The notes below the pieces were generated by a model. That model worked only from the letters and a program-made list of their open reading frames with translations, did not search any database and was not told the DNA's origin. From Nemertoderma westbladi (Eukaryota; Animalia; Xenacoelomorpha): a stretch of DNA of 52,291 nt. Both the position numbers and the translations under genes were made by a program. Of the stretch, positions 1-52,291 are shown piece by piece. Location of the stretch: positions 1-52,291 of the forward strand of contig JAUCBJ010000210.1 in NCBI GenBank assembly GCA_032718475.1, given 5' to 3'. Each line of letters starts with the position of its first letter. Position 1 is the first letter of the stretch.

Positions 1-382
1 GTTCTGAAATTACGCAATAATTAATTTTACCCATAACAACTATTAATGTACTGTACCAACATACAGCACCACAAGTTTGCTGCCTAGGGCCTATACCTAC
101 TAAATAAAATTCGGCTGTGCCATCTTTCAGTAACATCTACGATGTCAGTATAATATCAAAGCTGTAAAAAAATTAATATTATGATGAAACATATATGTTT
201 CGCAAACAATTCGAATTCACAAACAATGTTAATATTGGACTAGACTGTGAAGTTCTGTTCATATAAGAGTGCGATTTAAATGGAATTGTTGGAAAATGAA
301 ATCCACAAGTTACTAATTGTTAGGCTGAAAGTAAGGAGAGGGGAGGGGGGGGGGGGGGGTAGAATTCCTTATTAAAGATTAG

Positions 383-429
383 CCCCAATGTCCCTCTCGT
401 CAACCCAAGGTGTTGACGGGACATTGGGG
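383..429. repeat. inverted repeat / hairpin
   Basis: ccccaatgtccc..gtcaac..gttgac gggacattgggg, self-complementary arms. Confidence 0.7.
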
Positions 430-2464
430 ATCTTGTTTAGTACCAAAAATATTTCAAATTTTATTTAAAACCAACAAAAAAATAAAATATCAAAGAATGA
501 AAACTAAATTTTACTGTGTAACAAAATACTTGGTTAATATTACTGTAAGTATTTGCATTAAAATAAAAAATTTATTTGCATAATTATCACAAAAGCACCT
601 TTTTTATTCTTTGCTTTTGTAAATACGCTAAAAAATATATCAGTATTTGTATAAAATGCAAAATAATAAATTAAATAAATTTTAATTATGAAATATAACA
701 ATATATTTATGGTATATAGCTATAGCTCTTTATACTATTAATATATTTATATAATATAATTAATATTATTATTATTTAGTATAATATATTAAAGATTCAA
801 TACTAAATTGTAAATTTAACTTGTTCAATTAATAAAATAATTTCTGCACATGGCAGTATAGGACCACAAACTTGATAAATGGGCATACATTTAAACCAAT
901 ACGACGTCACAAATGTTAACACTGTAACTGAATATAGGCACAGGTTATATATAAGTCAATCGATAGACAATAACAAAATTAAAAAGCATTAAATACCGCG
1001 GTAGTTTGGTATCCCTACCCGGATGCGGTTTGGATGAAACGAAGACATGAAAGTTAAAAACTCAACGAACCAAAGCGTGTCTGGTCGACTGATGGACACC
1101 GAACCACTCGCGAATTTAAACTGGGGATCCCAACTCACTCCGGAACGCAACCCATACTGCGATAATAACTCATCGCTTGCTGTTGCATTGAATTGCTCTA
1201 CCGCAGTTGACCCACGGAAGTTTTGCACTTTGTATTTCAGTATTTCGTGCCGCTGATTCTAGAGCCTAAGATTTCATCCGGTAACCGTTGCAAGTACCAT
1301 AAACCACGCGATGTAATCGTACCGATACCACAAAGTCTCTTTAGTTTCACCTGCATGTTTGCTTTTAGCGAAGTCCTGCTTACGAGGCCAAGGGCCGGAA
1401 GTCGCGATGATAGAGTTCCGGTACGAGCATCTCTCGACCTTCGCCGTCCAGAAATATGTGAGAACATTATCGCAAACGTACTGGCACCCAGTCAGCCAGT
1501 GCCAATTTGTGTCGTCAACGTTTAAGACTCAGCAGTCATCTCTTGCAGAAGGAGATGAATCGTTAGGATAAGCTGCAAGTGATCCTCACCTCATAGGGAT
1601 CCTCGGAAATAAGGATTACAACGTCTGAACTCGAAGTTTAGAACAGCAGTATAATGCAGGCAGATTGTATAAAATAAGCAGTAGGTAGGTAGGTGGAACT
1701 TAGAACAGAGGGAAGTCGGACTCCTGAGTTTACTAAAATCCTAAGGTTATTAGCCCCTTGCGTGACTGCCGGTTTTGTCTGAGTTCGCTCGACCTAGTAG
1801 TAGTACGGTCACTGTGGAATTGCTACTGAAAGAACAGTTGATATGAGTAAACAGAAATGCTAGGCATAGGGGCCTAGTTCAATCACAGTACTGCAGTACC
1901 GGTATTAGACTCACTAAAAATTAAAAAATATTCAATGAAATACTGAAATAGGCCTAATTATACAACAACCATCAGAACGTACTGCCGTACAGTCGTACCG
2001 AACCTGATAACCTGCAGACACGCCTAGAATACAAGTACAAGGTATAGTATGTAGAATGTAGGTATGGCAGTAAGGCCTGTGGAAGTATTGGCGGCGGTCT
2101 GGCGGTAGCCTACTGCAGCAGGCGTTCCAGTTGTACCGCAGACAGGTAATACAGTAATAGGAAATCAAACACTAACTGCTGAACTGCTAGGCCTAGCAGA
2201 AGAACAGTGCCAGTACACATAAGGCTGCAAAGTCAATGCTAGCAGCAGCATTCAAAGAATGATACCACACAGCCAGCTGTGAGTTCATTATCCTTGCCTC
2301 ACACTAAGAGTGTTGCTGCTGCTAGGATACAAATTATCTGTTATTGGCTAGAGCTGTACCATTGGTTGGCTTTCATGTTATGATATTCAAATGGTTTGAT
2401 GGAGGGAATTTCAAAATAGTCAAATAATACAACAATAATGAAATTTTTAATATGATGTGCAATT

Positions 2465-4203
2465 ATAAAAATCGCTGTAACTCTGGTGCAACACGACCGT
2501 ATTCGATGAAATTTTCATTGTTACGTACGGTAATTAATGCGTTTACAATTGCTATACTCAATATATTTATAATCGGTATGATTTTTAAACTATAAGAGTT
2601 TAAGAGCCGGGAATTGCCAAATTGTGGCCACGTAAGCCAGATTTGACCACAAAATTGACCAGGTTCGTTCAACTCTTGAAAATTTTGGAATATGTCAATT
2701 TTGTTCTACTATCATGTTCTATAAATGACCGAAGTTAAAAAAAATATAATTCCTAGGAAGTTGTTTTATTTTTGATAAATATGTAATTTTATGGTGAAAA
2801 TTGGTTAATTTTGTTAAAAATGAGTGAAAATTTGACGGTTTGGAGTAAAATTGGGTGGGTTGGGCCAACTCATATAAATTGTTGCCAGTGTCATTTTTCT
2901 TATCCTAAAACGTTCTTTAATTGAGCACAGTTTTAGAAAATATAATTCCTAGGAAGTTCTTAAACTAAAGCTCAGACTTTCAAAAAGACGGTCATTTAAC
3001 GGACTTTTTTTATTTGTCTGTCATACCTACACATATCGTTGAAATCGAAAATGGCATGCATATTCGGATTCAGCACACAAAAATGTACCTATATAGTATA
3101 TTTTGAGGTAATCTGAGGCTAAAATAAAAAAAAATGAAAAAATGAAAAAAAATTTCGCCAAAATTTGCCAAACTTCCAAAAATACTTAACTTGCTCAGAT
3201 TTTCATGAAATTTGGTACGGATGTGCCCAAAGCAATTCTAAGAAACTAATTTGAAGGATTTACGGAAAAATGCAATTTAAGCTGATATATCGCATTTTGA
3301 GTGCCTAATTTTAGGCTAAATTTCAAGAAAATACAGATTTCCTAAGTTTGGCCCTTATTTACTACATGAAGCAAAGACTTTTTGTATTAACATTAAATGG
3401 ATAACATGTAGAGCTATCTTATCCATCTGTGATGTTAAAGTTTCAGAAAAATATAAACAGACAATTCGGAGAAAACCACTTTCTACCAAAACCTATTTTG
3501 TCAACTTCCAAAATTACCATTTTTTGGCCCCAATTTCCGGCCCTTAATATTCAGGCAACGCACAATATCAATAACAGTAATGGAACTCCCATCTTCCCTC
3601 TATATAACGCAAGTGGAACGGTTTCGTTCTAATTAAAAGATACAGAGTTATAACGATTTAAAAATTGTCAAAAATATCCAAATTTGGCCCAAAATTGGCC
3701 AAAAGTTAAATTATTGGCATACTGTTAAATATTTTTGGCCAATATTTTGACCCGATGAACAACTGTATTGGATATGTATTCGGTATGAGTTTCAATCGAA
3801 ATAGCCAAGCTGCTTTGGTGATAGCGAGAAAACAATGTAAAAATTTACCATTTTGATAATTTTTGGGTAAAATTAAAATGTGGCCAAAATGGCCAAATTT
3901 GGCTAAACGAAATTTTTTAATGAAACTTGCAAATTTATCCGCGCACAAAGTCTCCGGAGAACATTTGAAGATTTCAGTCACCTTCATCCCGAATTTCACC
4001 AATTAGTGCTAGAAGTTTCCAAATTGGGGCAAAAATCCACTTTTGGTTGCCAATTTGGAAATGTTGGGGAACTAAATTGAAAAAACAAAAGCGTACAAAA
4101 TTCTTAGAATAACAAAAACTACAAACGTGGCAAATTTCAGAGAATATAATTCCTAGGAAGTTGTAAAACGCCCCGAGTAAGCTCCACTTTCTATATACTA
4201 ATG
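2465..4203. mobile_element. AT-rich non-coding repeat, probable non-autonomous DNA element (family unresolved, ends approximate)
   Basis: 20-mer aatataattcctaggaagtt at 2743, 2939 and 4143; many ttggcc/aaattt motifs; no credible ORF. Confidence 0.4.
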
Positions 4204-4299
4204 TTGGAACGCCTACGCCCGGTGTGGGAGAATCCTCACGAAGGATCCTCCCACGTTGTGTTGTTTTTAGGTTTACATAAGAACCGCATGGAAGCGGTC

Positions 4300-4455
4300 C
4301 ACCTCGCAGCCGCCTAGCCACCCTCGCAGCTAGTCACGCAGTCAGCCTCGCGGTACGCAGTCAGCCTCGCAGCCAGCCTCGCGGCACGCAGTCAGCCTGG
4401 CGGTCGGTCACGCAGTCAACCAGCCAGCCACGCAGCTAGGCACGCAGTCAGCCTG
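4300..4455 (+). repeat. degenerate short tandem repeat (cacgcagtcagcct-like) downstream of the TBP-like gene
   Basis: repeated cgcagtcagcct / cgcagccagcc units. Confidence 0.75.
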
Positions 4456-4561
4456 TGAGAGTCATACTTATTCAAACGAGGTTAGTTTTCCCTATCTACC
4501 GATAGATTGATTGAAAAATAATAATGTTTAATTTTCACCTTCTAATCACCAACACCTAAAG

Positions 4562-5095
4562 TTACAACACCATAACACCAAACATTAATAAATAATTAAC
4601 AAGTTTACTAAATATAGGGTAATAAATGTGAAATTTGCTAGGTGAACACATTAAAGTACATTTACCAGTATGAAAGCAGCAAATGACTACGGTATTATTT
4701 ATTCTTATTTTGCAATTATTAAAAATTTCAGGTTCATATATAACTTGAAGTTGCACATTATCAAAGACAACATAAAACCCGGTATTGTTTATCAATAACC
4801 TATAGACTACAGACTTAATACTAAAAATATAAGTACATAAATTAACAGATTTTAAAATCAAATTAATACTAGTTTTATCAAATATATGCTTTTTTACTTT
4901 TTGGAAATTATACTTACTGCCTAATAATGTAATACGACCATTTTTAAATATTAATAATGTGGCACTAAATATCTTATATATAAACTGATTTGGTTTGAGT
5001 ATGTGTTTACCAGATAATTGATTTTTTAATTCTTTAAAATTAATCACTGACACTTGCTGGCAACTTACATTCTTATTAACTATCTGATAGTTCAT
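4562..5095 (-). CDS. divergent TATA-box-binding protein (TBP)-like protein
   Basis: Two TBP half-repeats: ATLLIFKNGRITLLGSK (cf. LIFSSGKMVCTGAK) and YEPEIF...CCFHTGK (cf. YEPELFPG...LIFVSGK); 177 aa, core-domain size; intronless. Confidence 0.8.
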   Translation of the reverse strand: MNYQIVNKNVSCQQVSVINFKELKNQLSGKHILKPNQFIYKIFSATLLIFKNGRITLLGSKYNFQKVKKHIFDKTSINLILKSVNLCTYIFSIKSVVYRLLINNTGFYVVFDNVQLQVIYEPEIFNNCKIRINNTVVICCFHTGKCTLMCSPSKFHIYYPIFSKLVNYLLMFGVMVL

Positions 5096-8000
5096 TGTTT
5101 GGCTCCCGATAAATAGGTATATTGTTTTTCTTTACAGGTTTCTCAACCTTTGTTTGATAGTGACCCCAGGGAAGCGAATGATTTTTATTAACCCAATAAA
5201 GTTTATCGTCAAATGCGCTGAGAGCAAACTTATCTCGTGCTACAGTGTACACTTTGTGTAATTGACTCTGAAATTGGTGCGTTTCCTTGGAAATTTCTAA
5301 GTTATCCTTATATGCTCTTAAATAATCTTCGTGGCAAATATTTTTATCCACGACAGCTCTTGTTATTCCTTTCGCCCGTCGTATATTGGAATCATTCCAT
5401 TCCAAAATTGAATATAATTTTGGTCTTAAAAATACTGCTTGTTTAATCTCTCGTGAGGCTAGTTCATCTTTACAGTAATAGAGTCTGGATTTATTTTTAT
5501 CGCTATAGAGAGGGTGATCCTTGGGGTAATTGGATGTATCTAAAATATTATTTTTAATTAAGGCTTTTAAAAAATTATTCTGCGATGTATTATAGTAACA
5601 ACCTATTAAAGAGTCCGTATCTGATGCTACAATTTCAATTCGACAGTTTAATTCTTTCTCAATAGGTAGCAATTTATCGTAATACAGCTCATACATATCC
5701 AATTTAGCCAAGTCCAAGACAGTACTACCTACATAGACCGGCTTATCGAGAGTTACAGAGTCTTTTACTAATAAGTGTCCCGATAAGGAATCATTATAAA
5801 TCATGAAATTTTCGTGATTTATACGTTTGACTAATAAATCGCATTTCTCTTTACTATTAGCGATACGAAAGTTGCATCTGTCCCTTATCTTCTCTATCGT
5901 TTTTCCAAATAACGAATTATTCAGAAGCTTCGCAACAGCTGTTTCAATGTAAGTTTTTGACTGTCGCCTTTGATTAATATTAAAATCTATATAGGGTTTA
6001 AATACAAAGTCTTGATGGAAAGAATATAATTTATGGAGCTTAGTAACAATTAAACCTTGTTTTATATAAAATTTTAACAGTTTTAAATTTACATGATAGA
6101 ATTCCTTATCGAATTGTGTCAACATAAGTTTTGGAGCACACATCTTATAATTGCTATTAGTACCTCTTTGTTTACAAACATGATTATATTGTTCCCTCAT
6201 ATATGGTGAAAGCATTGTCTCATTTATACTTAAATGTTCTGGGGCTAAGGGTAGTTCTAATGTACGATCATGAATATCTTTGGGATATTTCAAATCGCAA
6301 ATTAAGAAAAACCCAATATCCCCTTCAGTATCAAGATTTGTCAAATAGTTTATTAGTTCTTCTGGAGCAGCATTCTCTAAATATGTAACGTTGACTTGTT
6401 CAAAACCTGAAACAGGTAGCTTTTTACTTAAATTACCCGAATACAAGGAATTAAAATCTATATTGAAAATATGACACTCTTCCTTGCTTGGATCATAATT
6501 ATCAGTATCTGGTATATTTGATTCTATGTAATGCTTTCGACAGAATGAAACCCCACCTCTAATAGATGCTTCAAAATCTCTATATGTTTGGTAATCTTTT
6601 ATTAATGCTAACTTACATTTATTGTATTTCAGGGCGCAATCATAAGTGAAAGCTGCGATACTACAATAATAAACTACTTCTAATTCGTAGTTTTGTCTAC
6701 ACACTCTCCTAAAGTTCTCAAATATATCAGCGAGGAGACAAACATCGAGTTTTAAGTATGCTAAAAGATAATCCTTGAGATTTGTACACTCAAACTGACT
6801 CCATGATGCGTTGGCAAAACTATATTCCTCGGGAGTACAGGTATTTTGTGTTAATTTACTATAAAATTTGTCTATTGATGGTAATTTCGAATCATTGAAT
6901 TTATTTAAATCTGTCAGATACTCGTAGGGAAATATACCTTTTCGTTTAATTGTTGCATTATTTAAATTTGGATAAAAATATTTCATTTGCTGTTCAGTAA
7001 TTGGTAGAACTGATGTTATATCCTCGCTGTCTATATCCTTTGTTGAACAATCAACTAAAGTACTTAGGGAAAAGGATAAAAATTGATATGTGTCTAAGAC
7101 ACGTAGCTCGATCTTAGTTTTTTCATCTTTCACCGGTATATGCATGCTTAGTGAAATATACCTTTCAGAATTTTTAGGGATTACCTTTATATCCCAATCG
7201 GAATATCTATTGTTGGTAAAACCAACTTGTAAAAGAAAATGCAAATCGTAGTGATTGCAGTTGTGTGCAGCGAGTATATACATGTGTCGTTTCAACGATA
7301 AAGAGCGGTTACATGCGTTACAAGCGGCTGCTATATAGTTACCAGTAATATGTGAGTGATGTTTATTTTTCTCAGACTTATCCTTAAATAAAACATTGCA
7401 ATAAAAGCAAGTTTTAGCTTTCCAAAAACTTAACTTATCTACATCGTTAAGTATAATCTTCTCTCGTGTATGGGTTTCTGCCCACTTATATAATTGGGTG
7501 ATGTCATTATATACAGAGTCTAAAAAGTCTTGAATACAGTTGTTGTCGATTGTTTTTGTAAAGGTCTTCAAATAAAATTTTGGTGGATTGATTAATTCAC
7601 TACTAGGAACAATTAAATAACTTACAGCGCATGGAATATGATTCTGAATAAATTTACTGTTGGTGGCTGGCTCCAAAATAGATTCTATGTCAAAATATAT
7701 TACAAACAATGCTGGTAATGTTCTGTCTAAATTTCTAAAGCTAATGTGAGTTCTTTTTTCAGACGGTAGCTTCTCAACTTGACTTTTTCCTCGATAACAA
7801 GCAAGACGGTGACGTTCTAGAACATTTCTGTAGAAATGCGACAAACACCGTTCGCAATATTTCCTACATCTAATATGCTTACCTGTTGTATTCATCAAAC
7901 GATTCAAGTTAGTTATGCAAACATAATGTGATTGTTTACTCGTATTCTTATTTTTTACAAGTAATATATTCAATAACTCTTTATCTGGAGTGATTTTACT

Positions 8001-9086
8001 AAATGGAGCCTGTCTTAATATAGATACTCGATTGTTGTCGTAGAGTAATAAATTAATTATATATGCTGAATTCTGTTTTTCAAAAAGTTTAATTGCAAGC
8101 TGCCATTCTGTTGGATAATCATTTTTCCCATTGTGAAAAATGAAATGACTCATATAATTTTTGTACTGCGAAGTACGATATTTGTTGTTCTTCACTTTGC
8201 TACTAAATTTTGTGGCTATAATTGCCCATTTAAAACAATCATTATCAGCCGTTTGTATATTTATAACACATCGTTTACTCGATAGAGCCTTAGGTAACTC
8301 CATATAACCGTGACCTTTATATTCCAGTGACTTACACTTGGATTCAGCTACTTTAATTTCCACTATTAATAAAGATTTAACGCGCCACCCTGAGCCACGA
8401 GTGTTAAATATGGCTATTTTTTGCATTAATTTTTCTAGTACATACTCAAACCATGTGTCAAAACTTTCATGTGAATCTACGGTATTAACTGAACCACCTG
8501 GAGAACTAAAATAGAAAGTTTCTTCTTGGTCACCCTCTGAAAAATGTGATCGATACATGAGTATATTCACACCTAGCCAGGGTCTAAGTACATTCATTTC
8601 GCTAAGTTTTCCTAATAATAAGTTTTTAATATGGGGTAGAATATGAACTATTGATGAATGAATATCAGGAAAATCTTCATCATTCGGAAGATTGTAAACA
8701 TAGATTTCTAAACGGTTATCGTGTGCGGATCGTTCGATGCTAAAAATTGATGGACCTTGACCAGATTTCAGTCTTTTTCTAGATGCTACAGTATTGTTTT
8801 GGTTCCGTTGTGGTCTAACATGATAATAACGTTGGTGACAGTCGTGACGTAAATAATTCTCATATAAATACTCTTTATTACAAGTAGGGAAAGTTTTTTC
8901 ATACACGCAAAGCTTCATTTCTTTACATCCCGTAGTTGATTCATGTCGTTTGCATATTTCTTCACGTGAACATTTCACATGACAATTAAAACAATTGTAT
9001 TCTTCAAAATGCGACTTCAGATGAGATAAATAGTTATGTTTAGAAATTTGAAGAGGACAAAATGGACATTTCAATTGTTTATCCAT
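5076..9086 (-). CDS. protein-primed-type family B DNA polymerase (Polinton/Maverick/Adintovirus-like) with N-terminal zinc fingers and an endonuclease-VII-like insert
   Basis: Uninterrupted 1336 aa; GSGW, exo motifs YFDIES, HN...YDLHF, YLKLDV; pol motifs DFNSLY, KLLNNSLFGK, SDTDS, RPKLY, AKG; N-terminal CxxC...HxxxH. Confidence 0.93.
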   Translation of the reverse strand: MDKQLKCPFCPLQISKHNYLSHLKSHFEEYNCFNCHVKCSREEICKRHESTTGCKEMKLCVYEKTFPTCNKEYLYENYLRHDCHQRYYHVRPQRNQNNTVASRKRLKSGQGPSIFSIERSAHDNRLEIYVYNLPNDEDFPDIHSSIVHILPHIKNLLLGKLSEMNVLRPWLGVNILMYRSHFSEGDQEETFYFSSPGGSVNTVDSHESFDTWFEYVLEKLMQKIAIFNTRGSGWRVKSLLIVEIKVAESKCKSLEYKGHGYMELPKALSSKRCVINIQTADNDCFKWAIIATKFSSKVKNNKYRTSQYKNYMSHFIFHNGKNDYPTEWQLAIKLFEKQNSAYIINLLLYDNNRVSILRQAPFSKITPDKELLNILLVKNKNTSKQSHYVCITNLNRLMNTTGKHIRCRKYCERCLSHFYRNVLERHRLACYRGKSQVEKLPSEKRTHISFRNLDRTLPALFVIYFDIESILEPATNSKFIQNHIPCAVSYLIVPSSELINPPKFYLKTFTKTIDNNCIQDFLDSVYNDITQLYKWAETHTREKIILNDVDKLSFWKAKTCFYCNVLFKDKSEKNKHHSHITGNYIAAACNACNRSLSLKRHMYILAAHNCNHYDLHFLLQVGFTNNRYSDWDIKVIPKNSERYISLSMHIPVKDEKTKIELRVLDTYQFLSFSLSTLVDCSTKDIDSEDITSVLPITEQQMKYFYPNLNNATIKRKGIFPYEYLTDLNKFNDSKLPSIDKFYSKLTQNTCTPEEYSFANASWSQFECTNLKDYLLAYLKLDVCLLADIFENFRRVCRQNYELEVVYYCSIAAFTYDCALKYNKCKLALIKDYQTYRDFEASIRGGVSFCRKHYIESNIPDTDNYDPSKEECHIFNIDFNSLYSGNLSKKLPVSGFEQVNVTYLENAAPEELINYLTNLDTEGDIGFFLICDLKYPKDIHDRTLELPLAPEHLSINETMLSPYMREQYNHVCKQRGTNSNYKMCAPKLMLTQFDKEFYHVNLKLLKFYIKQGLIVTKLHKLYSFHQDFVFKPYIDFNINQRRQSKTYIETAVAKLLNNSLFGKTIEKIRDRCNFRIANSKEKCDLLVKRINHENFMIYNDSLSGHLLVKDSVTLDKPVYVGSTVLDLAKLDMYELYYDKLLPIEKELNCRIEIVASDTDSLIGCYYNTSQNNFLKALIKNNILDTSNYPKDHPLYSDKNKSRLYYCKDELASREIKQAVFLRPKLYSILEWNDSNIRRAKGITRAVVDKNICHEDYLRAYKDNLEISKETHQFQSQLHKVYTVARDKFALSAFDDKLYWVNKNHSLPWGHYQTKVEKPVKKNNIPIYREPNNELSDS

Positions 9087-9632
9087 CTCTTTATTATCCT
9101 AAAAACAATTTAAAATTAATATGAATATTGTTATATATATATAATCAAAAAAATTCATAAGCTACTCAACACAAATAAAATATAATATCTAAACTTTAAT
9201 TAATTTAATATTTTCAGAATGAGCTCGATTGAATCAGTTGAGCTCTTTATATATATTTCAAGTTTCTACTTATACCAATCAATCATAAATAACAGTTACA
9301 TTGGGAACTAACATCATAAATAAAGTTGCTTTTACAACTGAATTCTTTATAATAAAATTAAGTCTAAACCAAGATGTACATAATGCGTTTTTAATTTTCA
9401 TTGATAAAGTAGGTTTTACATGCTAATGTTTTATTATGGTGGTGTAAACTCATGCATTTACATGCGAATGTTTTATACATAATCCCGTGCTCACATTAAA
9501 CTATCACCAATATTTACTCTATAAAGTCACCTTTACATGCAAATACTTTATAATAATCATGCTTTATGTTAAAAAGTTACCTTTACAAGTCAGTGTGAAA
9601 CTGAAAAAGAAAAGTCTCTAGTTAATAATAAA

Positions 9633-10676
9633 TCAATCTGATACTGCTTTTATATGTTCCTTATTGTAATCTGCTACCTCTTCACTTGCTTTTGTAACTT
9701 TTATTTTCTTTGTAGGTATAGAATCATTGTTGGGAATGGAAGATGTTTGAGATGTAGATCTGCGCTTTCTATCACTCGATGTCTCTTTGATGTATGTCTT
9801 TGGATTAAATGTGGATGAAACTACTTCTGGAAATGACTTATTAACCTTAAACTTCCAAGTTGGTTGATATAGAATCGTGAAACCGTCTGCTATATCAGTT
9901 GATGAAACCTTTAACATCATATCGTAGAGAAACTCTATATGTGGTATGTCTTTATCGTAATGTAACTGTAAATATTTGCTTTCCTTGTCTGCAATAATTA
10001 CTTTTTTTTCTTGTACATTTATTTTTACTTTAAGTCGGTCAGATAAAGCTTTATCGCTCGTATCTAGCTCTGAAAAGACACCTTCGTTACTAATTTCATA
10101 ATTCCATTCATACCACAATGAATTTACTTCTGATGCTGTTAAGTTAAACCCATTATAATACCTAAGACCAATAGCATCAGAATATCTAGCTGAAATCTCC
10201 CATAGTCCCATATAAGTCGTTCCTTTATATTTGCTTACAAAACCAACAAAAGATGGGTTGGTTAAATTAACAACAGAACACTGATTTATTATTTCGAGTG
10301 GTGGTGATAACAATTCTAATATTTCTGTCTTACTCTGAAGCAATAAATTAATGAGTGATTTGTTTAGAATTTGACATTTGCCTTGCTTCTGAATATATAC
10401 ATTTTCAGTAATAACACAGGTGGAAATATTTAACTTTCCTCTTGTAAATTCTATATTAGGATAAATATTACCTCTTGAAACTGATGATTCCTTTTGTCGG
10501 TTGATTAATATTTCTAAGACGTCTAGAAGGTAGAGTGTATCCCAGTAAGAGAAGCACGTTGTTACATTGCTATCACTTGAGTGTAATATAAAGTACTTGC
10601 CATAAACAATACTACAGGTATATTTATTACATGTAAATTTCCAAGTATTGCTTGAAGTTTTTTTAAATAAATCCAT
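9633..10676 (-). CDS. 347-aa protein with a PC4/Sub1-like ssDNA-binding motif and basic C-terminal tail
   Basis: aa ~143-187 FVSKYKGTTYMGLWE...NGFNLTASEVNSL resembles PC4 VRDFKGKVLIDIRE...KGISLNPEQWSQL; RKRR and KKIK near the C-terminus; same strand and AT-richness as the polymerase. ORF is solid, domain call tentative. Confidence 0.6.
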   Translation of the reverse strand: MDLFKKTSSNTWKFTCNKYTCSIVYGKYFILHSSDSNVTTCFSYWDTLYLLDVLEILINRQKESSVSRGNIYPNIEFTRGKLNISTCVITENVYIQKQGKCQILNKSLINLLLQSKTEILELLSPPLEIINQCSVVNLTNPSFVGFVSKYKGTTYMGLWEISARYSDAIGLRYYNGFNLTASEVNSLWYEWNYEISNEGVFSELDTSDKALSDRLKVKINVQEKKVIIADKESKYLQLHYDKDIPHIEFLYDMMLKVSSTDIADGFTILYQPTWKFKVNKSFPEVVSSTFNPKTYIKETSSDRKRRSTSQTSSIPNNDSIPTKKIKVTKASEEVADYNKEHIKAVSD

Positions 10677-11496
10677 AATTAGAATGAAAACTATTTTGAA
10701 AAATAAAAACTAAATAAATGATTATTAAAATGTAAAACTTCTGTTTATATGGTTGCTTTAATACAACAGAGTGACTTACAGTGAGGAATATAGTAGCTTT
10801 GTGTAACAGATGCAACGTGTACAGCTAAAATTATTACATTAGCGTGAGTTAGAGAGTGAAATAGCAGTAACGAGTAACAGATGCAACGTGACCAATGTTA
10901 GTCCTATCAATCTAACTTATATTCAACTTAGTTGACTGACCAGTCACATCGATAAAAGAAATCGATTATTATTAATAGTCGAATTAATGTATTCTATGCT
11001 ATAGTAATTATGATAAGGGACTAGATGCTATTTATAAACATCTGCTACCAGTGATGAAGATGAAGAATTCAATGACTATGGTATAACTCATATATTTATT
11101 GCCTTTTTCTCTCGAGGTTGGATGGAAAAGTGAGTTGAGAAATGTGGCAAAACACTAGGGTACAGCAACGTGGACAAGTAGCGAGTGGGAGGGTGGATAG
11201 GAATTCATTGAGTTGACAACAATCAATCAATAACAAACAACACTAAAGAGAGAGAGGGAGAGAAAAAGTGAAAGGAAGAGTAACCATCATAGCTACGGTA
11301 GGTATACGATAGGATGGTTAGGTTAGGCTACGTACTGTACAGTACAATATCATATCATATCAATCATCGATTGAATATTTTGTTATAACTCGGATATTTA
11401 TCGCCTTTTTCTCTCGTGGTTAGATGGGAGAGTGAGTGGCGAGTTGTGGGGGGTTATATTGGTCCCGAGTTCGAATCCGGTTGAATATTTTGTTAT

Positions 11497-11866
11497 CTGA
11501 AAAATTGCGATTTGAAAAATAGTAGAAATTACCTATAGACACCCTAGCGTCTGTAAAATAAAGGTTGGTGAATACGAAAATACTGGTTGCTGAAAAATAG
11601 CGAAAATGAAAAATAGTAGACGTTACCTGTAGACACCCTAGCGTCTGTAAAATAAAGGTTGGTGAATACGAAAATACTGGTTGCTGAAAAATAGCGAAAA
11701 TGAAAAATAGTAGACGTTACCTGTAGACATCTCTAGCGTCTGTAAAATAAAGGTTGGTAAATATGAAAATGCAATGGTTGCTGAAAAATTGCGATTTGAA
11801 AAATAGTAGACGTTACCTGATGCTAAGTGTAGACACCCGAACACCTGTAAGATAAAGGTTGGTGAT
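11497..11866 (+). repeat. ~94-bp tandem repeat, about 4 copies
   Basis: unit tgaaaaat.gcga...tagtagacgttacctgtagacaccctagcgtctgtaaaataaaggttggtga; starts near 11498, 11591, 11685, 11782. Confidence 0.9.
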
Positions 11867-12125
11867 TGGAGGAAGGAGTAGCGAGGGGGACTAATAACGC
11901 CTCTAGCGGAATATGCGGGATCTTGGGAAGTTACCATGGTAACGGTTGAAATGCTGACATCTGATTGGTTGAAATAATAACGACCACTGCTAATGGTTGA
12001 AATGGTGGCTTCTGATTGGAGGAAGGAGTAGAAATGGATGGTAATGATGGGCTATGGGTGACCATGTGCGGAGGGGCTAGCATCCTATACTACTGCTGGG
12101 TCTATTCACCCCCGCCTCTCCCTCT

Positions 12126-12273
12126 ACTACTGCGTGGCCTACCAGGCCCACCTCGGGTTGGCTCAACCCCGCTACCTCCTGCCTACCAACTACGTGGCCT
12201 ACCAGGCCGCCGTCGGGTTGGCTCAACCCCGCCACTTCCTGCCTACTAACTACGTGGCCTACCAGGCCGCCGT
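12126..12273 (+). repeat. ~60-bp GC-rich tandem repeat, about 2.5 copies, with internal palindromes
   Basis: cgtggcctaccaggcc x3; cgggttggctcaaccccg x2. Confidence 0.85.
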
Positions 12274-12570
12274 CTGCCGGGCTATACACATCTGACGCGT
12301 TCACATTAATAGCACCATTCCCAATATTATTTGTTAAGTCGATTAAATTATTAGAATTTGAAACGGGATTATTATTTAAATTATTTAAATTAGAATTATT
12401 ATTATTTTCAAAATTTAAATTATTATTCGAATTATTTGGATTATTCTGAATATTTGGATTAATATTATTATTTGAATTTAAATTTAAATTACTACTACCA
12501 GGTAAAATATTATTTGCTGCAATAAAGGGATTAGGGTTATTTACTACGGTACTATTAATACCAACATTTC

Positions 12571-13536
12571 CTAACGTACTACTACTACCCCCCCCCCCCC
12601 CCCCCCCCCGCCCGTACGGTTACTGTACGTACTGTACGTGTACCGCACGCCCTGTTCTTTTGCCTCACGCTCTTCGCATTCACTCTCTTGCTCCTTCCCT
12701 CTCCCCATTATCCGGTCTAATTCTTTCACCCTTAATTTATATGCCAGATTTATCTTCCGCATCCGTCTTTCTTTTGCGGAGGATGTAGCAGACTTATCGG
12801 TTGCGACGGACTTCCGCCGCCCCTCCGTCCTACTAACTTTCCCCCGCTTTCCGGGGTTCTCGCTGACCGACGAGACCGAATCCTCGGAGCTAACCTCGGA
12901 TTCGCCCTCGTGCGGTCCCGCCCAACCCACTAACTTAACTTCCCTGGCATCGACTAAGTATGGCCCTATGTACACTGCACCAGGCCCCATACCCCTACGT
13001 TCCCATAGCCCAAACAGTTCGATGGCAACCCCTCTCGCTCTCTCGCTGGCTAGTTCTCCCTGCCCAGAACGCACTAGGTAATCAAAGTATCTGTTCGACT
13101 CACCTAGTCGTCTCCTCAACTTCACCTGGTCTATCTCAGCCCCTTCTTTGGCTTCCTTCAGTTGCTCCCGGGTCGCGGCGTAGGCTCGTCGGAGCCGGAT
13201 GACCCCGACGTCCTCGTCGCCGACATCTCCTTTCTCCCTCCGGGTCCGGCGTTGTACCGTCGGCTCCACTGTTGCCGTTCCGGTGGGCCGTTCGTCGCTC
13301 TCGGCCTGTGGCTGGCCGGCGACATCGGCATATCGACCGCCGCCCTGTGTCGACTCGTCTCTCTCCTCTCCCAACTCGTCCTCTCGCTGTAGACGGCCCC
13401 CCTCGTCTCGGATCGCCGGATGGCCCTTTCTCGATGGGTCCGGCATTGTGGGTTTATACCGTCTAGTCGCGGCCTCGCGGATCGTTAGATCGCCGTCCGG
13501 GGTCCGCGGCGGTGTCGTCTCTCCTGACTGACTCAT
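12571..13536 (-). CDS. 321-aa charged, low-complexity ORF of unknown function
   Basis: ATG-initiated ORF in a GC-rich block, R/E/G-rich; the end runs through a poly-C tract; no recognised domain. Confidence 0.4.
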   Translation of the reverse strand: MSQSGETTPPRTPDGDLTIREAATRRYKPTMPDPSRKGHPAIRDEGGRLQREDELGEERDESTQGGGRYADVAGQPQAESDERPTGTATVEPTVQRRTRREKGDVGDEDVGVIRLRRAYAATREQLKEAKEGAEIDQVKLRRRLGESNRYFDYLVRSGQGELASERARGVAIELFGLWERRGMGPGAVYIGPYLVDAREVKLVGWAGPHEGESEVSSEDSVSSVSENPGKRGKVSRTEGRRKSVATDKSATSSAKERRMRKINLAYKLRVKELDRIMGRGKEQESECEEREAKEQGVRYTYSTYSNRTGGGGGGGGVVVVR

Positions 13537-14232
13537 CTCGCTGGGATGTGGTGGCTAGTCTCCAACCACTGAGTTTAACTAGGGCGGTAGCTCTGATTCA
13601 ATCACTGTGACGGGATCCACGAAGGATCCCGGTTTATCCGGGTTGTCGATCTACGCGTCCCCGCCGTGTGTGAAAGGTAAAAAGAGTCTGCGTTGTTCGT
13701 CGTATATAATGTTCGGGCATATAGATAGATATAGATAATATATTGTAATGTAAAGCTGTGAATAATAGTATATGGAAGGCGGGAGATGGTGATTGAAGTC
13801 CCTGTACTTCCCTAGCTAAACTAACCTAACTAGCACCAAATAACACACTGAGATAACTGATTGCTGGTGCCTAATAATATACTGCACGGTTTGGCCTTGC
13901 TACAGTACCTAGCCGATGCTTCCCCCCCATTGGCTAATATCCCTGTTGGCGCCCTTTGGAGTGTTCCCATTCACTCCAGCTATTCTCTCTCTGTTAGGGG
14001 TTTGGCCCCTGACCTTTATTGTTCGTTTCTCCTTCCCACTTTATTGGGGTGACACGAGGTTGATATTGGTAATCAACCTCGTGCTCCCAATATTGCTTAA
14101 CGGCTCACTTTATGGGGTGTTAGCGGAATTGATTCGCTAACAAGGAAAACAAGGAAAAACAGAAAGGGGAAAAGAGGGAAAAGGGAAGAAAAAAAGAAAA
14201 AAAGAAAAAAATGTGAAAACATTAGACATATT

Positions 14233-14518
14233 TGTAGAGACTCTTACGTTCTAGTACTGTATGTGGTGACGGGAGTGAAGGAGGATTACCGAAAACTACA
14301 GTATTTGGAGTCTGTCAGTCAGTTGTTAGATTATTATGTACTGGTACGGTAGGATTCAGCTAGTATGATAGTACAGTAGTACGGTGTCAGACAGAGAGTT
14401 ATGTTATTCGGGAGTACAGGAGTATATATGTTATTCTTATCTTATTACATATTATATTAGATATGACTGTAGGAAGATGAGTGTCATTATGATATGAGGC
14501 GGGAGAGGGTGGTTTACA
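14233..14518 (+). repeat. 5' LTR (286 bp)
   Basis: tgtagaga...tttaca; 2 mismatches against the 3' LTR by eye. Confidence 0.95.
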
Positions 14519-14621
14519 ACTTCCCACCGAGATTAGCGACTCGACTACACTTACGGACCGCGTGGAAATTTAAATAGGCCTACCTACCGGACTGGTAGAA
14601 ACATTTTTTTTTAAAAACACT

Positions 14622-16198
14622 ATGGCGATGGCGAACAATTACGGGTTGAAGGAAGTCCTGGAAGGGTTTACATATGATCAGTTACGGGATATCACTCGGG
14701 ATATCGGCGGCGATATTAGCGGATTACAGAAGCAAGATTTAATCTCGTTTCTTGTCGGTCAACCTCGGGATTTATTGTCTCAATACGGTATAGGATTTCG
14801 GGATTCGAGACGAGGTGGCGATCCAGGCGGTGGAGGAGCTGGTCCAGTCGGAAATGTTATGTTAGAGAACATTTTACAACAGCAACAACAACTGATTTCA
14901 CTGGTCCTAGATCAACAACAAACACAAACACACGCTCTTACTAAAGTGATGTCGGACTTTGCTGCTACGGTTGCAAACAATTCGGAAGTTCATGATCGGG
15001 ATAAACCACCGAAACCGATGTTGCGTCCACTGAAGGAAGATGACGACATTGAACATTTCTTAATTCTCTTTGAACGGACGGCGAAGCTCCAGGGTTGGTC
15101 GAAATCGGTCTGGGCGACACAACTTGGAGGTCGGTTAACGGGAAAGGCGTTAGCAGCGTTTTCATCATTATCTGGGGATGAAGCAGATAATTACGACTTG
15201 GTTAAAGCAATTATACGTGCGCGGTACGATATTAACATGGAAGCACTACGGCTGCGGTTTAGACAAGATAGGAAAAGGATAGCGAATCACACAGTGAATT
15301 TTCAGAGCGGATTAGAGAAACTTTCCGACGATGGGTTCAGGAACAAACTCTCGATGTTGGGGAAGAGGAAATTTCGCTGGAAGAACTCATTTTAATGGAA
15401 CAGTTCTTAGCATTCCTTCCTCAGAATTTACAGGTCTGGCTCAGGGATCACAAACCTCGTAGCCTCAGCCAAATAGCGAGCCTTGCTGATGAATATGCGT
15501 CAGCGAGACGATACCCGACGGATCCTTCCCGTTTCAATCGGAACAGAAACTCAAATAACTCATCTAATCCACACAGTTACGGTAATATCAGACATAATAA
15601 TTGGGGTAATAACCAGTACAATCGCAATAGTACTGGTTCCAATAATAATACCAGTACTGGTACGGATAGAAGTCAACAGAATCGGTTACCTTTTTGTAAA
15701 GTTTGCGACTCAATGGGATTTCGAAATCTATTTCATTGGAAGGAGCAATGTCCTCGAGATAAACTGTACGGGCCTAACAGTAATAACTGGACAAATACAC
15801 GGAGAAATATGGATAATAATGGTAGCGGAGGTGGGGGAGCCCCGAATAGACCAAATACCGGTAGTAATCCCTCAGGACGGCCTACTGACACCAATGGTAA
15901 TTATTCTAATAACGGAGTACCAAGACAGCAGGGAAGCGCAAATCCTGTAATGCGGAAAGTAAACCCAACAATATTAAATGATTTATTTGGTGATATTGCG
16001 GTTGCTAGTGGTAGTTCAAACCCTAGACTTGGTCCTAAATGTGTATATAATGTTCAAATTGGGGATTCCGTTTTTCCAGCTTTGATCGATTCAGGCTCAC
16101 AAGGAACCCTAGCTTCAGTGAATACAGCAAAGAAAATTATTGCGGCGGCAGGAACAAAACGTACAGATGTTTATACAGGTCCCATATGCTTGAGTTAA
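14622..16198 (+). pseudogene. gag: Gypsy gag (SCAN-like capsid domain, zinc knuckle) and start of protease; frameshifted near 15275
   Basis: DDIEHFLILFERTA..W; EQFLAFLPQNLQVWLRDHKPRSLSQIASLADEY (SCAN-like); CKVC..H...C; ALIDSGS protease. Confidence 0.88.
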
Positions 16199-19100
16199 AG
16201 TCAGCGACACAAGACAGGTTAGATATTTGTGCAAGATTTTCGGTTTTAGTGACAGTTGATAATGTTTCCTCACATACAGAAATTTCTGTTGTTCAAAACT
16301 TTGACCAGGACTTTGTGATTGGAACAGATTCGTTTGAAGGGCTGGGAATTCATATTTCAACAGTAAAAACAGTTTTAGTTGGAGAAAACATTTCAAATAA
16401 TTTGTCATATATGGCTATGAATAAAGTATCTGAAGTTGTTAATAGGTGGCGTTCCCTAGATTCTCAAGATAATGTAATGAATATGGGACGGGGTGAGAAT
16501 GTTGGTACTTGTGCGTTATTGGCTGGGAAACAAATACCACCTTGTAGTACAAGTATGTTGAAGATTAAAGTGAACAATTTTAATTCCAATGGGAATTCAA
16601 AGTTATATTTATTTGAACCTAATCAAAGTGTTTTGGAAGATCTTGGATTATCTTCCAGTAATGCAATTATTCAACCAGAAACAGATGGTTATGCGCGGGT
16701 CGGAGTGTTAAATTTAGATAAGTTACATAAAGCGATGCCAGAAGGTATTAATGTTGGAACATGTGTACAACTTGATGCGGCTGAGATAAAATCTGTTTAT
16801 AGCGACAACTTAGCGGAAGGTGTTACAGCACTTATCACAGATAAAGGTGAAAGGGAGATTGAGTTAGAAAGTCATGTTGATTTTACAGACTCTGATCTTA
16901 ATTAGGGTGAAAAAGATAGTTTATTAAAACTTCTTAAGGAATATGATGATGTATTCCAGTTATCGGATGATGAAATCGGTAGAACTGAAATAGCAGAACA
17001 CGACATTGACACTGGCAACAGCAGTCCCTTCAAACAGGGTGTCCGTCGAATCCCTGAGAAACTCAAAGAAGTAGTGGCAATGGAGGTTAATAGAATGCAT
17101 AAAATGGGAGTTATTAGACCAGCTCACGGACCTTGGTCTTCACCTATCATATTGGCACCTAAACCGGATGGATCTATTCGATTTTGTGTCGATTATCAGA
17201 AATTAAACGCCATTACAACTAAAGATAACTTCCCATTACCCCGTACAGAAGAAATATTGGATCAACTTGGATCATCAAAATATTTTTCTTGTTTAGACCT
17301 TGCCAGTGGATATTGGCAGCTTCCACTAACGGAGGAAGCTATTCCAAAAACGGCATTTGCATGTTCAGCGGGATTCTACGAATTCATTGTTTTAGCGTTT
17401 GGACTGTGCAATGCGCCAGCAACGTTTCAAAGAACAATGGAGAAAATACTTAAAGATGTGGTAGTAAATGGAAGAAAACCATGCTTTGTCTATATAGATG
17501 ATGTACTTGTTTGTTCACCGGATTTCGATAGCCACTTGGAAGATGTGGCAGCAGTATTAAATCGGCTACGGGAGGCAAATTTAAAACTGAGAACTCGAAA
17601 GTGCAAGTTTGGTAGATCTAAAATTAAGTTTTTAGGACACATCGTTACACGAAACGGACTACTTCCAAATCCAGAAACTGTAGACAAAATCATAAACTTT
17701 CCAGAACCAAAGAATCTAAAGGAACTTCGACGTTTTCTGGGATTATCGAATTATTATCGAAAATTTATAGAAGGATACGGAAAGATTGTCCGACCTTTGA
17801 CCTCATTATTAAAGAAAAATACGGCTTATTGCTTTGGGATGGACCAACAATTGAGTTTTTGTGAAGTTAAAGAACGGTTAATTACAACACCAGTATTGCG
17901 TTACCCAGATCATTCAAGACCATTTATTTTAGAAACTGACGCTTGTGAAACCGGATTTGGGGCTGTTTTATCCCAGATAGCTGATGATGACAGTCAATTA
18001 CACCCAATAGCATATGCTTCAAGACAGCTGACAAACTCTCAACAACGATATACTTCAACCCAGTTGGAGGTATATGGAATTAAATGGGCTTGTAATCATT
18101 TCAAACCATATTTATATGGAAGAGCCTTAACAACATTGGTTTACACGGATCACGCAGCAATAAAAGGATTACTTTTGGGTCGTCATGAATTAAAAGGCCC
18201 ATTGGCACGTTGGGTGATAGATCTAACTGATTATATTTCGCCCGAGAATGTTTTCCATAGACCGGGTAAAGCTAATACGAATGCAGATGTTTTATCTCGA
18301 ATGCACGGAACTTGTACTGCTGTTAATGACGGGCCTGAGAGTTTATCTGAATCAAAAGAAGAGACAGAGATAAAGTCGGATACCGAAACAAACTTAAAGG
18401 AAGAGACATATGTTATACAAAGTCTACAATTGGTAGACCCTTTATATAAAGCATTAATTGACTATCATCAAATGGATGCGTTACCTGATGATGAAGATTT
18501 ATTTCGCCAAATGTCAACCAAAAGAAACTTGACAGCAGTAATAGATGGATTGCTTTATAAATTTGATGATATTGGAAAATCACGCCAACCTCGTTTGGCA
18601 GTACCAGAACTTTGGAGACATAAAATACGGTCAGAAGTACATGGAGGACGGTTTGGGGGACATTTATCAGATCATCGGATATGGTCTATACTAAAATTAC
18701 AATATTGGTGGCCAAAAATGCGAAAGGATATTTTCAAATGGACTCATTCATGCTTGAAATGTGCTACTCGGAATCCGGGACGTGCAAATAAACCGCCATT
18801 AATGCCCTTACAAGTAGAGGGGCCATTCGATCGAGTGGCAATTGATATACATTCGCTCCCATTAACCCAGAGAGGAAATAGATATTGTGCAATAATCAGT
18901 GATTACTTGACGAAATGGGTTGAGGCCTATGCAATACAAGATGAAAATGCAACAACAATTGCTGATTGTTTTGTTGATTATATATCTCGTCACGGTGTTC
19001 CACGGAAAGTTCTTTCAGATCGGGGAGCAAACATTTTATCAGAAGTATTTACAAATGTGTGTAAATTATGTGGAATGAAAAAGATCAACACCAGCGCTTA

Positions 19101-19730
19101 TCATCCCCAGACAGATGGTTTAGTAGAGAGATTTAATCGAACATTGTTATCCATGCTTTCGAAAACTTTGGATCGACATGAAACGGATTGGGATGATGTT
19201 TTATCTTGCTTATTATTTGCTTATCGGACTTCGGAGCATAGTTCTTCAAAGGAGTCACATTTTTACTTACTCTACGGGAGAGATGCTAGATTACCAACAG
19301 ATACAGCTCTGAATTCCACAAAAACTATTTACCAAATAGATTTGGATGATTATAAAACTGAACTAGCCGCGAACCTTACATTTGCATGGTAACTTGCACG
19401 GGAAAACATTGAAAAGAAACAAGACCAATATAAGAAGCAATATGACAAGAGAACTCAACCAATTAAATATAACGTTGGTGACAGGGTATTTTTATACTGT
19501 CCAGATACAGTGAAAGGAAAATTACATAAATTCGGTCGGCCATTCCATGGTCCTTATCGTTTATTAAAGGTCACAGGGAATAATGCTGAAATTCGCTTGG
19601 TTGACCATCCAGCCCCAGTTAGTTGCAATTGAGCGGCTAAGACCTTGCAAACCAGAGATCGAAAATACATCTTTTACTGGAGATAAAAGGAAATATACTC
19701 GACGTCGCCCTGAGGCCAGGGCTTGTTTGC
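16186..19730 (+). pseudogene. pol: Gypsy pol (RT, RNase H, integrase, GPY tail) with in-frame stops at 16903 and 19390
   Basis: RFCVDYQKLN, LDLASGYWQ, YIDD, ETDAC, TDH, HHCC zinc finger, SDRG, DGLVERFN; FHGPY after the 19390 stop. Confidence 0.95.
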
Positions 19731-19745
19731 AAAGCGGGGGGGATG

Positions 19746-20031
19746 TGTAGAGACTCTTACGTTCTAGTACTGTATGTGGTGACGGGAGTGAAGGAGGATT
19801 ACCGAAAACTACAGTATTTGGAGTCTGTCAGTCAGTTGTTAGATTATTATGTACTGGTACGGTAGGAGTCAGCTAGTATGATAGTACAGTAGTACGGTGT
19901 CAGTCAGAGAGTTATGTTATTCGGGAGTACAGGAGTATATATGTTATTCTTATCTTATTACATATTATATTAGATATGACTGTAGGAAGATGAGTGTCAT
20001 TATGATATGAGGCGGGAGAGGGTGGTTTACA
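19746..20031 (+). repeat. 3' LTR (286 bp)
   Basis: near-identical to 14233-14518. Confidence 0.95.
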
Positions 20032-20138
20032 TATTGCTGAAATGATTTATTTTATAAGTAGATAAAAAAAAGTATGGTTTTCATTTTTAAATAGGACATT
20101 ATTTTAACTACTTCCATTGAAACCCCAGTCAAAAATGT

Positions 20139-20285
20139 TCATGCGTATCGCATGTGGGTCACGCATCTAATTCGCATGCGAATCGCATGGGAAAGTGTCG
20201 GGACCTTTAGAAGCGATACGCATGCGGATATCATGCGAAGTAGCCATGCGTATCGCACGTGTCTAGCATGCGATTCTCTTCAGTG
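20139..20285. mobile_element. putative right end of a CACTG (CMC/EnSpm-like) element with palindromic subterminal repeats
   Basis: clustered catgcg/cgcatg motifs ending in ttcagtg|ta; matching left end not found in the window. Confidence 0.4.
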
Positions 20286-20324
20286 TAGAATAAACCAATG
20301 GCCATATATGACCAAATAAATTAA

Positions 20325-21000
20325 CCCTATCTGGTCCGGTCTATTTTTCTACTCAATTGGCCCAGGGGGGATCGGCAGAGGGGGGTCATTTTAGACATTT
20401 GTTTATATCTTGGCTCAAAAATTATAATTTCAATGGTTTAAAGGTTTTCGAGGTCGCTGTTTACGATAAAACTTGTTAAAAAAATATTCTGGCAATGCAA
20501 CCATCATTTTTAGTGCCATCTGGTGCTCCAGAATGAAAAGTACAAAGTAGCAAAAATTTCAAACTGTTAAATTTTGCCTTTGGTTTGATAAGTCTAAAGC
20601 TATACTGTTTTTCAAGGTCGCTGATCATGATACAACTCGTTAAAATCATTCGTGGGAATATGAATGCAACTATGATCGTCGGTGCTTGTCTGCTCTGGGA
20701 CGAAAAATACAAGTAGCATAAAATTTCAAATGACAAAAATCGAATTTGGTCGGATAATATGATATTGAGTGGCATATATGTGATCTACAGTAGCATCCTA
20801 AAAAACACCTTATGTCATAAAATCAGGTTAATATTTGGTAATGATTTTGGAATATCAAATTTGTGCTACTTGTATTTTTCGTGCTGCACATTGACACATA
20901 TCCAAAAATGCCGTAATTAACAAGGTACGATATTTTTTAGTGTCATATTCGTGATCATGGATCAGCATCCCGAAAAACTCAAGGTGAAAATCAATTTGAT
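20325..21000. mobile_element. piggyBac-like non-autonomous fragment (one end only)
   Basis: ttaa|ccctatctggtccgg start; no partner TIR seen; right boundary approximate. Confidence 0.35.
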
Positions 21001-21259
21001 TTCGTGGTGATATTTAATTATCATATTTGCATAGTATTCCAGTAATCATACTGCCTTCTGTATTCTGTACTGCCCTATCATCTAGCTGTCTAGGCCTAAT
21101 GCTTGGTTTGCTCTTCTGATAATATACATACACTATACTTGAACTCATGTCACCCCATCGTTAATGCGCAGCCCCACATATACATTTGTCATGGCGCAGC
21201 GTTTCTGAACACGCGGATAATCCGGACCCACCGACGCCCATTTAACTACCGCACCCGAC

Positions 21260-22450
21260 ATGGCAATGGACCCACGCAACCACCACATCTTCGTCCTGCG
21301 CAGCTCCCCACCCGCATTCGACATCGAATCCGAAAGGACAACTTGGGAACTATGGAAAGATGAATGGGACGCCTTCCTCGCCACCTCGGGTCTTCTCAAC
21401 CTGTACGTGTCCGACCCGGCTACACCTCCAGTCGCCGTTGTAACCGAATACCTCAACCGATCCACTCTACGTCTACACCGCGCTGCCCTCACAACAGCGT
21501 TCTCTCGCGCGACTAACGCCGTCGTCAAGGGGCTCGCCCTTACCGCAGCAGAAAACGCGAACTCGGAGACCGTGATTAACCGGTTGGGTCAGCACATGGA
21601 CGGCGGAACCAACAAACGCGTTTACCGTCAACATCTGGCCCGACGCCACCGTCTTCCGGAAGAGAGTCCGGAATCGTTCCTCGTTGCTCTACGCGATATA
21701 GCTACCAAGTGCGACTTCGCCCCAATCGCAACCAAGGAAGCCCACACGGAGGACCGCCTCCTGGACCAATTCACGTCCGGATTCGTCGATAAGGAGGTTA
21801 CCGAGCAACTTCTTCGGCTTCCTAACGATTCCACCCTTGGCGACGCACTCCGACTAGCACAAGCCATCTGGGCAACCCGCAAAGACGCGGCATCCCTTGC
21901 CCACCCCTCGCCCATTCCTTCTGCAGTCACCAGTCGCATCGGAGCGACACTGCGACGCATGCAGCCACCGCCCAAGGAACGGTCGAACTCGAAGTGCCCG
22001 CAATGTGGATATCCCCCTCACCTGGCAGGCAAACGTTGCCCGGGTGCTGCGGCGCACTGCCGGCACTGCAACCTGGTCGGCCACTACGACCGCATGTGCC
22101 GCAACCGCCCCACTCACAACCCAAAGACAAACTCAACCGATTGGGTACCAGACAATGCCCGGAATGCCCCAGAGTCCGCCAGTCACGCCCAAATATGGTC
22201 GACAATCCTGGAGGGACTCGACTTTGGAGCCATCCCAGCCGTCTCCGCGACCGAGAGACTCGAATCCCTAGAGACAGTGACCATCGGATTCCAGGTCACC
22301 AAGAACCCCTCACACGGAATCCCCGAACTCCAATTCCTGCCTGATTCTGGAGCTAATGTGTCCACTATCCCATGGCGAACCTTCAGGGCGTTCGGTGGTC
22401 GCCTCGAGAACCTCCGCCACCCCGACGGCGAACCAATGACGAACCACTGA
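21260..22450 (+). pseudogene. gag: Mag-like gag with two zinc knuckles plus aspartic protease start
   Basis: WELWKDEWDAFL; CPQCGYPPH...CPG...CRHCNLVGHYDRMC; LPDSGANVS. Confidence 0.85.
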
Positions 22451-22833
22451 GACTCCGATACCCCCCAGGTCCCCCACCTTGCCAATGGGAGCCGCGATGG
22501 GTGGTCGCTTAAAGGCATATTTAACGCCACACTTCGATGCGCCACCCTCGGAACTGTCTGCACTACAGACCTGTGGGTTCTCGATGGACTCCAACAGCCT
22601 CTCCTCTCCCGACGGGCGTGCTTCACCTTGGGCATCCTGCGGAGCCCGATACTCCGCGGTGGCGACCTCACGGCGACAACGAACTACTCATATTCAGAGC
22701 AAACCAAGCCCACTGCAATGCCGTTACCAACCAAAGCCACCAATAATACGGCGCCGACTGGGCCAGCCATCGCCCCGATAGCGCCGGTTACCCCCCCCCC
22801 TCTACCGTTCCACAAGCCACCACCATACCCCCA

Positions 22834-24102
22834 GTGGCGTCCGTCAAAGCCGACTGGGAAGCGCTCGAACGCCGCTTTCCCCGCCCACTCTCAGGGCAGT
22901 GTCGCATAATGACCGGCGGGGAAATAACAATCAAACTCATCCCTGGCGTCCGACCTAACCAATGCTACACTAATCGAACCATCCCCGTCAACATGGAGGC
23001 GGCATTCAACCAGGAACTCGACACCCAGATCGCTATGGGTATACTGGAACCCGCCGGAGACGAGAATAACCCGGGCGAGTGGCTCAGCCCGATGGTCGTT
23101 ACACGCAAAAAGAGCAACCCCAACAAAGTTCGCATAACGGTCGATCTGCGCGAACTTAATAAAGCTACGGTTTGCCCGAGCTACTTCTCCGACTCCCCAT
23201 TCCACGTCGTTTCCAAAATCCCAACCTCGGCCCGGTACTTTACCGTCCTCGATGGCCTGAAGGGCTTCCACCAGGTGGGTCTTGACCTTGCCAGCCGCCG
23301 CCTCACTACCTTCGCCACCCCACGTGGCCGTTTCCGCTACCGGCAGATGCCCATGGGGTGGCACGGAAGCTCGGATGTGTTCAACGCGAGGATGGCCCGA
23401 GCACTCCATGGGATTCCCGACATCGGACGGATCGTGGAGGATGTCATCATCCACACGGAGACAGCCGAACAACACCCGGAAGCAGTCGCTCGCGTTCTAG
23501 CCGCCTGCAATGCCGCCAACATATCTATAAACACGGACAAGCTACCTCGAGGAGGCTACCTCGTCAGTCACGGCAACTACCAGATCGACCCATCCCTCAC
23601 TGACGACCTCCGTAACTTTCCGGTTCCAACCAACCGTCGCGAACTTCGGTCCTTCCTCGGCCTCGCACAACAGTTGGGAAACTCGACTCCGGAGATTTCC
23701 CAACTCGTCGAGCCACTGCGCAGCCTCAATACGGACCGCACCACCTGGGTTTGGCTGCCGCAACACCAGACCGCCTTCGAGTCCACCCGATCAGCGCTAT
23801 CCAGCCCACTCTACCTCTCCGGCTTCCACCCCGACAGGAAAACCGAACTGCTGACAGACGCCTCTCGACTCAATGGCCTTGGATTCCTCCTACGCCAATG
23901 GGACCCGACTCCAAACCGCTGGCTGACCATCCAGTGCGGCTCTCGGACCCTCGCCAAACACGAGGCTAACTGGTCCGGGATGGCCGAACTGGAGGCCCTC
24001 GGAGCGGCCTGGGCGGCACACAAGTGCCGCTACTTCCTGGATGGGCTAAACCACTTCGACCTCGTCACAGACTGTAGCCCCCTCATACCCATCCTGAATG
24101 AT
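22834..24102 (+). pseudogene. pol: RT-RNase H fragment; the ORF tail after ~24102 is read-through into unrelated DNA
   Basis: VRITVDLRELNKA, LDGLKGFHQV, MPMG, IVED (YxDD position), LTDAS, ELE, LVTD. Confidence 0.85.
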
Positions 24103-24104
24103 AG

Positions 24105-25002
24105 GGGCTGTTGCGCTATACCGAATAGACCGATGGTCGGCGGGGTTGCTGTCCCCATGACTGAGGCTGCATTACAAACCAAAATTGCCATCTCCAGGCG
24201 CTGGAGCAGAAACTGGCGTGACTGTGGTTCGTGGGTGGCACTGTGGAGACGAGCCCCGATCTCCCGGGGGAAGGTGGATGTCTCTGGACCGGGGCGGCCA
24301 AAGGTCTCAAAGCAACGGGGTGAAAGAAATGGCCCCGGTCCATTAGGTCGCGATACTTAGAGTTTTTAATGCGCTCCGCCCTCTGCCCCCTCAGCTGAGT
24401 GCCCCCCGCCGCGCCAATGATGGTTTGTTGAAGGTGGCTGGGGGCCAGTGGATCTATTAATAATTATCGCAAAGATATGATAAGGTAGGCCTACGTGATA
24501 TTAGTTTCTCAAACCAAAGCTATCCATCCATTGACGTCCAAATATATCCAATTTCTCAATCCATACTAATCACTATGTAATAATGTACACTGTAATGCAA
24601 TAATGTCAATGTCCAACCAAACAATGAGTTGAGTGTTATCAGACCAGCCTCCGAGAAATGTTAGGCTAACGGCACCTCGCTCTGTCGCATCAGTTTTTGT
24701 AGTGGTCTAGTTCCAAGTTCCAGGCTACCAGAATCCGTTAGTGGATGATATAGAATCTGCACATCCTGACATCTGTGCAACTCCTGAACTCAGGCGAGCA
24801 TTTTACAGATGGTGGTCGAATTTATATGGTCTTGTACCGCGAAACCGTGTATTATTTACAGATGTAGGCTAAATTTTGGGTCTTGTACCGTGCACAGTAC
24901 TGGTGGTCCTACACAGCTACTGCTATTTTGCCTAATACAGGTCCCAGAGGTAAATCCTTAACCCAAGGGCTGTTACCTCTCTGACTGACAGCGCAACAGC
25001 CC
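24105..25002. mobile_element. possible non-autonomous TIR element at the Gypsy truncation point
   Basis: 13-bp inverted ends gggctgttgcgct / agcgcaacagccc; no TSD found. Confidence 0.35.
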
Positions 25003-26414
25003 TCTCTCCACATAGCGCCGCCAACCCATCCATCCATTGGTTGAGATCGGTATCGTCCTTAGCAACGAACAACCACTCGGGCCGCCTTTTTAACATTTAA
25101 AGTTTTTTTAACATATTAACAATCTTACTGATATTATTTCATACAATAAGCAGGACAAAATAATCTCCACTCCAGTTAAAGTTTAACGGTATATACTATA
25201 TATCCATCCATCTTACTCATCGCTGTCGCTATCAAGTATTATTAGTTGCATGGCCAATGGAATTTGGTCCTGGAAATGGCAGAGGTAAAGATAACGTTGA
25301 TTTACCACGTCTGGGTTGATGGTTCTCTTCACACGATAACAGCAAGGGTGGACCAATCAACTGATAGCTCCTGAAATGATGTCGTCGATTACTCCGGATA
25401 TCCTGAGTTTGAATTTCCTTCCGGAGTTGTTTTAATGAATAACCATTAGCTTTCATGTCTCGACATAATAATTTAGTAAGGAAATTTAGTAAGGAAGGTA
25501 ATAGAAGTTATTGTCAATCATATTATTACTATGTATTATAATTTCAGCTCTATAATATTCACCACCACCATATTTTACTTCATATGTATTAACTTTGCCA
25601 ATTAAATCCCGTTGAAAATTCCTAACTTCTCTCTCTAAGTCAACCGCCCATGCCATATTGCTTTGTCATGCCGACAATATACAATTGCGTGTGTAATATC
25701 CATATCAATTGTTTAGAACATTTAGAACATCTATTTTGAGATATTGCTGTTTTAATCCGTGAATAATAATCGGGTATAATAATAATCGCATAATAATGCA
25801 GTGATAATACAGTAATACAGTAATAATAAAGAATAGGGCCTAGCCTACATCAGATGTCATGATATAGGATGCCTTGGGCTGAATTTTGAATAATAGAGAA
25901 GCTATTGAACCCCTAACCCTACAGTACCGGTAGGTATATTAAACAGCCTCTGCCTTTAAACATCCTCTACCTATTGCTATAATAATAGGCTTATAATAGA
26001 CCCCTAACTAACAGCCTAAGGCAGGTATAGCGTATAGATAAGCAGCGTCACTGAAAGTACAATTTATAGAATTTAAATTTCCCTCTACTACCAGAGAACT
26101 CAATATTCTCACTGGATTTTACACTTACCTTAGCAGCTCCCTACCACGCACCTTAACAAGCTACCACCGACCTTAGCACGCTACCATACCGACCTTAGCA
26201 CGCTACCACGCACCTTAGGCATTCCTACTCATGACAGCGTGCTACTGAACCACTTGAACAATTTTGTACAAATATCTATACCAATGCAACAAGGACTTCG
26301 TAATATAATCTTTGAATAACGTAAAAACTTAACTATTTAAATGGAAAATAATGCAAATAAATTCAAACTAAATATTTCAAAATTTTTATGGATCTATTTG
26401 AGATATAATTCCAT

Positions 26415-27411
26415 AAAATAAATGTAAAATGACATAAATGATGTTATAAAAAGGTTAGCTTATATTTATGGTGGCGTTTGGAGCCAAGTTAATAGTTTAT
26501 AGCTACTGGTTATTAATAACTACCGATAGGTAATGCAGTCAGGCAATTAATAATAAATTCCAATTATTGTTTAAGTGGTAACCATGCCATGACGGCGTGA
26601 CTTTACGGTCTCGCCGACGTCGGTACATATTACATAAATAGTATACACCAATACAATACTAAATGTACAGGCCAATACAATGCTGTAATGTCTTCTAAAG
26701 TATAGTAAAGTGCTAAATAAAAACTAGCTTTTAGTACTAACGACATTGAGTAATTTACAATTTTTGAATAATAACTTTAAATACTTGTGTGTAAAAGTAG
26801 CACTTTACAGAGTGATGATCCGAGTGGCTTTGATACACGAACGAAAGTTAGTGAGTGAGTGAAAATAAAGCCACGAGGATCAGAACACTGTAAAGTACTT
26901 TGCAACAAGTATGTATGTCGTTTTATTCTAAAATTGTAACATTACGAAATGATTGTACATATACATTACAAGTGATAGAAACTGCACAAATTATATTAGT
27001 TGCTGTATAAATAAATGTAAAAATGACATAAATTATGTTATAAATAAGTTAGCCTATATTTATGGTGGCGTTTTGGAGCCATATGTTATAATAATATAGC
27101 TAGGCCCTACTGGTTATTAATAGCTATACCCCGTCTACCGGTAGGTAATGCAGTAGGCCTATCTGACTGTCAGGCAAATTCCCACCTATTATTTACGTGG
27201 TACTCAATGACGGCTTTAAGTAATGTCCCCTTAGTGGACATTACTTAACACCGCCATGGGTTACCACGTAATCAATAACACCAAATACAATACTAAATGT
27301 ACAGGCCAATACAATGCTGTAATGTCCTCTAAAGTAGTAAAGTGCTAAATTACAACTCACTGTTAATACTAACGGCGTTGAGTTGAGTAATGTTACAATT
27401 TTGGAATAAAA
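26415..27411 (-). mobile_element. Helentron/HINE-like non-autonomous element: one partial plus one full copy, head-to-tail
   Basis: 26794-27411 is the reverse complement of 45549-46163; subterminal IR and long hairpin; 26415-26772 repeats part of it. Confidence 0.7.
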
Positions 27412-27737
27412 TACTGCGTATATTACTTTTAAAACACAAATTTTATGTTTAATACCACCTACCTGCCTTTCATCAATCCTCTGTACAGCTGTAGGAATTG
27501 CATTGCATATTCCAGTTCTGCCTGCAGTATTCTGATATTACAGTACTGGTGTATTTAGGTATGCTTATTGCTAATTGTTGGGGTTTTAGAGTTCAGGAGT
27601 TCTCAGTTGTGGAAAGCGAATTAGGCCCTATGGGATTGGTCAGTTAGTACAGTCTGACAGTACAGCAATAGTCCAGTAGTCTGGTACCGGTAGTATAACT
27701 GTCAGACTGTATAACGGAGTGCTGGAGTGACTGAGTG

Positions 27738-27828
27738 ATGACCGATGATGTGATCGCGATGACTGAAAATTCCAGTCACGAAGACTTTGTGGAGGCAGTT
27801 GAGGTACCAACAGAGGCCGATTCTGAGG
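27738..27828 (+). CDS. LRRC27: LRRC27-like coding exon 1 (MTDDVIAM...DSEG)
   Basis: ATG, open frame, donor g|gtaagc, phase 1 matches the next exon. Confidence 0.7.
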
Positions 27829-30800
27829 GTAAGCTTAAATAAAAAATATCGGACGGGTCTGCTTGCGGGTACCGGTACCGTACTGCCTGACTGCGTACCG
27901 TACTGCGTTAGGTAGGCTACTCTACGTCTGTACGTCCATTCCATATTCCTATATTCTAACAGTACCGGTATGACTGATCCACAATTCAGCAATTCTAGCA
28001 ATTATATTCCTATATAAAAACAACTTCTGAACTTGATCTGTTGATAGGCCTACTAAAACAGTAAAAGGTCTTTTGGTCTTTCACTGGCTGACTGGTGCTC
28101 TGTTTGCGATCAAGTCACGATAAGGTTAATTGAATGATGGTTCCTGAAAGCGGGAATGCCCTGTCTAGTTTGGTATGGATCTTCTCTAGCGGGTACCTAG
28201 CTGTCTGGCGTGCGTAGCCTACATGCCTACCTTACCTTCAGAGCTTCAAGCTTCCACAAGCCAATAACAGAATACAGTAATAACTGACAGGAATAAGGTG
28301 TAGCAGTAGCTTACCCCGTGCCTCCGGCCTTTATAGGCCTAGTTTTTGCATCTATATCGGAAAAGCTTTCTGTGTAGAAATGTGCTGCTTTGGGTGATTT
28401 ACCAAACGGAATTTGTCAATCTGTCAATCATTCTCCCATTTGACTTGATTGGGTGGTGGGTCCCCTGTATCTTTAAACTTTAACCCAGTGCCGAGTTGGC
28501 ATTATCTTTGCCAATAACGCAAACTGCGAACAATTATATTGTTTACTTCCCCTTTTGTATTGTAGGTTACGAATACGATTTAGAGTTGCCTAAAATCTCA
28601 TCGGGACAGCGGGCGGCTGTCGAGATTATCAAGGCGGCATTGGAGACGGGGTGCAAGGAACTAATTCTGTCCAATCTAAAGTTGGAGGAAATACCGAAGA
28701 ATTTGGATCAGTTGACTCAACTTGAGGTAAAAATACTGAAATAAACTTATCTTTTATTAGTTTCCCTTAATTTCGGGAACTTCCGGTATCTTTTATTGAC
28801 ATATTTCACGAAGAGTTGGTGGATCATTCCTTTTCCATCTAGCTGTATGGTTTGGGTTCCTGGTTTGATTAAATATTACAGCTAGGCAGTTGTCGTTTCG
28901 CCCCCAGACCAATTCATCGACATGGGGATGCTTCTAGCGAGTGGCCTCCTGCGAGTGCCGCCATACCCGCGATTCAGGTAACAGCCAAGAGAGAAGAGAT
29001 TCGGTTTACCTCCGCTTCCACGTTATCCTTTTGGTCGAAAGTCAGAAATCTTGAAAATATTTCGAAATGTATTTTGCTTTTTAGTGTATTGTATTTGTAT
29101 TATATTCCACCACCACGTAGATGAGAGGTTATGATCTTATGAATATAATGTAAATAGCTTTATAGTTAAATAAATAGTTAAATTAATAAACTTAATAGTT
29201 AAATAAAGTGGTTTCGCGGATTTAATTAAATATTTTTGACTTTATCTCCTCAGCATCTTTACCTTGATGGAAACCTCATCTCCGAGATCCCGAGTCAGTT
29301 GTTGGCCGATCTGCCCAACCTGCGCTGGCTCGATCTCCGATTCAACAAGCTCGCCCACCTGCCGGACACCGTGGGCTACCTGCGGCGTCTGCGTTGCCTC
29401 CTGCTGGACGGGAACCGACTCACCCAGCTGCCCACCCCGCTGGGTAGGATACGGACTCTACACGGACTCAATATCGGCTCCAATCCTATCGAGTTCCCAG
29501 CCCAGCAAGTAAAACTAATATAATAATAATTAATAATTAAACGCTCTAATTGACCAAAGTACGCCTAAATAATATTTTTATTAATCATTTCAGTAAATTA
29601 TTGATTAAAAAATTCATTGGATAGAGACTAGGGGAGTAAGTGGGGCGCACAGGAAATAGCTATAATTGAGTCGTCGCCCTTATTTTTTTTATATTTGATC
29701 CCTTCCAGGTTTTAGCTAAAGGAACCCGTTTTATCTGTAAATACCTGCGGGAGGCAGACAAGGTGATAATTAGACAGGGTCACCAAGGGAACAATAATGG
29801 TTCTATATCGAACAGTTTCAGCGATCTGCAGGTTAGAATAGAAGTCCAATCGAAAAACACTATAAAATAGACAAAACTGAATGAATTAGTTTAATCATTA
29901 ACCCTTTCGATCCCGAATTAATTTCTGTGGTAAATAAAATTATTTTTTTGTCAAAATACCTTAATTGGGATACAAATGAACTAGTAAGATGAAAATTAAA
30001 TAATGTTCATATTATCTTCATTCAGTTTAGAGACGTTCCATATATGGTACAACGGGATCTTGGGGTAAATTTATTTAAATTAAAAAATTCGTGAAAAATG
30101 CATTTCCTTGTTTAATTAATAATAAAAATATTGAAATATTGATAACAATATAACAATTACTAGATTCTATGCCTGTTGTTGGTTCGTTGGTATGTGTATG
30201 TATTATTTTTTATTTCACCTAATTCAATGTATTAGGCAATAATTCACATAATCAATAATCATACCAGAGTTCAATAATACAGTTCAATCATACCCTATAC
30301 AATGGTAGTCTAGAAAGCAGTTTCGATCCGGTCGTATACACAGGAAGATAGAGCATTTAAGGAATGATATCTGTGATTTCATGCCGCAGTGACGGCAGCG
30401 CTGTCGATCAGATACTGGGACCATCCCAGGGAAATGGGCAATTATATCATGCCGTATATCCATGGCAGGAGAAGGGGCATTCGACCTATGGTGACGTGGA
30501 GTTGACACTATCAGTCTCAAATCCCACAAACGCCCCCGAAACACTTGGTGCTGGACTAGAGGTAGCAGAGTCTCCTCCTGGACGGCCTCGCTTCCTCGAT
30601 TTCTTCCATTTCCTTTGGGACGAATAATAATGTCTCCATCCATAGGCATATTGCTGTATTGTTACGCTACACTGTACCAGTATATCTGCCCAACCAGAGA
30701 GCAACACCCTACAGCGTGGGTGTAGGTAGGCCTACCTCCAATATTACTATAGGCCTACCTAACTGATGAAATAGATAGCTCTGTAAAACATACCGGTCAG

Positions 30801-33800
30801 TACCAGCAAATGGCGGTGTACCAAGATAGGCCTATCATCTATCAGACATCATTGTTGAATGTTCGTTACACTACACAGTCCGGCGCCCGAGCTAACTAGG
30901 TACTAGGCCATTTACCATCCTACTGTACTTAATTGCTGAATATTACAGTAACACAGAATGGCAATACTGCAATATAGTGCTGTAGAGCAGTAGTGTAAAA
31001 AAATCTAATCATACTGTACATGCCCGGTGGCCCATATATGCCCACCTGTTTAAACTAATCAGCTCATTCAGTGATTTGGTAATGGCCTATTGTTATTGGT
31101 TGGAAATGTTAGTGGAGATGTCAGCCAATTTGCAATTTGCTCATATTTTTTTCAAGAGGTGTACCATCCATTGTAGTGATTGGGAACTGTCAATATTTCA
31201 GGAAAAATATTGCCAAGAACAGCTATTATGAAGTAGCCAATATCGGGGACTTGTTGGCAATGGCAGTACTGTAAAATTACGTTTTGAGCAAATCCATGTA
31301 TTTTTTTTTCTAATTAAATGCAATAGTCCCTGAATTTAAAGTTTCTTTGAATGCAATTTATACCCTAAATGTAGTGCCTATATATGGTACTTTGCTTTGG
31401 GATCGAAAGGGTTAATATACAATATAGTCCTCGTTCTTCGGAAAAAACAGTAAAATAACCAAGTCTTTATTGTCTTAATTATTTAATTAATTAATTTTAT
31501 TCGTTTCACTTGGATCCCCTCTATCAATGTGTTGCATTTCTTATTATTTTAGGTATTCGAGTCTGGATCAGATGAGAGCGAGGATTGGACCAGTTATAAC
31601 ACTCGTTTGTTCGGTTCCCGACCAAACGACGGAGTTCCTACGCGCACCTAGTGAGTTTATAGATGGGGGGGGGGGGGGGGGGGGGGTTACAAAGTACCCT
31701 AGTAGGACCCCCTCCATCCCCACATTAAGGCAGAACTTAACACATTCCTTAACAAATGCTAAGTTTATTTTACTTTTATATATTTCCAGTTCTGCTGACC
31801 CAGGAATGCGACTCAAGTCCCGCACCGCGGTCTTCCATAAACCCCAGACCCAAGAGGACCACAGACGGGTGGTCAGGAAAGGTCTCCCTCCTTTAGCCGC
31901 ACGGTGAGTTATAAAAAGTTATATTTTTTCTACCGGAAGTAAAATAAGCTTTATATTCAAACCCGTCACGAGTTCAGAAAACAAGAACGTGAACTGTAAA
32001 TAAATTATTTTATCTGTATTATAGGGGAATAAGATTGCTCTTTATCTCCCTAGGGAGATAAAGTGTCACATAAAAATACATGTTATTAGCGGGATTTAAA
32101 GCGCCGTCATATAGAGCGGCACAAGAGTCTAAAATACTCGAAAAACATACGGCCCGAGTGTGGGATAGTTACAGCGTAAAGAGAACCCGACCTCGAGGTC
32201 ACTGTAATCGATTTTTCGCGCCTCCGTAGTCAAACATACAGAAATACACTCCGTCATGATTCTGATTTAAAAATGCTATAATCCCTACACAATTATTCCC
32301 TTCCCCCCCTTTCCCACCGTAATATTTTATTCCGTTAATATCCACTATTAATTACAACATATTTCCATCCCAGACATCCTTAACCGCCCTCACCCACAAT
32401 TCCAACCAATATTGCCGGCTACTCCCCTACAAATTATCGCTATCCAATGAAGGAGGTCGGTCGCTACACAACCTCCCTCCTTTCTCTCATTGGCCCCTCA
32501 GTACGCCAACCTTCACCCAACTATTAATCTCACCCAGTTATTAACAAAGGAATAATTGATAACCATCAAACTCTATTGCCATTCATTAGTAATAATCGGT
32601 TATTGGTCAGTCTAACAATCACGTATTAATTATAATTTACATGGGTTGAACGTAAAATCACTGCACAAGAAAGACAAACTGTGTTTAGGTGATAATTAGG
32701 GGTCAACTTCTTAATGACCGCACAACGGGTTTAAAATGGGTTTATATGGAAAAGTCAGTCACAAAAACCAGCCTTCATAGTTGGCCGCCTCGGCAACTAA
32801 ACTAGGCTCTGCTCCAAGGTATTGGACTTTTTTCTTCCCAGGCCGGCCTTAGCGGGTTCGCGGTTGATGGGAAGGTAAGACGTTACCGCCTAGAACTGGG
32901 ATCTCTGGCTAACCTGCCCCAGAGCGCTAGCGCACTCTGTCCACTGGCTACTTTGTTCCTTTCAGGACCGACTATTTCGTTTTGGGGGCAAAGTAGCAGT
33001 GTCCCTATAGGCTTTGACTCTGTTCGCTGGCTATACCAGTTCATCCCAGGCTCGCCAGGATCGGCGACTGTAGTTTTGAGGGCAAAGTAACAGCTAACCA
33101 TTTGCGTCCAATCGGTCCCACCCCTGTTTGGACTCGGATGGTAACCTGGTGTTCTGCACTTATCACCAAGTTCCAATAGCGTGAAGCTGCACCAAGTTTA
33201 TTACGATTTTCCATAACTTTGACGATTTTATACGATAACCTTTTGGTTATAGAGTATTTTTGGCATAACGAAACGACTATAAATACTGTATTTCTCTGTA
33301 TATTTTGGATTGTTTTTTAATATTTTGAGGCTATACTTTGGATCCTAACGGATCCAAAGCACCCCTCGCCCGGTTTCTCTTTTTCCTCATCCCAGAGGTT
33401 TTTCTATGGTGTTTCAGTTCACCATTTTTATATGCCAGAAGGGAGCAATGTACATCTTGGGAAGAACAGAAATCACTGTGTTTTTGCACTATATTGAAAG
33501 GTTGTGGATGTCCGTAAATAACAAGTCATTGAAGGACCGTGTGCTAGTGGAAATATTTTTATGACAGCCGGGAACCAAAGCAATAATGGAAAAGGGGAAT
33601 TATTAGAGATTCAAAGCCGTTTTAGGAGCTTATCGTGCCAAGAGGCACGCTAAATCCATTACAGCCACGGACGTCGTGTTAGCGTCGAGAACTTCCTGGT
33701 TACGAGGATTGGAAAGGAACGATGAGTAATCCGGTCGTCGGTCGTCCCGAATATATAGGAAACAGGAAGATGGGAAATATGTGGATTTGGGAGACGCGCA

Positions 33801-36800
33801 AGTCGTAAATCTTGTAGACGACAAGGAAGTTCAACAGCGATTTACAGAGGATAAAAGGCAAATTTATGGACTAAAATTTCATATTATTACAGGAGAATAA
33901 AGTAGCTTTATTTCCTTTATTAATTTTCCATATAATTGACCAATATGGGCAAGTTATTCATCTGGTTCTCAGCTGAAAATGAATTTTTAAATAACATTTT
34001 TAAATAATTTTTTCGGCATTTCTCCTTTCGTTATACCATCCCTGTTTGTATTTGCTGTGCTAAAACTAAAGTCCCTTCAATTTAAACTAATGTTGATATT
34101 TATAAATTTCCTTCGAACTAAATATACGATTTCTTTGAACAGAAATATCCCGTTGCACTTTTTAGATTTTAAAGGCTTAAGTTTACCAAATTGCCATGTT
34201 TATGTTACAGATCTCGTGGTAGCGGCCCTACTCCACTTGATAAATTTGAAGAGGAGCGCCGATTGGCTAAACTACGTTACTATAACACCCAATTAGCCGC
34301 CGCCCTGCAACGTAAAAGGTGAGTCATAGTGAATTAAATTGATATAAATAAACATTTCTTTATTTAATTAATATGATTAATTAATTGAGGTGTCATAAAG
34401 TGCCATTACTTCACGTGATGAGTGAAAAATTTAAACAGATGCAAATAAAAGTAAATAAATTAATATTTTAGTAATTATGTTGTATCGCAGAGATAAGGAA
34501 TTATTGCGGCAATGGCGTCACGATCAGAAAGCCTTGAAAGCTAAACAGTTTGCTGTGGAGAGTTCGAGACTTGTAGCCACCGCCCCTTACGCTCAGGATA
34601 TCAGTTTATTTCAACGGAAGACAGACATTATTAAGGTTCGGTTATTTCCAACTCTTTACATTACGCTGATCCAAATGATTGCGTAGGTCGGTCGGTCGGC
34701 CTTACCGTATCGTTATTTGCTGACGTTCATCGGCAAACCTACAATTTAAATAATTTACGTCTATTGCAATAGTATAATATTTAGAACTTGTAAGTGTAAT
34801 GTACCACTTTACATGATTATATAGCACAGGTGATTTTCTAGCACAGTAATGTAACGTATAAGTTACCGACAGGCGAGCTGTAACATGTTAGTACAGTCGT
34901 ACTCGACACCACACTATACTATACTACAATGAGTCGAGCGGAATTCCGGTTCCGGCCGGAATTAGCAGTTCCGGTTCCCGGAACCGGAATTGGTATACCG
35001 GATAACCGGAATTATACTTTTTTGAAGGAAGTGAGATTAATCGCATTTTTTCACAAACATCTCTTTTTTTTCAAAATTATAGCTGAAAATTATGATTTAT
35101 ATATTTTATATGTTTATAGTCAATTAACGCACAGTTTTACTTATACATCTCTGACTTTGTTGGCTTCGAATTCAATAATTGACTATATACAATCATCTGA
35201 ATGTTCAGATAGACTCAGATATTTGACTCTAACTAAAATTAACATCATTACACTGAAAAAGATAAACCTTGGTTTTAACTAAAAAAACCGCCGGTTTTCT
35301 AAAATAACCCCGGGTATTTTTACACCGGTTATTTTAAGAAACCGGCGGTTAAAGTAACAGATAAACCGTTGTTTCATTAATTATGATCCTATCTACAAGG
35401 ACGGTTTTCCAAGCAAGTAACGGTGGTTAATCTCTCAAAAACAAGGTTTTAAAGTATCTGAAACCATGGTTTGAGTTAATTAAATTAAGGTTTTATATTT
35501 GGGTACCATACCAGAATGGGGTTACAAATCAAAATACCAAGGTTATATTTCGTGGCTAATCTCTCAAACCGAGGTTTAAAAAACCTATGAAAGCATGGTT
35601 TGTCCCTTAAACCAAGGTTTTAAAACCTAGAACACCATGGTTTGATTAATTAAATTACGGTTTTATAATTAGGCGCCATAACAAAATGAGGTTACAAATT
35701 ATAATACCAAGGTTTTAATTCGTGGAATCTCTCAAACTGAGGGTTAAAAACCTATGGTAGCACGGTTTGTCCATCAAACCAAGGTTTTAAAACCTATGAA
35801 ACCATGGTTTGTCCATCAAACCAAGGTTTTAAAACCTATGAAACCATGGTTTGTGTTAATTAAATTACGGTTTTATATTTAGGTACCATAATAAAATGGT
35901 GTTCCAAATTTTAATATCAAGGTTTAAATTCGTGGAATCTCTCAAACCGAGGGTTAAAAAGCTAAGAAAGCACGGTTTGTCCCTCAAACCAAGGTTTTAA
36001 AACCTATGAAACCATGGTTTGTGTTAATTAAATTACGGTTTTATATTTAGGTACCATAATAAAATGGTGTTCCAAATTTTAATATCAAGGTTTAAATTCG
36101 TAGAATCTCGATCAAACCGAGGGTTAAAAACCAAGAACTGAAGAAAGCACGGTTTGTCCCTCAAACTAAGGTTTTAAAACCTATGAAACCATGGTTTGTG
36201 TTAATTAAATTCCGGTTTTAAATTTTGGCACCACAAATCGGGGTTATAGAAAAAGTCACCACTCACCACACCATGGATATTTTTAGAACACCGGTGGTAA
36301 CATTTTGACACTTTTTGATTGGTGAAACTGCCAGCCAATTAAAAATACAGCCGTTAAATAATGAAATTCAGTCTTAACCCACGAACGGCGGCATAACCCC
36401 ACCCATAGTGCAGGAATATAAGCAAAGATTCCGTCCGGGGAACGGATAACCTTACTATATAACAAGCTGGCAAGCCTGGAAGGTTCACGGTCCTCCTACT
36501 TAATCAGTACAATAATAATACGTTTTCGTTCGGGTAGGCCTATGTTTCCTTTTCACTTGTTCCCATCGTACAGTCGTAGGCGACCTCATGCTCCTGTGCT
36601 CATCCCACCACGACCACGACCACCAGTTACGAGTTGGGTAGGCGTCTACCGGCAACCGGTAAGTAATTACGCGCCACACGACGTCATCCCGCCATCCGCC
36701 AACATTTATACCGGTACGGTAAGCCTACCACCTACCGGCTGGCTACCATCGCACCGTAGGTCTACCGCCTACGCCTACCGGTCAACCGGTAACGGTAGGC

Positions 36801-39800
36801 TACCGCGTACCGGTACAGCGGTACTCAAAGTCGTACCGGTATTGTCGTAATTGACAAATGCAGGATTAAACCGTAACCCGTTCCAGTACCGGTACCATAT
36901 GCATCTGAACGACTGGACGGTTAATCTCATAGCATAGCTGCATAGGCCTACTGGTAGTCAGTGCGAAGTCGCCTGCGAACATGGCGAAATATTATATTTA
37001 CTGCTAGGGCTAGGCTAGGACCTACTGCTGTACTGACCTATGACAGTATGAAGATAGGCAGATAGGCCTACAGTGGTCAGGTAGTACCGGTCCGGTATGC
37101 CTACTACAGGCAGACAATCAGACAGTACTAGCAGTGCTAATTAATTACCTTAATTAAATCTTCAATTAGGTCATAATGTAGGTCCAAATTTAAAAATCGG
37201 CCTCCGTTAATCGATTTACAAATAATTCAGGTACCTCCATGCCAAATATCAGAATCATTCATTGCGTTCCCTATGACAAGATAGCTTTTTCCTAAACCAT
37301 GCGAAAACACGCAAATATAGCGCTCACATCGCACAAATACCATCTCGACACCCAATTTTTTGTATGAGCCTTCGCCATCCCTATATCTAACTTTTGTCCA
37401 AATTTTGTTTCGATTGATTAATAAATAACTGAGATATCGCTCTGGACACACACACACACACACACACACACTAACACACACACACACACACATTACGGTA
37501 ATAATGGTCACCTATGTCAAGGACCGTGAACCAATAAAATAATAATAAATGTGATATATAATTGATATTCATGTTTGCCATTTTTCTTAATTCACCAACT
37601 TAGTAGGGTAAATCTGGTGTATATAGCGACAGTGAATACTTGATGATAAGTATTTTACCAGTAATTAATATACCCAACCAACCAACCATTAACCTAAACA
37701 AATATGGTGCATCAGCATCATTTGCCCTATAATTTTGAAAACATTCACATAATCATACGTACTTCTGCTATTGGGTTAATTTTAATGAAACATTAGGCCT
37801 ACTGAAAATTCTTCATGTTTACTGGGTCCACCAACGTCGTTTGTAATGTGCCAAATAGCAATAGTTGGCATGAATATAAAATCCATCATAAGTATAAAAA
37901 TAAATTATTAAAAGAATATAAAAATATATTATAAAAAGAATATAAAAATAAATTATAAAAAGAATATAAAAATTTGAATGACCCACTTTTGGTACCGGTA
38001 TATACCTGATACCCATAGGTTAATTAAATTAACTCATTAGAACTGCGATGATCGATTAAGATCAAGATTAGAGTGATTATTTCTCGAGATATTGCACATT
38101 AAAAAGAATACATCCCTAATTAAAATTACCTCACAATCAAGAATAATGCTCATCTGAACCACATTTATCGATTTAGTGGGATAGACACCGATTTCTTTTG
38201 TCAAACACTGTTTTGCTTGCCAAAATACTTCACAGGCATTTTTATTCTCAACATAAGGCTGGCCTCACACGAGCAAGTTTTGTTGCGGAAATTTGTTTCT
38301 GCAAAATGTTGCTGGCCCCTTCACATGAGCAACTTTTGTAACTGGGGATATCCCACTAGAGGCGCCACTTTTTCTCGCGCTTGTGGGCCTCGCAGTTTAC
38401 AAGAGTGGCGGCCCAAACCCTAATTAAAGCAGTAATTAAATTTAAGAAATAAGAAATTTAAGAAATTGTGTGGAATTTCTTAAAATAGAGCCTCAAGACT
38501 TAGGGTTAGGATTTAATTACTGCTTTAATTATGGCTTGTGCCTGACCAACAAACCCTAACCAAAAAAACAAACGAATATATCCCAGTCTGTAAGTCAGTA
38601 AACTACAAAACACCCCAATCACTAAGTAGCCTGAGTAATAAAGGTCGTACTGCTGTATGTTTTCCATATGAAAAGTGGCGCCTGTAGTGTGAAAGATCCT
38701 GTAACTGCATTGCAACAAAAATTGCACGTGGAGCCTTGCTTAAGGAACCATTGTGTGAGGGCAAATGATGCATTCTATTAACCAGCAACCAACACAATAT
38801 TATCCTACTCAATTCAATTAAACCAACATCCATCATGTAACGATTTTTCCAAGCTCCTCATCCAACTCAGCAACACCTTTAGTAAATAGTTTATTCGAAG
38901 ATGAATTGACGAGTGAAGTGTAATCATCGGCCCCCCTGTCATATTTTAAAACCATGGCTCCGCTAACCCATCTGCCCATCCATAATTGTTGGATCCGTAA
39001 AAGAACACCCAGTAGGGTCTAGAACTTTTCGGCGTTCCATATGGCTCACATATTCGACTAGGCCAAAATTTGTCCCGTTTCTTAAGTTTGACCCAAACAG
39101 AATCTCCAACTTGGTAACTATCACGAACATCCTGATCCTCACAATCAGAAACAACATCAGAGACAACATCAGCGTCAGAGACAAGAGACAACAAAGACAA
39201 GTTTACAAAAAATAAATAGAGAGGAATAGAGGGAATCCCTCCCCCGAATTTAGTTGTAGTTTAGCCCTAGGGGCCTACCGCCTTCTGTACCACTGTACTG
39301 GGGAAGGTGCACCGGTAGACTGGTAGATACACAGAAATTGCTGAATAACAGTTCAGCCTCCATAAATTTTGTAGTTTGTAGTATGCACGCTTGCATGGCC
39401 TTTCAGCCTTTGCAGCTTTGGCTGTTTGGCCTTTAGTAGAGATCGCTATGGGCAGGCTTCCTGGAAAACACGCAACAGCGCAACGGCGCAACAGCGCAAC
39501 AGCCCAATAACCAATGAACAACATTGGCGCAACAGCGCAACAACCTAAGATTGGTTTATACATTCCACTCTAATTCTATTGGCTTGTACATTCTGTTGCG
39601 TTCTATGACATTCCATTTCTGTTGCGCCGATGGCGCAACAGAGTATTTCTACTCAGTATGCATAAACTTTTGTTCTTATAAAACATAAAATGTTGTTATA
39701 GAAGAGTGAACAGTTATTGGTGGCGTGGTTATTTGCAATTATTGCCGTTTCTAATTCAGTGTATTTAAATGTAAATTGTTGATTTCATTAGTTATTTGTT

Positions 39801-42800
39801 TTATTGTATAATTTTAATAAAAAGAGAGTTGAGTTCAATTCAATCCAATGCAGAGCTATACCGAGCTAAAACCGTCCTATACCAAACTATAGTGATGCCA
39901 TAGAGCTATAACGACATATACCGGGCTAATAACGACCTACACCGTAGAGTGTAGCTTTATTCGAAATATTTCACGATGAACGAGGTGTATTATTTTGAAG
40001 TAATATCCTCTACGCTATGGTGGAGTTTTTAACCGAACTGAGTTGCTTCGTCCATCGTCCCGGCTCCGGATATCCGAAACCTCCACGGGATGATATCAAG
40101 GCAATAAAACAGAACACAAATAATCCGCTATGCAAATGTAAACCCATTTTGCACTTGGAACTGGAATAGAAAAGTAGAAACTCAGTGAGTCCTTGGTAAT
40201 GGTGATAATTGTGATGCTAGAATTATTAATCTCTCTACCGGCCCTGTACAGCCAGACAGCGGGTTGTAATCACAACGGTAACACTAAATAATATCAGTTA
40301 GGCGCGCAGACTAGACAAACCTACACTTTGCTTATGGTTGCACGGAAACCGGCACAGGTAGCCAGCCTACTGCTAAACAGAGCATCTTGACGGGACACAC
40401 ACACACTGCCCTGCTGCACACGGGTGTACATACACTGTACTGCTGTATGCAGACCTACACCTACTGACATACCATACAACTGTACAAGGAATGAAAAACC
40501 GGCACAGGTAGCCAGCCTACTGCTAAACAGAGCATCTTGACGGGACACACACACACTGCCCTGCTGCACACGGGTGTACATACACTGTACTGCTGTATGC
40601 AGACCTACACCTACTGACATACCATACAACTGTACAAGGAATGAAAGAGTCTGCCTGTGCGTTGCCAACACTACAGCACTACCTGATAGCCTGACTACTG
40701 GCTGTCAGCTGATGCAATAACCAGTATTTTCATGTATTTCTGTATTTTTAGGCCTAACTTCTGGGTATAACTTTTGCGTAGAGGTATAGCCTACATAGAG
40801 GCTACATGTAGGTATGTGTAGCCTACATGTAGATGCACGTGTAGGGTGAATGTAGGTAGGTGTAGGTAGGTCTTTAAAAACAACAATGATGAATGAATAG
40901 GCCTACACGGGGTACCCGGACCCGAACTTCTTCGATGAGATGCGAATGCGGCGAACGGGGGTGGTACCCGGAACAACCAGGAAGAGATGCGCATATGGCG
41001 GGCGGTGGTACCCGAAACAACCAGGAGGAGATGCGAATACGTCGAAGGGGGGTCCCCTGAATACCCACGAGACGGAGCCTATCAATGCTACAGTACTGAC
41101 AAAGGAAAAAAAGAACTGAACGATATACCGATACATACTGTAGATCTTATGATCCTGCGGGTTCAGGCATGGAGGCTAATGACTTTGTATGGGCCAAACG
41201 GCCCGAACCTGATGTTTCCAGTCAAGGAGGAATCGACTAACGGTTAGGGTTAGAGCTCGTCGTCGGTGTCCATGAGGGTCTGAGGATGAGTGGGTAATTC
41301 AACAAAACGCTAACAATGATACCGGACTGACTGATTGAACCAGAGTGGCGATGGTAGTCGCTGATGTATATATATTATATATATTATATATATCATGTAT
41401 TGATTGTTAGTAGATATTTTTTATAGTATTTGTTTATTATATTGTCTTCAATGTCTACTGTATATTGATAATATTGTGTGCTGTGCTGATTTTACTTATT
41501 TTTCATTTTATAAATCTTGCTGTGGCCGTTTTAATCTACTAAACTGCCGTATCAATTTCATGATATTTTAATGGATATGCAATTTAACTTCTTCTTTCTA
41601 TTACCTTTCAATGCAATCAAATATAACTGTAAAAAGCTATTGACTTTCGTGTTATTGTTTTGCTGTTACTTCGAGATGGGATTTGAATCCCATCGGATTA
41701 CTGATTAATTCCCATCATCGAGATGGGAATACTTTATAATGAAACAGTGTGGTGGTCCGCGGGATAGTGGGAAGGGATGGGACTGTTGCTGGTTGGTGGA
41801 ATGTGACTGCCTGAAAAATTAAAACAAACAAAACTTCCAGACTTCTATATTTTTACTTTCAAAACAAAACGTCCAAAACATTTCAATGCTGAAGTACTGT
41901 TCAAGTCCCATGGATGTATGGTTGATAAACAGATAAAGAGGGGCAGAGGGGGGTCAGGGTTTCTGGTAGACTATAGTCCCCGCGATGATGGCTGTTCTTG
42001 TTTAGGTTACTCTTACTCAATAAACATATAAATCAGAACGAGTTAATCTAATGGAACGATGCCTTTCGTGGCGTTAGCATATACTCAAATTTATTAGGGC
42101 ATAATATTTATGACGAGTAAGGGACTTTAGTATAATCAGAACGCGATGTTTGATATTTATACAGTACTGCAGTATGCAGTAAAACCTGTTGTCTGACAGC
42201 AGACAGGTCTGCAGGTTGATGTACCGTATTGTACCGTGGAGATCAGAGATTATTGCCATACATCCTGATTGACGACCGTGTATCACGTTACTGCAAGTTG
42301 ACACATAAATTACATTAATATCTATGGGACTACACCTACCTACATTCACCCTACACGTGCATCTACATGTAGGCTACACATACCTACATGAAGCCTCTAT
42401 GTAGGCTATACCTCTACGCAAAAGATATACCCCTAACTTCTCATGTTCTCTGCTTGTTGCGCCATCGGCGCAACAGAAATGGAATGTCATAGAACGCAAC
42501 AGAATGTACAAGCCAATGGAATTAGAGTGGAATGTATAAACCAATCTTAGGTTGTTGCGCTGTTGCGCCAATGTTGTTCATTGGTTAGTGGGCTGTTGCG
42601 CTGTTGCGCCGTTGCGTGTTTTCCAGGAAGCCCTATGGGCAGATGGGCGTGGCGGTTGGGGCCATACACTACTGAACTGTCTGCCTGTTACCGGTACTGT
42701 AACTGTTACTGTAACATTTTAGTTAGCCTAATATGTGATACCGGTACTGCGGTACTGTATTAATTTGATCTAATTTATGATTCAAATGAATTTAGAGAGA

Positions 42801-45800
42801 GAGAGAAACAGAAAACAGTTGAGAAATACCGGTAACAATAGCGTCAGTCCTGCAACGTTACAACAAATATTTCAGTCTCGCCCAACAATACAAACAAATA
42901 ACTACAGCACTAGCGATTACGGCATTAGCGTAATACGCGCAAGCTTTCCCTAGGGTTACTACCCGAATTAACTGAAGGAGGCACAGAGCCCTTTACGTGT
43001 CCCCTTCCCTTCCTAAGGTCAGCCAGCGGTAATACCATGCAGCAATATGCTTGCGGTCCCATGTCCAGCCCCGCATTTCAGATCCCGTTCATCTCTCTGT
43101 CGCCGCCCCGGTAGCGCTCCCGGCGCCCCTTCCCTTCTTAGCCTATCATGCTGGCTTTATTAGCACTGCCGTGCAAGCTTCTCAATCAGCAGTCTGACAA
43201 GCAAAGCAGGGTGCAATTAAGCATCCATCAAGATTCAGTCATTTAAAACTCATTGATACTAGCACCAATCAGTAGCGGTATTATTTTATATATATCCAGA
43301 GTCTGATGTATGCAAAACATTTACTAAATTTACAAACACGTTCAGCAAACACGGAATATAAAACTAGGTACCGGTACAATTAATACAGAATTCAAGATGG
43401 CGGATTTCAAGATGGCGGACAAAGATGATGACAATCTAAAAATATAACAAGATAAGAACTAATCACCGCCTAGGAAAGCCCGCATTGCACCATTTAACAC
43501 AAACAAGCAAATTTATACAGAAATCCAATCAAAATACAGTAGGACGCAAATATACAGTATTATTAAGTGAACGTAGGTATAATTTAAGCCCTTTAACTAA
43601 AATATATACAATTTTTTGAATGTAACTAACAATTACATACAATTTAACTTAATTCTCCCCCTTTTCTACTGTATAACGGGCCGATTCCAAACAAACGCCG
43701 TATTTCGTAACACTTATCACCATTTATAAAATGACAACCGGGGTCATTCCATAAAATCGTAGTTTAAATGGGTTTCGAATATTTTTTACTAAAACCGCGA
43801 ATTTTATAAAAACCGCGATTTGTTGTGAAATATTTTGAAAACCGGGGTCATTCCATAAAACCGTAGTTTAAATGGGTTTCGAATATTTTTTACTAAAACC
43901 GCGAATTTTATAAAAACCGCGATTTGTTGTGAAATATTTTGAAAACCGGGGTCATTCCATAAAACCGTAGTTTAAATGGGTTTCGAATATTTTTTACTAA
44001 AACCGCGTATTTTATAAAAACCGCGATTTGTTGTGAAATATTTTGAAAACCGGGGTCATTCCATAAAACCGTAGTTTAAATGGGTTTCGAATATTTTTTA
44101 CTAAAACCGCGTATTTTGTAAAAACCGCGATTTGTTGTGAAATATTTTGAAAACCGGGGTCATTCCATAAAACCGTAGTTTAAATGGGTTTCGAATATTT
44201 ATTTTTCGAAACTATTGTATAATTTTTTGCAAATGAAACCGTGGTTTAAAATTAAACTAAATCAAAACCGAGGTTATAGTGCCACTTGATAATGCATGAA
44301 AAAAAATCAATATGAAACCCTGGTTTATGTTTGTCTTACCGTAGTTTTTTACTTTAAACAACGGTATTTGTAAAGACCGCGGTTGTGTTTTTTCAGTGTA
44401 AACTTGTGACTCTAACTAAACTAAACTGAAAGCCTACTGGAAAATGTGTCGATTTTTGTTTTCATTGTTTTAATTTTCCATTGCCTAAATGCACTCGTAA
44501 ATTTCAAGTTTAACTGTATTGAACTTTTTGTACAAAAAATTCCGGTTCCGGTTCCGGTAAAATTGGTCTCATTCCGGTTCCGGTTGCGGTAAAAATGTAA
44601 TTCCGCCCGACTCCTAATACTACACTCGATGTACATCTCGGTAAACCCTGTTGCATCTCATCTCTGTAATTTTAATAGTTATATATAATTCCAGTTTGAA
44701 TTCTCCCTTTATTGTATTTAGTTTATATCTCGTTTTTACAGGAAGAGATCCGTTCTCGCCATGCAGCTCTAAGGACTCACCAACGGCTAGACACTGACTC
44801 AGTTGAACTCGTGAGAGAACGAGCTGTACAAGAGAAGTTGGCCAAACATATAGAGAATATGAATGAGAGACGGCGAAATCCTAAAGGTACTGCTGCTCAA
44901 GAGATGGTGGCAGCCGAGAGAGAGTTAAATATTGTAAGTTTATATAGGGAGCGGTAAATATTGTAAGTTTATATAGGGAGCGGTAAATATTGTAAGTTTA
45001 TATAGGGAGAGATAAATATTGTAAGTTTATAGGTAAATATTGTAAGTTTATATAGGGAGCGGTAAATATTGTAAGTTTATATAGGGAGCGGTAAATATTG
45101 TAAGTTTATATAGGGAGAGGTAAATATTGTAAGTTTATATAGGGAGCGGTAAATATTGTAAGTTTATATAGGGAGCGGTAAATATTGTAAGTTTATATAG
45201 GGAGCGGTAAATATTGTAAGTTTATATAGGGAGCGGTAAATATTGTAAGTTTATATAGGGAGCGGTAAATATTGTAAGTTTATATAGGGAGCGGTAAATA
45301 TTGTAAGTTTATATAGGGAGAGGTAAATATTGTAAGTTTATATAGGGAGCGGTAAATATTGTAAGTTTATATAGGGAGCGGTAAATATTGTAAGTTTATA
45401 TAGGGAGAGGTAAATATTGTAAGTTTATATAGGGAGCGGTAAATATTGTAAGTTTATATAGGGAGCGGTAAATATTGTAAGTTTATATAGGGAGAGGTAA
45501 ATATTGTAAGTTTATATAGGGAGCGGTAAATATTGTAAATTTATATATTTTTATTCCAAAATTGTAACATTACTCAACTCCTTTAGTAACAGCGAGTTGT
45601 TATTTAGAACTTTACAACTTTAGAGGACATTACAGCATTGTATTGGCCTGTACATTTAGTATTATATTTGGTATTATTGTTTACGTGGTATCCCATGACG
45701 GCGTTAAGTAATGGCCACTAAGGGGACAGGGGACATTTACTTAACGCCGTTATTGGATACCACGTAAACAATAGGTGGAAATTTGCCTGACAGCCAGATA

Positions 45801-47049
45801 GGCCAACTGCATTACCTACCGGTAGGCGGGGTATAGCTATTAATAACCAGTAGGGCCTAGCTATATTATTATAACATGGCTCCAAAACGCCACCATAAAT
45901 ATAAGCAACTTATTTTTATAACATAATTTATGTCATTTTTACAATTATTTATACAGCAACTAATTTAATTTGGGCTGTTTCTATCACTTATAATACAAAT
46001 ACAATCATTTCGTAATGTTAAAATTTTGGAATAAAACTACATACATACTTGTTGCAAAGTACTTTACAGTGTTATGATCCTCGTGGCTTTATTTTCACTC
46101 ACTCACTAATGTTCGTTCGTGTAACAAAGCCACTCGGATCATCACACTGACAAGTGCTACTTTAAACGTATGTCACGTACACGTTTACACGTATGTCACG
46201 TACACGTTTACACGTATGTCACGTACACGTTTACTCGTATGTCACGTACACGTTTACTCGTATGTCACGTACACGTTTACTCGTATGTCACGTACACGTT
46301 TACACGTATGTCACGTACACGTTTACTCGTATGTCACGTACACGTTTACTCGTATGTCACGTACACGTTTACTCGTATGTCACGTACACGTTTACTCGTA
46401 TGTCACGTACACGTTTACACGTATGTCACGTACACGTTTACACGTATGTCACGTTCACGTTTACTCGTATGTCACGTACACGTTTACTCGTATGCCACAT
46501 GTCACGTACACGTTTACTCGTATGTAAATCCTACAACTCATACAATGTTGATTTATAAAATACAAATTCAGTGTCAATACCTGCCTTGTCGTCAATCTCA
46601 CATACTGATTACCGTCTGTTTCTTTTGGTTGGGGTGCAGATTGAAGAAAGGCCCCTTTCTTTGATTGATTGGCGGTTTTGTTAAATTTATTAAATCAGAT
46701 TTTGTGAGAATCGCTCAATTTTAATTTGTGTCCCAGAACTGAGCTTCGTTCTGCGGAAAGGCTACACGAACGTGTTACACTCTGCCTACAGGAATGCCAA
46801 CATTTCTGCTCGAAAAAATGTGTTCGAGTTGATGGCGTCTTAGCTTCTGTATACTCATGAGTTGACATTTATTAAAAGTTTTGTTTTGAATATTATATTA
46901 AGTATTGCTAAAAAAAATACAGTTTTTCTCAGCTCAATTTATTTTGATATAAAAACTTCTTCAATTTTCAGGCTAAGGAACTTCAACGTGAATTGGAAGC
47001 TTCGCGAATGGCGACGGAATACCGTTTCAGAGCATTTACAGCCAATTAG
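27738..47049 (+). CDS. LRRC27: LRRC27-like leucine-rich-repeat protein, 10 coding exons, 454 aa
   Basis: Phase-consistent GT-AG exons 27738-27828, 28566-28726, 29254-29508, 29709-29831, 31553-31650, 31790-31903, 34211-34318, 34491-34635, 44742-44933, 46972-47049 (1365 nt); LPNLRWLDLRFN...IEFPAQQVLAKG..YLR resembles LRRC27. Confidence 0.8.
28566..28726 (+). CDS. LRRC27: LRRC27-like exon 2 (first LRR)
   Basis: tgtag| acceptor, LILSNLKLEEIP, gag|gtaaaa donor. Confidence 0.85.
29254..29508 (+). CDS. LRRC27: LRRC27-like exon 3 (LRRs)
   Basis: LxLxxNxL repeats; cag| acceptor, caa|gtaaaa donor. Confidence 0.92.
29709..29831 (+). CDS. LRRC27: LRRC27-like exon 4 (LRR C-cap VLAKGTRFICKYLRE)
   Basis: ccag| acceptor, cag|gttaga donor, phase 0. 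Confidence 0.8.
29902..31411 (-). mobile_element. internally deleted piggyBac in intron 4
   Basis: TTAA|ccctttcgatccc ... gggatcgaaaggg|TTAA; remnant at 30284-30649 encodes the C-terminal Cys-rich domain (RCRHCG..KCSIFLC..RNCFLDYH). Confidence 0.92.
31553..31650 (+). CDS. LRRC27: LRRC27-like exon 5
   Basis: tttag| acceptor, VFESGSDESEDW.., |gtgagt donor, phase 2. Confidence 0.75.
31790..31903 (+). CDS. LRRC27: LRRC27-like exon 6
   Basis: ttccag| acceptor, |gtgagt donor, phases 2/2. Confidence 0.75.
34211..34318 (+). CDS. LRRC27: LRRC27-like exon 7 (KFEEERRLAKLR)
   Basis: ttacag| acceptor, ag|gtgagt donor. Confidence 0.8.
34491..34635 (+). CDS. LRRC27: LRRC27-like exon 8 (DKELLRQWR)
   Basis: cgcag| acceptor, aag|gttcgg donor. 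Confidence 0.75.
35430..36225 (+). repeat. left subterminal ~180-bp tandem array
   Basis: recurrent aaccaaggttttaaaacctatgaaaccatggtttgtgttaattaaattacgg. Confidence 0.85.
36461..37537 (+). mobile_element. Helitron/HINE-like element with (CA)n microsatellite
   Basis: aacaag start; subterminal IR ggttcacggtcct (36482) / aggaccgtgaacc (37520); (CA)n at 37446-37492. Confidence 0.55.
38833..39140 (-). pseudogene. PWWP-domain exon, frameshifted
   Basis: YQVGDSVWVKLKKRDKFWPSRI..YWVFFYGSNNYGW; a second frame continues VLKYD...NKLFTKGVAELDEEL (C-terminal helix). Confidence 0.8.
40346..40646 (+). repeat. 150-bp tandem duplication
   Basis: accggcacaggtagcc...acaaggaatgaaa at 40348 and 40498. Confidence 0.92.
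40763..42432. mobile_element. second MULE-like element nested in the first, ~103-bp TIRs
   Basis: TIRs 40763-40865 / 42330-42432; 9-bp TSD CTAACTTCT (40754-40762, 42433-42441). Confidence 0.9.
43736..44200 (+). repeat. right subterminal ~104-bp tandem array, about 4.5 copies
   Basis: aaccggggtcattccataaaaccgtagtttaaatgggtttcgaat repeated. Confidence 0.92.
44742..44933 (+). CDS. LRRC27: LRRC27-like exon 9 (coiled-coil-like)
   Basis: tttacag| acceptor, EEIRSR...ERELNI, |gtaagt donor. Confidence 0.82.
44926..45547 (+). repeat. 29-bp minisatellite, about 21 copies, containing the exon-9 splice donor
   Basis: unit taaatattGTAAGTttatatagggagcgg. Confidence 0.97.
45549..46163 (+). mobile_element. 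Helentron/HINE-like element
   Basis: subterminal IR ttttattccaaaattgtaacattac / gtaatgttaaaattttggaataaaa, then 3' hairpin (~46056-46160); inverted copy at 26794-27411. Confidence 0.72.
46167..46525 (+). repeat. 23-bp minisatellite, about 15 copies
   Basis: unit cgtatgtcacgtacacgtttact. Confidence 0.97.
46972..47049 (+). CDS. LRRC27: LRRC27-like last coding exon (AKELQRELEASRMATEYRFRAFTAN*)
   Basis: ttttcag| acceptor, phase 0, TAG stop. Confidence 0.8.
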   Translation, partial: AKELQRELEASRMATEYRFRAFTAN

Positions 47050-47332
47050 ATTCTTCGGTAAGACGTCAAGTCAACGAAATAGTAACAATGGGTTACCATA
47101 ACGACCACTAAGTAAACACTGTGGTTGCCGTCCTACCACCACTGCCTAATATTTCACATTTTAAGTACCTTGGTTGATCTTTTTAAGTTGCAAGGTCCAG
47201 CTTAAAAAGTAATTATCCATTACTATTTTTTAAACATTTACAGTATACAACAACAACAATATACGAAGTCTGTATTACGAAATGCAAAATCGATGCACTT
47301 ATAAACGAAGTATGTTAAGTCTCGATCTAATG

Positions 47333-47784
47333 TAGGGTTGCCACTCATCTGGAATGCCTGGAAAACCTGGAATAGTCAGGGAATTTCATTTTTTCTTGAA
47401 ATGACAGGAAATTCGTGTAAAAAAATGAACAAACAGTTAAAAGTCGTGGAATTTGATATACAGGACAAGGTGTCATAAGCGAAAATGGGTATAATTTTCT
47501 CTGCTCGCTTTTTCTCGCCATTCCTTTTCACTAAATCTCTTAAACTCTATTTGCTTCTTTGTCAATGTTATGGGTGTGTGTTGTGGTTGTTTGCCAATAT
47601 CTTAATAGAAGGACTCGCTAATTATTTCTATGTAATTTTATTTGTATTTTAATAAGCTATTCAATAAGATAAAGTGGACAATATATATTCTATAAAAATA
47701 GTGGACATCCTGCAGTCAGATATTTTTACAAAGTCAGGGAAAAGTCAGATGGGATATTGAAACTGAAATAGAGTGGCAACCCTG
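47333..47784. mobile_element. hAT-like MITE
   Basis: TIR tagggttgccactc / gagtggcaaccctg; TSD not preserved. Confidence 0.7.
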
Positions 47785-48080
47785 TCAGTGTTTCTGAAAC
47801 AAGAGAATATACCGTAATATACGTACCGGTACGTAATTTTTACTCAAAGTTAATGGTTTTAGAAATTTTATTTTCATGCATCTTCTATACCAATTGCTAT
47901 CAATTGATGTCAGTGTCCAGAATATTGGTAGAATATTTAAAGCCAGGCCTTTCAAACTTTAAAAGTTGAATTCGTATTACTTTTTGCAACTTTTCGTGAC
48001 ATCCAGCCAAGGATAATTGGTGCACCGGTGCGGTGCTTACGTATTACACCGGTGCATCGGTGCTTGCATATTACACCATT

Positions 48081-48611
48081 CGTTTATTCGAGGAGGGCGT
48101 TTATTCGAGGAGGGCGTTTATTCGAGGAGGGCGTTTATTCGGGAAGGCGTTTATTCGTGGATGGCGTTTATTCGAGGAGGGCGTTTATTCGAGGAGGGCG
48201 TTTATTCGGGGAAGGCGTTTATTCGGGGAAGGCGTTTATTCGGGGAAGGCGTTTATTCGGGGAAGGCGTTTATTCGGGGAAGGCGTTTATTCGGGGGAGG
48301 CGTTTATTCGGGGAAGGCGTTTATTCGGGGAAGGCGTTTATTCGGGGAAGGCGTTTATTCGGGGAAGGCGTTTATTCGGTGAAGGCGTTTATTCGGGGAA
48401 GGCGTTTATTCGGGGAAGGCGTTTATTCGGGGAAGGCGTTTATTCGGGGAAGGCGTTTATTCGGGGAAGGCGTTTATTCGGGGAAGGCGTTTATTCGGGG
48501 AAGGCGTTTATTCGGGGAAGGCGTTTATTCGGGGAAGGCGTTTATTCGGGGAAGGCGTTTATTCGGGGAAGGCGTTTATTCGGGGAAGGCGTTTATTCGG
48601 GGAAGGCGTTT
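48081..48611 (+). repeat. 17-bp minisatellite, about 31 copies
   Basis: unit ggcgtttattcggggaa. Confidence 0.97.
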
Positions 48612-48724
48612 CAGTTCCAAATTGTGTGGTTCTCGTGGGGGTGTTTATGTTTATGTTTATTTTCAGCATTTTAAATCTAAATACCCTAATAAAGAATTTT
48701 GTTAAATTCAAGAAAACAAGTGAA

Positions 48725-51672
48725 CACTAGAAGCCCCAGAGAAATTGACCCCCTTTAAGCCCCGCAGGGGTCATTTTTGACCGCCACTTGAAATCAGAAT
48801 GAAATTGGCTTGTTACACCCGCAGAGATAGCATATTAGTATATATATAGCATATATTCTATACATATGTAATAATAAAATATAATATATAGAAATATATA
48901 TTATATATATTATTATATATCTATAAACAGCATATATATACTATTTTTGTTATTAACAATGAATGTTATTAATTTTACGTTTTTATTAAATTTGACCGAT
49001 GAATATTATTCAAATTAAGATCTAAATTGGTATCCTACCTACAAACATACTGATATTTCTATCAGATTTTATAGATAGGCGTTATACTGTATAGTGTATA
49101 TAGCTATATACCTCTATAGAGTAGAATCAGTCGTTGTGACAGTCGTTGCAAATAACACGGACGTATTTTACTTGTTCAGTAATACAATTCCCACAGCGGG
49201 GATGACAACACATTAGACAAGTTAAATTCGTTTTGTTGCCACAGCCCTGTGTGTGACATTGATGCCTCTTTAATGAGACTTTGGCAACACAGTCGGTCGC
49301 CACCAAACAATCAGGTGCGGCGGCTGTTGCCATTGGCAACTCAGGACTACCTGATGTTCTTTGACCGATATATGACTTTGACAGACCAGTGAGGAGTTGA
49401 AACAGAAATGTACGGCGAGAAATCTTCGAACCAACACACTCCTTATAAGTTAGCCAAGAATTTATTCCCGCAATATCCAGAATATTAGCCCAGACAGCCA
49501 TTGGCCAACGTCGACCTTGTATAGACCCGACTCATCTGATCAAAGATGTCAACTCCACACTTATTTGCGTTATAGAATTCGATAATTTCAGGAATTTTTT
49601 TATTCGATTTCGTATCCGTTATTATCGCACTGTCGTGCAGAGTCGATAGTAAGACAACGAATTTGTTCTTCTTACATCGGTAAGACACTGCCAGAGCAGA
49701 ACTTGCTTCGTTCCAGAAGAACCTACTTTCGAACAAATCGCCACCAGATTTCTTGAGCATCTCGTTGTGACACAGTTCTCGCCGATTCTGTCTCATTGTA
49801 CCAACGAGGGTTGTTTTCAGATTTGACAGTTTGGACGCCAGTGTAAGGGAAGTGAAGAAGTTGTCCATGGTTACATTATAGCCCCGATTGAAATGACCGG
49901 CCATCAACTTCAGCACAACATCCTCACCCAGCGGCAGAGTTCTCGACTCTTCTTTACCCAAATACGGGATTATCATTACAACATACTTAGTCGCCATGTC
50001 AACCAAGACCCAAAATTTGAGCCCATACTTATCGGGTTTCTTGGGCATGAAAGATATAAATTTACACCTTCCTTTAAAGGGTAGTAATTGCTCATCTATA
50101 GTTAGTGAATAATTCGGAATGTACTTTGAACTACAGTTTTCAACGAAAATATCGAACACTTCTCTGATGGGGTAAAATACATCTGCACTTGCGATCATAC
50201 CACTTCGCCTAGAAACTCTGTCATCAAAAGCAAAGCAGCGCTTTATTAGAGAAAAACTATTTCTAGACATAATTTCCCGAAAGATATTTATCCCTGTGTG
50301 GTTAGCCCAAAGTAACTTCACTGGCAGATGTTTGCCATAAAATCCACGGGCATATTGTATAGCAATGAAAGCTTCCAGTTCTACAGAAGTCAAATTGAGA
50401 TCTACTTTCAGTTTCTCTTTAGCAAATTTGTTCGTATATTTCAAAATAGTGTTGAGAATTGGTTCAGAAATAAACTCCTTCCAAGCTGTATATTCATCTG
50501 ATACTCTATTCTTTATATAAGGTTTGACACCAACACGTTCCTTGAAAACATTACGTGCAGCTGCTCTACCTTTACATTCACCTGCCTCAAGAACGGACCA
50601 CTTCGTCCCATCCTTACCCATCAATGCGCCCGAGTCTGGATCATCAGATTCAGAGATAGGATCTTCATCCGAATCCGAGCTCGAAAACCCAAGAAACTCA
50701 CAATTGATGTCGCTCTCCCTCTCGCTACTTTCATCTCCGCTACAACTGTATTCATCACCACTTTCTTCTGGGCCTACTGGTACGCCTACCATTATCGGTG
50801 CCAGCTCCGGTACAGGTACAGGTAGTGGTTCAAATGGGGTTTGTCGCGTGACATTCAAATCCCCACAAGTAGAAGCAGATTCGCTTGCAGGAGCAGTACT
50901 ACTACCGCTGGTAGTGTCGGATGCTGCTCTTGTCCGCTGACGCAATGGATAGGTTTTTCTAACGGCATCCATGGTGAAATCCTCTTACTGATACCGGTAC
51001 CTAATATCTTTCACCTTTACAGTAGGTATCTGTGTCGTGTGTACCGGTACTGATCTTGTCACAAAATCACAAACCCTAGTGAATCCCACTGCCGTAGTCT
51101 ACCATTATTTTGGCCAGGTTAGTGGTGTGTAGGGCAGTACTGCAGGTCTTGCAGTCCACATTGCCTGAATGAATATTATAAATTACCTATTTAAAATTAC
51201 CACTCTCGAAAATATTTTAAACTATGTTACTAAAAACAATTTATTGATTGGTGGACTATTGCTGGTATTAGGGCGGGTCGGATCCTAACGGATCAGAGCG
51301 GATCCGATCGGATAGAAACCCACAAAATATACTAAGCTACCAAGGCGAGTCTGGGATACTTACTACTGTACTACGGTATAGCAGACTGAGCCTACCTGCA
51401 ATAAACTTAATTTCACTTACCTACCACTTCACTAATACTGTGCGTAACACTATCTAACCATAGCGGTCATTTTTGACCCCTATGGGGCTTTTCGGATATT
51501 TCAATTTTTTGAGAGAACGAAATGAAATTTTTTATTTTCTTTTTCATTTTTGATTACCTAAGGATAACCCGGAAAAGTCAAGAAATTTCATATTTATACA
51601 ATACATAGCAGCAGAGATAATTCGATTTGAATTTGCAAAACGGTCAAAAATGACCGCTTGGGGCTTCTAGTG
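48725..51672 (-). mobile_element. piggyBac transposon, near full length
   Basis: 14-bp TIR cactagaagcccca / tggggcttctagtg; flanks TGAA and TTAA. Confidence 0.92.
49127..50972 (-). pseudogene. piggyBac (PGBD4-like) transposase frameshifted near 49500
   Basis: TIDEQLLPFKGR, MPKKPDKYGLKFW, TMDNFFTS, YNANKCGVDIFDQ; second frame gives AVWANILDIAGINSW and the Cys-rich tail. Confidence 0.93.
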
Positions 51673-52291
51673 TTAAACAAAATAAATAATTAGAATAAAA
51701 CCAGGACTATCTTTATTGCACACATACAGCCTTTACCGTTGCCTTTCGCCTTACCGTTGTACAACACACAGTAACCTTCAGTCTACCGGGTGTTACATAA
51801 TGATTACCCCCCCCCCCCCCCCCTGGCCAGCCAAAACTGCCAGACATTTACTTAGTGTAATATATCATTCAAAAGATAATTGAATTCTGAGCTTGCATGC
51901 AAATATTTAGGGTCCAATACGAAATTATAACAATTTTATACGCAATTCTTTAAACCTACCTTACTTTTTAATATTTTGTGATTTAATCACATATAAAAAA
52001 AAATATAATTTATCCAGCGTTAGTTATCAGCTTTGCAGGTTGCAGCGCTGTTTAAACAGTTATTACTGCCTGACTTTTGTTGTATTGCAATATATTACCG
52101 GTATTAGTGTTTCTTTGGTAATTTTACTGAATTAGGCCTAACAGAAGTAATTAAAATGACAAGTTCCAGTGCAATAATCTTCGATGACTCTGAAGAAAAA
52201 CGTAAGGTTGACAGGATCAGAGATGTTACTTTTAGAGAGGGTCGTTATTCTGTGGCATAATCAAACTGAACTCAAACCAAAACGGCAGGGC

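What the first reader, a model, noticed from the sequence alone, without database searches (positions are those of the whole stretch)
4562..10676. Minimal virus-like module: pPolB + TBP-like + PC4-like genes, with no integrase or capsid
Seen: three co-oriented, intronless, uninterrupted AT-rich ORFs; the polymerase stop overlaps the TBP-like start by 20 bp. Known: this polymerase type normally sits in Polintons/Adintoviruses together with a retroviral-like integrase, packaging ATPase, protease, capsid genes and long TIRs. None of those is visible here. Inference: either a distinct small self-replicating element (plasmid- or satellite-like) carrying replication factors plus mimics of basal transcription factors, or one segment of a recently endogenised virus. 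The intact 4-kb frame, among otherwise decayed TEs, suggests recent insertion or selection.
Basis: partly seen in the sequence, partly recalled or inferred. Interest (0 to 1): 0.88.

Follow-up and report, generated by a model that had tools for sequence, protein, structure and literature searches.

The report
High-copy Polinton replication arm with mini-TBP
Three intact genes (a self-priming DNA polymerase, a small TATA-binding-like protein and an unidentified protein) form part of a very abundant virus-like repeat in an animal genome; it is likely the DNA-copying half of a Polinton/Maverick element whose integrase and capsid genes lie in sibling copies, and it appears to be transcribed backwards into a spliced non-coding RNA.

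Summary
The three co-oriented intact ORFs and the 20-bp overlap are real. The polymerase keeps all exonuclease, polymerase and vOTU motifs. The TBP-like label holds (Pfam E 9e-9). The PC4 label does not: ORF3 scores at background. No Polinton integrase, ATPase, protease or capsid gene and no long TIR lie in the window. New from public runs: the stretch is not a lone recent insertion. Its contigs are about 65-300 times deeper than neighbouring single-locus contigs in two studies, the deep unit runs at least 1.6 kb past the given coordinates, and listed polymerase variants are mostly synonymous (17 of 28). A third run shows GT-AG joints antisense to all three genes, with non-coding exons. Mini-TBP genes also occur in fetched Polinton-like loci that carry integrase and virion genes, so TBP does not mark a separate satellite; this scan noted TBP-bearing and split Polintons on other DNA before. 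Best reading: the replication arm of a high-copy, TBP-bearing Polinton family of a deep polymerase clade. Whether siblings are full-length or a stand-alone segment could not be tested (no genome held).

The parts
4562..5095 (-). Mini-TBP (two-repeat TATA-binding-protein-like, 177 aa, no N-terminal extension)
   Evidence: Pfam TBP E 8.9e-9, 35.5 bits over cut-off 22.9, two stretches; each half hits TBP alone; NCBIfam archaeal TBP models weak; collinear with mini-TBP of L038 at 18% identity
5076..9086 (-). [quoted passage not shown]
   Evidence: 115 homologues; vOTU C284/H387, Exo I D466/E468, Exo II N609..D614, Exo III Y777/D781, Pol A D877, Pol B K1053, Pol C D1156/D1158 match the commonest residue of 30 homologues (motif names recalled); EndoVII weak; 17 of 28 listed variants synonymous
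9633..10676 (-). ORF3, 347 aa, unidentified; low-complexity Ser/Lys tail; PC4/SSB role is a guess from position only
   Evidence: No hit in Pfam, PHROGs, NCBIfam, PDB or homologue search; PC4 tests at background; AlphaFold pLDDT 33
9320..9556 (.). Three copies of a 20-36 nt motif in the ORF3-polymerase spacer
   Evidence: families D9 and D11
4294..4480 (+). GC-rich 12/19/31-nt tandem repeats downstream of TBP; holds the first seen exon (about 4350-4480) of the antisense RNA; left edge of what can be assigned to the element
   Evidence: joint 4478>6631 in run X4; donor checked
6633..6840 (+). Antisense exon inside the polymerase gene, stops in all three frames
   Evidence: joints in X4; canonical acceptor and donor, 3-6 stops per frame
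7763..7907 (+). Antisense exon inside the polymerase gene (an alternative donor lies at 8848)
9716..10008 (+). Antisense exon inside ORF3; its 3' end is not determined
   Evidence: X4 record of 292 nt, depth 291; acceptor and 4-8 stops per frame
10677..12330 (.). Right arm of the same high-depth unit: non-coding, with 69-nt direct repeats, 94-nt and 60-nt tandem arrays; candidate terminal-repeat region, right end not reached
   Evidence: depth in X2 and X3 stays in the thousands to 12330; repeats
12576..12586 (-). (AGT)3-type word like the Maverick end motif; candidate right terminus, uncertain
   Evidence: 2 matches in the window, 0.02 expected; motif described in PMC8097293 section 7; may instead be codons of an Asn-rich frame 12077-12619
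1796..1806 (+). Inverted partner of that word; only 12-13 nt match, no target-site duplication; probably not a true left end
12571..13536 (-). ORF4, 321 aa, GC 60%, no family hit; may or may not belong to the unit
   Evidence: not covered by laid reads
2500..4265 (+). Different repeat abutting the left edge, ending in a hairpin (4224-4254) and T-rich tail; Helentron/HINE-like by recall; left limit approximate
   Evidence: other copies diverge at 4239 (records 2 and 10); hairpin; internal repeats

Best explanation
This is an intact polymerase, mini-TBP and unknown-ORF block of a very abundant repeat family, likely the replication (early) half of a Polinton/Maverick whose integrase and virion half is missing from this copy. 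Shown: gene identities for pPolB and TBP, absence of the other core genes in the window, high depth, synonymous excess, antisense GT-AG joints. Inferred: the polymerase would copy a linear extrachromosomal form by protein priming after vOTU cleavage of its terminal protein; the mini-TBP would switch on late (virion) genes carried by full-length siblings; integration would have used a sibling's integrase. ORF3>pol>TBP point from a repeat-rich right arm towards where the centre of a two-module Maverick would be, and the copy stops against another transposon exactly there. The spliced antisense RNA would be read-through or a centre promoter firing across the early genes, most likely damping them.
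For: Motifs intact. Mini-TBP in 3 of 46 fetched loci that also carry integrase; L038 has TBP, protease, capsid, integrase, ATPase and pPolB. 21 of 23 scanned IMG/VR relatives carry integrase, A32 ATPase or capsid. Two opposed modules pointing to the centre, pol in one and integrase/capsids in the other, and TIR-less partial copies in the hundreds, are described for vertebrate Mavericks (PMC8097293). Element contigs at depth 3752-6495 against 21.5-32.5 in X3, 3204 against 25-50 in X2. No paired TIR or TSD here. A TBP with no late genes to act on implies a partner (inference).
Against: No sibling copy with integrase or capsid was seen; no genome is held. The polymerase sits in a 25-row clade that holds none of the 20 IMG/VR polymerases with known context, and the TBP-bearing loci score closer to the other clade, so the analogy is across clades. 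All three frames are intact, unusual for a random fragment. No high-depth loose end at the left edge is among the 24 of 476 listed (weak, contigs break at branches). One clade cluster has three contigs of 6.8-6.9 kb, a hint of short units.
Confidence: 0.55

Rival explanations
1. The unit is the normal form of the family: an integrase-less, capsid-less replication segment (about 9-11 kb) of a bipartite Polinton, or a satellite, that supplies polymerase and TBP and borrows integrase and capsid in trans from an element with the same ends.
For: Even per-unit depth from 4476 to 12330; intact frames with synonymous excess; Maverick-type end word in inverted orientation at 1796 and 12586, spanning about 9 kb without the inserted repeat; deep clade without a capsid-bearing member among fetched loci; unchecked scan notes of 9-kb polymerase-only segments in flatworms.
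Against: The inverted match is 12-13 nt, below the 46-1447 nt TIR range in PMC8097293, has no TSD, the right word lies in an open Asn-rich frame, and 1500-2500 has host-intron-like words; no partner was seen.
Confidence: 0.27
2. Most of the depth comes from free linear DNA (a plasmid-like replicon or a persistent virus) and the window holds one captured piece.
For: Depth ratio to single-locus contigs differs about twofold between X2 and X3; a 770-nt contig stands at depth 5288; the polymerase is predicted to be active.
Against: The same minor variants, insertions and an inversion joint recur in both studies, as for inherited copies; contigs drop rare variants, so homogeneity is no evidence.
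Confidence: 0.1
3. The block is cargo amplified by another transposon (the left Helentron-like repeat or the ORF4 element) or a tandem array, not self-replicating.
For: It abuts other repeats on both sides; ORF4 differs in composition yet the depth runs towards it.
Against: Other copies of the left repeat run into unlike DNA at 4239; synonymous excess points to selection on the polymerase; only one copy lies in the 52-kb window.
Confidence: 0.08

Closest known systems
Polintons/Mavericks of animals (adintoviruses; PMC8502044, PMC8097293, PMC11071308, passages read)
   Same: pPolB with terminal-protein region, vOTU and an inserted endonuclease domain; intronless AT-rich ORFs; multi-copy in an animal genome; purifying selection
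   Different: No integrase, ATPase, protease or capsid and no long TIR or TSD in this copy; polymerase at most 36-38% identical to anything found and outside the clade of the named insect and mite elements; carries TBP
TBP-bearing MELD/Polinton-like viruses (TBP named in a figure legend for non-animal MELD viruses in PMC8502044; loci L038, L058, L059 here)
   Same: Two-repeat mini-TBP of 150-180 aa in a pPolB element; shared YEPEIF stretch with L038
   Different: There TBP lies among virion genes or beside TFIIB; here it overlaps the polymerase stop, no TFIIB hit, 17-18% identity
Transpovirons and eukaryotic linear plasmids (PMC11071308 passages)
   Same: pPolB-type replicon without capsid genes
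   Different: No SF1 helicase fusion, no RNA polymerase, integrated among nuclear transposons, exonuclease intact
Adenovirus major late unit with tripartite leader (PMC5429599, PMC7851563 passages; its position opposite the polymerase gene is recalled)
   Same: [quoted passage not shown]
   Different: Exons here are 145-290 nt against 41-90 nt; no downstream late gene was seen joined to them; no sequence likeness tested

Membership tests
Polinton/Maverick | Protein-primed PolB with TP and vOTU domains | tested here: met
   domain layout from PMC11071308 passages; TP region judged only from one conserved motif
Polinton/Maverick | Retrovirus-like integrase in the element (PMC5499653 abstract start) | tested here: not met
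   none in the window apart from the Gypsy pol; sibling copies not testable
Polinton/Maverick | Packaging ATPase, protease, major capsid protein | tested here: not met
   profiles from 10, 6 and 5 relatives find nothing below E 0.2 in six frames; very divergent forms could be missed
Polinton/Maverick | TIRs of tens to hundreds of bases | tested here: not met
   only a 12-13 nt inverted pair
Polinton/Maverick | (AGT)2//(ACT)2 or (AG)3//(CT)3 end motif with 6-bp TSD | tested here: inconclusive
   motif pair at 1796 and 12586, flanks differ
Polinton/Maverick | Full-length sibling copies in the same genome | not testable with these tools
   no genome held; read-laying cap spent
TBP (PF00352) | Two direct repeats of the TBP domain | tested here: met
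TBP (PF00352) | Saddle fold and TATA binding | tested here: inconclusive
   single-sequence model pLDDT 36; binding not testable
PC4/Sub1 ssDNA-binding (PF02229) | PC4 domain profile match | tested here: not met
   no Pfam hit at E 10; no hit with a 6-sequence profile that does find L018's PC4; hhalign E 0.13 against 0.21 for the TBP control; best window 0.5 against 93-203 for leave-one-out controls, 36 of 60 shuffles as high
PC4/Sub1 ssDNA-binding (PF02229) | PC4 fold | tested here: inconclusive
   model pLDDT 33, Foldseek no match at E<=0.001
Adenovirus-type spliced late leader | Non-coding exons joined to downstream late genes | tested here: inconclusive
   non-coding exons seen; no joint to a coding gene among the 15 of 27 joints shown

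The most novel reading that the evidence does not exclude
The family is a capsid-less, integrase-less 'early segment' of a split Polinton, amplified to hundreds of copies, that supplies polymerase and a private TBP in trans, and whose spliced antisense RNA is an element-encoded early-to-late switch laid out like the adenovirus tripartite leader.
Probability: 0.15. Interest if true: 0.82.

Novelty: new variant of a known kind. Interest (0 to 1): 0.52.

Why it matters
How Polintons time their genes is unstudied in the papers I could search. A family at roughly a hundred or more copies, with an intact polymerase, its own TBP and a detectable multi-exon antisense RNA, is a ready system to ask whether these elements run an early/late programme like adenoviruses, their presumed descendants, and whether they can split into cooperating halves. 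If it is only a truncated copy, the value is a new deep polymerase clade and one more TBP-bearing family.

Tried and rejected
Homologue searches for TBP-like (none among 1.84 billion representatives) and ORF3 were blank. AlphaFold models from single sequences were unusable and the one fold search gave nothing. ESM Atlas was unavailable. PC4 label tested five ways and dropped; ORF3 internal repeats not significant. IMG/VR scans with the window polymerase, the TBP alignment and two clade members found no locus; the metagenome scan gave one 1.6-kb distant locus. Only 2 of 46 genome-contig loci belong to the window's clade and both are too short for neighbours. No TBP among 207 of 231 ORFs scanned from IMG/VR loci, nor TBP or PC4 in 5 records searched whole. 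No Rfam match in 1-14500. The look-up of sequencing runs listed no holder on record as RNA; X5 (organism B, RNA guessed) is shallow, depth 1-6, and was not used. A single recent insertion was rejected on depth. The 12-13 nt inverted pair was considered as true ends and left unresolved. Literature: no paper holds polinton+TATA-binding protein+PC4, polinton+PC4+pPolB or maverick+TATA-binding protein+protein-primed; none of the 15 and 20 papers listed for leader/antisense terms mentions polintons; searches showed no description of this trio in the listings. Figures and bioRxiv supplements were not visible and may map TBP genes in more elements.
Full report
Observation. The three minus-strand ORFs are at the stated places and uninterrupted, with a 20-bp overlap between the polymerase stop and the TBP-like start; GC is 24-32%. 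The window is animal-type DNA with spliceosomal introns, a host LRR exon, Gypsy elements and a piggyBac-type transposase. No whole genome is held.

Polymerase. Pfam misses the whole protein, but 115 proteins match residues 250-1310 at E<=1e-20, the best at 36% identity. Against 30 of them the vOTU Cys and His, Exo I-III and Pol A-C residues are all kept (motif names recalled; domain layout from passages of PMC11071308). An EndoVII-like insert is weakly detected. In a quick maximum-likelihood tree of 57 rows (37 of the 115 homologues chosen by rank or name did not all pass the length filter; 36 homologues, 20 IMG/VR polymerases and the window were kept) the window lies on a long branch in a 25-row clade (SH-aLRT 100) with a sea-spider protein and unnamed metagenome proteins; all 20 IMG/VR polymerases and the named insect and mite proteins fall in the other clade (midpoint root). 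Gene context for the window's clade could not be obtained: 2 of 46 genome-contig loci belong to it and both are short.

TBP-like. Pfam TBP scores 35.5 bits over a cut-off of 22.9 with two stretches, and each half hits alone. No close homologue exists in either protein library. Among 149 of 180 ORFs scanned from the 46 loci, three are mini-TBPs, in L038, L058 and L059; all three loci carry an integrase, L038 also protease, ATPase and a capsid-like ORF, L058 and L059 a TFIIB. The window protein aligns end to end with them at 17-18% identity; a profile of the three ranks it first among other ORFs but only at E 0.012. A TBP gene is also named in a figure legend of the adintovirus papers, for viruses from non-animal datasets (passages). 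So TBP beside pPolB is a feature of complete Polinton-like elements, not a mark of a satellite.

ORF3. No family, structure or homologue was found. One stretch looks PC4-like by eye, but every test put it at background while controls passed. The models were too poor to judge the fold. The PC4 label is unsupported, not excluded.

Missing genes and ends. 21 of 23 scanned IMG/VR relatives carry integrase, A32 ATPase or capsid (L023 and L025 not scanned). Profiles and tblastn from these find none in the window beyond the Gypsy integrase. There is no long inverted repeat. An 11-mer of the Maverick (AGT)n end type (PMC8097293 section 7) occurs exactly twice, inverted, at 1796 and 12576-12586, 0.02 expected; I picked the word after seeing the right copy, the match stops after 12-13 nt, the flanks give no TSD, a similar word occurs in the Gypsy LTR, and the right copy may be codons of an Asn-rich frame. 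On the left the block stops against another repeat ending in a hairpin.

Copy number and selection. Four runs of organism A from three samples and three studies hold 30-56% of the sampled words; the best may be the source. Laid on 4000-12330, contigs of the element have depth 3752-6495 in X3 and 3204 in X2, against 21.5-32.5 and 25-50 for contigs of the left repeat that run into unlike DNA: about 65-300-fold. The tool warns that depth is no copy number, so I read this as 'of the order of a hundred or more'. Depth stays high to 12330, so the unit is larger than the finding. Minor variants recur in X2 and X3. Of the 40 best-supported differences shown (of 560), 28 lie in the polymerase: 17 synonymous, 10 missense, 1 that would be a stop if alone, against 27% synonymous expected (binomial p 2e-4; a selected subset). 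Some copies have small indels or insertions, so part of the family is broken.

Antisense RNA. Run X4 (kind guessed as DNA by the tool) shows joints 4478>6631, 6837>7760, 7907>9716 and 8848>9716 at depth 98-384, absent from X2 and X3 (15 of 27 joints shown). All four have plus-strand GT donors and pyrimidine-tract AG acceptors, and the exons have stops in all frames. I infer that X4 is RNA and that a spliced non-coding transcript runs antisense to all three genes; a processed DNA copy is not excluded, contigs give no strand, start or end, and it is one run.

Mechanism. Most likely this is the early module and right arm of a two-module Maverick (layout as in PMC8097293), cut off where the integrase/virion module would begin. 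Protein-primed copying, TBP-driven late transcription in siblings and integration in trans are inferred from family knowledge, not shown. The antisense RNA is most simply read-through or a central promoter that damps the early genes; a leader like the adenovirus tripartite leader (PMC5429599, PMC7851563, passages; position opposite the polymerase recalled) is the bolder reading, with no joined late gene seen. The split-element reading stays open at about one in four.

Prior notes and literature. The scan's earlier unchecked notes describe TBP-bearing Mavericks in hundreds of copies and polymerase-only 9-kb segments in other genomes; none is on look-alike DNA. I confirmed only that TBP occurs in complete elements. 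Searches found no paper on the trio or on Polinton antisense leaders; two 2026 papers searched by term do not mention TBP or PC4; the nematode Polinton preprint was read in passages.

Verdict. Real and selected, but best filed as a partial or specialised copy of a Polinton-like family: it works like a Polinton's replication half and fails membership on integrase, virion genes and TIRs in this copy. New variant of a known kind; interest 0.52.

Noticed in passing
window 14230-20031: Young Gypsy LTR retrotransposon: 289-nt LTRs 99% identical, 4-bp target duplication, SCAN-like domain in gag, coding region split over four frames.
   Followed up: partly
window 12077-13536 (-): GC-rich ORF of 321 aa runs into a 26-nt poly-G tract, beyond which another frame stays open for about 170 Asn-rich codons with 20-aa repeats; possibly one gene shifted at the homopolymer; no family hit.
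   Followed up: partly
window 5043-5269: About a tenth of the depth in X2 and X3 shows an opposite-strand joint (5226/5269) and loose ends near the polymerase C-terminus and TBP start: a rearranged or inserted subfamily.
   Followed up: no
L058:13600-14797 and L059:8687-9906: Polinton-like loci in prokaryote bins with adjacent TBP and TFIIB genes, plus dNK and dUTPase in L058.
   Followed up: partly
L018:11373-11885 and L077 (next to L050): PC4-like genes in or beside Polinton-like loci.
   Followed up: partly
protein cluster of P0015 (P0119-P0121): Three separately assembled contigs of 6.8-6.9 kb carry a clade-mate polymerase, a hint of short units; other clade clusters reach 15-50 kb.
   Followed up: partly
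window 990-1600 (-): Stop-interrupted, coding-looking frames of GC 45% with no Pfam hit.
   Followed up: partly
window 28579-29508 (+): Exons of a host leucine-rich-repeat gene.
   Followed up: no
window 21260-24360 (+) and 49485-50972 (-): A second, GC-rich truncated LTR-type gag-pol and a 495-aa piggyBac-type transposase ORF.
   Followed up: no
window 39455-42632 and 26400-27450 / 45540-46160: A 162-nt 99% inverted-repeat pair 2.8 kb apart, and two inverted copies of a roughly 1-kb repeat 18-19 kb apart; several tandem arrays of 17-210 nt at 35-48 kb.
   Followed up: no
L027-L072: 46 Polinton-type polymerase loci sit in GTDB prokaryote bins, most likely eukaryotic-virus contamination of MAGs.
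   Followed up: no

What the first reader, a model, noticed from the sequence alone, without database searches (positions are those of the whole stretch)
4562..5095. Element-encoded divergent TBP retaining candidate DNA-intercalating phenylalanines
Both TBP half-repeats are recognisable. Phe is present at four positions that plausibly match the intercalating pairs (PNQF, LLIF, PEIF, CCF), while the rest is far from cellular TBP. TATA-like boxes lie upstream of the module genes on the minus strand (tatatataaag at ~9245-9255; catataaac at ~10743-10751). Inference: the element could use its own TBP for its promoters, or use it as a decoy or origin-binding factor.
Basis: partly seen in the sequence, partly recalled or inferred. 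Interest (0 to 1): 0.75.

Follow-up and report, generated by a model that had tools for sequence, protein, structure and literature searches.

The report
Maverick's own re-tuned TATA-binding protein
A many-copy, virus-like Maverick-type element carries an intact, strongly altered version of the cell's TATA-binding protein, with three rather than four of its DNA-bending phenylalanine positions kept, which likely reads the element's own promoter word and likely recruits the host's transcription machinery, although no capsid or integrase gene was found in this window.

Summary
The ORF is a real TBP homologue: Pfam TBP E 9e-9, predicted saddle matching solved TBPs (TM up to 0.76, Z 14.9). The four-Phe claim is wrong. 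The F99 column holds Pro35, invariant in 16 of 16 context-checked members, so only F50, F125 and F141 are intercalator positions. The gene overlaps the tail of an intact protein-primed polymerase, and 15 of 85 polymerase-related loci carry the same Pro-type TBP; the longer ones are Mavericks/Polintons. It groups with them, not with cellular TBPs. The family is many-copy with a synonymous excess (23 of 39). In relatives, integrase and virion genes share strand-specific upstream words (ATAAAC, TTAAGC or TTAYGC) that follow TBP subgroups. Here the TATA before the polymerase is chance-level; the box before the orphan ORF matches ATAAAC weakly. No integrase, capsid or terminal repeat was found in the window. 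A 2021 figure legend labels such a gene, and this scan noted Maverick TBPs on other DNA.

The parts
4562..5095 (-). TBP-like ORF, 177 aa, Pro-type Maverick TBP; 24% GC; overlaps the polymerase stop by 20 nt
4991..4993 (-). Pro35, at the column of intercalating F99 of yeast TBP; Pro in 16 of 16 context-checked members
4946..4948 (-). Phe50 (F116 column), kept
4721..4735 (-). E121-P-E123-I-F125: both TFIIB-contact glutamate columns plus the F190 column
   Evidence: role of the glutamates from PMC7221094 passages
4673..4675 (-). Phe141 (F207 column), kept
5076..9086 (-). [quoted passage not shown]
   Evidence: (330 homologues at E<=1e-10, many with PF03175/PF02945); motif names are recalled
9245..9255 (-). 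TATA-like string 159-169 nt before the polymerase ATG; chance-level
9633..10676 (-). Orphan ORF, 347 aa, covered by the same many-copy family; no family match
10742..10751 (-). YATAAACA-type word about 72 nt before the orphan ATG; same word as in relatives L014, L018, L051; weak on its own

Best explanation
This is an intact TBP-fold gene sitting directly behind the protein-primed polymerase of a Maverick/Polinton-derived, many-copy element, and its protein likely binds a non-canonical, element-specific promoter word and likely recruits host TFIIB and RNA polymerase II to element genes. Shown: homology, predicted saddle, Pro at the F99 column, three other Phe and both TFIIB-contact glutamate columns kept, grouping with Maverick TBPs, synonymous excess among copies, and strand-specific upstream words in relatives. 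Inferred: that the TBP itself reads these words, that host TFIIB is the partner, that the system works as a late-gene switch, and that the ATAAAC-type box before the 347-aa ORF is a target. The window's copy is probably a truncated one whose integrase and virion genes lie outside or are lost.
For: 15 of 85 polymerase-related loci carry a Pro-type homologue; of six long ones annotated, all have an rve integrase and an ATPase-cluster gene, five a putative capsid gene. Window TBP scores 57.3 bits on the Maverick profile built without it, 28.9 on a cellular profile. Cellular TBPs form one side of the tree at 98/98, window on the Maverick side; AU p 0.044 against joining it to 8 eukaryote-type TBPs. 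Its polymerase lies in the FastTree clade (support 100) that holds all 12 Pro-TBP loci in that tree. Words 15-100 nt before ATGs: ATAAAC 8/12, 7/15, 7/11 in L014, L018, L051; TTAAGC 8/11, 7/14, 5/8 in L041, L043, L044; TTAYGC 4/12 in L030; sense against antisense 25:2 of 46, 24:1 of 46, 6:0 of 17. The word is missing before the polymerase in L018, L043, L030 and present before integrase and (where held) the putative capsid gene. The window's 21 DNA-face columns match the L014/15/16/18 group best (10-12 identical, against 8 for L051, 6-8 for the other-word groups, 7-9 cellular). E186 and E188 columns kept in 15 and 16 of 16; no TFIIB-like gene in the window or these loci, whereas L062, which has one, changed E186. 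Synonymous share 23 of 39 listed coding differences against about 0.20 expected; TBP 4 of 6. Precedent: herpesvirus TBP mimic on TATT late promoters (PMC12529657 passages).
Against: No binding or expression data. The words were first seen by eye on the same loci, and TBP subgroup, host and word share ancestry: only two or three independent lineages. Mavericks without a detected TBP can also have a shared upstream word (L061 CTGAGA 6/13, L064 CACTGA 4/10). L080 has a Pro-type TBP but 0 of 5 genes with ATAAAC. ATAAACA resembles a Forkhead site (recalled), so a host factor could read it. In the window only one of three genes has the word, and the supposed late genes are absent. The window protein is the longest branch (2.4-3.0 changes per column), AT-skewed, and departs at columns fixed in relatives (G216 column in 15 of 15, P191 column in 14 of 15). 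The synonymous count uses 39 of about 700 differences, picked by the tool as best supported. The AU result is marginal, and no labelled animal TBP or TRF2 was in the tree.
Confidence: 0.57

Rival explanations
1. In this lineage the TBP fold has become a replication accessory: it would bind or bend the element's ends or origin for the protein-primed polymerase, in a small capsid-less replicon of orphan, polymerase and TBP.
For: It overlaps the polymerase tail (L053 shows the same overlap). No virion or integrase gene in 52 kb. All three genes are covered by the many-copy family. Very long branch.
Against: TFIIB-contact glutamate columns are kept. Relatives have gene-oriented upstream words. No terminal repeat found to act as an origin. 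TBP position relative to the polymerase ranges from -85 to +8971 nt in 12 loci.
Confidence: 0.14
2. The gene is a passenger under relaxed selection in a truncated Maverick family; the ancestor used it, this version no longer works well.
For: Longest branch, 47% FYMINK residues, departures at otherwise fixed columns. An 8-base indel in the last codons is in about half the depth at that place in run X1. Virion genes absent.
Against: Open frame; three Phe, both Glu and N69 columns kept; 4 of 6 listed differences synonymous (p 0.014); fold still predicted.
Confidence: 0.15
3. It acts as a decoy that would soak up host TFIIB or occupy host promoters, damping host transcription, while a host factor reads the element's upstream words.
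For: TFIIB-side acidic stirrup kept while the DNA face is remodelled: 5-11 of 21 columns identical to a cellular TBP in the 15 rows shown. ATAAACA resembles a Forkhead site (recalled).
Against: Three intercalator Phe are invariant in 16 of 16, which argues for DNA binding; words change together with DNA-face residues between subgroups.
Confidence: 0.11
4. It is a decayed retrocopy or paralogue (TRF-type) of host TBP that landed beside the polymerase.
For: Highest plain identity in the trees is to a cellular-type row (27-28%, P0185); AU only p 0.044.
Against: Shares Pro at the F99 column with Maverick TBPs; profile score twice as high on the Maverick set; polymerase belongs to the TBP-bearing clade; many-copy with synonymous excess.
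Confidence: 0.03

Closest known systems
TBP-labelled gene in MELD viruses with adintovirus-like PolB (Starrett et al. 2021, PMC8502044; read: passages and parts 2-3 of 6 of the text; preprint 10.1101/697771 passages)
   Same: A TBP-like gene in a Polinton-type element with protein-primed PolB.
   Different: There it is only an abbreviation in a figure legend; I could not see the figure, so I do not know which virus or TBP type. No residue, promoter or tree analysis in the passages seen; the one supplement held as text had no TBP or TATA hit.
Mavericks/Polintons (adintoviruses), e.g. loci L014, L018, L030, L043, L051, L053
   Same: Related polymerase with HNH/EndoVII-like insert and the same Pro-type TBP.
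   Different: The window shows no Maverick integrase, ATPase, protease, capsid or terminal repeat, and has an orphan 347-aa ORF.
Cellular TBP (PF00352; PDB 1ytb, 1cdw, 1mp9)
   Same: Two-repeat saddle; F116, F190, F207, N69, E186, E188 columns.
   Different: Pro at F99; N159 and P191 columns changed; about 18-20% identity; no N-terminal extension.
Beta/gamma-herpesvirus TBP mimic KSHV ORF24 (PMC12529657; passages read)
   Same: Working model: a viral TBP fold reading a non-canonical word before late genes.
   Different: ORF24 needs all four Phe, has extra domains, lacks the TFIIB glutamates and binds Pol II directly; this is a bare core with the glutamates.
TBPs of large DNA viruses (BFVD hits; PMC7221094 passages)
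   Same: Virus-encoded divergent TBP that keeps the L5.1 Phe pair (F116/F207).
   Different: That paper says most pair with a viral TFIIB and have diverged at the adapter site; the Pro-type Maverick group keeps it and shows no TFIIB gene. The words Polinton and Maverick do not occur in its main text.

Membership tests
TBP fold family (PF00352) | Two direct repeats forming a saddle | tested here: met
Canonical TBP | Four intercalating Phe (F99, F116, F190, F207) | tested here: not met
   3 of 4; Pro35 at F99; numbering as in PMC12529657 table
Canonical TBP | Asn pair N69/N159 and P191 | tested here: not met
   N7 kept; Ser95 and Asn126 at the other two columns
Canonical TBP | Two acidic TFIIB-contact residues in the C-lobe stirrup | tested here: met
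   E121, E123
Canonical TBP | Basic N-lobe patch for TFIIA/Mot1/TAF1 | tested here: inconclusive
   Region has 6 K/R in the window, 0-7 in relatives, poorly aligned
Canonical TBP | Binds and bends TATA DNA | not testable with these tools
   needs binding assays
Pro-type Maverick TBP group (defined here) | Pro at F99 column, next to a polymerase of the TBP-bearing clade, grouping apart from cellular TBP | tested here: met
   long-branch caveat
Complete Maverick/Polinton | Protein-primed family B polymerase | tested here: met
Complete Maverick/Polinton | rve integrase, packaging ATPase, protease, capsid genes | tested here: not met
   tblastn of locus ORFs and 25 cluster profiles over the window found only the gypsy integrase; a very divergent gene could be missed
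Complete Maverick/Polinton | Long terminal inverted repeats | tested here: not met
Complete Maverick/Polinton | Target-site duplication | not testable with these tools
   element ends not located; no genome held
Animal TBP paralogues (TRF2/TBPL1, TRF3/TBPL2) | Groups with animal TBP/TRF in a tree | tested here: inconclusive
   No labelled animal TBP or TRF among my rows; F116 column is Phe, not the Trp reported for TBPL1
Herpesvirus ORF24-type mimic | Four Phe, extra N- and C-terminal domains, no TFIIB glutamates | tested here: not met
PC4 (for the 347-aa ORF) | PC4 domain match | tested here: inconclusive
   no Pfam, BLASTP, hhalign or shuffle support; not folded

The most novel reading that the evidence does not exclude
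One Maverick lineage captured TBP once, replaced an intercalating Phe by Pro, and has since re-specified it several times so that each subgroup reads its own promoter word (ATAAAC, TTAAGC, TTAYGC) while still using host TFIIB: a natural series of orthogonal TBP-promoter pairs. The window's family may further be a capsid-less, integrase-less three-gene replicon that multiplied in an animal genome.
Probability: 0.3. Interest if true: 0.8.

Novelty: new variant of a known kind. Interest (0 to 1): 0.55.

Why it matters
How 15-20 kb Polinton-type elements without their own RNA polymerase time their virion genes is open. A bare TBP core with a fixed Phe-to-Pro change and subgroup-specific upstream words gives a directly testable answer. 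It would also show that one of the most conserved eukaryotic DNA-binding surfaces can be re-specified while keeping TFIIB contact. If the window's family truly lacks virion and integrase genes, it would be an unusual kind of self-copying DNA element.

Tried and rejected
Single-sequence searches with the TBP ORF found nothing: word search 0 of 38 candidates, phmmer over 1.84 billion proteins 0, viral contigs 0; relatives came only through the polymerase's neighbours. Single-sequence fold was unusable. PC4 reading of the 347-aa ORF (my resemblance by eye) got no support: (177 and 1068 of 2000 shuffles scored as well); PC4 relatives were not found to build a profile. No terminal inverted repeats. 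Hairpin near 4224-4254 only z -1.9. No RNA holder listed; X5 is only a guessed RNA run with a small share, so nothing is said on expression. Element ends were not resolved: only 4460-10900 was laid, and contig depth is no copy number. My first view that TBP is confined to one polymerase clade was wrong: L062 has a second, non-Pro TBP and had been in the 'TBP not seen' control (0/9 for each word); L021 and L024 in that control are short in-clade contigs, and L024 has TTAAGC in 2 of 3. Rows dropped: TBP tree 72 of 113 rows (partials, four misaligned or broken rows, near-duplicates over 62%), careful tree 31 hand-picked rows; polymerase tree 84 rows from 94 candidates plus the window, missing 3 of the 15 TBP loci. 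Literature: 'Polinton'+'TBP', 'Maverick'+'TATA-box binding'+'protein-primed' (0 papers), 'Polinton'+'TATA', 'adintovirus'+'TBP', 'Maverick'+'late promoter'+'capsid'+'transposon' gave no analysis of this gene, seen as listings only apart from the papers named; TBP and TATA do not occur in the main texts searched. Subscription papers, figures and preprint supplements were not visible and may hold more. No complex prediction was run.

Full report
Observation. The ORF 4562-5095 (-) is open for 177 codons and matches Pfam TBP in two stretches (E 8.9e-9). It overlaps by 20 nt the end of a 1336-aa ORF (5076-9086), which follows a 347-aa ORF (9633-10676) on the same strand. The rest of the window is repeats and retroelements. 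No whole genome is held.

What the neighbour is. The 1336-aa protein has 330 homologues at E<=1e-10, the best 33-36% identical, many with PF03175 (protein-primed PolB) and PF02945 (EndoVII), and named ones from invertebrates and a snake. Exonuclease- and polymerase-like motifs are in frame (motif names recalled). Polinton polymerases with inserted homing endonucleases are described (10.1101/2024.03.18.585575 and 10.1101/2023.08.22.554363, passages).

Finding relatives of the TBP. Direct searches failed. I fetched 85 loci through the polymerase. 15 of 85 carry a homologue, 16-23% identical. Six long ones were annotated: all have an rve integrase with chromodomain and a gene of the ATPase cluster, five a putative capsid gene, some a protease or PLA2-like gene. 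They are Mavericks/Polintons. A profile search found one more TBP, of another type, in L062. In a FastTree polymerase tree the window lies in a clade (support 100) with all 12 Pro-TBP loci present; the 25 other loci in that clade hold only 4-3185 bases after the polymerase, so most could not show the gene. The window's row is a long branch.

Fold and residues. With the 16-sequence alignment AlphaFold2 gives pLDDT 74. Foldseek's hits at E<=1e-6 are all TBPs, TM up to 0.76; VIA Z 14.9, rmsd 3.4 over 168 residues. Aligned with cellular TBPs, F50, F125 and F141 occupy the F116, F190 and F207 columns. The F99 column holds Pro35, and F38 sits in the V102 column. Pro is present in 16 of 16 context-checked members and 54 of 113 aligned rows, one of which (P0218) is a misaligned cellular row. 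The E186 and E188 columns, which contact TFIIB (PMC7221094 passages), are kept in 15 and 16 of 16. The window alone departs at the G216 column and, with one other, at P191.

Origin. Cellular-type TBPs form one side of a careful tree at 98/98, with the window on the Maverick side; forcing it with 8 eukaryote-type TBPs gives AU p 0.044. Its score is 57.3 bits on a Maverick profile built without it and 28.9 on a cellular one. No labelled animal TBP or TRF2 was available, and the branch is very long.

Copies. Three DNA runs of one organism label hold 32-56% of the sampled words in the runs laid. On 4460-10900, 5402, 1553 and 95 contigs were laid, covering 30 of 30 bins in each. This points to a diversified many-copy family that includes all three genes; depth is not a copy number. 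Of the 40 differences shown (666 not shown), 39 are coding: 23 synonymous, 15 missense, 1 stop when read singly, against 0.19-0.20 expected (p 1e-7); TBP alone 4 of 6 (p 0.014). Some copies have small indels in the polymerase or in the last TBP codons.

Promoters. Earlier scan notes suggested non-standard boxes, so I tested my loci. ATAAAC lies 15-100 nt before 8/12, 7/15 and 7/11 genes in L014, L018, L051 (expected 4-6% each). TTAAGC lies before 8/11, 7/14, 5/8 genes in L041, L043, L044, and TTAYGC before 4/12 in L030. The first two are also the top unbiased 6-mers in those six loci. They are strand-specific (25:2, 24:1, 6:0) and mark integrase and virion-type genes more than the polymerase. 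The groups differ at DNA-facing columns. Against this: few independent lineages, words first picked by eye, L080 lacks the word (0/5), and two TBP-less loci have other shared words. Among the 19 control loci no out-of-clade one exceeded 2/15 for either word. In the window the TATA before the polymerase is chance-level (69% of shuffles). The box before the orphan is the YATAAACA word (2% of shuffles, after the fact), and the window's DNA face is nearest the L014 group (10-12 of 21).

What is missing here. tblastn with the locus ORFs and 25 cluster profiles found no Maverick integrase, ATPase, protease or capsid in the 52 kb, no terminal repeats and no TFIIB ribbon. The copy is either truncated or belongs to a capsid-less family; I could not decide. 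The orphan looked PC4-like by eye, but no test supported it.

Mechanism. Most likely (0.57) the TBP binds a non-canonical word with three Phe and a remodelled face and brings in host TFIIB and Pol II, as a late-gene switch in full elements. Homology, fold prediction, residue states, grouping, synonymous excess and the words are shown; binding, partner and timing are inferred. Rivals: relaxed passenger (0.15), replication accessory (0.14), decoy with host-read words (0.11), host retrocopy (0.03).

Known and new. Virus-encoded TBPs are known from large DNA viruses and herpesviruses. A TBP label appears in a MELD-virus figure legend (PMC8502044), without analysis in the text I saw. The scan has noted Maverick TBPs in other genomes; these notes are leads, not support. 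I found no paper on the Phe-to-Pro signature or the subgroup words in the searches. Verdict: real TBP-fold gene of a Maverick lineage, new variant of a known kind, interest 0.55.

Noticed in passing
L062:7829-8634: A second, non-Pro TBP (Pfam E 9e-12) head-to-head with the polymerase, followed by a 104-aa ORF with a TFIIB-type zinc ribbon (E 1.6e-5, under cut-off), in a Maverick outside the Pro-TBP clade; suggests a second capture of TBP.
   Followed up: partly
L052:6229-6849: A two-domain PC4 gene (Pfam E 1.2e-14) and a Bcl-2 gene (4778-5221) downstream of a related polymerase.
   Followed up: partly
window 7290-7370 (polymerase residues about 572-594): The EndoVII/HNH-like insert has His where 17 of 21 aligned relatives have Asp before the conserved His; four others also have His. 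Pfam match only E 0.045.
   Followed up: partly
window 12571-13536 (-): 321-aa, 60%-GC ORF without a family match, ending in a C/G homopolymer; composition unlike the 24-32%-GC module, probably another element.
   Followed up: no
window 14230-20031: Gypsy-type LTR retrotransposon with 99% identical 289-nt LTRs, a SCAN-domain match and RT, RNase H and integrase ORFs, broken into several frames.
   Followed up: no
window 21260-24360: Second, GC-rich gag/RT-RNase H retroelement.
   Followed up: no
window 49127-50972 (-): DDE_Tnp_1_7 (piggyBac-like, name recalled) transposase split over two ORFs.
   Followed up: no
window 4224-4461 and 11079-12308: A hairpin and GC-rich minisatellite on the left flank; 94-nt and 60-nt tandem repeats and a 69-nt duplicated segment on the right flank; relation to the element's ends unknown.
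   Followed up: partly
L061, L064: Mavericks without a detected TBP share another upstream word (CTGAGA 6/13; CACTGA 4/10); L001, L003, L065 show canonical TATAWAW enrichment.
   Followed up: no
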